Shown here: in pieces, positions 1 through 38,844 of the stretch | Layout of the letters: each line of letters opens with the position of its first letter | How positions within the stretch are numbered: the first letter of the stretch is position 1 | Assembly (NCBI GenBank): GCA_041563675.1 | Contig: JBFGRM010000001.1 | Location: 1-38,844 of the forward strand | From: Nitrospiraceae bacterium | Lineage (GTDB): Bacteria > Nitrospirota > Nitrospiria > Nitrospirales > Nitrospiraceae | DNA length: 38,844 nucleotides | Direction of reading: 5' to 3' | Notes under the pieces: generated by a model | The model's database searches: none | What the model was told of the DNA's origin: nothing | Seen by the model: only the letters and a program-made list of their open reading frames with translations | Translations under genes and position numbers: made by a program

Positions 1-1
1 C

Positions 2-211
2 GTCACCTGCCAGGAGGGCGACGGCGCCATCGTGTCCGCCGCGGCTTCTGGCGTAGGGACCATCGTGAGCGCGCTGGCAAGGACCCAGAAGCTCATCAGC
101 CCTGATGTAAATCTGACCGACATCGCCGGCATTCCTTTCAGTTCGGCCCCCTGCTCTGTGGCCACGTGTGCAGCACAGCCGTCAGGACGCCCGAGGGGCC
201 CCCGCACGTGA
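2..211 (+). CDS. 3' end of an unidentified CDS entering from the left edge (69 codons, stop TGA at 209-211)
   Basis: Frame 2 is open from the window edge and has G/C-biased third positions (gtc acc tgc cag gag ggc gac ggc gcc atc gtg ...). It is missing from the ORF track because no start codon lies in the window. No recognisable motif. Confidence 0.3.
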   Translation, partial: VTCQEGDGAIVSAAASGVGTIVSALARTQKLISPDVNLTDIAGIPFSSAPCSVATCAAQPSGRPRGPRT

Positions 212-594
212 GGCTCGGGAGCTGGGGGCAAGGACAATGGCGGCCCCCCTGACAAGGTAGGCAATGGGAGTGCCAAAAGCTCATCCCGCGAGCTCGAACA
301 AAACGCTTGGTTTTCCAGGGAGTTCTTACGGCCGTCGGCGTGGCTGTGAGGCGTGAGCCCAAAAAGGATCGCAATTTGTAAATGTGTTTTCGAATATTGC
401 GAGGTCGCACCTGCGACCACATGCCGGCATGTGCGGACACATGCGGGCCCTTGCCTTTCCTGGCCACCTTTGGCCCCAACTGCCATGGGTACCGGACATT
501 GGGGACCGCGGCCTCACAGAGGCTTCACCACGCGGGTGTGGAGCCCGAGCGCGAACATGTGGCAGCGAGAGCCCTCGCGATGGTTGTGACTGAG

Positions 595-1275
595 CTAGTT
601 GACGGTGCCGGGTGGGGAGGTGTCGGATAACTCCGTCGGCAGGATGAGAGTCAGGAACGGGTGGTCAGCAGATTCCGCTTGGACGACTGCACAGACCCCG
701 CAGACCTGCGGGCTCTGATCGGGGGGAAACGAGAACAGGGCGGGAAACTGGGTCACCGGGGAGACCAGAGGTGAGCGGCAGAGGTGAAGCCGGAGGGCCA
801 TGAGCAGATCGCGAATGCGCTGATCCTGGTCGCGATCCGTCACCTGGTCCGAAGCCGTGATGCCGAAGTCCCAGAGCGGCCGGCTGATGCCGACCGGCAG
901 GGGAAGCCCCATTTCTTGAGCCTGGGGAGTGATGTCGATCAGGATACCGGATTCAATGGCCTGGTCCCGCGACCCGGACTGCACCGCCTGCATCTCGCGT
1001 TCCGCTCGTCCCCGGCGCCCCCGCGGCCGCTCCACGGAGCTTGATGTCGCGCCCTGAGCCGGGTCTTCTGCAGACACCGCAAGGGCTTCTTCGGGTTCCG
1101 GCTCGCCGACCTGTGCGAGCTGCTGGACGAGCGGCGCTTCCATGCCCGGCAACACCTTGATGATGTTGTCATACACGGCTTGCGCCGCCGATGACCAACT
1201 CGGGTCCGGTGGAAGCCCGCGAAAGGCCGCCTCGGCGGCCTTCTTTTCGTCGTGTGTCAGTTGACGCAAAGCCAT
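595..1275 (-). CDS. Hypothetical protein. The C-terminal ~110 aa resemble a small domain I associate with plasmid/ICE-borne proteins.
   Basis: The ORF 595..1311 begins at TTG. The first ATG is at 1275 (MALRQLTHDEKK...). Central linker is acidic and Pro/Arg-rich. The C-terminal motif string is RDQAIESGILIDITPQAQEMGLPLPVGISRPLW...RIRDLLMAL. Long non-coding stretches flank it on both sides. Confidence 0.55.
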   Translation of the reverse strand: MALRQLTHDEKKAAEAAFRGLPPDPSWSSAAQAVYDNIIKVLPGMEAPLVQQLAQVGEPEPEEALAVSAEDPAQGATSSSVERPRGRRGRAEREMQAVQSGSRDQAIESGILIDITPQAQEMGLPLPVGISRPLWDFGITASDQVTDRDQDQRIRDLLMALRLHLCRSPLVSPVTQFPALFSFPPDQSPQVCGVCAVVQAESADHPFLTLILPTELSDTSPPGTVN

Positions 1276-1331
1276 GTTTGTTCCAGGTAACGTCGTCTTT
1301 CGTAGAGTCAACCCCAGTCAGGGTTACTGAT

Positions 1332-1340
1332 ATTCTACCA
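1332..1340 (-). promoter_or_regulatory. Extended -10 promoter element (TGgTAGAAT on the minus strand) upstream of the 595..1275 gene
   Basis: The minus strand reads ...gcgTGgTAGAATatcagta... No good -35 hexamer is visible. The position, ~55 nt upstream of ATG 1275, is plausible. Confidence 0.35.
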
Positions 1341-1638
1341 CGCGGCGGAAGCCGGAGAAATCAGGCGCTTGCGGCCCTCGCGGCAGGTGACATTTTACGC
1401 CTCTTTTGTCAACCAAACGCTCCACAGCCGTCAACACAGGCTCGATCACTTCATTTCAGTCGACTGGTGTGCGCCACACACAAGAGCGACCCTGCACCTA
1501 CGTATATAACCGGGGCTTTCCGGGAGTGCTATGGGTTATCTCACAACGGGGGGCAGTGCACCGCGGCTCTGGAACGGGTGTTCTGGAGTGGGGCCGATGC
1601 CGACTGAGCTCTGAGGAAGGTCGGGTGGAGAAGGCGGG

Positions 1639-1715
1639 TGGTGCGCCCGGCAGGACTTGAACCTGCGACCTGCGGGTTCGAAGCCCGACGCTCTATCCAA
1701 CTGAGCTACGGGCGC
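1639..1715 (-). tRNA. tRNA-Arg (anticodon TCG), CCA encoded
   Basis: The reverse complement is GCGCCCGTAGCTCAGTTGGATAGAGCGTCGGGCTTCGAACCCGCAGGTCGCAGGTTCAAGTCCTGCCGGGCGCACCA. It folds as acceptor GCGCCCG/CGGGCGC, D-stem GCTC/GAGC, anticodon loop CT-TCG-AA, 5-nt variable loop, T-arm GCAGG-TTCAAGT-CCTGC and discriminator A. There is one T.C mismatch at the top of the anticodon stem. Confidence 0.95.
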
Positions 1716-1724
1716 ACAGGGGCT

Positions 1725-1755
1725 ATTTCAAGCACGCCGTCGAAAGAGTTGTCAA
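1725..1755 (-). promoter_or_regulatory. Possible promoter of the tRNA-Arg gene (TTGACA-N19-TGAAAT, minus strand)
   Basis: A perfect -35 TTGACA lies at 1755-1750. TGAAAT at 1730-1725 ends 9 nt before the mature tRNA 5' end. The 19-nt spacer is longer than optimal. Confidence 0.3.
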
Positions 1756-1869
1756 GCGACGGACCCCGCCTGCCGCGTTTCGCAAAAAACGAAAAAGGGG
1801 CGCCGTCATCCAGCAACCACTCTTTCTCCGATCCTGTATGGTTCGTGGCGAGTGAGAAGGGCCTGCCGG

Positions 1870-2178
1870 CTACCAGCGGTCTCGATCGCCTCCGCCCTCG
1901 CCGCGACCGCCTCCGCCATAGGGACGCTTCTCCTGGGGCCGGGCTTCGTTGACGACCAGGGTTCGGCCGCCCAAATTGGTACCGTTGAGCGCGGCGACGG
2001 CTTTCTGCGCCTCCTCTTCGGTTGCCATTTCAACGAAACCAAAGCCGCGCGATTGTCCCGTGTACCGGTCCGTGATCACTTTCGCCGATTGCACGGTCCC
2101 GTGCGGCGCGAAGAGCTCGCTGAGCTCTTGTTCGGTGGTGGAATAGGGAAGGCTTCCGACATAGAGTTTGTTACCCAC
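1870..2178 (-). CDS. RRM-type RNA-binding protein with a glycine/arginine-rich tail
   Basis: RNP2 is KLYVGSLPY and RNP1 is RGFGFVEM. The tail is YGGGGRGEGGGDRDRW. A GTG start at 2178 is preceded by GGAGG (2190-2186). The upstream extension in the ORF track lacks a ribosome-binding site. Confidence 0.9.
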   Translation of the reverse strand: MGNKLYVGSLPYSTTEQELSELFAPHGTVQSAKVITDRYTGQSRGFGFVEMATEEEAQKAVAALNGTNLGGRTLVVNEARPQEKRPYGGGGRGEGGGDRDRW

Positions 2179-2400
2179 GACAAACCTCCTCGACGGCTCT
2201 CGATATTGTCTTGAAAGGGAATAGAGGGGGGGCAGGGGGGACGAGAAACCCACACCGGAATGGCACCGTCCAGTCACTCACGATTCCCGGCTGACTTCCT
2301 CTCACAAGGCAACATCGACTCAGGGCCCTTCTCCGATCCGCTCTCCATCACCGGGCCCCGCAGCGATGAATTGCGTCAAAAGCATAGCATGGAGCCTGGC

Positions 2401-2922
2401 TCAGATCAATAACTCCGCTTTTCGCAACAGCTGCAGAATGCTGTCCGCGACCTCGGCCGGCGACCGCTGGTCTGTCTCGATCAGGTGGTGCGCGGCGCGA
2501 CGGTACTTCGGCTCGCGTTCGCGGAGCACCTCCTCAATCTCCTCGATGAATGATTTTCCGGCGGTCAGGGAGGGCCGCTGGTCGTCCCCGCCGATTCGGG
2601 CAGCGATCTCGTGCACCCCGGCGATCAGCCAGAAGACCACCCCGTGCTTCTTGAGGACGGCCACGTTTTCGGACCGCAGGATGATTCCGCCGCCTGTATC
2701 AATGATAATGCCGTCCCGGGCGGCCAGGTCACGGCAGACGTCAGATTCCAGATCCCGGAAGTAGTTCCACCCGGATTGCTGGACGATGTCCGGTATCGAG
2801 CGGTTGGCCCGCTTGACGATCTCGGCGTCCGTAGATACGAGCGCGCGCGAAAGCCGCTCCGTCAGGAGCTTGCCGACCGTGCTTTTGCCGGTACCGCGGT
2901 ACCCGATGAGCACGATATTCAT
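2401..2922 (-). CDS. aroK: Shikimate kinase
   Basis: Walker A is GYRGTGKSTVGK. Also DAEI, DTGGGI and a typical ~170-aa length. The ATG overlaps the aroE stop (ATGA at 2919-2922). Confidence 0.93.
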   Translation of the reverse strand: MNIVLIGYRGTGKSTVGKLLTERLSRALVSTDAEIVKRANRSIPDIVQQSGWNYFRDLESDVCRDLAARDGIIIDTGGGIILRSENVAVLKKHGVVFWLIAGVHEIAARIGGDDQRPSLTAGKSFIEEIEEVLREREPKYRRAAHHLIETDQRSPAEVADSILQLLRKAELLI

Positions 2923-3773
2923 GCGAACCGCACCTCGAGGACCGTGCGCATGACGTCCACGGGCGCAGCCCGCCCCGTCCAGAGCTCAAACTGATCCACC
3001 GCCTGATTCAGAAACATCTCCAGGCCCCGAACCGTCTTGCAGCCCGCCTCCCGCGCCTCCCGCAGCAGTCGAGTCTCCAACGGGTTGTAGACAATGTCCA
3101 TGACCGCCAGGCCGCTGTGCAGCGCGTCCTTCGGGACGACCGACTGTTCCACACGAGGATGCATGCCGACCGGAGTGCCGTGGATCAAGACTTGCGCGTC
3201 CTCAAGCGCGCTGCGAACCCTCCGCTCATCGAGATGCGCTTCCTCTATGGACAGCGACGTCTTCGCCCGCAGGTCGCGCACCAGGGCAACGCGCTCCCGC
3301 TCGTCGATCCCGAGAATCGTGAGACTGCGAGCCTTCGTTCGATCGGCGAGGCCGAAGGCGATGGCCCTGGCGGCGCCCCCCGAGCCCAGGAGCACCACCC
3401 GCTCGTGATCGAGGGCCACGCCGGCTCCGTCGAGGGCGCGCAACGCCCCCGAGGCGTCGGTGTTGTACCCCAGAAGCTTGCCCTGCTCGATAACGACCGT
3501 GTTGACCGACCCGATGTGCCGTGCGGTCGCCTCGACCTCGTCGAGCATCCCCACGATGGCGACCTTGTGGGGGATCGTCACACTGAAACCCCTGAGGTTG
3601 CCCAGGGCTCGCATGCCCGCGACGGCCCCACCCAGGTCTTCGACCCGGCAGGCCACATACACAAAATTGAGCCCCATTGTTTGGAAGGCCGCGTTGTGAA
3701 TCGCCGGCGACAGCGAATGCTCCACCGGATTACCAATCACGGCACAAAGCTGCGTCTGTGCGTTGATCTCCAC
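2919..3773 (-). CDS. aroE: Shikimate 5-dehydrogenase
   Basis: Motifs are VIGNPVEHSLSPAIHNAAF, SVTIPHK, NTD and GSGGAARA. The likely start is GTG 3773, with GAGGG 7 nt upstream. The ORF-track N-terminus (to 3821) is Arg-rich and probably not translated. Confidence 0.9.
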   Translation of the reverse strand: MEINAQTQLCAVIGNPVEHSLSPAIHNAAFQTMGLNFVYVACRVEDLGGAVAGMRALGNLRGFSVTIPHKVAIVGMLDEVEATARHIGSVNTVVIEQGKLLGYNTDASGALRALDGAGVALDHERVVLLGSGGAARAIAFGLADRTKARSLTILGIDERERVALVRDLRAKTSLSIEEAHLDERRVRSALEDAQVLIHGTPVGMHPRVEQSVVPKDALHSGLAVMDIVYNPLETRLLREAREAGCKTVRGLEMFLNQAVDQFELWTGRAAPVDVMRTVLEVRFA

Positions 3774-3826
3774 TCGTCGACCCTCTTGCCTTCCCTTTCG
3801 CGCCCGCCTTTGCCCCCGCACCCTGG

Positions 3827-3851
3827 CCCTCTGCCCCGCTGGGGGAGAGGG
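3827..3851 (-). other. GC-rich hairpin between the SDR gene and aroE
   Basis: CCCTCTGCCCC-gct-GGGGGAGAGGG forms an 11-bp stem with one mismatch. No U-tract follows, so a terminator or attenuator role is unproven. Confidence 0.2.
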
Positions 3852-3914
3852 AAGGGAGAGCAGGCTCGGGGAATGAACGAATGAACGTATGCAGAGAGCG
3901 TCCGAATCACCGCA

Positions 3915-4670
3915 CTAGTGGGCGGTCATGCCCCCATCGATCGTATAGACCATCCCCGTGATCCATCCGGCGTCATCGGACGCCAGATAGAGCACGAGCT
4001 TCGCCACCTCTTGCGGGGTTCCTGCCCGACCCAGGGGGTATGCCGAGAGCACCTGCGCCTTTCGCTCCGGGTCGCTCATGAGGCTGGCGGCCATGGGAGT
4101 ATCCACGAGACCCGGGCTGACCGCGTTGCAACGGATCCCCTGCCCCGCGTAGTCGATCGCGAGGCATCGCGTCAGCGCGTCCAGCCCGCCCTTCGTGGCG
4201 CCGTAGGCCGCGAGCAGCGGAATTCCGACCTGACCTGCGATCGACGAGACGTTCACGATGGCACCCCGACCAGCCTTCAGCATCTCGGGCACCGCCGCAC
4301 GCGTCATGCGAAACACGCCGGTCAAGTTCACCGCCATGAGCTGGTCCCACGTTGCATCGTCAGTCTCGTGGAGCGCCTTCCCGAACGCGCCCACGCCAGC
4401 GTTGTTCACGAGAATATTCAGCGATTTGAATTCTCGTACGGCCTGGCTGACCGCGGTGCGCGCATGGCCGTCGTCGGTGACGTCCCCGGGCACGGCCATC
4501 GCGCGCCCGCCCGCGCCCTGGATGTCCTTCACGACCCGCTCCAACTGCTCCTTGCGACGGCCCGTGATCACGACCGCCGCCCCTGCTTCTGCGAAGGTTT
4601 TCGCGATTGCCTCACCGATCCCCGCGCCCCCGCCTGTCACCAACGCTGTTTTTCCGTCCAGTGCCGTCAT
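3915..4670 (-). CDS. Short-chain dehydrogenase/reductase (FabG-like)
   Basis: Motifs are TGGGAGIGEA (TGxxxGxG), NNAG, the catalytic S...YGATK, and PGLVDTPM. Confidence 0.9.
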   Translation of the reverse strand: MTALDGKTALVTGGGAGIGEAIAKTFAEAGAAVVITGRRKEQLERVVKDIQGAGGRAMAVPGDVTDDGHARTAVSQAVREFKSLNILVNNAGVGAFGKALHETDDATWDQLMAVNLTGVFRMTRAAVPEMLKAGRGAIVNVSSIAGQVGIPLLAAYGATKGGLDALTRCLAIDYAGQGIRCNAVSPGLVDTPMAASLMSDPERKAQVLSAYPLGRAGTPQEVAKLVLYLASDDAGWITGMVYTIDGGMTAH

Positions 4671-5581
4671 GACTCGTTGGGTTCCTCCTCGTCGTCAACA
4701 TCCTGCCCGTTGTCCTCCCATTGCGCCTTCACCAGGCTTCCAGCTTGTTCACTCTCGCCGGAGGCACGGCCCCGTGTCGCTTCGTCCCGGAGTGCGCCCT
4801 GAACACGCCGTGCCACGGTGATGAAGCCGGAGTGCGCGACCATTCTGTGGTCGGGACGGACACTGCGACCTTGAATGTTCCAGGTTCTGAGCAAGGTCTC
4901 GAAGTTCTGGATCTGGGCAAAGACGCCCTCCCGCTCAAGCGCCTCCACCGTCTGCATCACCTGCGGGATCGTCGGCACGTAGCTCAAATACACGCCCCCC
5001 GAGCGCAATGCCCCGACCGCGTGCGGCACGACCCGCCACGGCTCCGGGAGGTCCAGCACGATGCGGTCGAACAGCGCCTCCCCCGGCCCGATCTCGATGC
5101 CCTCATAGGCGTTGCGAAGCAGAAAGCTGAGCTGGGACTGGTCACCGAGATATCGCTCGATGTTCTTCAGAGCCATCCGGGCGAAATCTTCGCGCGCTTC
5201 GTAGGTGACGACGGTGCCCCTTGGACCGACGGCGCGGAGAAGGGCCAGGGTGAGCGCGCCCGATCCCGTCCCGGCCTCGAAGACGCGCGCTCCGGGGTAG
5301 ATATCCGCCCAGACGGTGATCATCGCCAGATCCTTGGGATAGATCACCTGCGCGCCGCGCGGCATCTTCAGCACGTATTCGCCCAGAGTTGGCACCACCG
5401 CCAGCATTCGACGTCCCTTGGACAGCGTCACCAGCGACCCGTCTTCTCTGCCGATGAGCGCATCATGCGTGATCGTCTCGCCGCTCAACTGAAACGTCGC
5501 GCCGGCCTTGAGCGTGAGCGCGTATTGCCGGGCTTTTCTGTCGACGAGGTGAATGCGGTCCCCATCCGTGAGTTTGCGCAT
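4667..5581 (-). CDS. trmI: tRNA (adenine-N1)-methyltransferase, TrmI/Gcd14 family, with an acidic C-terminal tail
   Basis: Motifs are RGAQVIYPKD and the SAM-binding VFEAGTGSGALTLAL, plus DLPEPW. The start is placed at ATG 5581 because the upstream part of the ORF is occupied by a consensus promoter. The stop overlaps the SDR start (4667-4670). Confidence 0.85.
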   Translation of the reverse strand: MRKLTDGDRIHLVDRKARQYALTLKAGATFQLSGETITHDALIGREDGSLVTLSKGRRMLAVVPTLGEYVLKMPRGAQVIYPKDLAMITVWADIYPGARVFEAGTGSGALTLALLRAVGPRGTVVTYEAREDFARMALKNIERYLGDQSQLSFLLRNAYEGIEIGPGEALFDRIVLDLPEPWRVVPHAVGALRSGGVYLSYVPTIPQVMQTVEALEREGVFAQIQNFETLLRTWNIQGRSVRPDHRMVAHSGFITVARRVQGALRDEATRGRASGESEQAGSLVKAQWEDNGQDVDDEEEPNES

Positions 5582-5588
5582 GGACGGC

Positions 5589-5617
5589 ATTCTAGGTGAG
5601 AGCCTGCCCCTTTGCAA
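5589..5617 (-). promoter_or_regulatory. Sigma-70-type promoter TTGCAA-N17-TAGAAT driving trmI
   Basis: The minus strand reads TTGCAAaggggcaggctctcaccTAGAATgccgtccATG. The -10 ends 7 nt before ATG 5581, which implies a leaderless or near-leaderless mRNA. Confidence 0.5.
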
Positions 5618-5641
5618 CCGAGCGAGATCACGGGCGGTTTC

Positions 5642-5670
5642 TTGACAGCCCGCTGTGGCAACCGTATGAT
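5642..5670 (+). promoter_or_regulatory. Sigma-70-type promoter TTGACA-N17-TATGAT driving the nfeD-stomatin pair
   Basis: The plus strand reads cTTGACAgcccgctgtggcaaccgTATGATctgcc. It sits back-to-back with the trmI promoter, with the two -35 boxes 24 bp apart. Confidence 0.55.
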
Positions 5671-5681
5671 CTGCCTGTCAC

Positions 5682-7145
5682 TTGACCATCATCTCAGCCT
5701 CCGTCGAGGCCTCGACCCAAAAGGCCGAGGAAACACCTACGAAGTACCCTGCATCAGCATCTGTCGGTCGCGCTTCGGACCCCGACACGCATTCTCGCCG
5801 GGCCTCCTCTGAGTCGACCACACCCCGCCGATCTCGCGCCCTCACGTGCACCGTGGTGGCTGCGCTGGTCGGTCTCATCCTGATTGCCGCCCCGGTCCCC
5901 GTTGCGCATGCCTCAACAGGGCCGGTCATCGTGGCAACCTACGAGGGAGTCATCAACCCCGTTTCCGCCGAGTACTTCGAGGACGCCCTGTTACATGCCG
6001 AAAGCCGCGGCGCGCGCGCCCTGGTGTTCAGATTGGACACGCCCGGGGGATTGGATACCTCCATGCGCCTGATCGTGAAGGACATTCAGAGCGCGTCGAT
6101 CCCCGTCATCGTCTACGTCTCACCTTCGGGAGGACGCGCGGCATCCGCCGGCGTGTTCATCACCATGGCCGCACCGGTGGCGGCGATGGCGCCCGGCACG
6201 AACATCGGCGCGGCGCATCCGGTGGCCATGGGCGGCGGCGAGATGGACAAGACGATGAGCGAAAAGGTGGAGAACGACGCGGTGGCCTACATCAAGTCCA
6301 TCGCCGAGCAACGCGGTCGCAACAAAGAATGGGCGGAAAACGCGGTGCGTAAGAGCGTCTCCGCGACCGAGCAGGAAGCGCTCAAGCTGAAGGTCATCGA
6401 CCTCGTGGCCGACGACCTTTCAGGGCTACTCGGAGCGTTGGACGGACGGGACGTGGTCCTGGCCGGTCGAACCGTCAGTCTGGAGACCAAGGGGGCTGTC
6501 ATCGAGGAGTTCCCCATGGGCTGGCGTCTCGAGACGCTGAAGGCGCTGAGTGATCCGAATATCGCCTACATTCTGATGACCATCGGCACCATCGGTATCA
6601 TCGCAGAGCTCTACAGCCCGGGTGCGATTCTGCCCGGCGTCGTGGGGGCAATCAGCTTGATCCTGGCGTTCTATTCGTTCCAATCCCTGCCCATCAATTA
6701 TGCCGGGGTGATCCTGCTCATTCTCGGCATCGTGTTCTTTATTCTCGAGGCGACCGTGACGAGCTTCGGAGTCCTCGCTCTCGGCGGGGTCATTTCCATG
6801 CTGCTGGGCTCGCTCATGCTCATGAAATCGGACGCCCCGTTCATGCAGGTGTCGCTCTCCGTGATCATTCCCGTGATCGCCTTGGCCGCAGCCTTCTCCT
6901 TCTTCGTCGTCGGGATGGGGTTCCGTGCGCTGCGAAGCCGTCCCACCACGGGCGGGGAGGGAATGATCGGTCTCATCGGCGTCGCCAAGAGCAAACTGGC
7001 GCCCGAGGGCAAAGTGGTGGTGCAAGGCGAGCTGTGGGACGCGGTGAGTGAGGATCCGCAGCGTCCGGGCGACCACGTCGAGGTGACGGGTATCGAGGGC
7101 TTGAAGCTGCGGGTACGATCTACTTCAAAAAAGGGAGAAGCCTGA
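5682..7145 (+). CDS. NfeD-family membrane-bound serine protease (ClpP-fold N-domain, multi-TM middle, OB-fold C-domain)
   Basis: Motifs are [18 protein letters not shown] and GAAHP. A block of hydrophobic helices spans aa 300-420. The C-terminal [13 protein letters not shown] is NfeD OB-domain-like. The start is uncertain: TTG 5682 lies only ~5 nt from the predicted transcription start, and in-frame GTG 5853 ([21 protein letters not shown]) would give a normal signal peptide. Confidence 0.85.
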
Positions 7146-7146
7146 G

Positions 7147-7926
7147 ATGAATATGATGCTGGTCGGGATTGCGCTGCTGGTCATGCTGATCCTCATGGGG
7201 TTCAAGGTCTTGCCCGAATACGAGCGGGCGGTCATCTTTCGATTCGGTCGGCTGGCACGCGGCATCGTCGGCGGGAGCGGTCCCGGGATCATCATCATCA
7301 TCCCCTTCATCGACCGCATGATCCGCGTGAGCTTGCGGACGATCACCATGGATGTGCCCCCCCAGGACGTGATCACCAAAGACAACGTCTCGGTCAAGGT
7401 GAACGCCGTCATCTATTTTCGCGTCGTGGACCAGCAGCGTGCGATTGTCGCGGTTGAGGATTACCTCTATGCCACCTCCATGATCTCCCAGACAACGCTG
7501 AGAAGCGTCCTCGGCCAGAGCCAGCTCGATGACTTGTTGGCAAAGCGGGACGAAATCAATGCCGAGCTGCAGCGGATCATCGACCTTCAGACCGAGCCCT
7601 GGGGCATCAAGGTCACGGCCGTGGAGGTCAAGAACGTGGACCTGCCGCAGGAGATGCAACGCGCTATCGCCAAGCAAGCCGAGGCCGAGCGCGAACGGCG
7701 ATCAAAAGTGATCCATGCCGAGGGCGAATTTCAGGCGGCCCAACGCTTGGCCGACGCCGCCAACGTCATGAGTCAGAACACGATGGCCCTCCAGCTCCGG
7801 TACCTTCAGACCCTGGTCCAGATCGCGGGGGATCGCAGCTCGACGACGATCTTCCCCATCCCGCTCGACATCATGACGTCTTTCATGAAAGGTTCCCAGG
7901 AGCGGGGCGAGAAAAGCAGCCGGTAG
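7147..7926 (+). CDS. SPFH/band-7 (stomatin-like) membrane protein
   Basis: An N-terminal TM segment is followed by [26 protein letters not shown] and EAERE.R. It begins 1 nt after the nfeD stop, the classic NfeD-stomatin pairing. Confidence 0.92.
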
Positions 7927-8231
7927 GCATTAGCCGGGTGCGGCTGACCGGCCCGATCCCGTCGGGCTGGGGACCCTCCTGCCGCCACAAGGCGCCTTTT
8001 CGATCTTTATGAAAAAATAATATCATTTAATATCAACGGCTTACGATCTCCATCTCGGGCTCCCCCTTGTCATTCTTGCCGCCGCGCCTATCTACCGCCA
8101 TCTGGGCCACAAGCCCGGAAGTGTGAATCCAACCCCGCATTTCAGGCTCTAATAATACTGTAGGGGGATAGTGCCATTTGCCCCACGGCGCTACAGTAGC
8201 GAATCTTTTTTCTAAGAAAGTAGGCGAGGTT

Positions 8232-9494
8232 ATGAAGAAAGACCAGGTCTTTGAAGAGCAGCAGCAAAATCGCCCTCGGCCGTTCAGTCCGGAACAAGAA
8301 ACCGACGACCCCGAGGCGAGCGATCTGATTGAACTGATTGAACGCGACTCCCGTCGTGAAGTCACGCGCAAGCGCGCAGCTTCAGCCAAGACCAAGACCG
8401 CCCAGGCTCAAGAGGGCGCGATTCCCCTTGAGCTCCTCTACTTCCGGTCGTTCGGTGAACGGCCGCTTCTCACGAAGACCGAGGAGGTCGACCTTGCGAA
8501 GAAAGTCGACATCGGAACCCGCGGCATTCGAAAGACGCTGCAGGCAGCCGTGGGGTTGGCAAGTCGGATGCGCAAGACCGAAAAGCTGGAAGAAGAGATC
8601 GCGGTTCTAGATGAGGTGCGCGCCCTGAGCGGATTGTCCGCAACCGCTTTGAATCGCGCAGAGGCGAGCCTCGCTGCCCTTGCGAAGGAAGCACGGGGCA
8701 CGTCCCGCATCGCCGCCTCCCGGGTGAGGCAGTTTCGGCAAGCGCTGCGGGAAGCTCAGATCCACCGGCGCACCCTCGAGGAGGGCAAGGACGAGCTGAT
8801 CCGGCGAAATCTGCGGCTCGTCGTGGACATCGCCAAACGGTATCACGGACGCGGGCTTGGCCTGCTGGACTTGGTGCAGGAGGGCAACATCGGTCTGATG
8901 AAGGCGGCGGAGCGCTACCAGTACCGCAAGGGGTTCAAGTTCAGCACCTATGCGACGTGGTGGGTTCGCCAGGGCATCACCCGTGCGCTCGCGGATCAGT
9001 CTCGCACGATCCGAATCCCCGTGCACCTGACCGAGGCCTCACACCGCATCACCAGGACCTCACGCCGGCTCGTGCAGCAACTCGGCCATGTGCCCCGCAC
9101 CGAGGAAGTTGCCAAGGCGTTGCGCGTTCGTCCGGAGAAAATCTACGAGACCGTCCAGGCGTTTCAGGAGCCGGTTTCGATGGAAAATCCCGTGGGGGAT
9201 GGGGACACGTCGCTTGGCGAGCTGATCCCCGACCGCGGCGCGGTGCCCCCGGATTCTCATGTCCACCGAAGTGAGCGGGACCGCGAGGTCGATCGCATTC
9301 TTTCCTCTCTCACGCCTCGTGAGCAGTTGGTCATCCGTTTGCGATTCGGTATCGGACAGGATGAACCGAGAACGCTGGAGCAGGTTGGTCAAAGCCTTTC
9401 GGTGACGAGGGAGCGCATTCGGCAGATCGAGGCCAAGGCTCTGAAGAAGCTGAAGACCGTCGAGGTGCAGCGCATCTTCACCGGGATCATGTGA
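8232..9494 (+). CDS. rpoD: RNA polymerase sigma-70 family factor (RpoD/group 1-2 like)
   Basis: Region 2 is RLVVDIAKRYHGRGLGLLDLVQEGNIGLMKAAERY...FSTYATWWVRQGITRAL. Then come RTIRIPVH and region 4.2, TLEQVGQSLSVTRERIRQIEAKALKKLK. ATG 8232 is preceded by aGGcGAGG. Whether it is the housekeeping sigma or a group-2 paralog cannot be decided here. Confidence 0.9.
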   Translation: MKKDQVFEEQQQNRPRPFSPEQETDDPEASDLIELIERDSRREVTRKRAASAKTKTAQAQEGAIPLELLYFRSFGERPLLTKTEEVDLAKKVDIGTRGIRKTLQAAVGLASRMRKTEKLEEEIAVLDEVRALSGLSATALNRAEASLAALAKEARGTSRIAASRVRQFRQALREAQIHRRTLEEGKDELIRRNLRLVVDIAKRYHGRGLGLLDLVQEGNIGLMKAAERYQYRKGFKFSTYATWWVRQGITRALADQSRTIRIPVHLTEASHRITRTSRRLVQQLGHVPRTEEVAKALRVRPEKIYETVQAFQEPVSMENPVGDGDTSLGELIPDRGAVPPDSHVHRSERDREVDRILSSLTPREQLVIRLRFGIGQDEPRTLEQVGQSLSVTRERIRQIEAKALKKLKTVEVQRIFTGIM

Positions 9495-9511
9495 CCCGGC
9501 CCTTCCCTGTG

Positions 9512-9544
9512 AAACGGGCGGAGTCAACGCTCCGCCCGTTTTAA
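9512..9544 (+). terminator. Rho-independent terminator after the sigma factor gene
   Basis: AAACGGGCGGAG-tcaacg-CTCCGCCCGTTT followed by T. This is a 12-bp perfect stem beginning 18 nt after the stop. Confidence 0.8.
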
Positions 9545-9591
9545 CCAGGTCGTGTCCCCCTGATTTGGGTTCCCCTGTTCTGGCTATGCTC

Positions 9592-10680
9592 ATGAGGGAT
9601 CCGTTCGTGCGCGCGATCAACGTGAGCTCTGGAAGAAGTCTCCTGCGATCTCGATCCTGTTGCGCCGCGCTTGCGAGTTGCCTGGCCCTGCTAATCGGCA
9701 TGAGCCCCGCCCCCGTCTTCTCCGCTGGTGGACGCCAGGCGACCGAGCGGGCAGCCATTCCCGACGTCGTGGCGGCGTTGCAGCCTTCCGTCGTCACGAT
9801 TTTGACCAGGGGCATTCCCCCTCATCCCTTCCAACATCCCTCTCCCCCAGGCTCCGGATCTGGCATCGTCCTGGACGCGCAAGGACACATCCTCACGAAC
9901 AACCACCTCGTCTCGGGCAGCAAGAATGTCGTGATCGGTCTGTCAGAGGGAAGACTCACACCGGGCCGGGTCGTGGCTCGTGATTTTCTTCTGGACCTCG
10001 CCGTGGTCAAGATCAACGCAGTCGATCTGGTTCCTGCACGGTTGGGATACTCCTCAAAATTGCAGATCGGGGAGACCGTCGTCGCGATCGGCAACCCCTT
10101 CGCCTTGAAGGGAGGGTCGACCGTGACCGTGGGGGTCGTGAGCGCGCTGAACCGCGCCATCCTGGCACCGAACGGTGAAACCCTCTACAACTTGATCCAG
10201 ACTGATGCCGCCATCAACCCCGGCAACAGCGGCGGACCCCTTGTCGATCTCTCTGGTCGGGTCGTCGGTCTCAACGTCGCCATCGCTCCCTCTGCACAAG
10301 CCATCAGCTATGCCATCGCGATCGACGATGTTTACCCCAATATCCAATCCATGCTCGTACGCGGGAAGGTCTTGAGACCGGATCTGGGGATGATCGTGCT
10401 GACCGTCACCCCGAGCGTGGTGGACAGTTTCGATCTCGATGTCGAGCGAGGCGTGGTGGTCGCGCAGGTTCAGCCGGACACGGTCGCCGCCGTTTCGGGC
10501 CTCCGGGTCGGGGACGTGATCACCGCTGTGGACAACCAGCAGATCCACAACCTTGGTGACTTCTGGCACAACTATCTGCAGCCCGCTGATCAACGCCCAG
10601 CACAGTTGGCGATCTATGGCGAGAAGGGACAGGCGGTGGTGTCCTTGCCTCGCCAGCCGCGGCCGGCCGTGAGGCGATAA
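9592..10680 (+). CDS. HtrA/DegP-family trypsin-like serine protease with one PDZ domain
   Basis: The catalytic triad context is TNNHLV, DLAVVKI and GNSGGPLVD. The C-terminal PDZ is GVVVAQVQPDTVAAVSGLRVGDVITAVD. An N-terminal signal-like segment is present. Start is ambiguous between TTG 9565, ATG 9586 and ATG 9592. Confidence 0.88.
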   Translation: MRDPFVRAINVSSGRSLLRSRSCCAALASCLALLIGMSPAPVFSAGGRQATERAAIPDVVAALQPSVVTILTRGIPPHPFQHPSPPGSGSGIVLDAQGHILTNNHLVSGSKNVVIGLSEGRLTPGRVVARDFLLDLAVVKINAVDLVPARLGYSSKLQIGETVVAIGNPFALKGGSTVTVGVVSALNRAILAPNGETLYNLIQTDAAINPGNSGGPLVDLSGRVVGLNVAIAPSAQAISYAIAIDDVYPNIQSMLVRGKVLRPDLGMIVLTVTPSVVDSFDLDVERGVVVAQVQPDTVAAVSGLRVGDVITAVDNQQIHNLGDFWHNYLQPADQRPAQLAIYGEKGQAVVSLPRQPRPAVRR

Positions 10681-10690
10681 GCGGCACAGA

Positions 10691-10719
10691 TTGCTGGGCG
10701 GCCGGGACTGTGGTAGCAT
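10691..10719 (+). promoter_or_regulatory. Candidate promoter TTGCTG-N17-TAGCAT with a TGn extended -10, upstream of lipB
   Basis: The sequence is agaTTGCTGggcggccgggacTGtggTAGCATtttt. It overlaps the GTG 10710 start used by the ORF track, which argues for ATG 10821 as the real lipB start. Confidence 0.35.
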
Positions 10720-10820
10720 TTTTCTACAGGCGTCGCGTGCCAGTTTTCGAACGCAGCGCCCACCGCGATGAAGACGACATCTACTCCCACCCAACCGCTC
10801 TGCCCCTGCGAGTGTCGACG

Positions 10821-11588
10821 ATGCCACGTTCAGCAGCCTTGATCGAGTACGATCAACTGGACTACGGAACAGCCTGGCCGATGCAACACCGCGTGGTTCA
10901 CGAGCGCGCACGGGATGCATGGCCCGATACGCTGTTTCTCCTCGAGCACGACCCGGTGTACACCGTCGGACGCTCGGGTCAGGTCGCGCAGCAGGACCAC
11001 TTCGTCGTCCCACCGCCATTCGATCGGATTCCGTGCCACCGCGTCGAACGCGGCGGTTCTGTGACCTATCACGGTCCGGGGCAAATCGTCGGATACCCCA
11101 TCCTGCGCTTGCGCGACTTTTGCGCCGGTCCCAAGGCCTATATGAGAATGCTGGAGGAGGTCATCACGCGGGTCCTCGGCGAATGGGGCATCACCGCACA
11201 TCATGTCGACAAGTTTCCGGGGGTCTGGGTGGGTCGCAACCCGTCGGAAAAAATCGCCGCCATGGGCGTGCGCATTTCCGAGGGCGTGACAATGCACGGC
11301 TTCGCCCTCAATGTCACCATGGACCTCGCCCCCTTCCATGCGATCGTCCCCTGTGGGATCCCCGGGTGCCGGGCCACGTCCATGGCCGCTGTCCTGGGGC
11401 AGCCTGTCCCGGTCGCCGAAGTACGGCGGAGTCTGGCGGCTCGATTCAGCGACGTGTTCGGTCTCGAGTGGATGCAGGATTTTGATCGCGACCCCCTCCA
11501 GCTGCCGCCGCCCGGCGGTCGATCGTCGGGCAAGGTGGAACGAGGGGACGCTCACCACCAAGAGGATCCCGTGACCGCCTCCGCGTGA
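10821..11588 (+). CDS. lipB: Octanoyltransferase (lipoyl(octanoyl) transferase)
   Basis: Motifs are LLEHDPVYTVG, VERGGSVTYHGPGQIVGYPIL, KIAAMGVRIS and HGFALNV. Confidence 0.9.
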   Translation: MPRSAALIEYDQLDYGTAWPMQHRVVHERARDAWPDTLFLLEHDPVYTVGRSGQVAQQDHFVVPPPFDRIPCHRVERGGSVTYHGPGQIVGYPILRLRDFCAGPKAYMRMLEEVITRVLGEWGITAHHVDKFPGVWVGRNPSEKIAAMGVRISEGVTMHGFALNVTMDLAPFHAIVPCGIPGCRATSMAAVLGQPVPVAEVRRSLAARFSDVFGLEWMQDFDRDPLQLPPPGGRSSGKVERGDAHHQEDPVTASA

Positions 11589-11616
11589 GCGGAGGGCGGG
11601 ACGGAACATCAACATC

Positions 11617-12879
11617 ATGGGGAACGAACTGGATACGCCGACATTCCGTCTCGCGGTCGCGCAGTTCGATCAGGCCGCTGAGCAAATGAACCTCGACACG
11701 GACCTGCGCGAGCGCCTGAAGATGCCCGAGCGCTCGCTGATGGTCAGCCTCCCGGTCCGGATGGACAGCGGCGACGTCAAGGTGTTTACCGGATATCGCG
11801 TCCAGCACGACTCGGCCCGCGGCCCCTCGAAAGGCGGCATCCGCTACCACCCCGACGTGAATCTCGGAGAAGTCGCCGCACTTGCGATGTGGATGACCTG
11901 GAAATGTGCGCTCGCAGGGCTCCCCTACGGCGGGGCCAAGGGCGGCGTGCGTGTGGCGCCGGAGAAGTTGTCGACACATGAATTGCAGCGCCTGACCCGC
12001 CGCTACGCGTCAGAGATCTTTCCGATCATCGGGCCGGATAAGGACGTGCCCGCCCCCGACGTGGGGACCAACGCCCAGGTGATGGCGTGGATCATGGACA
12101 CCTACAGCATGCAGGTCGGCTACGCCGTGCCGGGGGTGGTCACGGGGAAACCGCTGTCCATCGGAGGCAGCCTCGGTCGCGAAGACGCAACCGGACGCGG
12201 TGTGGTGTACGTGACACTCGAGGCCATGCGGCACCTCAACATGGACATCGGAAAGGCCACGGTCGCGATACAGGGGTTCGGCAACGTGGGGTCCCACACG
12301 GCCCTGATTATGAAAGAAGCGGGCGCACGTATCATCGCCGTCAGCGACCACACGGGAGGGCTCTACGACGAAAAGGGGCTGGATGTCCACGAGCTTGTCC
12401 GACGCTATCGCACCGACGGCCATACCAGCCTCAAAACCCTGAAGATGGGGGACTGGATTACCAACGACGAGTTGCTGACCCTCGATTGCACGGTGTTGGT
12501 ACCAGCCGCCCTTTCCGAGCAGATCACGGAGAAGAACGCGGACCGAGTCCGCTGCCATATTCTCGCAGAGGGCGCGAACGGGCCGACGACCCTCGAGGCC
12601 GACCGGATATTGCTGGACAAGAACGTGTTCATCATTCCGGACATCCTGGCCAATTCGGGCGGCGTGATTGTCTCGTACCTCGAGTGGGTCCAGGACGTCC
12701 AGCGGTTTTTCTGGAACGCCTCCGACATCCAGGAGCGATTGCGCGAGATCATCCAGGCGGCCTTCCAGCGTACACTCGAGTTCGCGATGGCGAAGAAAGC
12801 TCCGATGCGCACAGCCGCGCTCATGAGCGGGATCGAAAAGGTCGCGCAGGCCCATTGGGCGCGGGGCCTCTACCCGTGA
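11617..12879 (+). CDS. gdhA: Glutamate dehydrogenase (Glu/Leu/Phe/Val dehydrogenase family)
   Basis: Motifs are GPSKGGIRYHP, the catalytic-Lys region WKCALAGLPYGGAKGG, the Rossmann motif IQGFGNVGSH, and EGANGPTT. Confidence 0.93.
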   Translation: MGNELDTPTFRLAVAQFDQAAEQMNLDTDLRERLKMPERSLMVSLPVRMDSGDVKVFTGYRVQHDSARGPSKGGIRYHPDVNLGEVAALAMWMTWKCALAGLPYGGAKGGVRVAPEKLSTHELQRLTRRYASEIFPIIGPDKDVPAPDVGTNAQVMAWIMDTYSMQVGYAVPGVVTGKPLSIGGSLGREDATGRGVVYVTLEAMRHLNMDIGKATVAIQGFGNVGSHTALIMKEAGARIIAVSDHTGGLYDEKGLDVHELVRRYRTDGHTSLKTLKMGDWITNDELLTLDCTVLVPAALSEQITEKNADRVRCHILAEGANGPTTLEADRILLDKNVFIIPDILANSGGVIVSYLEWVQDVQRFFWNASDIQERLREIIQAAFQRTLEFAMAKKAPMRTAALMSGIEKVAQAHWARGLYP

Positions 12880-12955
12880 AACCGTGCCCCGTGCCTGCCC
12901 GCCTTCGCAGAAGGCTTCGGCGGGCACGCGGGGGCCACCTGTCACTTCCTTCGGG

Positions 12956-13345
12956 ATGAAGTATTTCCTGGCGATCCTCGCCGTGATCTGGCTGGCAGAT
13001 GGAGTGGCGCTCGTGATTGCGCCGCGAACGGTCGTCACCCTCTTGCGGGAGGGGCTGACCACCTCACCCTGGCTGCTTCGCTGGGAAGCCGTGGCGGCGG
13101 CCCTGGGGGCGGCTTTGCTGGTGGCGTCGCCCGGGCTCTGGCTCGGGGTGCTCTGGGGGTTGACCGGCGCGGTCATGATTCTGAAGGGACTGTTTCTCGC
13201 CGTGGGCCCCCCGGCGCTGCGTCAACGCGTGCTCGAATGGTGGCTCAATCGGGACGAGGTGGATTACCGATTATGGGGCATTGGGTTGTGCACATTGGCC
13301 GCGCTAATGTTTCGCGCCCTTGCTGGAATGCCGGTGAGAGATTGA
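12956..13345 (+). CDS. Small polytopic membrane protein, paralog 1
   Basis: Four hydrophobic segments, with motifs IWLADGVALVIAP and ILKGLFLAVGPPALRQRVLEWW. ATG 12956 is chosen because the upstream ORF-track extension is Pro/Arg-rich and unlike the paralog. Confidence 0.6.
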   Translation: MKYFLAILAVIWLADGVALVIAPRTVVTLLREGLTTSPWLLRWEAVAAALGAALLVASPGLWLGVLWGLTGAVMILKGLFLAVGPPALRQRVLEWWLNRDEVDYRLWGIGLCTLAALMFRALAGMPVRD

Positions 13346-13346
13346 C

Positions 13347-13736
13347 ATGGCTGTCGTGGGAATGCTTGCCCTCATTGGCTTGATCTGGTTCGCAGCCGGG
13401 CTTGCCCTGATCGCAGCCCCGACGTGGTGGAGCGCCCTCATGGCGCGAACGCTTTCGTCTCCGAGTCGGCGCTTTTCCCTCACACACGCCATGATGCTCA
13501 TCGGGCTCATACTGGTCATCGGAACGTCCTCGTTGCAGACGGTGTGGTTATGGACCAGTCTTGGTGTGATCGCGGTGCTCAAAGGCATGTTCTTTCTGGG
13601 CGCGCCGGAAGCGCTTCGGGTCAGGGTCTTGGAGTGGTGGTCGCGGACACCCACATGGGCACATCGCGTCGCGGGACTCTGCATGGTCGGACTGGCGGTC
13701 CTGCTCACCATCGAGACCGTCAGGATCGTGGCGTGA
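13347..13736 (+). CDS. Small polytopic membrane protein, paralog 2
   Basis: It starts 1 nt after the paralog 1 stop, with a GAGAG ribosome-binding site. Same architecture and motifs (IWFAAGLALIAAP, VLKGMFFLGAPEALRVRVLEWW). Confidence 0.65.
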   Translation: MAVVGMLALIGLIWFAAGLALIAAPTWWSALMARTLSSPSRRFSLTHAMMLIGLILVIGTSSLQTVWLWTSLGVIAVLKGMFFLGAPEALRVRVLEWWSRTPTWAHRVAGLCMVGLAVLLTIETVRIVA

Positions 13737-13778
13737 ACGCGAGGGCCACGGACCCGGTCACGATCGGAGAATTGCGGT

Positions 13779-14066
13779 ATGGATGACCTCACGTCCATCT
13801 GGGAGACCCACAGGGACGCAGGGTGGCCGCACTTCTCGAGCCCGCACGAAGGCGAGCTCATGACCCTCGACACGGTTATCAGCGGGTGTGTCGTCTACTA
13901 TATGGAGCACCGGGAAGGATTGGACGTGCAGCGGGTTGAAATACTGGAAAGCTGCCTGTCGGACCTCGAGGCCCTCTTACCGGACCTGGTCGATCAGGAT
14001 TCCCGAGTCTATTTCGATCGACTCAAGGTCCTTGGGCACCTCCTGCTCAAGCCAGGGGCCGGGTGA
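13779..14066 (+). CDS. Hypothetical 95-aa cytoplasmic protein
   Basis: GGAGA lies 7 nt upstream of the ATG. Third positions are coding-like. No motif recognised. Confidence 0.5.
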   Translation: MDDLTSIWETHRDAGWPHFSSPHEGELMTLDTVISGCVVYYMEHREGLDVQRVEILESCLSDLEALLPDLVDQDSRVYFDRLKVLGHLLLKPGAG

Positions 14067-14115
14067 GCCGTGCGACAAACCCCGCGTCCATGGCCCTCCA
14101 TCCACTCCACTTGCC

Positions 14116-14144
14116 TTGCAACTTTCCAGACAGCCCGCTAGAAT
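14116..14144 (+). promoter_or_regulatory. Near-consensus promoter TTGCAA-N17-TAGAAT
   Basis: The sequence is cTTGCAActttccagacagcccgcTAGAATacc. It is followed by a ~45-nt leader and a strong ribosome-binding site, AAGGAGG (14183-14189), 5 nt before ATG 14195. Confidence 0.6.
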
Positions 14145-14194
14145 ACCTACCATTATATGCGCGCCCCTGAGCAGTTCAGTAGAAGGAGGCTTCG

Positions 14195-14722
14195 ATGAAT
14201 ATTGGGAAATGGGCATTCATTGTCTTGCAGATTCCGGGCCTCGTGCTCGTCAGCTATCTTGCCCAGGCTGAATCCTACGAGTTGACGCGAAACGACGTGA
14301 TGGATCCGAAGGCGTTCTCGAGCAAGGACATCTCCTTGTTTGGTGTGAAGCTGGGGGACCCTGAAAACAAGGCTGTGGACATCCTCGTCAATGAGAAGAT
14401 TCCTGGTGTGAAAACGGAGGTCGAAGGCACGTTTCTTCTCTTACTGGATCAGCGGAAGCCGACGGGCCCCATGGCGGGCGTCCGAGTCATGGACGGACGA
14501 GTTGATCTTATCTTCATCAACAACCGCTTTGCCTATAAGACCAGGGGGGTCTTCCGAGCGGTCCTGAACAGCGAGAATGTCGACGACATCAAGCGGTTTC
14601 TCGGGGAACCCGACTTCTGCGACGTCAATGTCATGGGGGCCGCGTGTTCCTATGACAATGAGGGATATCTCGTCAACTATCTCGGGAAGGATATCAACGT
14701 CGAGTTCACCTATCCCCAATGA
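14195..14722 (+). CDS. Secreted hypothetical protein (175 aa) with an N-terminal signal peptide
   Basis: The signal peptide is MNIGKWAFIVLQIPGLVLVSYLAQA-ES. It has a strong promoter and ribosome-binding site. Codon third positions are visibly more A/T-rich than in neighbouring genes. No family recognised. Confidence 0.75.
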   Translation: MNIGKWAFIVLQIPGLVLVSYLAQAESYELTRNDVMDPKAFSSKDISLFGVKLGDPENKAVDILVNEKIPGVKTEVEGTFLLLLDQRKPTGPMAGVRVMDGRVDLIFINNRFAYKTRGVFRAVLNSENVDDIKRFLGEPDFCDVNVMGAACSYDNEGYLVNYLGKDINVEFTYPQ

Positions 14723-14850
14723 TGGCCCCGCTGGTGGCCATTCCCTCCCCGGACCTCTCAATCCGATAAGACGTCTCACGTCACACGCCCCCGGAGCTGC
14801 CGGCGTTCGAATCTCTTTCGATTCCGACGGCGGACACCTCTTGGGCGCGA

Positions 14851-14868
14851 GAGGCGGGAGTCCGCCTC
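14851..14868. terminator. GC hairpin between convergent genes (possible bidirectional terminator)
   Basis: GAGGCGG-gagt-CCGCCTC forms a 7-bp stem. There is no U-tract on either strand. Confidence 0.25.
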
Positions 14869-14932
14869 CGACGCCACTTGCACGCTGGATTGTCGACCGG
14901 AAGTGAAGGCTGGAGAACCCAGGCTGCGGAAT

Positions 14933-15121
14933 TCAGAGCGTCAAGGTCTCACGAACTTTGAGACCCCGCACGCCGCTGTCGATCACCTTGTGGAAGAACC
15001 GAAGGAGGTCCGCCAGGTCGAGCCAGAAACCGCAGTTCAGGCAGCGCGCGTAAATCCGACGATTCACCATCGTGTAATGGCGCTCGACCATCATGAACCC
15101 TTTGCATTTCAGACAATGCAT
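14933..15121 (-). CDS. Small zinc-ribbon protein (62 aa)
   Basis: The sequence MHCLKCKGFMMVERHYTMVNRRIYARCLNCGF carries CxxC-N20-CxxC. AGGTGA lies 8 nt upstream of ATG 15121. The longer ORF-track start has no ribosome-binding site. Confidence 0.5.
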   Translation of the reverse strand: MHCLKCKGFMMVERHYTMVNRRIYARCLNCGFWLDLADLLRFFHKVIDSGVRGLKVRETLTL

Positions 15122-15233
15122 ATGACTTGTCACCTGCCGTTGCCTCTCGCACAGTCTCACTGTGGCCTACGAACCCGCCTGCCACCCGTGCACCCATTGG
15201 CCCCCGAGTCGCCCGCTACCTCGAGCCCAATAT

Positions 15234-15434
15234 TTACCGAATCCGGTTCATGACCAACGCGATACAGCCCGCCATCAAGCCTCCGCCGGCGATCGTGATC
15301 GCGAAGGTGAAGAAAGGGTTGCCCCCGTCAGCCGGCGTGCCCCCATAGAGGAGATCACGAACCCCGCCCTGCACCATGAGCACGGACAGGGTCATGAGAC
15401 AGCCCATAGTGAACCACCAGAAAAAGACTCTCAA
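15234..15434 (-). CDS. Possible small two-TM membrane protein (66 aa)
   Basis: Two hydrophobic segments are separated by a Gly-rich loop. It has only a TTG start and no clear ribosome-binding site, so it could be spurious. Confidence 0.3.
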   Translation of the reverse strand: MRVFFWWFTMGCLMTLSVLMVQGGVRDLLYGGTPADGGNPFFTFAITIAGGGLMAGCIALVMNRIR

Positions 15435-15586
15435 AAGCCCCCGCGCCCCTTGTCCGCGCCCTCTCTATCTCACCGTGCAGCGCTCGTGAGCCGTCTCCGA
15501 AGACTCTAGCGTGTCGCCAAAAAGCTGTCAAGGAGCAACGAGCTTCCTTATCGCGCATTCGCGGCAAGCACAACGATGGCACATGG

Positions 15587-16783
15587 TCAGGAAGGAGGCA
15601 GGGTCGCGCTCGCATCGAGACCACGGAGGCCGCGATGCAGGAAGACGGAGACGCTGCCCCCGCCATTGTTGGCGACGACGAGCCCAGGCTCCTCATCCCG
15701 ATTCTTAGTGGTGAGCTGCAGGGAAGCGATGGCGAAGGGTCCACCCTTCGTTCGGTAATTCATCGGGGGATAGCGAAACGTTCCGTCGCCCTTCCCGTAC
15801 AGGATCGACAGGTCGTTCGACTGAATGTTGACGATGGCGACGTCCGTCACGTGGTCGCCGTTGAAATCTTGGGCCAGCCCGTAGACCGGTCCTGCGTTGG
15901 CCCCGGCATCTTTTCCGTCCCTGAACGTGCCGTCGCCGTTCCCCAGGAAGACCGTAAAGGTGTCTTTTTCCCCATTCACGACGAGAAGATCGGCCATACC
16001 GTCCCTGTTGAAGTCTGCGAAGGTGACCCGCAGCGGCCGCTTACCGGTCCGGTAGTCGCGGGGGGACTCAAAAGTCCCGTCGCCCTTGCCGAGCCAGATC
16101 GACACGGCGCTGCTCATCGGGCCGCCGTTCGTCACCGCCAGGTCCAGCTTGCCATCCTTGTTGAGGTCGGTCGCCGCAATCGACGTCGGCGTATCTCCGT
16201 ACTCATACAACGACCCCATGGCAAACGATCCGTCACCATTGCCCAAAAGAATCTGGATCTTGTCGTTGCGAAGAGCCACGAGCAGATCGGCAAAGGTATC
16301 ACCATTTGCATCGCCACCCGCGATCGAGACGGGGGTCCGGTGCATGGAGTAACTGGGGCCGATGCCGAACATTCCCTCCTCGTGTCCATAGAGAATGCTG
16401 ACCTGATTGCTCCCGGCACAGGCCACCGCAATATCCTTGAACCCGTCGCGATTGTAATCATGCACCGTGAGTGATCGAGGCTCCCGACAGGTCGGCAGCG
16501 AGATCTGGGGCTTGAAGGTTCCGTCCCCGTTCCCGAAGAGGAGAGACAGCGTATTATTCCCGATGTTCGTGGTGATGATGTCGGTCGCGCCGTCCTGATT
16601 GAAGTCACCGGTCGAGACCGAGGTGGGATTTTTCCCCACCTCATAGGTGGCGAACAGATACAGCAGGTCTGGCGGATCGTACGGCTCTCGCTGTGAGCAG
16701 CTCGCCAGGACCGACAGGACAATCGTAGCCGTCAGGCCGAGCACCCCACCGGCTCGTATTTTCTGCTTGCTCTCTCCGCTCAT
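15587..16783 (-). CDS. FG-GAP/VCBS-repeat lipoprotein, predicted 7-bladed beta-propeller
   Basis: The lipobox is VLASC, after a basic and hydrophobic leader. There are six clear repeats of D.N.DG..D(4-5)N...(N).(8-10)G.GDGTF and a seventh degenerate one. ATG 16783 is preferred over GTG 16813, which would add an acidic N-terminus. Confidence 0.88.
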   Translation of the reverse strand: MSGESKQKIRAGGVLGLTATIVLSVLASCSQREPYDPPDLLYLFATYEVGKNPTSVSTGDFNQDGATDIITTNIGNNTLSLLFGNGDGTFKPQISLPTCREPRSLTVHDYNRDGFKDIAVACAGSNQVSILYGHEEGMFGIGPSYSMHRTPVSIAGGDANGDTFADLLVALRNDKIQILLGNGDGSFAMGSLYEYGDTPTSIAATDLNKDGKLDLAVTNGGPMSSAVSIWLGKGDGTFESPRDYRTGKRPLRVTFADFNRDGMADLLVVNGEKDTFTVFLGNGDGTFRDGKDAGANAGPVYGLAQDFNGDHVTDVAIVNIQSNDLSILYGKGDGTFRYPPMNYRTKGGPFAIASLQLTTKNRDEEPGLVVANNGGGSVSVFLHRGLRGLDASATLPPS

Positions 16784-16849
16784 ATCGTCTTCTGGCTCTG
16801 CACTCCGATACACCCCGGCAAAGGGGGTTCAAGGCCGAGGCGCGGGCTG

Positions 16850-16878
16850 AGTATACAGCCCGCCTGGTGGCTTGGCAA
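16850..16878 (-). promoter_or_regulatory. Candidate promoter TTGCCA-N17-TATACT for the FG-GAP lipoprotein gene
   Basis: The minus strand reads TTGCCAagccaccaggcgggctgTATACTcagccc. The -10 hexamer is exactly the loop of an 8-bp inverted repeat, GCGGGCTG/CAGCCCGC (16842-16863). Confidence 0.45.
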
Positions 16879-16980
16879 TGTGTCGGCGCGCCCGCCGCAG
16901 CATCCGTCGGCGCGCGAACTCCCCTCTAGAAGCCAGGGTGGCAACTGCGGTAGAATGCGCGCGAAAAGGAGGCACATGGC

Positions 16981-17304
16981 ATGGCTGAAATGGTCAAGAT
17001 TGAGCTGTCGATGTACGGCATCGCCGAAATCGTTAAGTGGTGCATTGACCGGAATAACGGTCGGATTCCCGGAGTGGATACGCCGGGGTTCAAGAAGATG
17101 CAGGAGCTGGTGGCGCAGCGTCCCAAGGCGGGCGATTATCAGACCTTCGATCAGTTCTGGAAGAGAAAGGTCGAGTTGGAGTTGACGCCGCAGGAAGTGG
17201 CCACCATCGATCGGTGTCTGTACGACATCCCCAACTTCGAGAATGCGCAGCTGCCGCAAATTCGCCATCTGTTCTGGCCGAAACAGGAAGCCGAGGCGCA
17301 TTGA
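16981..17304 (+). CDS. Hypothetical 107-aa protein
   Basis: AAGGAGG (16966-16972) lies 8 nt before the ATG. A TAGAAT -10-like hexamer sits at 16951-16956. No family recognised. Confidence 0.65.
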   Translation: MAEMVKIELSMYGIAEIVKWCIDRNNGRIPGVDTPGFKKMQELVAQRPKAGDYQTFDQFWKRKVELELTPQEVATIDRCLYDIPNFENAQLPQIRHLFWPKQEAEAH

Positions 17305-17480
17305 CGGGGCCGTCCTTCGCCGGACGTCTTGAAAACGGCGCAGACGATCAGACCGCGACTCTCCGGGATCCGGAAGGCAAGGCGCTTTTTGGGGTGCTAT
17401 CGGAAGGGGGGCGAGCGAATCGTTGCGGGACGCCGTGGGGTCGCAGAGAAGCGTGCGGTCTTCGGCGCCGGGTGCGAGCG

Positions 17481-18473
17481 CTATAGAGTGCCCTCCCCTT
17501 TCAGGTACTTTCGAAATCGGTCCATCAGCTCCTCCCCCAGCGTTCCCATCTCGGGCTTTTTCTTCATATATTCGCGTATTTCAGCGAGACGCTTTTCCGC
17601 CTGCTCGTTGCCCTGAAGACGCTTGACCCTTTCCAGGGCGTCCTCGAACGCATCGAACGTGAGTTCACGATATCCGAAGCTCCGGATACGCTTGACGGCT
17701 TTCATCATCGCCTCGTTCCGGAATTTGGTGAGATGCTCGGAATCGATCTCGCGTAATCCCAGCTTCCGAGCTCGACGCTCGGCGGCTTTTCTGATTCCAC
17801 TGCGGACGAAATCGGGTGAGGTCTGCAGGCGCTTCCAAGCGTCATCGGTCCAGAGGACGTCAGCCTGGGGAGCGTCCCACAGGCTGACGAGTGTCTCCTC
17901 GTCGATGCGCGTGAACCCCCGCTCCCTGGCAAGGTCCTCCGCATCACGCTTGACCATATCGGCGACGAAATCCATCGCAATCGCCGGGGACTGCTGTATT
18001 TTCGTCTGAAGCCGTGCGAGCGCGCCTTCCGTCCACTCCATCGGCGGCCCCGCCGCTTCCCTGATATCGCCCATCGCCTCCACCTTCTCGAACAGCTCGA
18101 CGTTGACCTCGAGATGCCCGCGTTCGGTGGCCACTTCCTCCGCGATCTGCTTGATCATGTGCCGCATGAACTCCGGGACGGTCTCCAGTCGTTCCTTGGC
18201 GGCGGCGGTCCAGGGCACGCCTCCTTGCTCCAGCGTCTCCGCCGCCGCCGTCATCCCTGCGGCCCCGCCCATCCGACCCATCATCTGGCTCTTGAACTGA
18301 TCCAGGAGCGGCGCCGTGATCTCCCGGTGCCCCAGTTCGCGCGCCTTCTTCTCGGCCAGACGTTTCACCATCCCGCGGAGAAAAACCGGCGCACGCTCCA
18401 TGCGTTGCAAGGCCTCCTCCGTCCAGACGATGTCCGCCGTCAGGGTCTCTTCTTGCGGGTGATCAGTCGCCAT
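17481..18473 (-). CDS. Protein made of four tandem PCP_red-type domains (the domain found at the C-terminus of protochlorophyllide reductase subunit B) plus a helical tail
   Basis: There are four repeats of W(T)..A..RL...P.F(V/M)R......E..AR..G...I, with the Trp at aa 17, 88, 147 and 208. The gene starts 23 nt after the ihfB stop. Confidence 0.8.
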   Translation of the reverse strand: MATDHPQEETLTADIVWTEEALQRMERAPVFLRGMVKRLAEKKARELGHREITAPLLDQFKSQMMGRMGGAAGMTAAAETLEQGGVPWTAAAKERLETVPEFMRHMIKQIAEEVATERGHLEVNVELFEKVEAMGDIREAAGPPMEWTEGALARLQTKIQQSPAIAMDFVADMVKRDAEDLARERGFTRIDEETLVSLWDAPQADVLWTDDAWKRLQTSPDFVRSGIRKAAERRARKLGLREIDSEHLTKFRNEAMMKAVKRIRSFGYRELTFDAFEDALERVKRLQGNEQAEKRLAEIREYMKKKPEMGTLGEELMDRFRKYLKGEGTL

Positions 18474-18496
18474 GATAGTCCCCGTTTCCCGTGCTG

Positions 18497-18775
18497 TTAC
18501 TTGTTCAGGAGCTCCTTGAGTTCCTTCCCGGCTTTGAAAAACGGCACCTTCTTTGCGGGCACCGACACGGTCGCGCCGGTCTTGGGGTTTCGGCCTTCCT
18601 TCATACGCCGTGACCGCAATCGGAAGCTCCCGAACCCGCGGATCTCCGTCTTGTCGCCGCGTTGCAGGGAATCGCGGATGCTGTTGAACATCGCGTTCAC
18701 GACGATCTCAGCCTGGCGCTTGGTCAGGGTGGTGACCTGCTCCGACACCCGCTCGATGATCTGCGCTTTCGTCAT
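18497..18775 (-). CDS. ihfB: Integration host factor beta / HU-family DNA-binding protein
   Basis: The sequence is MTKAQIIERV...EIRGFGSFRLRSRRMKEGRNPKTGATVSVPAKKVPFFKAGKELK. ATG 18775 is preceded by GGGGAGA. Confidence 0.9.
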   Translation of the reverse strand: MTKAQIIERVSEQVTTLTKRQAEIVVNAMFNSIRDSLQRGDKTEIRGFGSFRLRSRRMKEGRNPKTGATVSVPAKKVPFFKAGKELKELLNK

Positions 18776-18844
18776 GTCTGATCTCCCCATCCCAGGTCGC
18801 CCGCCCACCGCTGCGACCATGCTCCGTACTGACCCAAGGGACGA

Positions 18845-19747
18845 TTAAAAGGTCATCATATACTTCAGGCTTATGCCCGGCTGGAACTGGAGCTTGGGCA
18901 AGGAGCCGAAGACGTGGCTCTCGATCAGGTCACGAATCGAAAACGGCCTGCGCGGTTCGACCACGGTCGGCTTCCCCTCGATGCCGGCAAGATCGGCCGC
19001 GGTCTGGATGGCATCGTCGAGATTACCGAGCTCATCGACCAGCCTCGCAGCTCGTGCTTGACGCCCGGTGAAAATGCGCCCGTCTGCCAGGGACCGGACC
19101 TCCGAGGGGTCCAGCGCACGTCCTTCGGCCACCGCCTCGATGAACTGCTCATGCACGTCATCGAGCACGGCCTGCAAAATCTTCCGATCTTCCCCGCTCA
19201 TCTTGCGAAACGGCGACGCGAGATCCTTGTGGACGCCGCTTTTGATCACGACGCTCTCGACACCCACCTTTCTCATCAACCCCTGGAGATTGGCGAGCTC
19301 CATAATGACACCGATGCTGCCCGTCAGCGTGCCCGGATTCGCCATGATGCGATCGCTGGCGACGGCAATGTAGTACCCCCCCGATGCGGCCACCGTCCCC
19401 ATGGAGGCGACGACCTTCTTCTTGTTCTCGCTCCGAACCCGGATCACGGCGTCGTGGATCTCCTGTGAGGGCACGACTCCGCCCCCAGGGCTGTCGATCC
19501 TGAGCACAATCGCCTTGACCGACGGACTCTTGCCGAAGCGTTTGAGCTCGGAGACGGTCTCGTGCGCATCCAGAATAGCGCCCTCGACCCGAATGAGCCC
19601 GACCCTGTCCTCGACGCCCAGATCCACGTCGGCCAGAAGCAAGTTGCTCAGTAGGAGGACGCCGAATCCGGCCAGCAGAATCCAGAGCACGAGCCGGAAG
19701 GGCTTGCGCACGTGGGTGGACTGGCTGGTGGTGTCATCCGTCATCAA
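18845..19747 (-). CDS. sppA: Signal peptide peptidase SppA, 36K type (peptidase S49)
   Basis: An N-terminal TM segment, then RIDSPGG, AASGGYYIA, GSIGV and KSG..KD. Confidence 0.9.
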   Translation of the reverse strand: MMTDDTTSQSTHVRKPFRLVLWILLAGFGVLLLSNLLLADVDLGVEDRVGLIRVEGAILDAHETVSELKRFGKSPSVKAIVLRIDSPGGGVVPSQEIHDAVIRVRSENKKKVVASMGTVAASGGYYIAVASDRIMANPGTLTGSIGVIMELANLQGLMRKVGVESVVIKSGVHKDLASPFRKMSGEDRKILQAVLDDVHEQFIEAVAEGRALDPSEVRSLADGRIFTGRQARAARLVDELGNLDDAIQTAADLAGIEGKPTVVEPRRPFSIRDLIESHVFGSLPKLQFQPGISLKYMMTF

Positions 19748-19764
19748 GCGCTGCCTTCGGCGGG

Positions 19765-21486
19765 CTAACCCTCATCCTCGGAATCGGAGTCGGCCCGCTT
19801 CCTGCTCGTTTTTGCCGCGCGCGCCATGCTCTGGTCCACATCGCCCTGGCTCGCGTTGTACTCGTCGACCTGCCGACGCTCGGAGTCCATCTGATGCTCA
19901 CGCAGGCTGAGGGCGATCTTCCGCTCCTCGGGATCCACGCGAATGATCTTCGCGGTCACGTCCTCGGACAATTTGAATCGATCCTCGAGCTTTGCCTGGG
20001 GGTCCATTCCGGACTCGCTGATGTGAATCAATCCCTCGACCGCTCCGTCGAGCTCAACGAAGACGCCGAAGTCCGTGATCTTCGCGACTTTCCCGTTGAC
20101 CGTGTCGCCGACCTGGTAGCGTCCAGGGATTTCGCTGTCCCATGGATCTTCGGAGAGCTGCTTGTAGCCCAGGGACAAGCGCTCCTTCTCTTTGTCGATT
20201 CTCAGCACCACGGCCTCGACCTTCTGCCCCTTCTTGAAGACCTCCGAGGGGTGCTTGATGTGCTTGGTCCAGGACATGTCGGAGATGTGAATCAGACCGT
20301 CGATGCCTTCTTCGAGAGCGACGAAAGCACCGAAATCGGTCAGGCTCTTGACCTTGCCCTCTATCCGGGTTCCGGGCGGGTAACGGCTTTCCACCATATC
20401 CCAAGGATTGGGTGCCGTCTGCTTCATGCCCAAGGAGATTTTCCGGTTGGCCGAATCGACGTTCAGCACGACCGCTTCGACCTGGTCACTGACCGACACG
20501 ATGCGCGAGGGATGCCGCACCTCGTGAGTCCACGACATCTCGGAGACGTGCACGAGACCCTCCACCCCGGGCTCTAACTCCACGAAGGCGCCGTAATCCG
20601 TCAGACTGACCACACGGCCACGCACACGCGTGCCGACCGGATACCGGGAGTCGACGCTGGTCCACGGGTCGGCGGTCTTCTGCTTCAATCCCAGAGAGAT
20701 GCGGCCGGTCTCCCGGTCGTATTTCAGCACCACGACCCCCGCCCGGTCGCCCACGGAAAACACCTCGGACGGGTGCCCGACTCGACCCCAGGACATGTCT
20801 GTGATGTGGAGCAATCCGTCGATGCCGCCGAGATCGATGAAGGCCCCGTAATCCGTGATGTTCTTGACGGTGCCCTCAATCAGCTGTCCTTCCTTGAGGG
20901 TCGCCAGCGTGCTCTGGCGCTTCTTGTCCCGAGACTCCTCGAGGAGCACCCGGCGCGAGACCACCACATTACCCCGCCGATGATTGATCTTGATGATCTT
21001 CAGCTGAAAGGTTTTCCCGACGAGGGAATCCAGGTCGCGAACGGGATGCAGATCGATCTGCGAGCCGGGCAAGAAGGCTTTGACGCCGATGTCGACCATC
21101 ATGCCGCCCTTGATCCGAGAGAGCACGCGCCCTTCGATCACGGTCTCGTCCTTGTAGGCCTTTTCAAGCTCTTCCCAGATCTTCATCTTGTCCGCTTTCT
21201 CCTTGGACAAGACGAGATTGCCTTCCGCGTCCTCCCGCTCCTCGATGTACACTTGCACCGAGTCGCCCACCTTCAAGTTCTCAAGGTCCTCGGAGGAGAA
21301 CTGGTCCGAAGCGATCATCCCCTCGGACTTGTATCCAATGTCCACGACGACCTTGTCACGGCTGATGGCGACGACACGACCGTCGGTGATCGTCCCTTCG
21401 TCAAAATTGCGAAACGTCTCCTCATACAGCGCGGCCAGGGCGCCACGATCCAACTGCTCGTCTGTCTGCTTCGTGCTGCTATTCAT
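19765..21486 (-). CDS. rpsA: 30S ribosomal protein S1 (six S1 domains)
   Basis: Repeated G..V.G.V..I.D.GAF(V/I)(D/E)L.G.(D/E)GL(I/V)H(I/V)S(D/E) units, in a 573-aa protein. Confidence 0.95.
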   Translation of the reverse strand: MNSSTKQTDEQLDRGALAALYEETFRNFDEGTITDGRVVAISRDKVVVDIGYKSEGMIASDQFSSEDLENLKVGDSVQVYIEEREDAEGNLVLSKEKADKMKIWEELEKAYKDETVIEGRVLSRIKGGMMVDIGVKAFLPGSQIDLHPVRDLDSLVGKTFQLKIIKINHRRGNVVVSRRVLLEESRDKKRQSTLATLKEGQLIEGTVKNITDYGAFIDLGGIDGLLHITDMSWGRVGHPSEVFSVGDRAGVVVLKYDRETGRISLGLKQKTADPWTSVDSRYPVGTRVRGRVVSLTDYGAFVELEPGVEGLVHVSEMSWTHEVRHPSRIVSVSDQVEAVVLNVDSANRKISLGMKQTAPNPWDMVESRYPPGTRIEGKVKSLTDFGAFVALEEGIDGLIHISDMSWTKHIKHPSEVFKKGQKVEAVVLRIDKEKERLSLGYKQLSEDPWDSEIPGRYQVGDTVNGKVAKITDFGVFVELDGAVEGLIHISESGMDPQAKLEDRFKLSEDVTAKIIRVDPEERKIALSLREHQMDSERRQVDEYNASQGDVDQSMARAAKTSRKRADSDSEDEG

Positions 21487-21546
21487 AAACGCGATTCCAA
21501 TCGTCCGACTGCGGTCGGGTGCTGATGGGTGAATGCGACCGAGACC

Positions 21547-22248
21547 TCACTCAGCATGGCGAGGTCCGGTTGCCGGCTGGCTCTCGGGCGTCCCTGCCCG
21601 GTGAGAGCCCCCGGATCGTGATTTCGGTTGCGCAACCGCTCCGAGCTCGGCGATCCGTTCCATGACGGTCCGGCTGACATGTTGAAAAAATTGCTTTCCG
21701 GCATAGTGTGCGGCATTCGATGAGAAGTCGAGGGGCTCGCCGATCCGGACCCGGATCGGGCGAAGCCGGATCCACACCGCTCCCACCGGAAGGACATCGT
21801 GAGTCCCCTCCAGGTAGACCGGCAAGACGCGACAGCCCGTCTCCGCGACGATGATGCCGATGCCGGGCTTACCGGGCCCGAGTCGGCCGTCCTTTGACCG
21901 CGTCCCCTCCGGGTAAATGACGACTGCCTTGCCCCCCTTGATGAGCTCGATCGCCGTGCGAAAGCTCTCGCGATCCAGACGGTAGTGCCGCATGGGGATC
22001 CAGCCGAGGCGGCGCAGGAGGGGCCCAAGGAGGCGATTTGGAAACAGATCATACCGCCCGAGAAAATAGGCCCGTCGGGGCAGCGCGCACCCCAATGCCG
22101 GAATGTCGAGATAGCTGGCATGGTTCGCGGCGACGAGCAACCCTCCCTGCATGGGCACGTGTTCTTTGCCGAGGGTCCGAAACCGGAACAGCACCCGACC
22201 AACGGCGATGAACAGACCCCGAAAGCATCCATAGAAAAAACCGCTCAC
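21547..22248 (-). CDS. plsC: 1-acyl-sn-glycerol-3-phosphate acyltransferase
   Basis: The acyltransferase motifs are ANHASYLD (HX4D variant) and YPEGTRS. The start overlaps the cmk stop (22245-22248). Confidence 0.88.
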   Translation of the reverse strand: MSGFFYGCFRGLFIAVGRVLFRFRTLGKEHVPMQGGLLVAANHASYLDIPALGCALPRRAYFLGRYDLFPNRLLGPLLRRLGWIPMRHYRLDRESFRTAIELIKGGKAVVIYPEGTRSKDGRLGPGKPGIGIIVAETGCRVLPVYLEGTHDVLPVGAVWIRLRPIRVRIGEPLDFSSNAAHYAGKQFFQHVSRTVMERIAELGAVAQPKSRSGGSHRAGTPESQPATGPRHAE

Positions 22249-22931
22249 AGCCTAGCTTCGATCACCTCGAGCATGCGCGCGACAACGGTCTCGACCTCCA
22301 GCTTCGACGTGTCGATCGAGCAGGCGTCAGGCGGCACGACCAGCGGCGCCTGCGTGCGCGTGCGATCCCGGGTGTCACGCTCCTCGATCTGACGTTTCGT
22401 CTCGTCCAGGCCGGCGGTATGCCCCGAAGCCCGAACGTCCCGGTGGCGCCGCTCGGCGCGTACCTGGACGTCGGCGTCCAGGAAAAACTTCACGTCGGCC
22501 TGCGGAAACACCTTCGTGCCCAGGTCGCGCCCTTCCGCCACGGTGCCCCGGCCAGCCGCGATCCCGCGCTGCACTGGCAGCAGCCACTCCCTCACCACCG
22601 GATAGGCGGACACGACCGAGGCGATCGCGCTGATCTCCGGTGTTCTGATCTCCTCGGCGACGTCTCCTCCGTCGACGAGGACGCGCGTGCAGCCCAACGC
22701 CGGCTCGAGCGTAACGGTGGTCGCGGGGAGGAGCGCGGCCACGGCATCCGGGTAATGCGGATCCACGCCGGACGCGTTGACCTTCCAGGCCAGGGCCCGG
22801 TACAAGGCACCGGAATCGAGGTAGAGATACCCCAGGCGCGAGGCCAGCAGCCTCGCGACGGTACTTTTCCCCACGCCTGCGGGACCGTCAATGGTAATGA
22901 CGAAGCTCCGGGCGGAGGCTCGTTCCTGCAA
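22245..22931 (-). CDS. cmk: Cytidylate kinase
   Basis: Motifs are ITIDGPAGVGKSTVARLLA..LGY.YLDSGALYRA and GRDLGT.VFP.A..KFFL.A....RA.RR. Confidence 0.93.
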   Translation of the reverse strand: MQERASARSFVITIDGPAGVGKSTVARLLASRLGYLYLDSGALYRALAWKVNASGVDPHYPDAVAALLPATTVTLEPALGCTRVLVDGGDVAEEIRTPEISAIASVVSAYPVVREWLLPVQRGIAAGRGTVAEGRDLGTKVFPQADVKFFLDADVQVRAERRHRDVRASGHTAGLDETKRQIEERDTRDRTRTQAPLVVPPDACSIDTSKLEVETVVARMLEVIEARL

Positions 22932-22954
22932 GCTATCAACAGGCCGGCTGTGTA

Positions 22955-24301
22955 TTATAGCTTCCCCCAGGATGATGTCAATAATTCCAATAGCTTGCTT
23001 TCGAATCCAGGGAACGAGGTCTCGATCGAGTCGGCCTGGTCGATATGGACCGGCGTATCGGCGAGCAGGGCCGCAACAGCCAACGACATGGCGACGCGAT
23101 GGTCCCCGTGACTGGTGAAGCGCCCCCCCTTCAGCAGGGGTGTCTTACCACGACCGACGCCCCTGATGCGGGCCCCGTCCGGGGTTTGCTCGATCCCGAC
23201 ACCCATCTTCCCGAGCTCCGAAGCCATGGTGGCGATCCGATCGCTCTCCTTGTGCCTCAGCTCCTCGGCCCCCGTGATGTCGGTCTCTCCCTCGGCCAGG
23301 GCCGCCGCCACGAACAAGATCGGAAACTCATCAATGGTCTGAGGGATGCGCTCCGCCCCAATACTCACCCCGTGCAACGCCGCGGAGCGAATGCGCAGAT
23401 CCGCCACGGGTTCCCCGCCCTCCTCGCGCAACCGGAGCAGCTGGAGGTCGCCTCCCATCTCCCTCAGGATGTCGAGACATCCCGTGCGGGTCGGATTGAC
23501 ACCCACCCCCTGGATGGTCACGTCGGAACCGGGGATCACCGAGGCGGCCACGGCAAAAAACGCGGCGGCTGAGAGGTCACCAGGCACTACCATCGTCCGT
23601 GGACCGCTCCAGCCCACCGACTGCCGCCCCTCGACCTCCACCGTCGTGCCGTCGACACGAATTGGCACGCCAAGGCTCCGGAGCATCCGCTCGGTATGGT
23701 CGCGCGACGGCCTGGGCTCGACGATCCGCGTGGTGCCCTCGGCGAACAGTCCGGCCAGGAGCAGCGCCGATTTCACCTGCGCGCTGGCGACGGGCGACTC
23801 ATACGTGATGCCGCGGAGACGACTTCCCGAGACCGCCAGCGGGGCCAGCTCCCCGCCCTTTCGGCCAGTGATGGTCGCCCCCATCTGGCGGAGGGGCCGG
23901 ACGATCCGTCCCATCGGCCGGCGCCTGATCGACTCATCCCCCGTCAGGACGGTGAAAAAATCCTGCCCCGCCAGCAGGCCGGCTAGCAACCGGATGCCGG
24001 TCCCGGAGTTCCCGCAATCGATCGGTCGGTCGGGCTCCGCGAGTCCCCACCGCCCCTTCCCTGAAACGCGGAGCGCATCGGGCGTCTCCTGAATCTGGAT
24101 GCCCATCGCCCTGAACGCGCGCGCGGTGTTGAGGCAGTCTTCGCCGGGGCAGTACCCGGCGATCATGGTCTCGCCCTCGGCCAGCGCGCTGAGCACGATG
24201 GCCCGATGCGTGATGGACTTATCGCCGGGAACCGTGGCGGTACCCCGCAGGGGCCCGCCGGCCGCCTTGATCGTCAGTGTCTTCATGCCATGGGCCATCA
24301 T
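22955..24301 (-). CDS. aroA: 3-phosphoshikimate 1-carboxyvinyltransferase (EPSP synthase)
   Basis: Motifs are VPGDKSITHRA, NSGTGIRLL, LRRRPMGR, KESDR and HGDHRVAMS. An alternative start is ATG 24286 (MKTLTI...). Confidence 0.93.
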   Translation of the reverse strand: MMAHGMKTLTIKAAGGPLRGTATVPGDKSITHRAIVLSALAEGETMIAGYCPGEDCLNTARAFRAMGIQIQETPDALRVSGKGRWGLAEPDRPIDCGNSGTGIRLLAGLLAGQDFFTVLTGDESIRRRPMGRIVRPLRQMGATITGRKGGELAPLAVSGSRLRGITYESPVASAQVKSALLLAGLFAEGTTRIVEPRPSRDHTERMLRSLGVPIRVDGTTVEVEGRQSVGWSGPRTMVVPGDLSAAAFFAVAASVIPGSDVTIQGVGVNPTRTGCLDILREMGGDLQLLRLREEGGEPVADLRIRSAALHGVSIGAERIPQTIDEFPILFVAAALAEGETDITGAEELRHKESDRIATMASELGKMGVGIEQTPDGARIRGVGRGKTPLLKGGRFTSHGDHRVAMSLAVAALLADTPVHIDQADSIETSFPGFESKLLELLTSSWGKL

Positions 24302-24313
24302 CGGGACAGGTCG

Positions 24314-25210
24314 TTAGTGAACCCGTTCGCGCAGTTGCTTGGCACGCGCCATCAGCTTTTCCAGCCCGGCGGCATCGCCCGCGTTGACCAAGGCCCGGAA
24401 CTCCGCCAGGTGTCGCTCATAGACCTCGATCATGCGCACGAGGTTGTCGCGATTCCAGAGACAGATGTCGCGCCACATTTCCGGTGAGCTGGCCGCGATG
24501 CGGGTCGTGTCACGCAGCCCGCCGCCGCCGTAGGCCAGGAGGTCCTGCTCCGGCTTCACCCGATCTTCGAGTTCCCCCAAGGCCGTCATCAGCGAGAATG
24601 CCGCGGCATGGGGCAGGTGACTGACCGCCCCTAGAACCTCGTCGTGCACGAAGGGATCCATGGTCAGCACCGTGCTGCCGGCCTGCTCCCACAGGGAGCG
24701 CACGGTCCCCAGCGCCTCCTGGCTGGTGCGCGCAGTCGGCGTGATGATGCAGCGGGTGCCGCGAAACAGATCCGGGGAGCCGGCGGCTACCCCTACCTTC
24801 TCCTTGCCGGCGATCGGATGCGCGCCGACAAAGTGGACCTGCGGCGGGAGCAAGCCTTCGGTTCGCTCGACCAAGGGGCCCTTCACACTGCCGACGTCGG
24901 TGACGACGCAGCCTCGGCTCAACTGTCCGGCCCAGAGGCTGAGCTGGCGCTCATACGTGTCCACCGGGGTGGCAAGGACCACGAGGTCAGCGTCGCGGAC
25001 GCCTTCGGCCGCGTCTCGCACAAACCGGTCGATGGCCCCCAGACGCTGCGCCGCCTCGAGATTCTCGATACGCCGGCCGATCCCGACGACGGTCTCAGCC
25101 ATTGCCAGCCGCTTGAGGACCATGCCCAGCGACCCGCCGATGAGCCCGACACCGATAATGGCGACGTGTTTGAAACGGGGAGTCATGCGCTCCTTACTCA
25201 CGGGTGACAA
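24314..25210 (-). CDS. tyrA: Prephenate dehydrogenase
   Basis: The Rossmann motif is VAIIGVGLIGGSLG. Also DVGSVK, HFVGAHPIAG and SHLPH. Confidence 0.88.
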   Translation of the reverse strand: MSPVSKERMTPRFKHVAIIGVGLIGGSLGMVLKRLAMAETVVGIGRRIENLEAAQRLGAIDRFVRDAAEGVRDADLVVLATPVDTYERQLSLWAGQLSRGCVVTDVGSVKGPLVERTEGLLPPQVHFVGAHPIAGKEKVGVAAGSPDLFRGTRCIITPTARTSQEALGTVRSLWEQAGSTVLTMDPFVHDEVLGAVSHLPHAAAFSLMTALGELEDRVKPEQDLLAYGGGGLRDTTRIAASSPEMWRDICLWNRDNLVRMIEVYERHLAEFRALVNAGDAAGLEKLMARAKQLRERVH

Positions 25211-25275
25211 CCGGCCGAAAACAGGAGCGCCAGGCGGGAGGCAACGCGGAGATCAGTCTTCATTGCTTCGCACGG

Positions 25276-26289
25276 TCACATCTCACGCCCGATCGCGTTG
25301 GCGATCTTGGACAGCTCTTGCATCAGATCCTTGAACTTGGTCGGTTTGATCGACTCTTCGCCGTCGCACAACGCGCATTCCGGCTGCGAGTGCACTTCGA
25401 TCAACAGACCGTCCGCCCCGGCCGCCACCGCCGCCTTCGCCATGGGAGCCACCAGGTTCCATTTGCCGGTGGCATGACTCGGGTCGACGATAACCGGCAG
25501 ATGGGACAGCTCCTTCAAGGCCGGCACGGCCGCCAAATCCAAGGTGTTGCGGTATTGCGTCTCGAACGTCCGGATCCCGCGTTCGCACAACATCACATTC
25601 CGGTTGCCTCGAGACATGATGTACTCGGCAGACAAGAGAAACTCTTTGATTGTCGCGGACAGTCCTCGTTTCATGAGGACCGGCTTGTCGTAGGATCCCA
25701 CCTCTTTCAGCAGCTCGAAGTTCTGCATGTTGCGCGCACCGATCTGGATGATGTCGGCTTTGGCGAGAAACAGCTCAATATCGCGTGGGTCCAGGATCTC
25801 GCTGACCACGGGAAGCCCCGTCTGCTTCTTCGCTTCCAGCAGATAGTCCAGACCTTCACGCCCGACTCCCTGAAAAGAGTACGGGCTGGTGCGCGGTTTG
25901 TACGCCCCTCCCCTGAGCACGCTGGCCCCCGCAGCCTTCACCTCATGGGCAATGCCCACGGTGAGCTCGAGTTTCTCCACCGCGCAGGGCCCCGCCATCA
26001 TGGCGATCTTCTTGCCCCCAATCTTGACGCCGTCCACCTCGATCACCGTGTTCTCTTGCTTGAACTCCCGGCTCACCAGTTTCCACGGGGCCAGAATCGG
26101 CGTGACGCTTTCCACTCCGGGAAAGGCTGTGAGGGGCTGATTCTGGAGCAGGCGATCGTCTCCGATGATGCCGACGATGGTGCGCTCCTCCCCCTTTGAC
26201 AGATGGGTCTTGAAGCCCAGCTCCCGAAGTCGATCCAGGAGGTGGTCTACCTGAGATTCGCTGGCGTCTGGTCGCAAGACAATGATCAT
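25276..26289 (-). CDS. aroF: 3-deoxy-7-phosphoheptulonate (DAHP) synthase, type I-beta, with an N-terminal ferredoxin-like regulatory domain
   Basis: The N-terminal [13 protein letters not shown]...L...G resembles the Thermotoga-type regulatory domain. The core carries [30 protein letters not shown] and DPSHATG. Confidence 0.9.
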
Positions 26290-26304
26290 AGTCCCCTCTG
26301 GGCG

Positions 26305-27384
26305 TTACCGCCCCAGCACCTTCCCGAAAGCTTCCAGGAAGCGGCTGTTCTCGTCGGGCAACCCAACCGTCACACGCAACATGCGTCCGCCCATGTGGCG
26401 GACGATCACGCCTTCGCGGAGCAAGGCCTGAAACACGTCGGCGCCGTCCCGCCCGGCGTCGAAGTACAGAAAATTCGCCTCGCTCGGCACGACCTGGATT
26501 CCCAACTTTCCGAGTTCCTGCTGCAACCGAAGGAGTTGCGCCTCGTTCATCGCGCGGCTCTCAGCGACGTGATCCTCGTCTTCCAGGGCCGCCAGCGCCG
26601 CGTGTTGGGCAACGCTGTTGGCGTTAAAGGGCGGCCGGACACGGTTCAGATATCCGGCGATCTCCGTAGTTGTCAGCCCGTACCCGATACGGAGACCCGC
26701 CAGGCCATAGATCTTGGAGAACGTTCTCAGGACCGCCACGTTCCGGCCCGCTGCCAGATGGTGCAAGGCATTCGGAAAGCTCGCGCTCCGGACGTATTCG
26801 TAATAGGCCTCGTCGAACACCACGATGACGTGGTCGGGCAAACGGGCCATGAGACGTTCCACCTCATCGCCTGTCACGATCGTGCCCGTCGGGTTGTTCG
26901 GGTTGCACACAAACAACAGCTTGGTCCTCGGCGTCACCGCTTCGGCCATGGCCGGCAGGTCGTGTCGCCAGTCCTTCAGCGGCACCTCAACGGACTTGGC
27001 GTGGCAGGCGGTCACCACCATTTTATAGATGACAAAGGTTCGGTCAGCCATCACCGCTTCGTCGTCCGGCCCGAGAAAGGCCCGGGCCAGGAGCCCGAGC
27101 ACCTCGTCCGACCCGTTGCCAAGGATGACCTGGTCCGATTCAACCTTCCAGCGGTGCGCGAGGGCGGCGCGCAGCTTGTGGGCGCCGCCGTCCGGATAGC
27201 GATTGAGCGTTGCGGCGGTGGCGGCGATGGACGCGACGGCTTTGGGCGAGGGGCCGCGGGGGTTTTCATTGGAGGCCAGCTTGACGGCGCGGGCGATACC
27301 GAGCTCGCGCTCCAGCTCCTCGACGGGCTTCCCGGGCACATAGGGTACCAGCGAGGCGATGTGGCGGTTGACGTTCAGCGACAT
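26305..27384 (-). CDS. hisC: Histidinol-phosphate / aromatic aminotransferase (class II)
   Basis: Motifs are LASNENP.GPSP, NPNNPTG, DEAY.EY, and RTFSKIYGLAGLRIGY (the PLP lysine). Confidence 0.9.
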   Translation of the reverse strand: MSLNVNRHIASLVPYVPGKPVEELERELGIARAVKLASNENPRGPSPKAVASIAATAATLNRYPDGGAHKLRAALAHRWKVESDQVILGNGSDEVLGLLARAFLGPDDEAVMADRTFVIYKMVVTACHAKSVEVPLKDWRHDLPAMAEAVTPRTKLLFVCNPNNPTGTIVTGDEVERLMARLPDHVIVVFDEAYYEYVRSASFPNALHHLAAGRNVAVLRTFSKIYGLAGLRIGYGLTTTEIAGYLNRVRPPFNANSVAQHAALAALEDEDHVAESRAMNEAQLLRLQQELGKLGIQVVPSEANFLYFDAGRDGADVFQALLREGVIVRHMGGRMLRVTVGLPDENSRFLEAFGKVLGR

Positions 27385-27388
27385 AGGC

Positions 27389-28582
27389 TTAGCGATTGAA
27401 TGGGAACGACCCGAGCACCTTCATGAACAGGCAGCGGCCCTTGATCTCCTCCAAGGCCTTCTTGACGCGGTCCTCTTCGATGTGCCCTTCCACGTCGATG
27501 AAGAACAGGTACTCCCAGGCCTTCCGCCGGGAAGGCCGTGATTCGATCTTCGTCATGTTGATCCCGTGCGAGGCGAACGGGCGAAGCAGATCGTACAGGG
27601 CACCGACCCGGTCCTTCACCGACAGCATCACGCAGGTTTTGTCCTTCCCCGTTCGCTCGGACGGCTTCTGCGAGAGAATGAGGAACCTCGTGAAGTTGTT
27701 GATGTTGTCCTCAATACGCGCGCGTAGCACCTTCAACCCGTAGAGTTGGGCCGCAAGCTCGGATGCGATGGCCGCCGCGGACGCGTCATCCAGACAGAGC
27801 TCGGCGGCGCGGGCCGTGCTCGGAACCTCGAGGACGGCGACGTCCGGCATATTGGTCTCCAGCCAGCTGCGACATTGGGCGATCGCGTGCGGATGGGAGT
27901 AGACCTTCTTGACGTCCTCCATCCTCCCCGCCTTGGAGAGCAGGTGGTGTGACACCTCCTGCAACACCTCGCCATAGATTTTCAAATTCGAGTCGATGAA
28001 CATGTCGAGGGTGTGATTCACCACGCCCTCGGTCGAATTTTCGATTGGCACCACGCCGAAGTTCGCGCGTCCGCGCTCCACTTCATTGAAGACCTCCGTG
28101 ATGCTGTTCACCGGCACATATTGCGCGGACTCGCCGAATTTCTGAATACAGGCCAGGTGCGTGAAGGTGGCGCGGGGCCCCAGATAGGCAACTTTTTGGG
28201 GACCCTCCAGCGAAAGGGAGGCGGACATGATCTCGCGGTAAACCGGACGGATGGCGTCGCTCGGGAACGGCCCCGTGTTCTGGCGCACGAGCCGATCGAC
28301 GACCTCGGCCTCGCGGCCGGGGGTATGGAGATGGTCGCCGGCCCCGGCTTTCCTCTTCAGTTTCCCGATCTCGATCACGTGCTGGGCGCGCTCGTTGAGC
28401 AGGCGCAGAATCGCGTCATCGAGCCGGTCGATCTCGCCTCGAAAGTGCTGAATGTCAGGTTCGGATCCCACGGAGGTGGCTGCTCCTTCGCGATCGCAGG
28501 TGGATGGTCGCACACCCGCCCCGGGCTGGTGGCCAGCTTCACCGAGCACCGGTCGACGTGCCGGGGACACCCCTCCAATCAT
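27389..28582 (-). CDS. pheA: Bifunctional chorismate mutase / prephenate dehydratase (P-protein) with a C-terminal ACT domain
   Basis: The CM part is FRGEIDRLDDAILRLLNERA. The PDT part is VAYLGP.ATFTH and PIENSTEGVV. The ACT part is SRPSR..WEY.FF(I)D.EGH. The real start may lie downstream of ATG 28582, because the first ~40 aa are low-complexity. Confidence 0.9.
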   Translation of the reverse strand: MIGGVSPARRPVLGEAGHQPGAGVRPSTCDREGAATSVGSEPDIQHFRGEIDRLDDAILRLLNERAQHVIEIGKLKRKAGAGDHLHTPGREAEVVDRLVRQNTGPFPSDAIRPVYREIMSASLSLEGPQKVAYLGPRATFTHLACIQKFGESAQYVPVNSITEVFNEVERGRANFGVVPIENSTEGVVNHTLDMFIDSNLKIYGEVLQEVSHHLLSKAGRMEDVKKVYSHPHAIAQCRSWLETNMPDVAVLEVPSTARAAELCLDDASAAAIASELAAQLYGLKVLRARIEDNINNFTRFLILSQKPSERTGKDKTCVMLSVKDRVGALYDLLRPFASHGINMTKIESRPSRRKAWEYLFFIDVEGHIEEDRVKKALEEIKGRCLFMKVLGSFPFNR

Positions 28583-28601
28583 GTACGCGGTGAGAACTAA
28601 A

Positions 28602-28631
28602 ATAGTACATAATGGGAGCGGAGATTTGCAA
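28602..28631 (-). promoter_or_regulatory. Candidate promoter TTGCAA-N18-TACTAT upstream of pheA (head of the long minus-strand array)
   Basis: The minus strand reads cTTGCAAatctccgctcccattatgTACTATtttag. It lies in an A/T-richer stretch of the 112-bp gap between ruvB and pheA. Confidence 0.3.
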
Positions 28632-28653
28632 GGATTCTCAAGAGGATTGGCTG

Positions 28654-28690
28654 GCCTCCGGAGGCGCGTCTTGGGGGAGGCCCCGCCTCC
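28654..28690 (-). terminator. Two adjacent GC hairpins directly after the ruvB stop
   Basis: GGAGGC-ccc-GCCTCC (28676-28690) begins 5 nt after the stop. It is followed by the 12-nt palindrome GCCTCCGGAGGC (28654-28665). No U-tract. Confidence 0.3.
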
Positions 28691-28694
28691 GCGC

Positions 28695-29702
28695 TCAGGG
28701 GAGCAAGTCCTTCATCTTGCCGAAATGCTCGTAGCTCATGCGCGTGGCTTGGCGCCCGCGGGCCGTCCGCTCGAGGTAGCCGGATTGGATGAGATAGGGC
28801 TCGTAGACGTCCTCGAGCGTCGCTCGGTCCTCATTCAATGCGGCGGCCAGCGCCTCGATGCCGACCGGTCCCCCGTTGAACTTCTCGAGGATGGCCTGCA
28901 ACAGCCGCCTGTCCATGTCATCCAGCCCGGCCCCGTCCACCCCCAGCCAGGACAGGGCATCCCGCGCCACCTGTGGCGTCAGGCGGCCCTGGGCCTGGAT
29001 TTGCGCGTAGTCACGAACCCGCCGCACAAGCCGGTTCGCGACCCTCGGTGTGCCCCGTGACCGCCTGGCGATCTCGGCCGCAGCTTCCGGCTCGATCGGG
29101 ACTGCCAGCAGGGTCGCTGTGCGGGTCACGATCGCCTCCAGCTCCGGCGGCGTATAAAACTCGAGCCGGTGTATCAACCCGAATCGGTCTCGCAACGGCG
29201 AGGTGAGCGCACCGGCGCGAGTCGTCGCTCCGACCAGCGTAAAGGGCGGAAGCTCGAGCTTGACCGTCCTGGCCGACGGTCCCTGGCCGACCACCAGGTC
29301 CAACTGGAAATCCTCCATGGCCGGATAGAGGGCCTCCTCGACGGACGCCGGAATCCGATGGATCTCGTCGATGAAGAGGACATCCCCCTCCTGAAGGTTC
29401 GTCAGGATGGCGGCGAGGTCCCCCGCATGCGCGAGGACGAGCCCGGATGTCGAGCGAATGGCGGCGCCCATCTCCCGGGCGATGATGTGGGCGATGGTCG
29501 TCTTGCCCAAACCGGGGGGCCCGTAAAAGATCGCGTGATCGAGCGGCTCCTTTCGCTGCTTCGCGGCCTCGATGCAGATACGCAGGGACTCCTTCATGCG
29601 TTCCTGGCCGACGTAGTCACCCAGGGCCTGCGGCCGGAGGGAAGCCTCGAGCCCACGCTCCTCCTCGGTTGCCTGTCCAGTGAACACTCGACCTTCCGTC
29701 AC
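28695..29702 (-). CDS. ruvB: Holliday junction branch-migration helicase RuvB
   Basis: Motifs are LRP..L.DY.GQ, Walker [10 protein letters not shown], Walker [17 protein letters not shown], and the winged-helix tail. The start is GTG 29702, with GGGAG 9 nt upstream. Confidence 0.95.
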
Positions 29703-29716
29703 GGCAACGCACTCCC

Positions 29717-29783
29717 GTAATTGGGTAACTGGGGAAAAACCTTCCTTTGTCCGAATTACCCGATTACCGATTTACCCAGTTAC
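29717..29783. promoter_or_regulatory. Three copies of a 12-mer TTACCCNNTTAC (one inverted, two direct) in the gap upstream of ruvB; candidate operator
   Basis: The copies are GTAATTGGGTAA at 29717-29728 (reverse complement TTACCCAATTAC), TTACCCGATTAC at 29756-29767, and TTACCCAGTTAC at 29772-29783. The two direct copies are 16 bp apart, start to start. Confidence 0.4.
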
Positions 29784-29785
29784 GC

Positions 29786-30142
29786 TCATTCGTCCAGCTG
29801 ACATTGGCTCATCAAGCCGCTGTCCTCACTGCCGCAGCGGGACGGGACCATGGAGGTGCCGACCGTCGAGTACCCCTCGGGGCAGCTCCCACAGACGGCC
29901 AGCAGCCGGCTCCCGACCGGGACGCATTGGACGAGGGTCGGATCCCCCTCCTTGCAAATCTCGGGGGCGGTCGTGACGCCCGTCTTGGCATAGCCTTCCG
30001 GGCAGGACCCGCAGACCATCCGATTGCTCGGCGTCTCGTCATCCGCCGATTGGCTTCTTGCCGCATCCTGATGGCCGACGCTCAGTGCCAGGAGGACGCC
30101 AACCACGAGACCGGCCTTGATGGTGCGCACAAACTGCTCCAT
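29786..30142 (-). CDS. Small secreted cysteine-rich protein with an internal duplication (118 aa)
   Basis: It has a signal peptide (MEQFVRTIKAGLVVGVLLALSVG) and two modules, VCGSCPEGYAKTGVTTAPEICKEGDPTLVQC and VCGSCPEGYSTVGTSMVPSRCGSEDSGLMSQC, with 4 Cys each. The ATG lies 5 nt after the ruvA stop, with AGGGGG upstream. Confidence 0.65.
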   Translation of the reverse strand: MEQFVRTIKAGLVVGVLLALSVGHQDAARSQSADDETPSNRMVCGSCPEGYAKTGVTTAPEICKEGDPTLVQCVPVGSRLLAVCGSCPEGYSTVGTSMVPSRCGSEDSGLMSQCQLDE

Positions 30143-30147
30143 ATCAC

Positions 30148-30756
30148 CTACCCCCTTGCCAGATCCTTGAGCGCTTGACGGATGAGATCCTTGAGCGCGA
30201 ACGGGTGTCCGCCGGATGCCGAGAGGCGGTTGAGCACCCGCGCGACATCGGGTGACCGGTAGCCCAGATTGATCAAGGCGGACTGGGCGTCCTCGACGAC
30301 ATCGCGTCCCTCCACCGCCTTTTGGTCCACGAGGTGCGCGCGTGGCGGGGCCAGCCGCTCGACTTTGTCCTTGAGCTCCAACGCCAGTCTTCCCGCGGAC
30401 TTTTTGCCCACCCCGGGGACGCTTTCAAGCTTTTCGACGTCGCCGGCACGGATCGCCGACACCAGGTCCGTCACGCTCAGCGCCGACAGCACGCCGAGGG
30501 CAAGCTTGGGACCGATCCCCGACACACCCGTCAACAAGAGGAATGCGCCCTTCTCCTCACTCGTCAGAAACCCGTAGAGCTGGATGGCGTCGTCGCGAAG
30601 ATGGGTGTGAATCCTCAGAGAGGTCACCTGGTCGAGGTCGGGCAGCGCGTAGTATGTGCTGAGCGGAACGTGGACATCGTAACCGACACCCTGGACGTCG
30701 AGGATGACGCGGGTGGGCGCCTTCGAGGCCAGCCGGCCGGTGAGCGCGGCGATCAT
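30148..30756 (-). CDS. ruvA: Holliday junction DNA helicase subunit RuvA
   Basis: The sequence begins MIAALTGRL.....VILDV.GVGY.V.V. Also F..L..V.G(I)GPK.AL..L and GVGKK.A.R...EL..K. Confidence 0.92.
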   Translation of the reverse strand: MIAALTGRLASKAPTRVILDVQGVGYDVHVPLSTYYALPDLDQVTSLRIHTHLRDDAIQLYGFLTSEEKGAFLLLTGVSGIGPKLALGVLSALSVTDLVSAIRAGDVEKLESVPGVGKKSAGRLALELKDKVERLAPPRAHLVDQKAVEGRDVVEDAQSALINLGYRSPDVARVLNRLSASGGHPFALKDLIRQALKDLARG

Positions 30757-30796
30757 GTGCTCGGGTAGAAGGGTTGCGCGTGGCGCGCGTGACCGC

Positions 30797-31549
30797 TCAG
30801 GTCGCCGCGCCGACCTTTTCCATGATCTCGTCGGAGATGTCGAAGTTGGCGTGCACTTTCTGGACGTCGTCTTGATCGTCGAGTATCTCCATCAGCTTCA
30901 GCATCTGCTCGGCGGCCTTCTCGTCCAACTTCACCTGGTTCTGCGCGACATAGGTGACCTCGGCGAAGGACATCTCGATGTTCGCATCACCTAGGGCCTT
31001 CTTCACGGCCTCGAAGTCGGTGGGAGCCGTGGTGACCTCGAAGCTCTTCTCCACGACCTTCACGTCTTCAGCCCCGGCGTCCAGCGCGAGGGAGAGCAGT
31101 TGGTCCTCCTCGATCTTGTCCTTGTCGATGAGGAGCAGCCCCTTCTTCTGGAACTGCCAAGACACGGCCCCCGCCTCCGCCATGTTGCCGCTGTTCTTGG
31201 TGAGCAGGCTGCGAATCTCTGCGACCGTGCGGTTCCGATTGTCCGAGGTGATCTCGAGCAGCACCGCGGTGCCCCCGGGGCCGTACCCCTCCAGCGTGAA
31301 CTCCTCGTAGGTGACGCCCGGCAGCTCGCCGGTTCCGCGCTGGATGGCTTTCTTCATGGTGTCGGCGGGCATGTTCGCGTCCTTGGCCTTGCTGACGGCC
31401 AGGCGCAACCGGGGATTCATATCCGGATCCCCACCGCTCCGGGCGGCAATGGTCAACTCGCGGATGATGCGGGTGAACAGCTTCCCCCGCTTCGCGTCCA
31501 CGGCCGCCTTGTGTCGCTTGGTGGTGGCCCAGTGACTATGGCCGCCCAT
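30797..31549 (-). CDS. yebC: YebC/PmpR-family transcriptional regulator
   Basis: The sequence begins MGGHSHWATTKRHKAAVDAKRGKLFT..IREL..AAR.GG.DP..NPRLR.A...A. Confidence 0.93.
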   Translation of the reverse strand: MGGHSHWATTKRHKAAVDAKRGKLFTRIIRELTIAARSGGDPDMNPRLRLAVSKAKDANMPADTMKKAIQRGTGELPGVTYEEFTLEGYGPGGTAVLLEITSDNRNRTVAEIRSLLTKNSGNMAEAGAVSWQFQKKGLLLIDKDKIEEDQLLSLALDAGAEDVKVVEKSFEVTTAPTDFEAVKKALGDANIEMSFAEVTYVAQNQVKLDEKAAEQMLKLMEILDDQDDVQKVHANFDISDEIMEKVGAAT

Positions 31550-31632
31550 GAGTCGGATGTCCTTTTCCTAGCCCGTCCGTGCCCGTCGACCGTGAAACGG
31601 TTCGGGCCGCCGGGTTGTCGGGTAAGGATAGT

Positions 31633-31662
31633 TGTCTATCACAGGGTCCGCAAGGGTGTCAA
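31633..31662 (-). promoter_or_regulatory. Candidate promoter TTGACA-N18(TGa)-TAGACA upstream of yebC
   Basis: The minus strand reads gcgTTGACAcccttgcggaccctgTGaTAGACAac. The -35 is perfect, and the weak -10 is helped by an extended TGn. Confidence 0.3.
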
Positions 31663-31741
31663 CGCAACGGACTGACGCGCAGGCATCGGCGTTCATCCTT
31701 GGAAAGGCATGTGCGATGGACATGGCAGCGCACCTTCAACG

Positions 31742-31777
31742 AAAAAGGGCTCACCCGGCTGGCGCCGGATGAGCCCT
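31742..31777 (-). terminator. Rho-independent terminator ending the sulfate-assimilation operon
   Basis: The minus strand reads AGGGCTCAtCCGGCgccaGCCGGgTGAGCCCTTTTTcg. It has an 8-bp outer plus a 5-bp inner stem, then T5. It begins 28 nt after the stop of the 31806..32576 gene. Confidence 0.8.
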
Positions 31778-31805
31778 CCCATCGGAAGAGAACCTGTGGA
31801 CTGTC

Positions 31806-32576
31806 CTACATGAACTTCATGAACTTGTCCTTGGCCTCGTCCATCACCTCGGCCGTCACGCTCGTGGCGCCCTGCTCGCGCGCCAGCCGTTCGATTTCGC
31901 GCCGCGCCATCGGGCGGATGAAATCCGGAATATTATCGAGCCGCCGCTCCGCTTCCGGGGACCAGGCGATGCCGTTCGACTCGTTCTTGGAGTCGTCCAT
32001 CACTTGCAGGGTGATGCTCTTGAACCCCCGCTTGCGGGCGTAGGCTTCGACGCTGCTCTGCACCATCGGTTTTACGAAGGACGGAAGGCGATCCAACCGT
32101 TCCTTCGCATCCGGCGTCCAGGTGAAATCTGACGCGCCGCCCTGTGAGCCCGCCGACGCCCCCGTGCCGGTCAGCCCCATCTGGGCGACCATTTCCGAGA
32201 ACGGACACCCCCCACTCGACTTCTCCCCCTCCGAGGTGGTCGGAGAGGAGTTGCTCGGGGCCTCGGCGGCCGTGCTCCCGACGGGTTGCCCGCCGTGGAT
32301 TTTCTCGTTCAGATAATTGGTCATCTGATCCGCGCCGGCCAGCGCATCCTCCTTGAGCGTCCCTCTGGTCATCTCGAAGGGCTCCGCCGGCGCCGATCGA
32401 CCGCCGAGCTTGACGCCCAGGGAGCTGACCATCTGGGTTTCACCCGGGTTGGTCACCATCGAGAATTTCGCCCCGCAGGAGGGGCAGCCGAAGAAGACAC
32501 CCAGGGATCCCTCCGCGGGCTTCTCGACTTTTTCGAAGCTCATGTAGGTTTCGCAGTTGAGACAGACAAACTTCAT
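31806..32576 (-). CDS. Zinc-ribbon protein with two C-terminal PCP_red-type domains
   Basis: The N-terminus is CLNC-N17-CPSC. A Ser/Gly/Ala-rich linker contains GGCPF. The two domains are FTWTPDAKERLDRLPSFVKPMVQSSVEAYARKRGFKSIT and IAWSPEAERRLDNIPDFIRPMARREIERLAREQGATSVT. Confidence 0.8.
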   Translation of the reverse strand: MKFVCLNCETYMSFEKVEKPAEGSLGVFFGCPSCGAKFSMVTNPGETQMVSSLGVKLGGRSAPAEPFEMTRGTLKEDALAGADQMTNYLNEKIHGGQPVGSTAAEAPSNSSPTTSEGEKSSGGCPFSEMVAQMGLTGTGASAGSQGGASDFTWTPDAKERLDRLPSFVKPMVQSSVEAYARKRGFKSITLQVMDDSKNESNGIAWSPEAERRLDNIPDFIRPMARREIERLAREQGATSVTAEVMDEAKDKFMKFM

Positions 32577-32649
32577 GGCGAACCCCCAGCGAAGAATGGC
32601 GTCATAGGATCATGTGCGTCGCCGACGCGCTCTGGCTGTGCCCCACGAA

Positions 32650-33570
32650 TCAGAGCTTCTCGGCGAGCACTTTCTTGTAATCCAGAATCGTCGTCACCCG
32701 CTCGGCAATGTCCCGGTAGCGTTGAATGGTCGGGTAACTTTCGTCCAGCAGCGGGGTCCCTTTGTCGAAGGTCCGGGCCAGGGTGCGATCGAACGGGATC
32801 CGTCCGAGCAGGGGCACGCCCATGGCCTCGCACAGTGCGTCCGTGTTGCCCTCGAAGAGCTCGTGCTCCGATCCGCAGCTCGGGCACCGGTACGAGCTCA
32901 TGTTCTCGACCACGCCCAAGACCTTGATGCCCAGGTCGCGGGCATAGGCCACCGACTTTTGGACGACGTCGGAGGCGACCTCCGACGGGGTCGTGACCAC
33001 GATCGCGCCGGCAAGATCAGGGATGAACCCGGCGATGACCGGCGGCTTGTCGGCGGCCGCGCCCGGAGGGAGGTCGGTCAGCAGAAAGTCCAGATCACCC
33101 CAGAGAACATCGGCGAGGAATTCCCGGATCACGTTCATCTCCATCAGGCCCAGCCAGACCGGGCTGACGTCCATCGGCCCTTTCCAGCGCACCGGGGCGG
33201 CAGCCTGGAGAAAGAAGTCCATCGAGCCGACCTTGATCCCCAGCGGGCCCACCGGTGGGGTCGCGCCCTCGGGCGTCATGGTGAGCTGCTGCCCGTGCAT
33301 CCCCAGCATGCGGGGGACGCAGGGACCGTTCAAGTCCACGTCGAGGAGGCCCACGCGCTGCCCCTGGCGGGCCAGCGCGAGCGCGAGGTTCACGGTCGTC
33401 ATGCTCTTGCCGACGCCGCCCTTGCCGCTCATGACCACGAGTTTATTGCGGATCCCGGCCATGCGGCTCTGCACCTGCTGCATCTGCCCGGTGATCTGCT
33501 GGACGACCTTGGCGTCGTCGCTGTACTGGAGCCTATTGAGGATGCTCTTGAGATCCTTATCGTCTGCCAT
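32650..33570 (-). CDS. Mrp/NBP35/ApbC-family P-loop ATPase (Fe-S cluster carrier)
   Basis: The deviant Walker A is SGKGGVGKSMTTVNLA. Also LLDVDL.GP, DLPPG, and the CPSCGSEHELF cluster-bridging Cys pair. Confidence 0.9.
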   Translation of the reverse strand: MADDKDLKSILNRLQYSDDAKVVQQITGQMQQVQSRMAGIRNKLVVMSGKGGVGKSMTTVNLALALARQGQRVGLLDVDLNGPCVPRMLGMHGQQLTMTPEGATPPVGPLGIKVGSMDFFLQAAAPVRWKGPMDVSPVWLGLMEMNVIREFLADVLWGDLDFLLTDLPPGAAADKPPVIAGFIPDLAGAIVVTTPSEVASDVVQKSVAYARDLGIKVLGVVENMSSYRCPSCGSEHELFEGNTDALCEAMGVPLLGRIPFDRTLARTFDKGTPLLDESYPTIQRYRDIAERVTTILDYKKVLAEKL

Positions 33571-33653
33571 CGACCCTGCCTCTTCTCTTTCGGCACCCCG
33601 CGGGAGGAAAAGCGACTTACCGTATCATGGGGATTTCGACCCCGTCAAACCGC

Positions 33654-35528
33654 TCAGATCGAGTATTGGAACACCGGCTGGTCGCCGATCGCCGTCGCCA
33701 GGATGCCGCTGCGCTTGAGCTGCTCGATGACCTGCCGCGCCGCCTCGTCGAAGTCCTCCGGCCCCGCGAAGGCGAGATCGGCGTCCGGCGGAGCCGCCTC
33801 CTGACCTTTGCTCATGTGAACCGACACCACCGGGGCCGGGTAGACGAGCGTGCGAATGATCTGCTCCGCCTCCTGGTGATCGTGGCCGAACGGGTTGGTC
33901 GTCGAGATGACGATCATCCCGGTGTCAATGAGCAGTCGCGCCACCTCTCCACAGCGCCGGGCCGCCTCCGTCGACTCCGCGCTCGCATCCGCCCCCAGGT
34001 CCGCGTCCAGCCCGTGCTTCAGGTTCTCACCGTCCAGCAAGTAGGCATGGCGTCCTTCGGCCACGAGGAGGGACTCCAGCTTTCGCGCCAGAAAGGCCTT
34101 GCCGGTGTTCGCCGCCCCCGTGAAGAGCACGATGGCGGCGCGATGCCCGTAGTGGCGGGCGCGGTCTTCAGGCCGAACCTCCCCCTTGACCCATGCGAAA
34201 TCACGCTCGCGCGCCTCGTTCCGCAAGACTTCCTGTTCGTCGTGGACCAGCGCCGTGATGATGCCGCCACCGGAAATGTCGTATTCGTCCACCAGGACGA
34301 AGCGTCCGCTGTGCTCGAAGGATGTGGAAAGGTCGAACGCGATCGGGGATCTCGTGCGGATGGTGACCTCCGCCACCTCGTTGCGTTGCACGTCCCGTCT
34401 GGCCCGCTCTTCACCCAGGTTGGCCGCCGACACGATGCGATGGACGGCAGCGATCTCGCAGGCGACTTCGCGGGTTGCCAGGCGCAGGACGTAGCGTCGG
34501 CTGCCCTGTAACGGCCGCCTTCCGAGCCAGAAGACGTTGGCCTTCAACGCCGTCGACACGAGGGGGAGCGCGGCCTCATGCGAGGCGATCTCACCGCGCT
34601 CGACGAAGATCTGCTCGTCCAGCGTGACGCCGATCGACTCCCCCGCCTGCACCTCCACGGGAGGCGGCTCGATGTTGAAGGCCTCGATGCTCTTGACCAT
34701 GGCTGTCTTGTTGGAGGGCGAGAACACGAGCCGGTCGCCCACCCGCAAGCGCCCGGCGGCGATGCGGCCGGCGAGAATCCGTCGGGCGTCGAATTTGTAG
34801 ACGTCCTGCACCGGAAATCGGAGAGGCTTGTCGGCCCTGGCCGTCTCTTTCTTGAAGAGGCCTAGGCTGTCCAGCACCGTCGGCCCGCTGTACCAGGGCA
34901 TCCGCTCGCTGGGCGAGGCGATGTTGTCCCCCATCTTCGCGCTCGCGGGCAGGACGCGGTCGGGGACGACATTCAAAGACGACAGGTATTCACGGTACTC
35001 CTTCTCAATACCGTCGAAGACATCCTGCCGGTACCCCACCAGATCCATCTTGTTGACCACGACCGCCACCTGCTTGACGCCCAGAAGGGAAAGCAACAGA
35101 CCATGCCGTCTCGATTGATCCCGGACGCCTTCGAGCGCATCGATCACCAGGACCGCGGCCTCGGCTCTGGCCGCCCCCGAGACCATGTTCTTGAGGAACT
35201 CCTTGTGGCCCGGCGCATCGATGATGATGTACTGGCGTCCCCGCCATCCGAAGAACGTCCGCGCCGTATCGATCGTGATGCCTTGCTCTTGCTCTTCCAG
35301 GAAGGCGTCGAAGAGGAACGCGTATTCGAACTCCTTCCCCTGCTGCTGGCAGATCGCACGGACCTTGTCCAGCTTGCCGACCGGCAGGGAGTCCGTGTCG
35401 GCATACAGGCGTCCCAGCAGGGTCGACTTGCCGTGATCGACGTGCCCGACGATCACGATGTTCATATGCTCCGCCGCTTTTTCCTGAAGTACAGGCGTGG
35501 TTTCCGTGGTCACCGTCATCCTCTTCAC
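33654..35528 (-). CDS. cysN: Sulfate adenylyltransferase subunit 1 (CysN GTPase) fused to an APS-kinase-like C-terminal domain
   Basis: The GTPase motifs are [15 protein letters not shown] and NKMD. The C-terminal ~180 aa align to CysC but carry altered motifs: [21 protein letters not shown] and ISTTNPF. Confidence 0.9.
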
Positions 35529-35589
35529 TTCCTTCCCAATTTCAGCTGCGTCTTTTTTTTACTTTTAAATTTTCCCTTTTTACTTGCTG

Positions 35590-36387
35590 CTACATGTAGC
35601 CATCTTTACGCAGCAACTCCATCCCCCGGCCCTCATCCTGGGCGCGCCCGGACCGCTCCGCCACGTTGGTCTTCCTCAGCTCCTCGATAATGTCGTCCAC
35701 GGTCCTGGCTGTGGATCGGATCGGGAACGTGCAGGGGGCGCATCCCAGGCTTCGGTATCGCGTGCCCTCGCCCTTATCCAGGTAGAGGTCGATGAAGGGA
35801 ATGCTTTCCAGTTTGATGTATTCCCAAATGTTGATCTCCGTCCAATCCAGCAACGGATGGATGCGAATGTGCGTCCCGGGTGGAAAGAACGTCTTGTACT
35901 GGTCCCAGAGCTCGGGCGGCTGATCCCGGAAATCCCAATCGCTGTTCTTGTCGCGGGGTGAAAAATACCGTTCCTTCGCCCGCGTGCCCTCCTCGTCAGC
36001 GCGCACGCCCAGAATCAGTCCCGTATAGTGCTTGTCCCTGAGCACCTGCTTGAGCCCGTCCGTCTTGAGCGCGTTGCAGCAGGTAACGCGCCCGAGGGTG
36101 TGATTCATCCCGCCGGCCAGGGCTTCCGTGTTCTTCCCGATCACCAGGTTGAGCCGCCATTCGCGCGCAAGTCGGTCGCGATACTCGATCATCGCCGGAA
36201 TCTTGTAGGTGGTGTCGATATGGATGAGCGGAAAGGGCACGTGGCCGAAGAACGCCTTCCGCGCGAGCCAGAGCAACACCGTCGAGTCTTTCCCCATGGA
36301 CCAGAGCATCGCGAGGTTGCTGAAATGTTTGTAGGCCTCACGAAGAATGTAGACGCTTTGACTTTCGAGTTGCCGAAGATGGTTCAT
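35590..36387 (-). CDS. cysD: Sulfate adenylyltransferase subunit 2
   Basis: Motifs are [31 protein letters not shown] (PP-loop), IDTTYK and YRSLGC.PCT. Confidence 0.93.
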
Positions 36388-37511
36388 CGGGCCAATGCCT
36401 CCGTCGACGTGGGATTCTGCGTGACCGGCAAGCCGCCCGGCGCCTCGCCCAGTCGGGCCGCCGCCGCGCCACCGGAACTCCGGGCGCAGCGGCCCGTCTG
36501 AAGGGTCCCGAGCTTGCGTGCCGCGGCCCCGGATTCAAGCGCATGCCGGACAATGGGAAGCGCGGCTCGAAGGGAGGCGGCTTTCCCGGACGCATAGAGG
36601 AGGTGAGCGGCGTTCAGCAGGACCCAGTCGCGCTGACCACCTCGCACCTCGTTGGTGAGCAACCGCCGGAGCAACTCCGCTTCCTTGTCCGCGGACCCGG
36701 ACGCCGGCCTGGCCATGACGCGTTCCTCCGCCGCCTCCAGTCCCACATCGCGTGGGTGAAGAGAGAACGGGGTCATGCGCTCCCCGCGCAGCTCGAGCGC
36801 CTTGGTGCCGGAGGAGATGGAGAGCTCTGACGTGCCCTCGACGCCTCGGACGATGAGGGCATGCTCCGCACGCAGCATCGTGAGGGCCTCACCGGTCTTT
36901 TCGAACTGGGCAGCCTGGGCGACGCCGATGACCTGGGCGCGCGCCCGCGCAGGATTCAGCAGGGTGGCCACCACGTGAAACACATTGCGCAAGCCGAACT
37001 CTCGGCGCAGATCGAGGAAGCGAGCCACGGGCGGGTGGTAGAGGGCGATGTCCAGGTACGCAAAGCCGAGTGAGGCGACGGCCGTAGCCGCGGCTGCGGC
37101 ATCCCCATCCACCGGGAGGCCCAACTCCCCCAGGAGCGAGCCCGGCCCGGTCCCACCGTCCGCGGCGTCATGACCGTGCATGAGGATCGTCGCGCCAGCC
37201 GAGGCCGCTGTGATGGCGGCGGCGATCGAGGCGTGAAAGGTCTCGCGTTTTTCCCCGTACCACGGAAGGTCGACGAGGGGAAGGTCGCGGGGCACGGCCA
37301 CGCGCGGGACATACTCTCGGGTCGTCGCTGTGAAGGCGGCCAGCTCCGCCACGGACTCGATCTTCACGCGCAGTCCCAGCAGCAACGCGCCCACCTGGGC
37401 GGGCGTGGCCTGCTGCTCGATCAGCATGCGCGCGGCCTGCTTCGCCTCCTCCCAGGTGAGGTCCTTGCTCGCCTTCTGTCCCTTACCGATTTTCGCGATC
37501 AGCTCGTGCAT
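36384..37511 (-). CDS. Anthranilate phosphoribosyltransferase-like protein (glycosyltransferase family 3 fold) lacking the PRPP-binding motifs
   Basis: The N-terminal helical bundle is [36 protein letters not shown]. The core aligns to TrpD, but GTGGD becomes PWYGE, KHGN becomes MHGH and G.DE becomes GTSE. The ATG shares nt 37511 with the upstream stop (TGATG), and the stop overlaps the cysD ATG (ATGA). Confidence 0.75.
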
Positions 37512-38005
37512 CAAAATGTCATCACCTGGTCCGCCGTCATGACTTCCTCTTTCCAGAAGGCCTCGGCCGCCTGCACCTCGTCCAACTCCGGGATCAGCTT
37601 GTCGATCGTCATCTCGAACAGCCCCAGGGAGCGTTGGCAGACGGAGAACTTGGCATCCCCGCGTTCCTTGATCTCACGCAGCAGGGCCGGCAGATCATCC
37701 CGTTTCTCTTCCTGCAGCATGTCGCGGATTTTCGACTCTCGCCCCTTGAACGCCTCCGAGAGAACGATGTCCCGCACCTTGTCCACGCTCAACCGTGCGA
37801 CGGCTTCGTCCCTGAACAACATGCTGACTTGGACGCCCGATTCCGCCGCGATGCGGGCAAACTCACAGGCCTGCAGGAGGTTGTTGTAGGCCCCCCGCGT
37901 CAAAATGATCGCCACCTTCTTCACGTCCTTTACCTCTTGCTCCGGCTGCGTAGGGCGCGATTCCTTTGCACGAGGCCCCGAGCCTTTCTTGAGGATGATC
38001 TTCAT
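37511..38005 (-). CDS. DsrE/DsrF-like family protein (COG2210-type, 'peroxiredoxin family' sulfur-carrier-like)
   Basis: Motifs are KKVAIILTRGAYNNLLQACEFARIAAESGVQVSMLF and the C-terminal AKFSVCQRSLGLF. ATG 38005 overlaps the cysH stop (ATGA at 38002-38005). The ORF-track extension to 38098 would overlap cysH by 97 nt. Confidence 0.6.
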   Translation of the reverse strand: MKIILKKGSGPRAKESRPTQPEQEVKDVKKVAIILTRGAYNNLLQACEFARIAAESGVQVSMLFRDEAVARLSVDKVRDIVLSEAFKGRESKIRDMLQEEKRDDLPALLREIKERGDAKFSVCQRSLGLFEMTIDKLIPELDEVQAAEAFWKEEVMTADQVMTF

Positions 38006-38712
38006 TGATGAAGCCCGCACTCGGTCTTGGGCCGGTTTTGCCAGCGGCCCGAACGGGAATCCTCTCCGGGCTCCACCGGCGCCGTGCAATGGGTGCACCC
38101 GATGCTCGGGTAGTTCCGATCGTGCAGCGGGTTGTACGGGACCTCATGGACCTGGATGTAGGCCCAGACGTCCGCGGCCGTCCACTTCGCCAAGGGGTTG
38201 ACCTTCACCAAGCCGAATTTGTGATCCCATTCGACCAGTCCCGCCTGTGCGCGCGAGGGAGCCTGGTCCCGACGAATGCCCGTGATCCACGCGTCGTAGC
38301 CACGTAGGACCCGGGACAGGGGCTCGACCTTGCGCAGGGCGCAGCAGCGGTCGGGATCACGCATCCACAAGGCCTCACCGTGCTCCCGTGCCTGCCGTTC
38401 CGGCGTCAGAAGCGACTTGACCTGCAGCACCTGCTCGGGGCGAAGGCCGTACCGTTCAATGACCCGGTCCCGTGTCGCGAGTGTCTCCGGGAACAGAAAA
38501 TCCGTGTCGAGGTAGAAGAGCGGGGTGTCCGGCTTGAGGCGGTGAATCATGTCGACCAGGACCACGTCCTCTGCCCCGAAGCTGCACGCCAGGATCACCC
38601 GCGGAGTAAAGCGCTCCAGCGCATCGGCCAGGACATCCTGTGGCTGCCGTGCTTCGAAGGAATCGCTGAGCGCCTTCAGGTCAGCTTCCGTTGGTCTCAC
38701 ATTCGTCGACAC
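38002..38712 (-). CDS. cysH: Adenylylsulfate (APS) / PAPS reductase, thioredoxin-dependent; the Fe-S-cluster subtype, which points to APS as substrate
   Basis: The PP-loop-like motif is ACSFGAEDVVL. The paired Cys motifs CC (DRCCALRK) plus CxxC (SIGCTHC) are characteristic of [4Fe-4S] APS reductases. The C-terminal catalytic motif is ECGLH. Start is GTG 38712, with GGAGA upstream. Confidence 0.9.
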   Translation of the reverse strand: MSTNVRPTEADLKALSDSFEARQPQDVLADALERFTPRVILACSFGAEDVVLVDMIHRLKPDTPLFYLDTDFLFPETLATRDRVIERYGLRPEQVLQVKSLLTPERQAREHGEALWMRDPDRCCALRKVEPLSRVLRGYDAWITGIRRDQAPSRAQAGLVEWDHKFGLVKVNPLAKWTAADVWAYIQVHEVPYNPLHDRNYPSIGCTHCTAPVEPGEDSRSGRWQNRPKTECGLHQ

Positions 38713-38750
38713 GTTGGTGACGTTCTCCGCCGCATGGTGTGTTGAGTGAT

Positions 38751-38844
38751 CTACCCCTCGACCTTCTCGACGAGGACCTTGTAGTGCTCGGCGCTCGGTT
38801 CGAGCGGTTCTTGCAGAAGGACCTTGTGTCCGTCGTTCTGCAAG
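38751..38844 (-). CDS. 3' end of an unidentified CDS (31 codons, stop TAG at 38751-38753) immediately upstream of cysH
   Basis: The minus strand translates as ...LQNDGHKVLLQEPLEPSAEHYKVLVEKVEG*. It lies 38 nt from the cysH start, so it is probably co-transcribed. A sulfite reductase would fit the context, but nothing in the 31 residues proves it. Confidence 0.4.
   Translation of the reverse strand, partial: LQNDGHKVLLQEPLEPSAEHYKVLVEKVEG

Follow-up and report, generated by a model that had tools for sequence, protein, structure and literature searches.

A TrpD-like gene and other conserved accessory genes in a probable sulfate-reduction operon of Nitrospiraceae

Textbook cys clusters of bacteria contain none of four genes found in a sulfate-assimilation locus of a Nitrospiraceae bacterium, which encode a DsrE-like protein, a TrpD-like protein, an Mrp-type Fe-S carrier and a PCP_red protein; the original prediction was right on this point. 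In sulfur oxidisers, TusA and DsrE are established partners (PMC11094781; references in PMC10839748). In anthranilate phosphoribosyltransferase, the GTGGD loop binds the 5-phosphate of PRPP (residue roles from PMC9835598), and YbiB uses positively charged grooves to bind polyanions (nucleic acid, acidic peptide; PMC10123104). We found no published description of the present arrangement in literature searches.

We analysed a window of 38,844 nt (the whole stretch of DNA), whose end carries on the minus strand seven complete genes, with start/stop overlaps at three junctions and a strong hairpin at the terminus. The gene order, the domain calls (by profile searches), the overlaps and the terminator were all as originally predicted. 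The features, from upstream to downstream on the minus strand, are as follows.

38751..38844, minus strand: predicted sir::tusA 3′ end, 30 codons and stop; the gene runs off the window (C-terminal alignment to relatives)
38002..38712, minus strand: cysH, thioredoxin-dependent Fe-S-type APS reductase, 236 aa, GTG start (PF01507, NF002537, TIGR02055, motifs)
37511..38005, minus strand: DsrE-like small thiol protein, 164 aa (PF02635, PF13686, two invariant Cys)
36384..37514 (37511 if the start is ATG), minus strand: TrpD-like protein, anthranilate-PRT fold without PRPP motifs, 375-376 aa (PF02885 and PF00591)
35590..36387, minus strand: cysD, ATP sulfurylase small subunit, 265 aa (NF003587)
33654..35528, minus strand: cysN, ATP sulfurylase GTPase subunit with a degenerate APS-kinase-like C-terminal domain, 624 aa (PF00009, PF22594, PF01583)
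32650..33570, minus strand: Mrp/NBP35/ApbC-type P-loop Fe-S cluster carrier, 306 aa (PF10609)
31806..32576, minus strand: Zn-ribbon and 2x PCP_red protein, 256 aa (PF08369, two stretches)
31742..31776, minus strand: intrinsic terminator, 13-bp GC-rich stem, GCCA loop, U5 run (folding energy)

The operon order thus reads (rrf2)-sir::tusA-cysH-dsrE-like-trpD-like-cysD-cysN(degenerate APSK)-mrp-PCP_red, followed by the terminator. The first gene had been recorded only as an unknown 3′ end; a gene is indeed present there, but its identity had been missed. Its partial translation, LQNDGHKVLLQEPLEPSAEHYKVLVEKVEG and a stop, is identical at 29/30 residues to the closest relative (L013) and aligns with the C-termini of 818-842-aa NIR_SIRx2+TusA proteins, which lie upstream of cysH in relatives. 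Judged from this alignment, it is a TusA domain fused to siroheme sulfite reductase (SiR::TusA); the TusA domain at the SiR C-terminus keeps the Cys of DLRGxxCP. CysH matched PF01507 (179.6 bits), NF002537 (278 bits) and TIGR02055 (235.5 against a cutoff of 235.3), and its translation carries CC...CxxC and a C-terminal ECGLH, indicating that it is of the Fe-S APS-reductase type. CysD scored 356 bits with NF003587 (cutoff 195). The APS-kinase-like domain of CysN is truncated, as PF01583 covers only profile positions 2-99 of 152; its P-loop reads TGxxxTGK[A/S], DGEN replaces DGDN, and the bifunctional model NF004035 gave 452 against a cutoff of 715. By family homology, CysDN would produce APS, Fe-S CysH would convert APS to sulfite via a thiosulfonate intermediate on its C-terminal Cys, and the siroheme/[4Fe-4S] SiR would reduce sulfite to sulfide.

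The dsrE-like start lies over the cysH stop and the cysD start over the trpD-like stop, each as ATGA, while at the dsrE-like/trpD-like junction (TTGATG) base 37511 is common to TGA and ATG, with an alternative trpD-like start at the TTG at 37514. The remaining gaps in the window are 61, 83 and 73 nt. These overlaps had been read as a sign of stoichiometric partners. However, compact bacterial operons often have 4-nt overlaps, so that three here are unremarkable by themselves, and they are not conserved: the same junctions in relatives are mostly short gaps, with medians of 7 nt from CysH to TrpD-like and 18 nt from TrpD-like to CysD, the latter junction being -4 nt in 22/85. The terminator, GGGCUCAUCCGGC-GCCA-GCCGGGUGAGCCC followed by UUUUU, begins 29 nt past the PCP_red stop codon and folds at -41.7 kcal/mol (z = -4.76; 0/200 shuffles fold equally well). 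A simple scan found neither a coding-strand terminator nor a sigma-70-like promoter inside the operon, and no Rfam element is present in the region. The median gap is 26 nt from Mrp to PCP_red and 146 nt from cysN to mrp, against 83 nt in the window; with so wide a gap before mrp, mrp and PCP_red may be transcribed as a unit of their own.

The neighbourhood was compared over 80 species-level GTDB Nitrospiraceae genomes and further metagenome contigs, and presence was counted at loci whose flanks allow a check. The arrangement is conserved over the 80 genomes, so the objection that it might be unique to one genome does not apply. The order was invariant in the sample: Rrf2, SiR::TusA, CysH, (DsrE), TrpD-like, CysD, CysN-APSK-like, (Mrp), PCP_red. 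SiR::TusA (65/65), CysH (83/83), CysD (80/80) and CysN (63/63) were always present, and TrpD-like was found in every cluster sampled and also outside such clusters. The flanking housekeeping genes (thrS, infC, rplT upstream; yebC, ruvAB downstream) are equally syntenic, so that conservation within the family proves little by itself. The four genes could then be passengers, unrelated to sulfate assimilation and kept by the frozen chromosomal gene order of Nitrospiraceae. In line with this, synteny extends over the whole 20 kb around it (pheT, rplT, rpmI, infC, thrS, the cluster, yebC, ruvA, ruvB, pheA) in all long contigs, DsrE-like occurs in only 19/78 clusters (24%), and Mrp is missing or has moved elsewhere in 9/58. 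The very tight spacing and the failure of the simple scan to find internal coding-strand terminators speak against passengers, which we consider improbable, as do the gene-specific links described below.

With moderate confidence, we favour a joint reading: the region is the APS-route operon for assimilatory sulfate reduction that is typical of Nitrospiraceae, and the four extra genes are lineage-specific add-ons with a functional link to it. They are of three separate kinds, apparently a thiol relay (TusA/DsrE), a cofactor pair (Mrp+PCP_red) and, by itself, the TrpD-like protein. We infer the roles of all four from context and motifs. They had been proposed as one module. However, their phyletic patterns differ, with DsrE-like at 24%, Mrp at 84% (49/58), PCP_red at 94% (51/54) and TrpD-like ubiquitous in the sample, and TrpD-like moves independently of the Mrp-PCP_red pair, indicating that they are not one module. 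The conserved extra genes, TrpD-like above all, point to undescribed helper proteins of sulfate reduction.

The DsrE-like protein matched PF02635 (32 bits, cutoff 22.7) and PF13686 (28.5 bits). C47 and C123 are invariant in 17 homologues, and C123 aligns with a Cys in the PDB entries 2qs7 and 3pnx; 3pnx was deposited under the name "putative sulfurtransferase DsrE". When present, the gene always lies between cysH and trpD-like; it is missing from about three quarters of the clusters and is therefore dispensable. The TusA domain fused to SiR would be its natural partner, and a partner so obvious argues against a passenger. Together, the DsrE-like protein, with the active-site Cys of its family kept, and the SiR-fused TusA would make a Cys-based relay that passes on sulfur, as sulfite, thiosulfonate or persulfide, either between SiR and CysH or off SiR.

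Mrp matched PF10609 over profile positions 2-245 of 246 (248 bits), with GKGGVGKS and CPSC (CxxC) conserved in 51 homologues. The PCP_red protein (PF08369, 124 bits, two stretches) has four layers: a Zn-ribbon/rubredoxin-like CxxC...CPxC, a linker, a conserved GGCPFS and two PCP_red domains. Five Cys are kept in 53 homologues, the Cys-Pro-Phe motif among them. Its PDB sequence matches were only the BchB C-terminus and the stand-alone PCP_red domains 2l09 and 2kru, and the single-sequence AF2 model was poor (pLDDT 55). The pair remains attached in a second arrangement, SiR::TusA-CysH-CysD-CysN-TrpD-like-(LMW-PTP/ArsC-like)-Mrp-PCP_red (at least 14 metagenome contigs), although TrpD-like and LMW-PTP genes are inserted there, which again would not be expected of passengers. 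Mrp would supply [4Fe-4S] clusters to CysH and SiR, and the PCP_red protein, tightly paired with it, would help load a cofactor. A possible cofactor is the tetrapyrrole siroheme, given that BchB, a subunit of a tetrapyrrole (protochlorophyllide) reductase, has PCP_red as its C-terminal domain; tetrapyrrole binding by PCP_red is presumed here by analogy with BchB, from DPOR structures.

The AF2 model of the TrpD-like protein (pTM 0.81) matched TrpD structures best in the PDB (TM 0.8-0.9), and the protein ends in a disordered tail of ~34 residues. At the clade edge the profile score falls from 376 to 289 bits, and all taxon-named members carry names beginning with Nitrospir. By these profile scores and names, the protein belongs to a Nitrospirota-restricted clade of the anthranilate-phosphoribosyltransferase fold. 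Besides the fold, several points would suit a plain trpD lying by chance near aromatic amino-acid genes: TIGR01245 gave 203.8 bits, slightly over the cutoff of 199.05; public sources name the homologues "anthranilate phosphoribosyltransferase"; the window has pheA, DAHP synthase, tyrA and aroA at a distance of 3-9 kb downstream; and a sister subgroup adjoins a class-I W/Y tRNA synthetase of a size consistent with TrpRS. However, the protein reads WYGEKR where GTGGDG is expected and MHGH where KHGN is expected. The whole clade has D-x-P-x-Y-A-G-K for DTCGTGGD and xHG for KHGN, and has lost the N and R of KHGNR and the first acid of the D-E Mg site (roles in PMC9835598). Other trp genes were adjacent in none of ~120 loci. 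With the PRPP motifs gone clade-wide and no trp neighbours, we rejected the anthranilate phosphoribosyltransferase assignment, and a plain trpD is hardly credible. The description of the protein as catalytically stripped was correct for the PRPP motifs, but about 60 positions, many of them charged, are invariant across the clade, and the new β1-α5 loop is the same "PxYAGK" as in TrpD2/YbiB-like proteins. From sequence, this looks like a re-tooled binding site.

Moreover, in a third arrangement (4 contigs), TrpD-like lies in AprA-AprB-like-SiR::TusA-TrpD-like-Sat, with overlapping or 4-nt junctions (AprA 788 bits, cutoff 557; Sat 577, cutoff 387), and these Sat-type clusters lack Mrp, PCP_red and DsrE-like. 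Since TrpD-like also occurs with AprAB and Sat, co-occurrence does not track Fe-S-type CysH. In a fourth arrangement, a sister subgroup is found in two lineages beside a CbiX sirohydrochlorin chelatase with two domains (160.7 bits). Some clade members are unlinked to sulfur genes, as passengers would be: L113, between asmA-like and caspase-like genes, and L008, adjoining a methyltransferase, with a TusA-less SiR 5 kb off. Nevertheless, the link of TrpD-like to sulfate reduction survives repositioning and the replacement of CysDN/CysH by non-homologous Sat/AprAB. Kept in three gene orders, it cannot be explained by frozen synteny, and this part of the original interpretation stands, unlike the single module and the stoichiometric overlaps.

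The common denominator of the TrpD-like contexts is SiR/siroheme rather than sulfate activation. Since CysDN and Sat are non-homologous, a direct physical partnership with ATP sulfurylase is hard to picture. It is conceivable, though we hold it only tentatively, that TrpD-like, Mrp and PCP_red all act in assembling the siroheme-[4Fe-4S] sulfite reductase (siroheme delivery or insertion, Fe-S delivery) and that none of the three takes part in sulfate activation or in the handling of sulfur intermediates; a TrpD2-like polyanion groove would then bind octacarboxylate siroheme or sirohydrochlorin. SiR or siroheme is the sole factor shared by all contexts (SiR::TusA in arrangements 1-3, CbiX in the fourth, the distant SiR of L008), the clade shares its loop with YbiB-like proteins, of which YbiB binds polyanions, Mrp belongs to an Fe-S carrier family and PCP_red occurs as the C-terminal domain of a tetrapyrrole reductase subunit. 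The Cys-Pro-Phe of the PCP_red protein, which we take to resemble the haem-regulatory CP motif, would also fit. However, a literature search found no precedent for a siroheme chaperone, the CbiX association is limited to those two lineages of one sister subgroup, and clade members have isoelectric points between 5.8 and 9.5, so that a basic polyanion-binding surface is not obvious. In our preferred reading of separate add-ons, TrpD-like would most likely be an anion-binding, non-PRT partner of the SiR/ATP-sulfurylase axis, with a sulfonucleotide, AMP, PPi or siroheme as candidate ligand. A role confined to sulfite reductase assembly is also disfavoured by arrangements 1 and 3, where the tightest coupling of TrpD-like is with the ATP-sulfurylase gene instead of sir.

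The operon occupies 31742-38844 and is made up of seven complete genes and one gene fragment, all in tandem on the minus strand.

Features of the operon in the window, from the window edge to the terminator
38751-38844, minus, window edge: sir::tusA fragment, last 30 codons of the TusA domain
38002-38712, minus: cysH; PF01507, CC...CxxC and C-terminal ECGLH, Fe-S APS-reductase type
37511-38005, minus: DsrE-like gene, 164 aa
36384-37514, minus: TrpD-like gene, 375 aa
35590-36387, minus: cysD
33654-35528, minus: cysN fused to a truncated APS-kinase-like domain
32650-33570, minus: Mrp/NBP35 P-loop protein gene
31806-32576, minus: PCP_red protein gene, 256 aa; N-terminal four-Cys ribbon and two PCP_red domains
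31742-31776, minus: terminator, a 13-bp GC-rich hairpin followed by U5 (-41.7 kcal/mol, z = -4.76)

The junctions flanking the inserted DsrE-like and TrpD-like genes are overlaps (ATGA, T(TG)ATG and ATGA), and the remaining three intergenic gaps measure 61, 83 and 73 nt. The genes, coordinates, overlaps and terminal hairpin of the original prediction were confirmed in the window, as was, by Pfam and NCBIfam, each of its domain calls. The 3′ end that it had left unnamed is a gene fragment, which we now identify as the TusA end of SiR::TusA, a siroheme sulfite reductase with a fused C-terminal TusA domain. A simple promoter and terminator scan found neither a coding-strand terminator nor a sigma-70-like promoter inside the operon, which is weak evidence, as the same scan also missed the real terminal hairpin. 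No Rfam element was identified in the operon; the only RNA family match in the window was a tRNA gene at 1642-1715 on the minus strand (RF00005, 72.8 bits). The 61-nt cysD-cysN spacer (35529-35589) is strikingly A-rich (GTAAAAAGGGAAAATTTAAAAGTAAAAAAAAGACG...) against a genome of ~63% GC, and nowhere in the second half of the window is the GC content lower than in the 1-kb stretch around it (0.583). In relatives the spacer length is not conserved and varies from -31 to +361 nt.

The arrangement proved not to be unique to this genome. Gene-called contigs of relatives carry the same order, namely Rrf2, SiR::TusA, CysH, (DsrE), TrpD-like, CysD, CysN-APSK-like, Mrp and PCP_red. We searched for related loci with a Nitrospiraceae-weighted alignment against genome contigs and a divergent-subgroup alignment against metagenome contigs, and annotated them by tblastn with the window proteins as queries, scoring presence only where the flanks suffice. 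CysH and CysD, both PAPS_reduct proteins, cross-match, and gaps were computed with positional filtering. The scan of one genome per GTDB species gave 80 loci, all of the Nitrospiraceae type, the closest of which belongs to a "Nitrospiraceae bacterium" MAG, at 86% identity. The TrpD-like and DsrE-like proteins both have many homologues, and all taxon-named ones belong to Nitrospira, Nitrospiraceae or Nitrospirota.

Presence in checkable loci (species-level genomes and further metagenome contigs) and spacing of neighbouring genes
SiR::TusA: present in 65/65
CysH: present in 83/83
CysD: present in 80/80
CysN: present in 63/63
PCP_red: present in 51/54
Mrp: present in 49/58
DsrE-like: present in 19/78
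CysH to TrpD-like: median gap 7 nt
TrpD-like to CysD: median gap 18 nt; 4-nt overlaps at 22/85 junctions
Mrp to PCP_red: median gap 26 nt
CysN to Mrp: median gap 146 nt

Gene order was invariant in these loci, and wherever the DsrE-like gene occurs, its place is between cysH and the TrpD-like gene. The overlaps had originally been taken as evidence of stoichiometric partnership. However, the genes of relatives are tightly spaced but not always overlapping, so the overlaps are not conserved as such; they are a local trait of the window and no conserved hallmark, and this argument does not hold. A second promoter could fit into the larger gap ahead of mrp. Synteny in Nitrospiraceae extends over the whole 20-kb region, with the housekeeping genes on either side, and inertia could thus account for the conservation seen inside the family.

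Two assemblies labelled as other phyla also carry a Nitrospira-type TrpD-like/cysD/cysN cluster: locus L092 (JBKKAO010000248.1, labelled as a Burkholderiales MAG) and locus L003 (GCA_975848865.1, protein named Petrachloros mirabilis), the latter with full Nitrospira synteny. Contamination during binning or assembly is likelier here than horizontal transfer. In seven species (loci L036, L039, L059, L061, L062, L069 and L086) Mrp was undetected in a ~1.2-kb interval between cysN and the PCP_red gene. These intervals may hold decayed mrp genes or a different small gene; that of L036 contains no plus-strand ORF of at least 100 aa.

More divergent relatives of the TrpD-like protein are informative on whether its place in the operon reflects more than regional synteny. 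A search of 1.8 billion cluster representatives returned a small set of clusters with 35-58% identity to the TrpD-like protein, which have in common a diagnostic change of DTCGTGGD to D-x-P-x-Y-A-G-K and of KHGN to xHG; ordinary TrpDs start at ~185 bits in this search. With a profile built from divergent members the clade is sharply bounded, the score falling from 376 to 289 bits at the edge, and all taxon-named members in the profile search are Nitrospiria, Nitrospirales or Nitrospiraceae. This taxonomic limit comes from the profile search together with a 50%-identity representative search, while the genome scan gave Nitrospiraceae alone. Relatives of the gene occur in at least 220 species-level genomes and are publicly named "trpD".

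We identified four arrangements and some unlinked cases in this clade. Arrangement 1 is the gene order of the window itself. In arrangement 2, found on at least 14 metagenome contigs, the order is Rrf2-SiR::TusA-CysH-CysD-CysN-TrpD-like-(LMW-PTP/ArsC-like)-Mrp-PCP_red, so that the TrpD-like gene is displaced, yet kept within the cluster. Arrangement 3, on four contigs from Nitrospiria MAGs, reads AprA-AprB-like-SiR::TusA-TrpD-like-Sat with overlapping or 4-nt junctions; its AprA and Sat score above curated cutoffs. Here the enzymes for sulfate activation and APS reduction have no relationship to CysDN and CysH, yet between SiR::TusA and ATP sulfurylase the TrpD-like gene is still found. In arrangement 4, which belongs to a sister subgroup and occurs in two lineages, the gene adjoins a two-domain CbiX sirohydrochlorin chelatase (160.7 bits); next comes a class-I W/Y tRNA synthetase, of a size consistent with TrpRS. 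As for the unlinked cases, the homologue at locus L113 has no sulfur genes nearby, and that at locus L008 adjoins a methyltransferase; an Rrf2 gene and a SiR lacking TusA are located 5 kb from it. Retention despite rearrangement and non-orthologous enzyme replacement is a classical signature of functional coupling. Because the TrpD-like gene was retained through both, its link to sulfite/sulfate reduction is well supported and probable. This link and the conservation are the parts of the original interpretation that stood. The link does not follow Fe-S-type CysH, a point that had been raised for checking, as the TrpD-like gene also occurs in AprA/AprB-like and Sat clusters.

Several loci showed further details. 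The CbiX genes of arrangement 4 lie 3′ of the TrpD-like gene at L093:9152-9931 and L097:~9047-9802, with a divergent alpha/beta-hydrolase gene upstream; the L097 assignment was made by tblastn, at 56% identity to the L093 protein. Radical-SAM genes at L008 were considered as a link of the TrpD-like protein to haem biosynthesis and dropped, as one of them carries a CofH_C domain, which is a better fit to menaquinone (futalosine) enzymes. The LMW-PTP/ArsC-type protein of arrangement 2 (128-131 aa, motif VCxENSCRS, PF01451 89.7 bits) is encoded between the TrpD-like gene and mrp, at L101:4830-5219 and in 11 further loci (L100, L102, L104, L105, L107-L112 and L121), and in L101 the TrpD-like stop lies within the overlap with its gene. 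Neither the window nor any arrangement-1 locus has this protein. L121 (arrangement 2) also has two ORFs between cysN and the TrpD-like gene (4710-7849), of 747 aa and of 298 aa with an SSSCGLCG motif, which, from their sequences, we take to encode a putative molybdopterin-oxidoreductase-like protein and a putative FdhD-like sulfurtransferase, respectively.

The AlphaFold model of the TrpD-like protein (pTM 0.81) adopts the TrpD fold, and Foldseek matched it to many TrpD structures at TM scores of 0.8-0.9; its C-terminal ~34 residues make up a disordered tail, particular to the sub-lineage of the window. Like TrpD, the protein has the two-domain fold, 25-35% identity and the Arg/His/Asn-Pro residues around the anthranilate channel. 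It scores 203.8 for TIGR01245, marginally above the cutoff of 199.05, and just passing this cutoff accounts for the public naming as anthranilate phosphoribosyltransferase. Unlike TrpD, however, it lacks the PRPP-binding residues. The GTGGD loop (β1-α5), which binds the PRPP 5-phosphate in TrpD (PMC9835598, also for the residue roles of the other TrpD motifs), is replaced by P-W-Y-G-E-K in the window and by P-x-Y-A-G-K in the clade consensus. KHGN(R) reads MHGH in the window and xHGx in the clade, the N and R of KHGNR being lost, and at the D-E Mg2+ site EGTSE (clade EG-[DE]PE) stands for DGLDE, retaining the second acid alone. The clade, confined to Nitrospirota, also differs from TrpD in lacking a trp-operon context: no trp biosynthesis gene adjoins the TrpD-like gene in about 120 loci. 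The aromatic gene block downstream of ruvB in the window (22245-28582, minus), comprising pheA (CM-PDT-ACT), an aminotransferase, DAHP synthase, prephenate dehydrogenase and EPSP synthase, then cmk, contains no trp genes and so does not rescue a TrpD role. The gene should not be counted as tryptophan biosynthesis in annotation. Between members of arrangements 1 and 3, about 60 positions do not vary, many of them charged; this speaks for a binding site that has been preserved, and against decay of the enzyme.

A further related family is TrpD2/YbiB, which is DNA-binding, ObgE-binding and LexA-regulated. The TrpD-like protein resembles it in fold, in the loss of the PRPP motifs and in the P-x-Y-[A/N]-G-[K/A]-[K/R] loop that replaces GTGGD. 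It shares this loop (P-S-Y-[A/N]-G as the family feature) with the comparison proteins P0473 and P0494, and the best PDB matches of the YbiB-like P0494 are YbiB structures (loop PSYNGAR). However, the TrpD-like protein scores 102.9 bits for NF006005 against a cutoff of 185, its clade is nearer to TrpD than to YbiB in sequence, and no dinG or LexA-box context was seen around the clade loci, where the context is cys/sir/sat or siroheme. Judged by the score below the YbiB model cutoff and the different context, the clade is a separate branch and not a member of TrpD2. Isoelectric points within the clade (5.8-9.5) did not discriminate it from TrpD and TrpD2. TrpD2 proteins are without TrpD activity; the polyanions that they bind are DNA and the acidic tail of ObgE, a GTPase (PMC10123104). 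For the TrpD-like protein, candidate ligands are a sulfonucleotide, AMP or PPi, which fits its place beside ATP sulfurylase, and siroheme or sirohydrochlorin, since SiR or CbiX is the sole denominator common to all contexts. A third candidate is a protein partner, e.g. SiR::TusA; the lack of homology between CysDN and Sat speaks against the sulfurylase itself as the partner in a specific complex. This Nitrospirota-specific, PRPP-motif-less TrpD-fold clade, publicly annotated as trpD, is the most novel element of the operon. It points to a possible third function of the TrpD fold in a clade mis-annotated as anthranilate phosphoribosyltransferase, and its role may offer a handle on the biochemical function of TrpD2/YbiB.

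We then considered the sulfur-transfer proteins. In all relatives a two-repeat siroheme sulfite reductase of ~830 aa carries the TusA domain at its C-terminus, and the Cys of the TusA motif DLRGxxCP is conserved. The fusion, with the TusA Cys, was found in every cluster of arrangements 1-3, including 65/65 clusters with sufficient flanks and the AprAB/Sat-type clusters. Across Nitrospirota the C-terminal TusA domain of the assimilatory-type enzyme has the motif DLRGVxCP[LI]N (for example at the related loci L005:6601-9090 and L009:7468-9963). No description of the SiR::TusA fusion was found in the open-access literature searched, and it may be mentioned elsewhere. The DsrE-like family has two invariant cysteines. 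Its DsrE fold was recognized by PF02635 (32 versus 22.7), and the invariant C123 aligned with the Cys of PDB entries 2qs7 and 3pnx; with 20 bits against a cutoff of 210, it falls outside DsrE2. CysH carries the CC...CxxC ligands and the ECG[LI]H Cys of Fe-S APS reductases and scores 235.5 versus 235.3 for TIGR02055; catalysis by CysH runs via an enzyme Cys-S-SO3 intermediate.

For dissimilatory sulfur oxidation, a sulfur-transfer partnership of TusA with DsrE-family proteins is established (PMC11094781; references in PMC10839748), and TusA-DsrE pairs transfer persulfide or thiosulfonate sulfur (PMC11094781). As in the TusA-DsrE(FH)/DsrE3 systems of sulfur oxidisers, a DsrE-fold Cys protein and a TusA Cys domain are encoded here in one operon. 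In contrast to those relays, the pair occurs in an assimilatory, reductive operon with TusA fused to an assimilatory-type SiR, genes for DsrF/H, DsrC, rhodanese and sHdr do not accompany it, and the DsrE-like protein has a second invariant Cys. No dsrF/H-like gene was present in any locus examined. Given the TusA/DsrE partnership, the conserved Cys residues and the intermediate of CysH, a Cys-based hand-over among CysH, the DsrE-like protein, TusA and SiR would be a natural hypothesis. The DsrE-like protein, absent from ~76% of clusters, would be at most an enhancer. The SiR-fused TusA and its DsrE-like partner suggest that protein-bound sulfur transfer may operate in assimilation too; to our knowledge, it has so far been known from dissimilatory sulfur oxidation.

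The Mrp protein retains the GKGGVGKS P-loop and the CPSC (CxxC) motif in 51 sequences (PF10609, 248 bits). With these motifs of the Fe-S carrier family, it is predicted to bind and transfer clusters, and both CysH and SiR require [4Fe-4S] clusters. Mrp resembles Mrp/ApbC/NBP35/HCF101 in its full-length PF10609 domain, deviant Walker A (KGGVGKS) and cluster-bridging CxxC. Unlike those carriers, it scores below the equivalog cutoffs (ApbC 183 versus 348; MrpORP 257 versus 450, by which an identity with MrpORP was rejected), and its gene is dedicated by position to the cys operon, ~26 nt from the PCP_red gene.

The PCP_red protein shows four conserved layers, namely a CxxC...CPxCG ribbon, a variable linker, an invariant GGCPFS and two PCP_red repeats (PF08369, 124 bits versus a cutoff of 32.5). 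Elsewhere in the PDB, the PCP_red domain matches the C-terminal part of BchB, which belongs to the tetrapyrrole (protochlorophyllide) reductase DPOR as one of its subunits, as well as small stand-alone PCP_red proteins solved by NMR (2l09, 2kru). The two repeats are clear. The match to BchB models is confined to their last ~50 residues, and the nitrogenase-like Oxidored_nitro body of DPOR BchB is missing. Unlike BchB/ChlB, the gene stands in a cys/mrp context with no bch/chl gene adjacent, and the N-terminal 4-Cys ribbon and GGCPFS set the protein apart from BchB/ChlB and stand-alone PCP_red proteins alike. The single-sequence AlphaFold model was poor (pLDDT 55, pTM 0.29) and was left unused for fold search. 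Participation in the loading of the siroheme-[4Fe-4S] centre is an attractive, if speculative, idea, and the Mrp and PCP_red pair offers a testable lead on the maturation of siroheme-[4Fe-4S] enzymes and on the function of the orphan PCP_red domain.

The APS-kinase-like domain on CysN matches PF01583 over 2-99 of 152 and scores 452 against a cutoff of 715 for NF004035. Truncated, with its Walker A GxxGxGK[ST] reading GKA in the window and with DGEN in place of DGDN, the domain is degenerate. Since the APS-reductase pathway needs no PAPS, the domain is probably structural or regulatory, by analogy, we presume, with fungal ATP sulfurylase.

The four accessory genes had been proposed to form a single undescribed module, and their patterns did not agree with this. 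Mrp-PCP_red is kept in arrangement 2 and absent from arrangement 3, and the DsrE-like gene is optional, so the accessory genes are at least three independent add-ons. The operon is a variant of the known sulfate-assimilation type with extra genes. It has in common with the APS-route clusters of Pseudomonas, Mycobacterium and Bacillus CysD, CysN, an Fe-S CysH and a monomeric two-repeat NIR_SIR sulfite reductase, as well as, in the relatives of the window, an upstream Rrf2 (CymR-like) regulator gene. It differs from these in the C-terminal TusA of SiR and the degenerate CysC-like domain on CysN, and it interleaves or appends four genes missing from textbook clusters. The open-access literature searched gave no account of TrpD-like, DsrE-like or PCP_red genes within cys operons, although they may be mentioned elsewhere. 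The small uncharacterised cysI-adjacent proteins DUF2849 and DUF934/'CysX', on which sulfite reduction depends (Price et al., bioRxiv 10.1101/072470), set a precedent for such helpers, although their families are unrelated to all four genes here.

Taken together, sulfate assimilation in Nitrospirota might be protein-guided, combining a Cys relay, an obligatory TrpD-fold subunit and cofactor loading by PCP_red/Mrp, a joint reading that we put forward tentatively and regard as rather unlikely in full. In the relay, the sulfur intermediate would travel to or from the siroheme site by way of the CysH thiosulfonate, the DsrE-like protein and the SiR-borne TusA domain; in a nitrite-rich cell this could hold sulfite away from the siroheme enzyme and prevent nitrite from entering it. 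The anthranilate-PRT-fold clade, as a functional class not recognised before, would be an obligatory sulfonucleotide- or siroheme-handling subunit, keeping its place beside SiR::TusA and ATP sulfurylase with CysDN or Sat alike, and the siroheme-[4Fe-4S] cofactor would be loaded by the PCP_red/Mrp pair. The textbook view treats assimilatory sulfate reduction as a closed pathway, whereas these globally important nitrifiers consistently add proteins without an assigned role.

Beyond the terminator, the downstream order in the window is yebC, ruvA, a small Cys-rich ORF, ruvB and the aromatic amino-acid gene block. The ORF between ruvA and ruvB (29786-30142, minus; 118 aa) has a hydrophobic N-terminus and no Pfam match, and an internally duplicated CGSCPEGY...G..T....C motif. 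In relatives, an unannotated ORF of 160-219 aa occupies the same ruvA-ruvB position.

Follow-up and report, generated by a model that had tools for sequence, protein, structure and literature searches.

An Mrp-type ATPase and a PCP_red-domain protein form a conserved pair with a probable role in haem-type cofactor and oxidase maturation

Introduction

Within the Mrp/NBP35 family, some paralogs have specialised on particular clients, among them MrpORP of Desulfovibrio, Ind1/NUBPL, and HCF101. To our knowledge, no described Mrp has an obligate small partner. The PCP_red domain (PF08369) is found at the C-terminus of BchB/ChlB in dark-operative protochlorophyllide reductase (DPOR), where the C-terminus of BchB was reportedly assigned a lid role by Muraki et al. 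in 2010. According to a further report, the BchB C-terminus acts as a lid of the tetrapyrrole pocket (PMC4071322). The PCP_red module would be this lid, although the helix concerned possibly lies outside the Pfam PCP_red region. Cys-Pro (CP) motifs within flexible loops, in turn, bind Fe(III)-haem transiently (PMC10377097). Our literature searches on PF08369 and on "PCP reductase family protein" found no paper describing an Mrp–PCP_red pair and, within the literature searched, no description of a role for PCP_red outside chlorophyll synthesis.

Here, we analyse such a pair in a stretch of 38,844 nucleotides from a Nitrospiraceae bacterium (contig JBFGRM010000001.1 of assembly GCA_041563675.1), the whole of which is referred to as the window. 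Our analysis favours the view that the Mrp protein and its partner, X, are a binding pair that constitutes the Mrp arm of a network of PCP_red proteins with a role in haem-type cofactor and oxidase maturation, and that this pair was relocated to the sulfate operon in the family to which the window belongs.

Results

The pair lies at the 3' end of a sulfate-assimilation operon

On the minus strand of the window, cysNC (33654..35528), which encodes GTP_EFTU and APS_kinase domains, is followed by the gene for a 306-residue Mrp/NBP35-type P-loop ATPase, as assigned by a PF10609 profile match (32650..33570), and then by gene X (31806..32576), whose 256-residue product consists of a Cys4 ribbon, a putative Mrp-docking segment, a linker with a Cys-Pro-Phe motif, and two PCP_red modules. 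Both genes are located where the initial annotation had placed them. The gap between the cysNC stop at 33654 and the start of the Mrp gene is 83 nt, and that between the Mrp stop and the start of gene X is 73 nt. RNA folding predicted a hairpin followed by UUUUU directly after X (31737..31784, minus strand), with a free energy of −39.4 kcal/mol (z = −4.9), and none of 200 shuffled sequences was equally stable. The next gene past the hairpin, yebC, starts 256 nt further on. The hairpin and its U-tract bear out the earlier description of the two genes as the tail of the operon, and the transcription unit would end at this terminator-like structure. A consensus promoter and terminator scan of positions 31400–33800 listed no site, and also missed the hairpin after X.

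Architecture and conservation of X

The HMM search that had been named beforehand as the test of the PCP_red assignment matched PF08369 to X over two full-length stretches (E = 1.9e-36; 124.2 bits, cut-off 32.5), and the assignment therefore stands. The first module lies at 31989..32120 (57.8 bits) and the second at 31830..31964 (73.4 bits), both on the minus strand; the single PCP_red module in the X proteins of other phyla is the counterpart of the second. X also matched the BchB/ChlB profile TIGR01278, but its 79.7 bits fall far short of the cut-off (490), and the match covers only profile positions 462–511. The nitrogenase-like catalytic core is absent, and X is not a subunit B of DPOR.

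An AlphaFold2 model of X was calculated with a 99-sequence alignment, as the single-sequence run was poor (pLDDT 55.5). The model comprises a three-stranded beta-ribbon (residues 1–50, pLDDT 82–89), a disordered linker (residues 95–148), and two three-helix modules (pLDDT 76–91). In Foldseek searches, the helical modules matched 2KRU and 2L09, both of which are solved structures of PCP_red, with a probability of 1.00, rmsd values of 1.4–1.6 Å, and an E-value of 4e-3, and the TM-score between 2L09 and the X module, normalised by target length, was 0.74.

The ribbon (residues 1–50; 32427..32576, minus strand) contains four cysteines, C5, C8, C31, and C34, that are invariant across the 99 sequences. 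Their spacing is CxxC-N22-CxxC, which corrects the CxxC-N17-CxxC read originally. By fold, the ribbon resembles zinc ribbons found in NrdR, in ZPR1, and in a subunit of RNA polymerase I (Foldseek, E 0.03–0.4), and its second knuckle, CPSCG, is rubredoxin-like. No Pfam family matched the ribbon, and a search of the ESM Atlas with residues 1–95 recovered nothing beyond the family of X itself, with scores of at most 0.83. The Cys4 site of X, with two CxxC knuckles on a beta-ribbon, is zinc-ribbon- or rubredoxin-like and would hold either Zn or Fe.

The ribbon is followed by a segment with the motif SLGVKLGGR...EPFEMTR (residues 51–81; 32334..32426, minus strand), which is conserved across phyla and, from its conservation and the complex prediction described below, would form the main contact with Mrp. 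The earlier division of X into a ribbon, a linker, and two PCP_red domains is essentially correct, except that the conserved N-terminal unit spans about 75–80 residues and extends beyond the ribbon.

The linker contains Cys124-Pro125-Phe126 (32199..32207, minus strand). The cysteine is indeed located in the linker, as had been noted, but the term "lone" understates it: the GGCPF sequence is a conserved motif that was present in all 120 close relatives, and in 61 of 65 X proteins that belong to other phyla. Among distant representatives of the family, 23 of 61 have no linker cysteine at all, and about a third have no CP motif. The motif has the form seen in CP-motif proteins, in which a hydrophobic residue comes after Cys-Pro, lies within a stretch predicted to be disordered, and may be regarded as a candidate haem-binding motif of the haem-regulatory type.

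The X-linked Mrp belongs to a distinct subfamily

The X-linked Mrp matched PF10609 with 248.1 bits (cut-off 27.1), residues 40–292 aligning to profile positions 2–245 of 246. The Walker A motif, SGKGGVGKS (residues 48–56), is of the deviant type with the signature lysine and is invariant in 57 members of the subfamily, as are C229 and C232 of the CPSC motif (residues 229–232). The protein retains the CxxC pair with which dimers of the Mrp/NBP35 family hold a bridging [4Fe-4S] cluster, and may bind such a cluster in the same manner. The scores fell below the equivalog cut-offs for both ApbC (NF008669; 183.4 versus 348 bits) and MrpORP (NF041136; 257.3 versus 450 bits), and by these profiles the X-linked Mrp is a distinct subfamily that corresponds to neither.

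The genome encodes three Mrp paralogs, of which the X-linked one is the most divergent, the other two scoring higher against PF10609. The subfamily is characterised by an insertion of about 11 residues at approximately 126–139, an N-terminal helix, and the residues W129, W139, R149, D154, and W157, which are invariant in X-type Mrp proteins. Among the three paralogs, only the X-linked Mrp has the insertion and the conserved tryptophans.

Mrp and X occur together across phyla

Loci in other phyla were collected by a related-locus search using a 13-sequence alignment of the X N-domain (n = 80, from at least 10 phyla). Gene calls were GC3-filtered, and 14 of the 80 loci, without a called X, were excluded from the gene-order tallies. 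At 57 of the 80 loci, X is directly preceded by a gene for an Mrp homolog (38–50% identical) in the same orientation. The loci belong to Latescibacterota, Rhodothermales and other Bacteroidota, Calditrichia, Marinimicrobia, Methylomirabilota, Poribacteria, TA06, Gemmatimonadota, Deferribacteres, and Thermodesulfobacteriota. In addition, the pair recurs throughout the class of the window genome. In a sample of 301 Nitrospirota genomes, which are related so that the counts are not independent, 92 contained the X N-domain and 72 the X-type Mrp; all 72 of the latter also contained X, and the X-type Mrp was absent from all 209 genomes without X. The adjacency and the strict co-occurrence substantiate the earlier view of the two genes as a functional pair, and support a conserved two-protein unit in at least 10 phyla.

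In genomes of Rokubacteria/Methylomirabilota where X does not adjoin Mrp, X keeps a PFEHLR motif, and four of these five genomes encode an X-type Mrp elsewhere (54–61% identity), directly after a radical SAM-PCP_red gene in three cases, and after a gene for a 4xPCP_red-like protein in one.

Two apparent fusions were rejected. In P0260, a candidate Mrp–X fusion, Mrp is split into two overlapping calls, and an indel artefact in what was judged to be a long-read assembly is likely. In P0281, X reads through into a downstream membrane protein, and a search for longer fused forms of X recovered this case alone.

Mrp and X are predicted to bind each other

The complex prediction for Mrp and X yielded a score of 0.63, compared with 0.02 for the best of three controls. 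Of 80 solved complexes, 58 reach the mark for this score, whereas mismatched pairs do so in 2 of 110 cases; these counts apply only approximately here, as the alignments were our own and the stoichiometry was set to 2+1. Three runs agreed in at least 73% of the contacts, with a partner pLDDT of at least 65. The predicted interface is formed by the insertion region of Mrp (residues 119–147) and residues 51–81 of X, and the contacts with the lowest predicted error are those of X residues 66–70 with Mrp residues 96–103 and 146–154. Residues 212–224 and 245–256 of X, in the second PCP_red module, also belong to the predicted interface; the CxxC residues of Mrp lie outside it.

A natural loss of Mrp bears on the same question. 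All 13 genomes of one genus-level clade, each at least 99% complete, lack the X-type Mrp. Three control genomes, taken from elsewhere in this genus and from an adjacent genus, do encode it. The X proteins of this clade have retained the ribbon, the CPF motif, and both PCP_red modules nearly unchanged, whereas residues 46–80, including EPFEMTR, are rewritten. The loss concerns one clade, and hence represents a single evolutionary observation. In the same clade, 4.8 kb of unrelated genes, some on the opposite strand, separate X from cysNC; a Pfam scan of this insert, and of the regions flanking mrp-X in the sister family (f2) of the window's family, was uninformative (OmpA, coiled coil, Dus, and unmatched proteins).

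The complex model and the natural loss together suggest that Mrp and X most likely bind physically. In addition, the persistence of X without the specialised Mrp in this clade indicates that the core role of X does not strictly depend on Mrp.

In other phyla and in deep lineages, the pair is accompanied by PCP_red proteins and terminal oxidases

Outside the window's family, the network is located in gene islands of terminal oxidases. In other phyla, the neighbours of the pair encode an AhbD/NirJ2-like radical SAM-PCP_red enzyme, a Usp-PCP_red protein, proteins of the DUF420/CopD-like kind, and terminal oxidases. A conserved gene order runs from the radical SAM/SPASM-PCP_red enzyme, through three family-less proteins and a Usp-3xPCP_red-rubredoxin-like protein, to Mrp, X, a DUF420 or CopD-like gene, and COX genes. 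The radical SAM-PCP_red protein in this order scored 346 bits for NirJ2 and 320 bits for AhbD, both below the 500-bit cut-off, and the linked proteins as a group matched TIGR04545 and TIGR04055 over their full length with 312–346 bits.

Two deep lineages of the window's class, L130 and L132, contain the pair together with DUF420, 4xPCP_red, Usp-PCP_red, and radical SAM-PCP_red genes and a bd-like oxidase. In both, the 4xPCP_red gene lies about 1 kb from X with no recognised gene in between, and in L132 the whole set adjoins the bd-like oxidase. All parts of the module lie side by side in L132 and in other phyla, but those of the window genome are dispersed: X and Mrp are located at the locus described here, a 330-residue 4xPCP_red protein (PF08369, four stretches, E = 1.9e-45) is encoded at 17481..18473 on the minus strand, and the radical SAM-PCP_red gene is on another contig (C233). 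The 4xPCP_red gene lies 14 kb from X, with identical spacing in four complete genomes of the window's family. The complete genomes of the family also contain, about 1 kb from the radical SAM gene, a frame of 711–726 residues that PCP_red matches three times; this frame is taken to be the Usp-PCP_red protein, its Usp domain being presumed. Many other Nitrospirota without X or X-type Mrp probably encode the radical SAM-PCP_red fusion as well, as suggested by frames of about 430–465 residues, where listed, with a single PCP_red match and a presumed radical SAM identity.

The link to sulfate assimilation is confined to the window's family and one sister-family genome

The order cysH-(dsrE)-trpD2-cysD-cysNC-mrp-X was observed at all 17 loci of the window's family (f1), which is probably the Nitrospiraceae, and in one genome of a sister family (f3). 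In f2, none of the 11 mrp-X loci has cysNC within 1.5 kb on either side, and no cys gene was found within about 9 kb at three loci that were viewed more widely. Likewise, cysH, cysD, or cysN was found within 8 kb of X at none of the 80 loci from other phyla. A link to the cys genes through the siroheme/Ahb pathway was considered and rejected: no AhbC was found in the complete genomes of the window's group, where the best match to AhbC was the radical SAM-PCP_red enzyme itself (about 150 versus 650 bits), and a ChdC/Cld-family protein is present in these genomes.

The initial annotation had proposed that the pair could be a maturation or electron-delivery module dedicated to CysH and sulfite reductase. 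The first part of this proposal is supported, in that the pair is a cofactor-related accessory unit whose homologs associate with Fe-S and tetrapyrrole genes, namely those of the AhbD/NirJ2-like enzyme and the PCP_red proteins. The dedication to CysH and sulfite reductase is not supported, as the association with sulfur genes does not, in the genomes searched, extend beyond f1 and the one f3 genome. CysH and sulfite reductase may nevertheless be further clients, and the conserved place behind cysNC across f1, which an oxidase/haem role leaves unexplained, may reflect a real link to sulfur.

Discussion

Taken together, the data point to the following mechanism. X would use its Cys4 ribbon and the EPFEMTR segment to dock on the Mrp ATPase, leaving the remainder, with the CPF motif and one or two PCP_red modules, on a flexible linker. 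The core enzyme of the network would be the AhbD/NirJ2-like radical SAM/SPASM protein, which carries a C-terminal PCP_red of its own, and we infer that the Mrp–X complex is recruited to this haem-type enzyme. There, the complex might supply Fe-S clusters, hand on a haem-like substrate or product, or do both; the hand-over would proceed via the CP motif and a PCP_red lid, and would serve the maturation of respiratory oxidases. In the window's family, the pair would have been transferred to the 3' end of the operon for sulfate assimilation, where its expression would be tied to sulfur supply.

A maturation or electron-delivery module dedicated to CysH and sulfite reductase is, by comparison, quite unlikely. 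Sulfate assimilation requires [4Fe-4S] clusters and siroheme, and the order from cysH to X is kept at every f1 locus and in the f3 genome. The hairpin that closes the unit after X and the mere 83 nt between cysNC and mrp, with no terminator listed, point in the same direction, although the latter argument is weak as the scan also missed the hairpin. However, the pairs of other phyla, of f2, and of the deep class lineages are found without a cys link, the clade lacking Mrp has kept X at a distance from cysNC, the PCP_red matches of the genome never fall in sulfite reductase or cysH genes, and the failure to find AhbC indicates that there is no common siroheme-to-haem route. It is very unlikely that the two genes have no joint specific function, with Mrp acting as a general Fe-S carrier, X as an unrelated small metal-binding protein, and the adjacency and operon position reflecting neutral hitchhiking. 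Neighbouring genes often encode non-interacting proteins, only 7 of 44 blindly chosen neighbours passed according to the description of the complex tool, and X occurs without X-type Mrp in one clade. These observations are outweighed by the adjacency across at least 10 phyla and the co-occurrence in 72 of 72 genomes, by the subfamily-specific Mrp insertion falling in the predicted interface, and by the decay of the docking segment only where Mrp was lost; moreover, the genome already contains two Mrp paralogs of the general type.

Another explanation assigns electron transfer to the pair: like BchL/NifH, an Mrp dimer bridged by a [4Fe-4S] cluster would use ATP to donate low-potential electrons to the tetrapyrrole radical SAM enzyme. 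Rubredoxin-type Fe(Cys)4 sites would be located in X and in the Usp-PCP_red protein, and the PCP_red modules would dock the reductase onto the radical SAM enzyme. This enzyme needs an electron to start each turnover, and the X-type Mrp directly follows the radical SAM gene in three genomes. The P-loop dimers formed by Mrp and by BchL/NifH are related, weak P-loop matches to NifH, BchL, BchX, and CfbC were obtained, and the only earlier-known home of PCP_red is a nitrogenase-like reductase acting on a tetrapyrrole. The CPSCG knuckle of X is of the kind seen in rubredoxins, and the Usp-PCP_red partners match the rubredoxin-like domain of rubrerythrin (PF21349). Nevertheless, the fold of the Cys4 site matches zinc ribbons, the CxxC of Mrp lies outside the predicted interface with X, and we know of no Mrp/NBP35 protein that has been shown to be an ATP-dependent reductase. 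We thus consider this explanation, taken as a whole, unlikely, and prefer a role of Mrp–X in haem-type cofactor and oxidase maturation.

A broader and more doubtful, albeit possible, extension of the maturation role is that PCP_red serves as a portable module, for docking or as a lid, that joins the haem-type radical SAM enzyme, Mrp, the CP-motif haem carriers, and membrane assembly factors (DUF420/CtaM-like and CopD-like) into one machine. If so, this machine would finish a haem cofactor and deliver it to terminal oxidases, including the bd-like oxidases of Nitrospira, with Mrp–X as the ATP-driven hand-over step, and, in the window's family, control of this step by the sulfate operon would coordinate the supply of sulfur, Fe-S clusters, and haem. 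In soils, oceans, and wastewater plants, Nitrospira, whose terminal oxidases are unusual, are the principal organisms that oxidise nitrite. Genes annotated merely as "Mrp" and "PCP reductase family protein" can be recognised as one two-protein unit, and the predicted interface between EPFEMTR of X and the subfamily-specific insertion of Mrp is concrete enough to provide defined residues. The unit appears to belong with haem and oxidase maturation genes and not with sulfur metabolism, so that the earlier operon-based reading was plausible but too narrow.

Each element of the pair can be compared with a described system. The C-terminus of BchB/ChlB in DPOR matches the PCP_red modules of X by HMM and by fold (2KRU; 2YNM chain D) and, as in DPOR, a SIMIBI-class ATPase dimer would stand beside a tetrapyrrole-handling Fe-S enzyme. 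Unlike in DPOR, there is no BchN/BchB core, the ATPase is of the Mrp type instead of the NifH type, the tetrapyrrole enzyme is presumably a radical SAM protein, and the hosts are non-phototrophs. The best structural match of X is the stand-alone PCP_red protein Asr4154 of Nostoc PCC 7120 (2L09; 38% identity over 52 columns), which shows that the module exists outside BchB; Asr4154, however, is a single 62-residue domain without a ribbon, CP motif, or Mrp partner.

The X-linked Mrp shares PF10609, the deviant Walker A motif GKGGVGKS, and the C-terminal CxxC with the Mrp/ApbC/NBP35 carriers, but differs from them in having no DUF59/MIP18-type N-terminal domain and in its 11-residue insertion and N-terminal helix. 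The radical SAM-PCP_red enzyme of the network, which is encoded outside the window, resembles the haem b synthase AhbD/NirJ2 over its full length. Its sub-cut-off scores and extra PCP_red, together with the presence of ChdC/Cld and no AhbC in the genomes, suggest that it is not simply an enzyme of the Ahb pathway. Finally, the haem-regulatory motifs of HO-2, Bach1/2, IRP2, and ALAS are, like that of X, Cys-Pro sequences followed by a hydrophobic residue in flexible or disordered regions (PMC10377097, PMC2742820); the known proteins of this type are mostly eukaryotic regulators, unlike X, a third of whose distant relatives do not carry the motif.

The mrp-X pair closes the sulfate operon

Gene X (31806-32576, minus strand) and the Mrp/NBP35 ATPase gene directly upstream of it (32650-33570, minus strand) follow a minus-strand series of cysH (38002-38712), a DsrE-like gene, a TrpD2-like gene (36384-37514), cysD (35590-36387) and cysNC (33654-35528), on a contig with a G+C content of 63% from a genome that is 84% complete. 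The spacers are 83 nt from cysNC to mrp and 73 nt from mrp to X. RNA folding revealed a long G+C-rich hairpin with UUUUU directly after X (dG -39.4 kcal/mol, z -4.9), and yebC, ruvA and ruvB, also on the minus strand, lie beyond X across a 256-nt gap. The terminator-like hairpin indicates that the pair is the 3' end of the transcription unit, bearing out the initial annotation, which had placed it at the tail of the sulfate operon. The coding strand of the cysNC-mrp spacer (33571-33653, minus strand) carries TTGACG and TACGGT, separated by 18 nt, a weak promoter-like pair that is absent from the consensus promoter scan listing; a separate internal promoter may drive mrp-X.

Architecture of Mrp and X

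In profile searches, the X-linked Mrp matched PF10609 with 248 bits and fell under the equivalog cut-offs of both ApbC and MrpORP; its Walker A sequence is SGKGGVGKS and its CPSC pair occupies residues 229-232. X matched PF08369 with 124 bits over two full stretches, and its earlier assignment to PCP_red thus survives the HMM search. In an AlphaFold2 model built with a 99-sequence alignment, X residues 1-50 form a confident beta-ribbon, residues 95-148 a disordered linker with a short helix at the Cys-Pro-Phe (CPF) site, and the PCP_red part two confident three-helix modules. Foldseek matched the N-terminus to zinc ribbons, and for the modules it returned solved structures of PCP_red (2KRU, 2L09 and 2YNM chain D). 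The ribbon cysteines, C5, C8, C31 and C34, are invariant; they form the two CxxC knuckles originally proposed, but with a spacing of 22 residues, not 17. The N-terminal 75-80 residues, covered by no Pfam model, constitute a well-conserved unit (MKF.C..C...GS..V.F.CP.CG...M.TN..ETQ.V.SLGVK.GGR...EP.E..R).

A specialised Mrp is predicted to contact X

Of the three Mrp-class genes of the window's genome, the one linked to X diverges most and is the only one with an 11-residue insertion, which carries invariant tryptophans, and with an N-terminal helix of its own. The X N-domain was found in 92 of 301 sampled Nitrospirota genomes, including almost all of the window's class. The X-type Mrp was present in 72 genomes of this sample, all 72 of which also have X, and in none of the 209 X-less genomes, counts that are not independent because the genomes are mutually related.

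Complex prediction for an Mrp dimer with X gave a score of 0.63, the best of three controls reaching 0.02; the mark for this score, attained by 58 of 80 solved complexes and 2 of 110 mismatched pairs, is a rough guide here, where the alignments were our own and one chain was entered twice. Three Mrp-X runs agreed in at least 73% of contacts, with a partner pLDDT of at least 65. The predicted interface joins X residues 2-81 to Mrp residues 5-26, 93-103 and 119-154, all of them stretches specific to this ATPase subfamily; X 66-70 pairs most tightly, with Mrp 96-103 and 146-154. Listed as further interface residues, not as pairs, are 212-224 and 245-256 in the last PCP_red module of X and 291-306 at the Mrp C-terminus. 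The model supports, rather than shows, binding of the Mrp dimer to X.

In one genus-level clade of 13 genomes, each at least 99% complete, the match to the X N-domain is weaker. The X-type Mrp is missing from all 13, which have only two general paralogs (39-43% identity); three controls, two of the same genus and one of a neighbouring genus, have it (81-83% identity). The ribbon, the CPF motif and both PCP_red modules of X are nearly unchanged in the Mrp-less clade, and the stretch over residues 46-80, which holds EPFEMTR, has been rewritten and has become shorter. The rewritten stretch is exactly where the model predicts the Mrp contact. Rokubacteria and Methylomirabilota whose X does not adjoin Mrp keep the motif as PFEHLR, and four of five such genomes have an X-type Mrp elsewhere, directly after a radical SAM-PCP_red gene in three and after a 4xPCP_red-like gene in one. 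This evidence comprises one loss event and one retention pattern, and is not a statistic.

The Mrp-less clade lies in genus g2; at the one locus examined (L147:4361-9178, genome G189), 4.8 kb of unrelated genes, for OmpA-family and coiled-coil proteins and partly on the opposite strand, separate cysNC from X. Within the window's own family, one genome (G192, 98% complete) yielded no match to the X N-domain or the X-type Mrp and kept 12 PCP_red matches, which reflects either loss of both together or a gap in the assembly at their common locus.

Gene company of X in other phyla

A search without a word index recovered 886 relatives, most of them proteins of 130-200 aa that share the N-domain of X, have a single PCP_red module and usually carry the CPF motif. 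Of 80 loci from at least 10 other phyla, retrieved with the X N-domain, 57 have an Mrp homolog as the next gene upstream of X, in the same orientation, and none has cysH, cysD or cysN within 8 kb. The recurrent gene order obtained by neighbour clustering begins with c-type cytochromes, followed by a radical SAM/SPASM enzyme ending in a PCP_red module (NirJ2 score at most 346 bits, AhbD score at most 320, each against a cut-off of 500), three proteins that match no family, a 646-aa Usp-3xPCP_red-rubredoxin-like protein, Mrp, X, a DUF420 or CopD-like membrane protein, and cytochrome oxidase subunits. The three conserved proteins between the radical SAM-PCP_red and Usp-PCP_red genes (about 288, 198 and 126 aa; L044:3000-4904, plus strand) have equivalents in about 15-25 loci and no Pfam or NCBIfam match. 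At ten Rokubacteria/Methylomirabilota loci (for example L101:7678-8004, plus strand), a conserved 108-126-aa protein without a family precedes X, and genes for HU and a D-Ala-D-Ala carboxypeptidase follow it, in place of the Mrp and oxidase genes.

Arrangement within Nitrospirota

In the window's own family all 17 loci have the order cysNC-mrp-X, as does one genome of another family (f3). The sister family has mrp-X, with cysNC at none of 11 loci (1.5 kb covered on each side) and no cys genes within about 9 kb at three wider loci. In the deep lineage L132, DUF420-Mrp-X-4xPCP_red faces Usp-PCP_red, radical SAM-PCP_red and CopD-like genes beside a bd-like oxidase. This lineage-wise variation suggests that the sulfate linkage is probably a derived rearrangement of one family, a direction read from the comparison of lineages.

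In the window's family the PCP_red network is dispersed, and complete genomes encode five PCP_red proteins. Besides X, there is a 330-aa 4xPCP_red protein (17481-18473, minus strand) with four modules and a C-terminal extension, whose gene follows sppA, rpsA and cmk. It lies 14 kb from X in the window and in four complete family genomes, whereas in the deep lineages L130 and L132 the distance is about 1 kb with no recognised gene in between; housekeeping genes thus seem to have been inserted. The third is the radical SAM-PCP_red enzyme, and the fourth is probably the Usp-PCP_red protein, so identified from three PCP_red matches in an open frame of 711-726 aa beside the radical SAM gene. In the window's genome, contig C233 ends just upstream of the radical SAM gene, where complete family genomes have this frame; the gene itself (L012:215-1597, plus strand), for an AhbD/NirJ2-like radical SAM/SPASM-PCP_red enzyme, is followed there by one for a CopD/DUF4149-like membrane protein. 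The fifth is a small Cys-rich 2xPCP_red protein, of 168 aa in the window's genome (L011:2374-2877, minus strand, contig C19), with a different Cys-rich N-terminus and its gene between those for DUF420 and a cytochrome bd-like oxidase. Contigs C19 and C207 both carry this locus in near-duplicate form, which suggests a strain mixture or a real duplication.

Many Nitrospirota genomes outside the window's class (for example 21 of 28 in family f17) have exactly one PCP_red match, in open frames of about 430-465 aa where listed. From size and PCP_red match, these are probably radical SAM-PCP_red fusions without X or the special Mrp.

Discussion

The CPF motif of X, located in the disordered linker, is kept in all 120 close relatives, in 61 of 65 X proteins of other phyla and in 37 of 61 distant representatives, 23 of which have no linker cysteine. 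Motifs that bind haem transiently (haem-regulatory motifs) are known to take this form, with Cys-Pro and then a hydrophobic residue within a flexible loop (PMC10377097; PMC2742820). This motif and the AhbD-like radical SAM partner, among others, suggest that the small molecule handled is a tetrapyrrole, probably haem or one of its precursors. AhbC was not found in the complete genomes of the group, the Ahb pathway itself is absent and a ChdC/Cld-family protein is present; the radical SAM-PCP_red enzyme would therefore be either an alternative coproheme decarboxylase or another haem modifier.

Overall, the most fitting reading of mrp-X is as the Mrp arm of a PCP_red network, so far undescribed, that would mature haem and oxidase cofactors; in the window's family the pair would have been moved to a position behind the sulfate operon. 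The initial annotation had proposed a module dedicated to maturation of, or electron delivery to, CysH and sulfite reductase. Its idea of a pair that matures cofactors and is linked to Fe-S and tetrapyrrole chemistry is retained, but the evidence does not support these enzymes as the clients; in the window's family, they may be additional ones. A literature search found no paper on this gene module; new here are the predicted Mrp-X interface, the co-occurrence and loss evidence, the Cys-Pro motif and the relocation to the sulfate operon in the window's family.

Follow-up and report, generated by a model that had tools for sequence, protein, structure and literature searches.

A TrpD-like protein with an apparently retooled pocket is encoded in sulfate-assimilation operons of Nitrospirota

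Sulfate assimilation is a textbook pathway that is thought to be fully enumerated, and the locus described here raises the question of what a gene labelled as anthranilate phosphoribosyltransferase is doing in its midst. The gene lies within a 38,844-nucleotide stretch of a Nitrospiraceae contig (JBFGRM010000001.1; hereafter the window), at 36384-37511 on the minus strand, and we refer to this TrpD/TrpD2-like gene and its protein as X. An earlier note, made from the sequence of this DNA, placed X between a DsrE-like gene and cysD, and profile matches to both neighbours bear this out. The operon comprises the following features.

38002..38712, minus strand: cysH, of the thioredoxin-dependent APS reductase type (NCBIfam NF002537, 278 bits; TIGR02055, 235.5 bits against a cut-off of 235.3).
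37511..38005, minus strand: DsrE-like gene, 164 aa from the ATG at 38005 (ORF list, sequence; Pfam DsrE, 32 bits).
36384..37511, minus strand: X, TrpD/TrpD2-like gene, 375 aa (ORF list, sequence, Pfam, NCBIfam, AF2, Foldseek).
35590..36387, minus strand: cysD, sulfate adenylyltransferase small subunit (NF003587, 356 bits), its start overlapping the X stop.
33654..35528, minus strand: cysN fused to a divergent APS-kinase-like domain (Pfam GTP_EFTU and APS_kinase, the latter match covering profile positions 2-99 of 152; NF004035, 452 bits, under the cut-off of 715).
31806..33570, minus strand: downstream operon partners (Pfam, NCBIfam), namely the next two genes.
32650-33570, minus strand: Mrp/ApbC-type Fe-S carrier.
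31806-32576, minus strand: protein with two PCP_red domains.

Codon overlaps on either side of X are a sign of translational coupling. The cysH stop and the DsrE-like start share the tetranucleotide ATGA, the TGA of the DsrE-like gene shares 1 nt with the ATG of X, and the TGA of X itself (36384-36386) overlaps the cysD ATG, again as ATGA; a 4-nt overlap between X and the gene downstream is also annotated in two related loci (L001 and L091). The open reading frame of X, which we judge to be real, spans 36384..37514, and the ATG at 37511 is its likely start because members of its database cluster are also 375 aa long; a TTG at 37514 is the alternative.

The earlier note had a TrpD fold running along the protein, N-terminal helical bundle included, and Pfam, phmmer and AlphaFold/Foldseek agree on this. 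X matches Glycos_transf_3 (1.8e-40) and Glycos_trans_3N (1.3e-13) and no other Pfam domains, and its phmmer alignment with solved TrpD structures covers residues 16-339. Structure prediction, which the note had suggested, returned a TrpD fold (pLDDT 82, pTM 0.84), with a Foldseek TM-score of 0.90 to TrpD 4hkm and of 0.87-0.92 to TrpD structures in general; the two-domain PRT-III architecture of helical bundle and alpha/beta domain (PF02885 and PF00591) is present. Comparison with TrpD and TrpD2 profiles, also suggested there, gave a divided answer: X scores marginally above the cut-off of the TrpD profile TIGR01245 (203.8 bits against 199.05) and misses that of the NCBIfam YbiB profile PRK08136 (102.9 bits against 185). 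Scores with PRK09071 and PRK07394 are 150 and 123 bits, with cut-offs of 257 and 287, and we rejected membership in these two families and in the YbiB family since every score is well under its cut-off.

The pocket of X was mapped by alignment to Mycobacterium tuberculosis (Mtb) TrpD, with the roles of G107-D111, S119, N138, R193 and D251/E252 taken from a review (PMC9835598): G107-D111 form the GTGGD PRPP loop, N138 binds both anthranilate and PRPP, R193 is the anthranilate-binding Arg, and D251/E252 are the Mg-binding pair (PMC9835598). Conservation was computed for 276 relatives carrying the YxGK loop, compared with 92 canonical TrpDs. The relevant segments are as follows.

37311..37511, minus strand: N-terminal helical-bundle domain, aa 1-67 (alignments; Pfam PF02885, whose match spans residues 4-67 as numbered on the 376-aa TTG-start translation).
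37233..37265, minus strand: 11-residue loop beta1-alpha5, aa 83-93, in place of GTGGDGxxTFN (alignments).
37170..37181, minus strand: MHGH, aa 111-114, in place of KHGN (alignments).
37032..37058, minus strand: YLDIALYHP, aa 152-160, in place of F(L/M)FAPxxHP (alignments).
36948..37007, minus strand: 20-residue segment, aa 169-188 (alignments).
36819..36848, minus strand: 10-residue segment, aa 222-231, in place of HGxDGxDEhS (alignments).
36387..36479, minus strand: C-terminal tail, aa 345-375, disordered and fast-evolving (pLDDT, dN/dS, tail comparison).

Three substitutions proposed in the earlier note, of GTGGD by PWYGE, KHGN by MHGH and DE by TSE, are each confirmed by alignment. At the first, GTGGD aligns with (P)WY-GE and the loop is shorter by one residue, with P83 (100%), Y85 (100%), K88 (99%) and H93 (97%) conserved; the Y85 column is Tyr in 100% of the clade versus Gly in 100% of canonical TrpDs. 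MHGH keeps the His-Gly and loses the Lys and Asn of KHGN, whose columns read Met or Leu and Tyr, His or Val across the clade; an 11-residue segment follows, where the Ser-rich beta2-alpha6 loop of TrpD is missing. Y152 (97%) and D154 (96%) are new and specific to the clade. The segment that had been likened to the NxxGPLxNP region is the counterpart of FNxLGPLTNPA, 11 residues in which FN has become FH and GPL has become ATL, with the NP pair retained; the anthranilate-site Arg equivalent to Mtb R193 is R169, conserved in 98% of the clade. Finally, G(L)DE(I)S has become G(T)SE(L)S, so that the metal-binding pair reads S228-E229: E229, the equivalent of Mtb E252, is retained (Glu in 99% of the clade and 100% of canonical TrpDs), and the D251 equivalent is lost, being Ser in X, Pro in 91% of the clade and Asp in 100% of canonical TrpDs.

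These changes make X very unlikely to be an anthranilate phosphoribosyltransferase, as the earlier note had concluded: the PRPP and Mg motifs are gone, X falls outside the canonical TrpD clade (98% support), and its operon is one for sulfate, not for tryptophan. Databases nonetheless give it that label as its 203.8 bits exceed the TIGR01245 cut-off, and every relative given a function name by its source (several dozen listed, in a clade of at least 276 sequences) bears the same one. We regard the TIGR01245 pass as a borderline false positive, some relatives falling under the cut-off (P0151, 191.2 bits), and the label as very probably wrong. TrpD (EC 2.4.2.18; PDB 4HKM, 1ZVW, 1O17) is still the best match of X in both structure and sequence (TM 0.90, 25-31% identity, near full-length alignment), and X retains H136, R193, E252 (as H112, R169 and E229) and the NP motif in Mtb numbering; moreover, we found no GTGGD-bearing match to canonical TrpDs in the 1.2 Mb of retrieved loci plus the window, and our literature search on a canonical trpD in the same genomes returned nothing. 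Were X the organism's own divergent anthranilate phosphoribosyltransferase, as databases state, these observations would be explained, but GTGGD, K135, N138, N117, the S142/S143 loop and D251 have all been swapped for another conserved set, and X lies beside trp genes in none of 120 loci; we give this reading hardly any credence. We consider it highly probable that X is not a TrpD and is dedicated to assimilating sulfate.

Loss of canonical motifs had led the earlier note to describe the pocket as stripped, and this part of its account does not hold. A set of residues (P83, Y85, K88, H93, H112, Y152, D154, H159, R169, K205, E225 and E229) is near-invariant across the 276 relatives, and X is under purifying selection, with dN/dS of about 0.14 (0.13-0.16) in the core compared with 0.055 for cysD. 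Because the replacement residues are themselves near-invariant and under purifying selection, the pocket appears to be retooled rather than dead. The lineage of the window has lost two near-invariant features of the clade, in that HPPY at 199-202 reads QAAQ and R120 reads Gly, and for this reason the site of X in the window may work differently or less well than that of the clade.

The phylogenetic placement that the earlier note had called for was obtained by neighbour joining, a fast distance method, with bootstrapping, and it is this tree that puts X outside the canonical TrpD clade. We do not claim that the YxGK clade is monophyletic, since bootstrap support for this is weak (28%). Proteins with a YDGK loop branch near the X clade in the alignment and tree; like X, this group, PRK09071 ('glycosyl transferase family protein') and PRK07394 ('hypothetical protein') are TrpD-like proteins lacking GTGGD, with a Tyr-x-Gly-Lys/Arg loop in common, although their loop reads YDGK where that of the X clade reads Y[AG][GE]K, and X scores far below the PRK cut-offs. 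These comparisons are best explained if X is part of a Nitrospirota-wide and so far uncharacterised clade within the TrpD/TrpD2 (phosphoribosyltransferase-III) superfamily.

A hint toward TrpD2 paralogs in the earlier note is supported by motifs shared with E. coli YbiB (PDB 4MUO/7Y3P/8BFR), which likewise has the two-domain fold without the GTGGD PRPP loop. A 20-residue segment in the N-terminal domain of X carries the YbiB-type motif I-x-x-I-G-x-G-x-x-x-x-x-D-L, absent from canonical TrpD, and X has a P-x-Y-x-G loop in the GTGGD place, a basic residue after the Y-x-G, and the HG motif; H-P-x-Y and (H/R)-G-x-E-G-(E/D) are shared by the clade consensus but not by X of the window, in which EGE reads EGT. 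YbiB uses its conserved R92 and R123 to bind both DNA and the acidic tail of ObgE, a GTPase (PMC10123104), and the shared motifs are just as compatible with binding of a polyanion or nucleic acid by X. It would then be a TrpD2-type protein whose basic groove holds nucleic acid or an acidic protein tail, and which regulates mRNA, DNA or a partner; CysN, like ObgE, is a GTPase, and the clade is basic around the R92 position, where R89 of X (Lys, Arg, Gln or His in the clade, and thus variable) aligns beside the near-invariant K88, and has Arg at the R123 position in 66% of members. Yet X in the window has Gly at that position and its loop contains an acidic residue, E87; the pI of clade members varies between 6.2 and 9.6, and their net charge is small. 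Identity to YbiB is only 20%, the shortfall against the YbiB cut-off is large, and the family profile is nearer to canonical TrpD than to YbiB (hhalign 302 versus 131). E. coli ybiB follows dinG, whereas X is found with sulfate assimilation in the absence of a dinG, LexA-type or SOS context, and it persists in clusters that have Sat, which is not a GTPase. We therefore consider polyanion binding an unlikely role, though one to be taken seriously.

The gene context of relatives strongly backs the suggestion of the earlier note that X is tied to the sulfate/APS steps. X adjoins sulfate genes in 113 of 120 loci. It lies between cysH and cysD in 102 close-family Nitrospiraceae-type loci: the order cysH-[dsrE-like]-X-cysD is found in 84/84 loci first retrieved (80 GTDB species representatives, all recorded as Nitrospiraceae or Nitrospira, and 4 metagenome or MAG contigs), with cysNC next wherever the contig extends, and 17 of 19 further close-family metagenome loci have the same order as far as their contigs reach, the remaining 2 being cut at X after cysH. 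Sir-TusA and rrf2 are located upstream, giving an overall order of rrf2-sir-cysH-X-cysDN, and the Mrp/ApbC-type carrier and PCP_red protein are co-linear in most related loci. The DsrE-like gene is less constant, being present in 14 of the first 84 loci and in one divergent locus, L096.

Divergent members of the clade (34-46% identity) show X in a variety of arrangements: Sir-TusA, CysH, DsrE-like, X, CysD, CysNC (L096); Sir-TusA, CysH, CysD, CysNC, X (L097); Sir-TusA, CysH, an NMNAT-like nucleotidyltransferase, X (L094 and L095); AprA-like, Sir-TusA, X, Sat (L091, L092, L099 and L118); and a small AsrC-like Sir, AprA, AprB, Sat, X (L088), which recurs in L098 with an insertion between Sat and X. 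Distant Nitrospirota clades thus keep X with non-homologous enzyme types, Sat for CysDN, AprAB for CysH and a small AsrC-like Sir, although the apparent independence of these contexts is inflated by operon ancestry shared within Nitrospirota, the source of all clade members with a named origin. Wherever a locus has CysD/CysN or Sat, X is directly adjacent, with a single exception in which a toxin-antitoxin island is inserted. Four distant members (P0156, P0158, P0161 and P0162) are not beside sulfate-activation genes. A literature search on TrpD-like genes in sulfate-assimilation clusters returned nothing relevant.

The reading that we favour, at a probability of roughly 45%, is that the X clade forms a constant part of the operon for assimilatory sulfate reduction and has an accessory ligand-binding role. 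More specifically, and more tentatively, X may bind a ligand and assist ATP sulfurylase, an assignment that draws on the ancestry of the pocket and gene context only. The retooled hinge pocket may hold an anionic ligand from the activation step, ribosyl or nucleotide in nature, with APS or PPi the most plausible candidates and AMP possible. X would assist the ATP sulfurylase reaction, which is thermodynamically unfavourable and subject to product inhibition, by taking up or passing on a product or by regulating the enzyme, and would be an accessory subunit rather than a glycosyltransferase.

The same residues could instead belong to a true enzyme with new chemistry, in which the conserved His/Asp/Glu/Lys/Tyr site acts on a pathway intermediate or by-product; for instance, AMP or APS could undergo ribosyl transfer, either pyrophosphate-dependent or of the AMP-phosphorylase type. 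Polar near-invariance of this kind (H93, H112, D154, H159, H179, E225, E229, K88, Y85) is typical of catalytic sites, and genes for PPi- and AMP-releasing enzymes are consistently found next to X. The superfamily carries out phosphorolysis and pyrophosphorolysis at ribose C1, AMP included, in nucleoside phosphorylase II (NP-II) and archaeal AMP phosphorylase; these share the PF02885 and PF00591 fold with X, and their reactions of nucleosides or nucleotides with phosphate would be compatible with handling of APS, AMP or PPi. However, X lacks the two glycine loops that bind phosphate as well as one of the Mg ligands, with PWYGEK in place of the K-H-S-T-G-G phosphate loop of NP-II, and it has a disordered tail instead of a C-terminal alpha/beta PYNP_C domain; no NP-II chains are among its sequence matches or the 50 listed Foldseek matches. 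The pathway has no obvious missing reaction, and conversion of AMP and PPi to adenine and PRPP is thermodynamically unfavourable. On balance we think catalysis improbable.

Alternatively, X could be a cofactor or assembly factor that, with Mrp and PCP_red, matures or stabilises a siroheme/Fe-S sulfite reductase or an Fe-S APS reductase. Every sulfate-linked arrangement has a gene for sulfite reductase, the operon itself includes the Fe-S carrier and PCP_red protein, and two of the four off-context distant members are beside cofactor genes, P0162 adjoining CbiX (sirohydrochlorin chelatase family) and P0158 an A-type Fe-S carrier, for which cofactor maturation fits better. Against this, X is mostly adjacent to the adenylyltransferase gene and not to sir, conserved Cys residues are absent, and the fold has no known precedent in cofactor delivery; we judge this role very unlikely.

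Nitrospira are the main nitrite oxidisers of soils, waters and wastewater plants. Phylum-wide retention of X despite replacement of the pathway's catalytic enzymes by non-homologous types suggests that the activation step, which is thermodynamically difficult, involves a function so far overlooked, and X is probably an unrecognised helper of the sulfate-to-sulfide pathway. That it is a repurposed PRT-fold component, binding APS/PPi or converting a by-product, and needed for efficient sulfate activation in Nitrospirota regardless of enzyme type, is a possibility that we put forward with reserve; if true, it would provide the first physiological role and ligand for the TrpD2-like branch of the superfamily. 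X offers a tractable way into the biochemical role of TrpD2-like proteins and a clean case of an enzyme pocket that appears retooled rather than dead. The systematic and very probably erroneous naming of its relatives as anthranilate phosphoribosyltransferase can mislead metabolic reconstructions, for instance when a tryptophan pathway is wrongly taken to be complete.

Sequence runs holding X were DNA metagenomes only (marine or sediment), with no RNA runs among them, and a metagenome scan with the P0163 clade returned mostly main-family loci. The C-terminal region of about 45 aa that the earlier note called low-complexity is a tail predicted to be disordered, with pLDDT below 50 at residues 345-375, and is shorter than proposed, at about 31-36 aa. 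It evolves almost neutrally (dN/dS 0.65-0.78), and its length does not correlate with presence of the DsrE-like gene, the median protein length being 352 aa in both groups. The tip of the tail, PTSTEALAR, is kept among close relatives.

We conclude, with a probability of roughly 0.85, that the 375-aa product of the TrpD-like gene at 36384..37511 (-) is not an anthranilate phosphoribosyltransferase (TrpD) and is dedicated to sulfate assimilation. We count as established its TrpD fold, the loss of the PRPP/Mg machinery, a new conserved pocket, purifying selection, and an operon place beside an adenylyltransferase gene. The ORF is real (36384..37514 (-) in the ORF list), and we take the ATG at 37511 as its start because this fits the length of database cluster members. 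As the earlier note had it, the gene lies between a DsrE-like gene and cysD; in the window sequence it is one of four genes, from cysH to cysD, tightly coupled by overlapping start and stop codons.

Features of the operon
38002-38712 (-): cysH, APS-reductase type (TIGR02055)
38002-38005 (-): ATGA, cysH stop overlapping DsrE-like start
37511-38005 (-): DsrE/DsrE2-like gene (164 aa, counting from the ATG at 38005); its ...FSVCQRS... stretch holds a candidate active-site Cys
37513-37511 (-): TGA of the DsrE-like gene, one A in common with the TrpD-like ATG
36384-37511 (-): TrpD-like gene
36384-36387 (-): ATGA, TrpD-like TGA overlapping cysD ATG
35590-36387 (-): cysD
33654-35528 (-): cysN, fused to a divergent APS-kinase-like/CysC-like domain (Pfam match to profile positions 2-99 of 152)
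32650-33570 (-): Mrp/ApbC Fe-S carrier
31806-32576 (-): protein whose two PCP_red domains come after an N-terminal CxxC...CxxC zinc ribbon

The TrpD fold claimed earlier is borne out by Pfam (Glycos_transf_3, 1.8e-40; Glycos_trans_3N, 1.3e-13), by phmmer, whose top matches among PDB sequences are TrpDs only (4yi7, 8e-39) with YbiB much lower (~1e-11), and by an AlphaFold model built on 56 relatives (pLDDT 82, pTM 0.84), which Foldseek matches to TrpD structures with target-normalised TM of 0.87-0.92. Alignment to the PDB TrpDs likewise upholds every catalytic-motif replacement that had been proposed. In it GTGGD is replaced by (P)WY-GE, KHGN by MHGH, SSKSGS by DGGTGPGS, FNLLGPLTNPA by [11 protein letters not shown], and DGLDEIS by EGTSELS.

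The substituted pocket residues are conserved in their own right among relatives, as seen when 276 proteins with a P-x-Y-[AGS]-[GE]-[KR] loop are compared with 92 canonical GTGGD TrpDs. From the residue roles in a TrpD review (PMC9835598), all of the tabulated positions are predicted to line the domain-hinge pocket that holds PRPP and anthranilate in TrpD.

Residue conservation (position: loop-bearing clade; canonical TrpD)
83: P 100%; C/V/A
85: Y 100%; G 100%
88: K 99%; G 52%
93: H 97%; N 97%
111: M/L; K 100%
112: H 100%; H 98%, kept
152: Y 97%; F 98%
154: D 96%; F 84%
159: H 94%; kept
169: R 98%; kept
179: H 84%; N 96%
199: H 97%; variable
205: K 97%; variable
225: E 98%; D 57%
228: P 91%; D 100%
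229: E 99%; kept

Relative to two close relatives, dN/dS is 0.13-0.16 for the protein core, 0.65-0.78 for its tail and 0.055 for cysD. Taken with the conserved substitutions, the core value indicates a pocket that has been retooled and maintained, and the description of it as stripped does not hold. The protein diverges faster than its neighbours, with 54-63% identity across the first 84 loci fetched (83-86% for the two closest relatives) against 81-98% for CysD. The window lineage (P0001-P0006, L005, L006) departs from the clade in having Q-A-A-Q for the near-invariant H-P-P-Y at residues 199-202 (36906-36917) and G for the usual R120 (37152-37154); its loop is moreover the Y-G-E-K variant, which elsewhere typifies a distinct marine or Nitrospirales subfamily.

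More than 1000 homologues were found, of which the best 120 share 56-99% identity; source-named members of these are Nitrospira, Nitrospiraceae or Nitrospirota, with one exception named Petrachloros whose locus has typical Nitrospira synteny. Wherever a source supplies a function name for these relatives it is 'anthranilate phosphoribosyltransferase'. The protein scores 203.8 bits on the NCBIfam TrpD model TIGR01245 (cut-off 199.05) and the clade representative P0151 scores 191.2, so the database name appears to be a threshold accident. It falls below the cut-offs of PRK09071 (150 bits; 257), PRK07394 (123; 287) and the YbiB model PRK08136 (103; 185). Searching 1.84 billion cluster representatives with the family profile returned a single core-family representative (592 bits), followed by Y-x-G-K-loop proteins (230-363 bits), a 'YDGK' group and then canonical TrpDs. 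A bootstrapped neighbour-joining (distance) tree, whose internal support is weak, sets the canonical TrpDs apart from this protein as a clade (98%); the YxGK proteins group only weakly (28%), the YDGK proteins branch basally and YbiB forms a long outgroup branch. The HMM scoring and phylogeny that the earlier note had proposed thus leave the protein marginal as a TrpD, below the YbiB cut-off and outside the canonical clade, and we regard a real but divergent TrpD as extremely improbable.

The family profile is closer to canonical TrpD (hhalign 302, 31% identity) than to YbiB (131, 20%). E. coli YbiB, however, shares with the protein and its clade an N-terminal I-x-x-I-G-x-G-x-x-x-x-x-D-L motif that canonical TrpD lacks, P-S-Y-N-G in place of GTGGD, and HG, H-P-E-Y and H-G-T-E-G-E; TrpD is the closest known protein in fold and overall sequence, and TrpD2/YbiB in pocket motifs. 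The protein is best described, from such sequence comparisons, as having a TrpD-like backbone with a TrpD2-like pocket and as belonging to neither curated family. YbiB is known to bind DNA and ObgE, its physiological role being established no further (PMC10123104), and the shared motifs could point to a YbiB-like polyanion or nucleic-acid binder, which we think unlikely. For this InterPro family, a study of gene neighbourhoods reported three contexts only, TrpD, DeoA and YbiB (PMC5445326), and our literature searches turned up no mention of a TrpD-like gene in sulfate-assimilation clusters. We see in it a PRT-III protein lacking GTGGD, whose signature is well defined and new, as is its link to this pathway. 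A second GTGGD-less group, outside the window, is marked by a Y-D-G-K/R loop together with a conserved PPK motif (P0169-P0171, P0174, P0177, P0182, P0183, P0197, P0523, P0524). Brevibacillus proteins that bear the name 'anthranilate phosphoribosyltransferase' belong to it; some of the group score above the cut-off of TIGR01245 (P0169, 225 bits; P0183, 211 bits) and are probably misannotated too.

Genomic context provides the chief new evidence. The order cysH-[dsrE-like]-TrpD-like-cysD is found in all 84 first-fetched loci (80 of them GTDB species representatives whose record titles all name Nitrospiraceae or Nitrospira), with cysN/cysC-like next wherever the contig extends; 305 species in total match the family pattern. 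Scanning metagenome contigs gave 22 more loci, 19 of them close-family, of which 17 repeat this order as far as the contig reaches and two are cut at the TrpD-like gene after cysH. Runs containing the sequence are DNA metagenomes only, from marine or sediment samples. Ahead of cysH come rrf2 and the gene for a TusA-fused sulfite reductase. This Nitrospirota assimilatory enzyme is a single ~830-aa polypeptide with duplicated NIR_SIR modules, a HEPN-like linker and C-terminal TusA, preceded by the Rrf2 regulator and located upstream of cysH, beyond the window end at 38844 (L005:4269-6764, L016:4202-6712, L001:6754-9243 in relatives). The DsrE-like gene is present in only 14 of the 84 loci and in a distant Y-G-E-K locus (L096). 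This gene and the TusA domain of the relatives' sulfite reductase suggest that an assimilatory pathway here uses a persulfide relay.

Divergent clade members (34-46% identity) retain the association with different enzymes. The P0160 clade (a Nitrospirota MAG) begins with rrf2 and a small, AsrC-like sulfite reductase, followed by AprA (NF005331, 814 bits), AprB-like, Sat (NF003166, 571 bits) and the TrpD-like gene; in the P0163 clade (Nitrospiria MAGs) the order is AprA-like, Sir-TusA, TrpD-like and Sat, the last two overlapping by 4 nt as annotated. P0424 ends an operon of rrf2, sir-tusA, cysH, cysD and cysNC, and P0492 (Y-G-E-K subfamily, 4.7-Mb contig; locus L096) has exactly the window arrangement, DsrE-like gene included. 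P0157 follows rrf2, sir-tusA, cysH and a 175-aa NMNAT-like nucleotidyltransferase (TIGR00125 domain; L094:7457-7984 and L095:7457-7984) located where cysD or sat is expected, which could be an unrecognised small sulfate adenylyltransferase. The gene is thus retained across non-homologous swaps of ATP sulfurylase (CysDN/Sat), APS reductase (CysH/AprAB) and sulfite reductase (large Sir-TusA/small AsrC-like), and it directly adjoins the sulfate adenylyltransferase gene wherever a locus has one, save in L098 of the P0160 clade, where a toxin-antitoxin island separates it from sat. This 3.9-kb island (L098:5156-8699) holds PIN/RHH, HepT/MNT, PIN/AF2212-like and DUF2283 genes; a CitMHS/Na-sulfate-symporter-family gene with TrkA_C domains adjoins the TrpD-like gene there on the opposite strand. 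Retention across these swaps implies that the constant partners are small molecules of the pathway and not any one protein, which favours a ligand-centred role and counts against a scaffold dedicated to a single enzyme. Because every named source belongs to Nitrospirota, these contexts have ancestry in common and fall short of full independence.

The sulfate link is absent around four distant members: P0156 adjoins VKOR/DsbA and DUF309, P0161 has an uninformative context, P0162 adjoins CbiX and P0158 an A-type Fe-S carrier. On the longer contigs of the close family, mrp and a PCP_red gene usually come next, and for the window's Mrp/ApbC and PCP_red genes co-linearity with the sulfate operon holds in most relatives. 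PCP_red is the tetrapyrrole-capping domain of protochlorophyllide reductase BchB, and both proteins may be cofactor-maturation factors for Sir or CysH. That the TrpD-like protein is itself a maturation factor for siroheme/Fe-S enzymes seems to us improbable.

We tentatively propose, from sequence and context, ligand binding in the retooled pocket with assistance to ATP sulfurylase as a possible specific role. The hinge pocket would bind an anionic ligand from the activation step, of ribosyl or nucleotide kind (APS, PPi or AMP), and the unfavourable, product-inhibited ATP sulfurylase reaction would be helped by capture of product, by its being handed on, or by regulation. With an APS-reductase-type cysH and a divergent CysC-like domain on CysN, the usual APS-kinase pull seems absent, which fits such assistance. 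The P-loop of the CysN-fused domain reads [13 protein letters not shown] and a further stretch reads LDGEN; the domain looks degenerate, which agrees with a pathway running through APS (not PAPS) and with the domain possibly serving in regulation or in APS binding. The conserved pocket of the TrpD-like protein might instead be that of a true enzyme acting on AMP, APS or PPi by new ribosyl or phosphoryl chemistry, which we consider quite unlikely.

The sole correction to the earlier observation concerns the C-terminal tail, which is present at ~31-36 aa, not ~45 aa; residues 345-375 have pLDDT <50. This disordered tail is free to vary, yet its tip, residues 367-375 (36387-36413), is conserved among close relatives as PTSTEAL[AT]R and survives a 24-aa linker deletion in L006. 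Tails of the Y-G-E-K subfamily end in similar short tips (SSP[LM]VTA, E[AT]VPA, KKVVHA), and the tip may be a docking motif.

What the first reader, a model, noticed from the sequence alone, without database searches (positions are those of the whole stretch)
37511..38005. DsrE-like putative sulfur-carrier gene overlapping the cysH stop codon
DsrE/TusD-type proteins carry sulfur as a persulfide or thiosulfonate on a conserved Cys, in dissimilatory sulfur oxidation and in tRNA thiolation. They are not part of canonical assimilatory sulfate reduction. This one has two candidate Cys, in LLQACEFARI and in KFSVCQRS. It is coupled to an APS reductase whose catalytic cycle passes through an enzyme-Cys-S-sulfonate (the ECGLH Cys).

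One speculative possibility is direct transfer of the sulfo group or sulfite to this protein, which would channel toxic sulfite to the reductase. An unusual 30-aa basic/Pro-rich N-terminal segment (MKIILKKGSGPRAKESRPTQPEQEVKDVKK) precedes the domain.
Basis: inference. Interest (0 to 1): 0.65.

Follow-up and report, generated by a model that had tools for sequence, protein, structure and literature searches.

The report
Accessory DsrE-type sulfur carrier, sulfate operon
A small cysteine-bearing sulfur-carrier protein of the DsrE family is built into the sulfate-assimilation operon of Nitrospira-type bacteria, next to a sulfite reductase that carries its own TusA carrier domain, which suggests that sulfur is passed along bound to protein; about half of the related genera have since lost the gene.

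Summary
Window 37511-38005 (- strand) is a real gene under purifying selection (median dN/dS 0.12). It passes the Pfam DsrE and DrsE_2 thresholds. Its model is closest to the solved DsrE2B and DsrE3A structures.

- **Cysteines:** Cys123 is invariant (66/66 loci) and aligns with the family's sulfur-binding Cys. Cys47 is kept in 62/65 loci and is absent from distant relatives.
- **Start codon:** the ATGA overlap with cysH and the 27-residue N-terminal tail exist only in the window's own small clade. Elsewhere the gene starts at a GTG/ATG equal to Val28, giving 137 aa, a median 77 nt after cysH.
- **New context:** the operon is rrf2, sir, cysH, dsrE-like, trpD-like, cysD, cysNC, mrp. Its sulfite reductase carries a HEPN-like domain, a flexible linker and a TusA domain. 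DsrE proteins are the known partners of TusA.
- **Downstream pathway:** the genome also has a ThiS/CysM/E1/JAB thiocarboxylate cluster whose E1 enzymes lack rhodanese domains.
- **Distribution:** the gene is ancestral to the operon but was lost at least 2-4 times. It is present in 19 of 39 genera, and the operon is otherwise unchanged. It is therefore accessory.

The most likely role is a protein-bound sulfur relay partner of Sir-TusA. This scan has seen the same gene in other genomes. I found no paper describing it.

The parts
37511..38005 (-). DsrE-like gene, long form (164 aa, ATG overlapping the cysH stop; stop codon TGA at 37513-37511)
   Evidence: ORF and translation. Pfam DsrE 32 bits and DrsE_2 28.5 bits, both above threshold. 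AlphaFold2 pLDDT 82, best PDB matches 2qs7 and 3pnx. dN/dS 0.12.
37511..37924 (-). DsrE-like gene, short form (137 aa) from the family's conserved start GTG (Val28, 37924-37922)
   Evidence: The start codon at this position is conserved in 61 loci (GTG 52, ATG 8, TTG 1). Upstream frames are closed by stops in most loci. Most database homologues are 137 aa.
37933..37936 (-). GAGG Shine-Dalgarno-like motif 8 nt upstream of the GTG (Val28) start
   Evidence: The 16 nt upstream of the start read GCAAGAGGTAAAGGAC. An SD-like motif occurs in 58/61 loci.
37925..38005 (-). Clade-specific 27-codon N-terminal extension: MKIILK followed by a Ser/Pro/charged linker
   Evidence: Open in every one of the clade's sequences examined: window, L002-L004 and L113-L115 at DNA level, and the 164-aa database proteins. 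Absent from the other loci. Residues 1-22 have pLDDT below 50. The first 6 codons show synonymous and I/V/L changes.
37637..37639 (-). Codon of Cys123 (Cys96 in the short form), the family's sulfur-binding cysteine position
   Evidence: Invariant in 66/66 loci. Aligns with the conserved Cys of 2qs7 (VFACSTTM) and 3pnx. Kept in distant relatives.
37865..37867 (-). Codon of Cys47 (Cys20 in the short form), a second cysteine in helix 1 specific to the cys-operon clade
   Evidence: Cys in 62/65 loci; Leu in L024, L031 and L032. Absent from distant relatives outside cys operons.
38002..38712 (-). cysH, the Fe-S-type APS reductase (CC...CxxC and ECGLH motifs)
   Evidence: Pfam PAPS_reduct 179.6 bits. 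NCBIfam APS_reductase TIGR02055 at 235.5 bits against a 235.3 threshold. All six Cys are conserved in DsrE-plus and DsrE-minus operons.
38751..38844 (-). 3' end (last 30 codons plus TAG stop) of the 830-aa sulfite reductase fused to a HEPN-like domain, a linker and a TusA domain; the gene continues on contig C30 (L068 22-2514)
   Evidence: Contig overlap. ORF. Pfam NIR_SIR, NIR_SIR_ferr and TusA at 56 bits. The fusion is found in 61/61 family genomes. Model and fold matches.
36384..37511 (-). trpD-like paralogue with degenerate PRPP motifs; its start overlaps the DsrE-like stop
   Evidence: Pfam Glycos_transf_3. GTGGD has become PWY-GE and KHGN has become MHGH in the alignment to 4yi7. A canonical TrpD lies elsewhere in 5/5 complete genomes.
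35590..36387 (-). cysD
   Evidence: NCBIfam PRK05253 at 356 bits.
33654..35528 (-). cysN fused to an APS-kinase-like domain
   Evidence: Pfam GTP_EFTU, plus APS_kinase covering only profile positions 2-99 of 152.
32650..33570 (-). mrp/apbC Fe-S cluster carrier ATPase, the operon tail in many loci
   Evidence: Pfam ParA/NUBPL at 248 bits. Syntenic in the loci.

Best explanation
The gene encodes a small, probably homo-oligomeric DsrE2/DsrE3-like sulfur-carrier protein. It is an accessory part of the Nitrospirales assimilatory sulfate-reduction operon.

**Shown**
- It has the DsrE fold.
- The family's sulfur-binding cysteine (Cys123) is invariant.
- It is under purifying selection.
- It always sits in the same operon as a sulfite reductase whose C-terminus carries a TusA carrier domain on a flexible 30-45-residue linker.

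**Inferred**
- Cys123 exchanges a covalently bound sulfur atom (a persulfide) with the TusA cysteine, as TusA and DsrE proteins do in sulfur oxidisers and in tRNA thiolation.
- The pair works on the product side of sulfite reductase. It hands reduced sulfur in protein-bound form towards the genome's ThiS-like carriers. Those carriers are activated by E1 enzymes that lack their usual rhodanese sulfur-donor domain, and they feed CysM-type and ThrC-like synthases.
- Cys47, gained when the family entered the cys operon, would act as a resolving thiol.

The gene has been lost repeatedly while TusA, CysH and the thiocarboxylate genes stayed. It therefore improves or buffers the relay rather than being required for it.
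For: **Family and fold**
- Pfam hits pass threshold.
- The AlphaFold2 model has pLDDT 82. Foldseek matches 2qs7 (DsrE2B, E 4e-11), 3pnx, 3mc3 (DsrE3A), 2hy5 and 2d1p.
- The profile search against PDB sequences aligns Cys123 with the conserved Cys of 2qs7 and 3pnx.

**Conservation**
- Cys123 is kept in 66/66 loci and Cys47 in 62/65. dN/dS is 0.12.

**Synteny**
- All 66 species-level loci show cysH, dsrE-like, trpD-like, cysD, cysNC.
- Wherever the contig reaches far enough (57 of 66 loci), rrf2 and/or the sulfite-reductase core plus TusA lie upstream.

**TusA on the sulfite reductase**
- Pfam TusA scores 56 bits. Its Cys is kept in 75/75 sequences. The motif is CP[ML]N in 72/73.
- The model shows a HEPN-like bundle, a disordered linker and a TusA fold.

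**Ancestral context is a sulfur relay**
- Relatives at 34-36% identity in other Nitrospirota sit beside a DsrE/DsrF/DsrH-like trio and a weak TusA-like ORF.

**Downstream acceptors in this genome**
- C5:3447-8739 encodes ThiS, CysM-like, ThiF, ThrC-like, ThiS, NIL, ThiF and JAB. Both E1 enzymes are 271-273 aa and hit only ThiF.
- Iyer et al. 2006 (PMC1779556) state that in such sulfate-assimilation neighbourhoods the E1 always lacks rhodanese and a SirA/TusA protein is always present.

**Established biochemistry**
- Sulfur transfer from DsrEFH (DsrE-Cys78) to DsrC is shown in PMC3397948. Persulfide or thiosulfonate transfer between TusA and DsrE-type proteins is shown in PMC4175335 and PMC11094781.
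Against: - No direct evidence of any interaction or cargo.
- Sulfite reductase releases sulfide (S2-). Loading a thiol as a persulfide needs either a 4-electron, DsrC-like reaction or an oxidant, and neither is known for assimilatory Sir.
- TusA's cysteine sits on a globular surface, not on an arm that could reach the sirohaem.
- The gene is absent from 34 of 61 family genomes sampled, some of them incomplete. By genus it was found in 19 of 39.
- In 15 DsrE-minus operons inspected, everything else is unchanged. TusA therefore has a DsrE-independent function.
- The JAB marker of the thiocarboxylate pathway is found in 58/61 genomes regardless of DsrE, so there is no co-variation.
- DsrE2B, the closest solved relative, reacted with no sulfur compound in vitro (PMC4175335).
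- Three lineages replace Cys47 by Leu.
- The distance between Cys47 and Cys123 in the model could not be read with these tools.
Confidence: 0.4

Rival explanations
1. Substrate-side hand-off. The S-sulfocysteine on the flexible C-terminal ECGLH tail of APS reductase is attacked by the DsrE-like thiol(s). The sulfo group or sulfite is then passed, through thiolysis and sulfitolysis steps, to the TusA domain tethered to sulfite reductase. Sulfite would never be free in the cytoplasm.
For: - The gene lies directly after cysH in all 66 loci, with an ATGA overlap in the window's clade.
- CysH forms a covalent thiosulfonate that is normally released by a protein thiol, thioredoxin (PMC1175818; bioRxiv 10.64898/2026.09.04.749436).
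- TusA-family and DsrE3A cysteines carry -S-SO3- or -S-S-SO3- groups, and DsrE3A passes its group to TusA (PMC4175335; PMC11073785).
- A second cysteine (Cys47) appeared when the family joined the cys operon. This fits thiol-disulfide chemistry.
- TusA sits on a flexible linker on Sir.
Against: - In most lineages the gene starts 50-320 nt after cysH with its own SD. It is more tightly coupled to the trpD-like gene.
- Repeated clean loss has left CysH and TusA cysteines unchanged.
- M. cuprina DsrE3A, DsrE2B and TusA did not react with sulfite.
- Direct sulfo transfer between thiols is chemically unfavoured compared with disulfide formation plus sulfite release.
Confidence: 0.2
2. Sulfane-sulfur buffer or sensor. 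The protein traps reactive sulfur species (persulfides or sulfide leaking from Sir) on Cys123 to protect the cell, or it reports sulfur status. It is not on the main flux path.
For: - The gene is dispensable and has been lost many times.
- DsrE4-type relatives have been proposed to detoxify reactive sulfur species (PMC11094781).
- The operon is headed by an Rrf2-type regulator.
- The genome holds other DsrE/TusA sets for housekeeping relays.
Against: - Strict position inside the biosynthetic operon, frequent stop/start overlap with the next gene, and strong purifying selection fit a pathway component better than a general detoxifier.
- There is no DNA-binding or signalling domain.
Confidence: 0.15
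3. Dedicated thiol-disulfide reductant. The Cys47/Cys123 pair acts like a thioredoxin substitute. It either releases sulfite from CysH or recycles an oxidised TusA or HEPN-domain cysteine.
For: - Exactly two cysteines occur in 50 of 60 orthologues.
- The family carries a legacy 'peroxiredoxin family protein' (COG2210) label in JGI records.
- No thioredoxin gene is in the operon.
Against: - There is no CxxC motif or thioredoxin/peroxiredoxin fold.
- The two cysteines are 76 residues apart, on helix 1 and after strand 3, and proximity is untested.
- Three lineages lack Cys47.
- The conserved Cys of the DsrE family is documented as a sulfur binder, not as a redox pair.
Confidence: 0.1
4. A decaying passenger gene with no present function in this lineage.
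For: Loss in about half of the genera and at least two pseudogenised copies (frameshifted in L065/L110, shortened in L064/L109).
Against: - dN/dS is 0.12, and 37 columns are invariant in the 29-sequence alignment.
- The reading frame is intact and the start and SD are conserved in the window.
Confidence: 0.03

Closest known systems
DsrE2B (SSO1126, PDB 2QS7; Mcup_0682) and DsrE3A (SSO1125, PDB 3MC3; Mcup_0681) of Sulfolobales hdr/tusA clusters
   Same: - Best sequence and fold match: profile E 3.5e-8 to 2qs7, target-normalised TM 0.85.
- Same length class (about 137-160 aa) and the DrsE_2-type insertion.
- The conserved Cys sits at the same position.
- Genomic partnership with a TusA module.
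   Different: - It sits in an assimilatory sulfate-reduction operon, not a dissimilatory hdr/dsr cluster.
- The TusA partner is fused to a sulfite reductase.
- It has an extra conserved Cys in helix 1.
- It scores only 20 bits against the NCBIfam DsrE2 model, whose cut-off is 210.
- Only 93 clusters at 50% identity in 1.84 billion proteins match its profile at E <= 0.001.
TusA to DsrEFH to DsrC to rDsrAB relay of sulfur oxidisers, and TusA to TusBCD to TusE in tRNA thiolation
   Same: A TusA module and a DsrE-fold protein with an essential Cys are associated with a sirohaem sulfite reductase. The logic is a cysteine-to-cysteine sulfur relay.
   Different: - There are no DsrF/DsrH partners and no DsrC/TusE.
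- The reductase is the monomeric assimilatory ferredoxin type.
- The pathway direction is reductive and assimilatory.
- The gene is dispensable, whereas DsrE Cys78 is essential in A. vinosum (PMC3397948).
Sulfate-assimilation neighbourhoods with SirA/TusA, ThiS/MoaD-like carrier, rhodanese-less E1 and JAB (Iyer, Burroughs & Aravind 2006, Table 1 row 4e); the CysO-CysM-Mec pathway of M. tuberculosis
   Same: - This genome has the same parts: TusA, two ThiS-like genes, two rhodanese-less E1 genes, JAB, and CysM-like and ThrC-like synthases.
- TusA is the predicted stand-in for rhodanese.
   Different: - That description contains no DsrE-family member.
- Here TusA is fused to Sir.
- The carrier genes lie on another contig (C5) rather than in the same operon.
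YeeE-YeeD (TsuA-TsuB) thiosulfate uptake system
   Same: The Sir TusA domain's best Foldseek hit is the YeeD part of 8j4c. The YeeD cysteine carries -S-S-, -S-SO3- and -S-S2O3- groups (PMC11073785).
   Different: YeeE was found in only 6 of 61 family genomes, mostly ones lacking the DsrE-like gene. No transporter is in the operon.

Membership tests
DsrE/DsrF-like superfamily (Pfam PF02635 / PF13686) | Sequence matches the family HMM above the curated threshold | tested here: met
   PF02635 scores 32.0 bits against 22.7, covering profile positions 1-116 of 116. PF13686 scores 28.5 bits against 25.
DsrE/DsrF-like superfamily (Pfam PF02635 / PF13686) | Rossmann-like alpha/beta DsrE fold | tested here: met
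   The AlphaFold2 model has pLDDT 82. Foldseek gives probability 1.00 to 2qs7, 3pnx, 3mc3, 2hy5_B and 2d1p_E.
DsrE/DsrF-like superfamily (Pfam PF02635 / PF13686) | Single conserved sulfur-binding Cys after the central strand (DsrE Cys78, HdDsrE3C Cys84) | tested here: met
   Cys123 is invariant in 66/66 loci. It aligns with the Cys of 2qs7 and 3pnx.
DsrE/DsrF-like superfamily (Pfam PF02635 / PF13686) | Binds or transfers sulfane sulfur or thiosulfonate on that Cys | not testable with these tools
   Needs protein mass spectrometry and transfer assays.
DsrE/DsrF-like superfamily (Pfam PF02635 / PF13686) | Homotrimer or hexamer assembly | not testable with these tools
   Only single-chain prediction was available.
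DsrE2 sulfur carrier (NCBIfam NF047629 equivalog) | Score above the equivalog cut-off | tested here: not met
   20.3 bits against a cut-off of 210, with only a partial match.
DsrEFH / TusBCD heterohexamer subunit | Adjacent DsrF/TusC and DsrH/TusB paralogues | tested here: not met
   The neighbours are cysH and a trpD-like gene in all 66 loci. A separate TusBCD-like trio lies on contig C143.
Peroxiredoxin family (legacy COG2210 label in JGI records) | Peroxiredoxin or thioredoxin-fold domain, or CxxC/peroxidatic Cys motif | tested here: not met
   No AhpC/Redoxin/thioredoxin hit in Pfam at E <= 0.1. No such fold appears among the Foldseek matches.
TusA/SirA family (for the partner domain on Sir) | Pfam TusA match plus the conserved Cys of the CPxP motif | tested here: met
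   PF01206 scores 56 bits. The Cys is kept in 75/75 sequences. The motif is the variant CP[ML]N in 72/73. The fold matches E. coli TusA 3lvj_C and YeeD 8j4c.

The most novel reading that the evidence does not exclude
Nitrospirales run a fully protein-bound sulfate-assimilation pathway. This would be a modern version of the long-abandoned 'bound sulfite / bound sulfide' scheme.

1. The sulfo group leaves the CysH tail onto the two-cysteine DsrE-like carrier.
2. It passes to the TusA arm of sulfite reductase.
3. It is reduced while tethered, in a DsrC-like 4- or 6-electron reaction, to a TusA persulfide.
4. It is delivered to E1-activated ThiS-like carriers for cysteine and homocysteine synthesis.

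Neither free sulfite nor free sulfide would be released. Lineages that lost the DsrE-like gene would fall back on diffusible sulfite for the first hand-off.
Probability: 0.08. Interest if true: 0.85.

Novelty: new variant of a known kind. Interest (0 to 1): 0.5.

Why it matters
DsrE/TusA relays are known from dissimilatory sulfur oxidation and from tRNA and cofactor thiolation. They are not known from assimilatory sulfate reduction.

Here a distinct, narrowly distributed DsrE subfamily with a second conserved cysteine is built into the cys operon of globally important nitrite oxidisers, beside a sulfite reductase that carries its own TusA arm. If the pair moves sulfur covalently, several open points become testable:

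- why these aerobes fuse a carrier to Sir;
- how rhodanese-less E1/ThiS systems obtain sulfur;
- whether an assimilatory sirohaem reductase can hand sulfur to a protein thiol, as DsrAB does to DsrC.

The repeated natural losses provide ready-made comparison strains. The claim is limited by the gene's dispensability and by the complete lack of biochemical data.

Tried and rejected
1. **The 195-aa ORF from GTG 38098 as the true gene.** Rejected. It runs inside cysH in another frame and no homologue supports it.
2. **The ATGA overlap as a family-wide sign of coupling to cysH.** Rejected. It occurs only in the window's clade.
3. **Link to thiosulfate import.** YeeE (PF04143) was found in only 6 of 61 family genomes, mostly DsrE-minus ones. 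No support.
4. **Co-variation with the thiocarboxylate pathway.** JAB is present in 58/61 genomes regardless of DsrE. Uninformative.
5. **Changes in CysH, TusA or HEPN-domain cysteines in DsrE-minus operons.** None found.
6. **Literature.** Searches for a described Sir-TusA fusion or a cys-operon DsrE found nothing. A search for the old 'thiosulfonate reductase / APS sulfotransferase' literature also found nothing in the held library.
8. **Cys47-Cys123 distance.** The structure tool returns no coordinates, so the distance could not be measured.
9. **Cys47 at the structural position of DsrH-Cys20.** This idea rests on my memory of the DsrH sequence only. It was not tested and is not used as evidence.
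Full report
**1. What is in the sequence.**

On the - strand, 37511-38005 is an open frame of 164 codons. Its ATG (38005-38003) shares three bases with the TGA of the upstream gene (38004-38002), forming ATGA.

The upstream gene (38002-38712) is an APS reductase of the iron-sulfur type. It scores 179.6 bits on PAPS_reduct and sits at threshold on TIGR02055. It has the CC...CxxC and ECGLH motifs.

The downstream gene (36384-37511) starts on the last base of the DsrE-like stop codon. It is followed by cysD, cysN fused to an APS-kinase-like domain, mrp/apbC, and a Zn-ribbon protein with two PCP_red domains.

**2. Is it a DsrE-family protein?**

Yes.
- Pfam DsrE scores 32.0 bits against a threshold of 22.7, covering the full profile. 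DrsE_2 scores 28.5 bits against 25.
- A profile built from 29 homologues finds only two solved relatives by sequence. These are 2qs7 (E 3.5e-8) and 3pnx (E 5e-4). In both, Cys123 aligns with their conserved cysteine.
- The AlphaFold2 model has mean pLDDT 82 and pTM 0.74. Its best structural matches are 2qs7 (target-normalised TM 0.85), 3pnx, 3mc3, DsrEFH 2hy5 and TusBCD 2d1p.
- According to PMC11094781 and PMC4175335, 2qs7 is DsrE2B and 3mc3 is DsrE3A.
- It is not a DsrE2 equivalog: NF047629 scores 20 bits against a cut-off of 210.
- The family is narrow. Only 93 clusters at 50% identity among 1.84 billion proteins match the profile at E <= 0.001, and 29 match at E <= 1e-10.

**3. The real start and the 'unusual N-terminus'.**

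Most homologues are 137 aa and begin MKK or VKK. In 61 loci the codon at the position of Val28 is GTG (52), ATG (8) or TTG (1). An SD-like motif lies upstream in 58 of them. In most loci the upstream frame is closed by stops after 3-30 codons and has no start. In the window that start is GTG 37924-37922, with GAGG 8 nt upstream.

The 27-codon extension that reaches back to the cysH stop is open in every one of the clade's sequences examined. At DNA level these are the window, L002-L004 and L113-L115; the 164-aa database proteins P0003-P0033 show the same.

Within that clade:
- The first six codons differ only by synonymous or I/V/L changes, while the middle is highly variable. This fits a translated short strand plus a disordered linker.
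- AlphaFold2 gives residues 1-22 pLDDT below 50.
- Gene callers chose the short form for two 88-91% identical relatives.

My reading is that the conserved protein is the 137-aa form. The long form may be an additional, clade-specific product. The extension is not a defining feature.

Across the family, the cysH stop lies a median 77 nt before the start. The stop overlaps or abuts the trpD-like start (modal -4, median 14 nt).

**4. Conservation.**

- Cys123 is invariant (66/66 loci). Cys47 is Cys in 62 of 65 and Leu in one small clade.
- Fifty of 60 orthologues contain exactly these two cysteines.
- More distant relatives keep the Cys123 position but lack Cys47.
- Median pairwise dN/dS is 0.12.

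**5. Context beyond the window.**

The window is contig C1 of a 2.34-Mb, 84%-complete assembly. Its end overlaps contig C30 by 115 nt.

C30 shows that the gene ending at window 38751 is an 830-aa sulfite reductase (NIR_SIR and NIR_SIR_ferr). It is extended by a helical domain with a weak HEPN match, a variable Pro/Ala/Ser/Thr linker and a TusA domain (PF01206, 56 bits). An Rrf2 regulator lies upstream of it.
- The model of the last 262 residues shows a helical bundle, 30 disordered residues and a TusA fold.
- Foldseek matches HEPN proteins for the bundle. For the TusA fold it matches E. coli TusA and the YeeD part of the YeeE-YeeD complex.
- The TusA cysteine is invariant (75/75), in a variant CP[ML]N motif (72/73).
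- Two further cysteines in the helical domain are also invariant.
- The fusion is present in 61 of 61 Nitrospiraceae genomes sampled and in at least 949 protein clusters. Databases name it only 'sulfite reductase (ferredoxin)', 'TusA family protein' or 'HEPN domain-containing protein'.

**6. Synteny and evolutionary pattern.**

A scan of one genome per species (185,579 species) found 66 loci, all in Nitrospirales. All show cysH, dsrE-like, trpD-like, cysD, cysNC. Where the contig allows, rrf2 and sir-TusA lie upstream and mrp downstream.

The gene is not universal.
- In an even sample of the family it is present in 27 of 61 genomes and 19 of 39 genera.
- Fifteen DsrE-minus operons from at least a dozen genera are otherwise identical, with cysH and the trpD-like gene only 6-45 nt apart.
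- On a tree of CysH, TrpD-like and CysD, the minus state is nested inside the plus state. It needs at least four changes, of which two are forced by well-supported branches. The gene is therefore ancestral to the operon and has been lost repeatedly.
- Two copies look pseudogenised: L065/L110 is split by a frameshift and L064/L109 is shortened.
- One minus genome (G059) is a single 4,317,083-bp contig.

Relatives at 34-36% identity in two other Nitrospirota families do not sit in cys operons. They lie beside three DsrE/DsrF/DsrH-like genes and a weak TusA-like ORF. The family therefore came from a sulfur-relay context.

**7. Other sulfur-relay parts in this genome.**

- A stand-alone tusA plus a 184-aa DrsE_2 gene lie on C157. 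A TusBCD-like trio lies on C143. The cys-operon gene is thus a third, distinct DsrE-type paralogue.
- C5:3447-8739 encodes ThiS, a CysM-like PLP enzyme, ThiF, a ThrC-like PLP enzyme, ThiS/MoaD, NIL, ThiF and a JAB protease. Both E1 enzymes consist of the ThiF domain alone.
- This matches the neighbourhood class described by Iyer, Burroughs and Aravind 2006 (PMC1779556). There the E1 always lacks rhodanese and a SirA/TusA protein is always present and predicted to replace it. That paper does not mention DsrE.
- The lead to that paper came from an earlier follow-up of this scan on another genome. I checked the text and the gene content myself.
- The JAB marker is present in 58 of 61 family genomes whether or not the DsrE-like gene is there.

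**8. Mechanism.**

Shown:
- the fold;
- the invariant family cysteine;
- purifying selection;
- strict co-location with a Sir that carries a tethered TusA domain;
- an origin among relay proteins;
- dispensability.

Established for the families:
- TusA and DsrE-type proteins pass persulfide or thiosulfonate sulfur between their conserved cysteines (PMC4175335, PMC11094781). DsrEFH (DsrE-Cys78) passes sulfur to DsrC (PMC3397948).
- A TusA-family cysteine can carry -S-S-, -S-SO3- and -S-S2O3- groups (PMC11073785).
- CysH forms a Cys-S-SO3- intermediate on a flexible tail, which a protein thiol resolves (PMC1175818).

Inferred: the DsrE-like protein exchanges a sulfur group with the Sir TusA arm.

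I favour the product side (confidence 0.4). Comparative evidence ties TusA in such operons to rhodanese-less E1/ThiS carriers, and the canonical cargo of the family is sulfane sulfur. Cys47 would then resolve an acyl-disulfide or mixed disulfide.

The chemical weak point is how sulfide from an assimilatory Sir would become a persulfide.

The TusA arm strengthens it. It is weakened by the lack of general coupling to cysH, by repeated loss, and by the reported inertness of DsrE2B, DsrE3A and TusA towards sulfite.

Other rivals are a buffer or sensor role (0.15), a reductant role (0.1) and a functionless remnant (0.03).

**9. Novelty and score.**

The protein is annotated generically ('DsrE family protein', 'peroxiredoxin family protein'). 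I found no study of it. Earlier notes of this scan recorded the same gene and the Sir-TusA fusion in other Nitrospira-type genomes, so it is not new to the scan.

It is a new variant of a known kind: a DsrE/TusA pairing recruited into assimilatory sulfate reduction, with a clade-specific second cysteine.

Interest is 0.5. It is a clear and conserved anomaly that makes a testable link between sulfite reductase and protein-bound sulfur. However, the gene is accessory, the mechanism is inferred only, and the surrounding TusA-thiocarboxylate logic was anticipated in 2006.

**10. Limits.**

- There were no coordinates for the model and no multimer prediction.
- The genome is 84% complete.
- Presence and absence counts are samples of the family, not a census.

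Noticed in passing
window 38751-38844, continuing on L068 22-2514 (G000:C30): The sulfite reductase of the operon is 830 aa: a NIR_SIR core, a HEPN-like helical domain with two invariant Cys (GPGECAGG and ..AC..), a variable Pro/Ala/Ser/Thr linker, and a TusA domain with a variant CP[ML]N motif. It is present in 61/61 family genomes sampled.
   Followed up: yes
window 36384-37511: A trpD-like paralogue has degenerate PRPP/Mg motifs (GTGGD replaced by PWY-GE, KHGN by MHGH). It is universal in the operon even where the DsrE-like gene is lost. A canonical TrpD (410-428 bits) lies elsewhere in 5/5 complete genomes, against 178-211 bits for the cys-operon copy. Its start often overlaps the DsrE-like stop.
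   Followed up: partly
G000:C5:3447-8739 (L122 447-5739): An eight-gene cluster: ThiS, CysM-like, ThiF, ThrC-like (with an N-terminal Zn ribbon), ThiS/MoaD, NIL, ThiF, JAB. This is a protein-thiocarboxylate route to cysteine and probably homocysteine. Both E1 enzymes lack a rhodanese domain. The first ThiS ends ...GGGR, so it would need trimming.
   Followed up: partly
G000:C157:2995-3832 and G000:C143:1574-2523: Further sulfur-relay sets in the same genome: an 81-aa TusA next to a 184-aa DrsE_2-type protein, and a TusD/TusC/TusB-like trio directly upstream of dnaA.
   Followed up: no
L095 7473-9398 and L096 6504-8483: Relatives of the DsrE-like protein at 34-36% identity in other Nitrospirota families sit beside three DsrE/DsrF/DsrH-like genes and a weak TusA-like ORF. 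In L096 an FAD_binding_2 flavoprotein is also nearby. This is an undescribed five-gene relay cassette.
   Followed up: partly
L065 8001-8418 (= L110 6320-6737) and L064 8001-8381 (= L109 6013-6393): Two DsrE-like copies look degraded: one is split by a frameshift into overlapping pieces and one is shortened. This fits ongoing loss.
   Followed up: partly
window 33654-34200: The APS-kinase-like domain fused to CysN matches only profile positions 2-99 of 152 of Pfam APS_kinase. This fits a non-catalytic domain in an APS-reductase (not PAPS) pathway.
   Followed up: no
window 31806-32576: The last gene of the operon encodes a 256-aa protein with two PCP_red domains (PF08369, 124 bits) after a Cys-rich N-terminus. 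Its role in sulfate assimilation is unknown.
   Followed up: partly
window 37982-38005 versus 37901-37924: The start of the N-terminal extension (MKIILKKG) resembles the start of the conserved domain (VKKVAIILTRG). The extension may have arisen by partial duplication of the gene's 5' end. This has not been tested.
   Followed up: no
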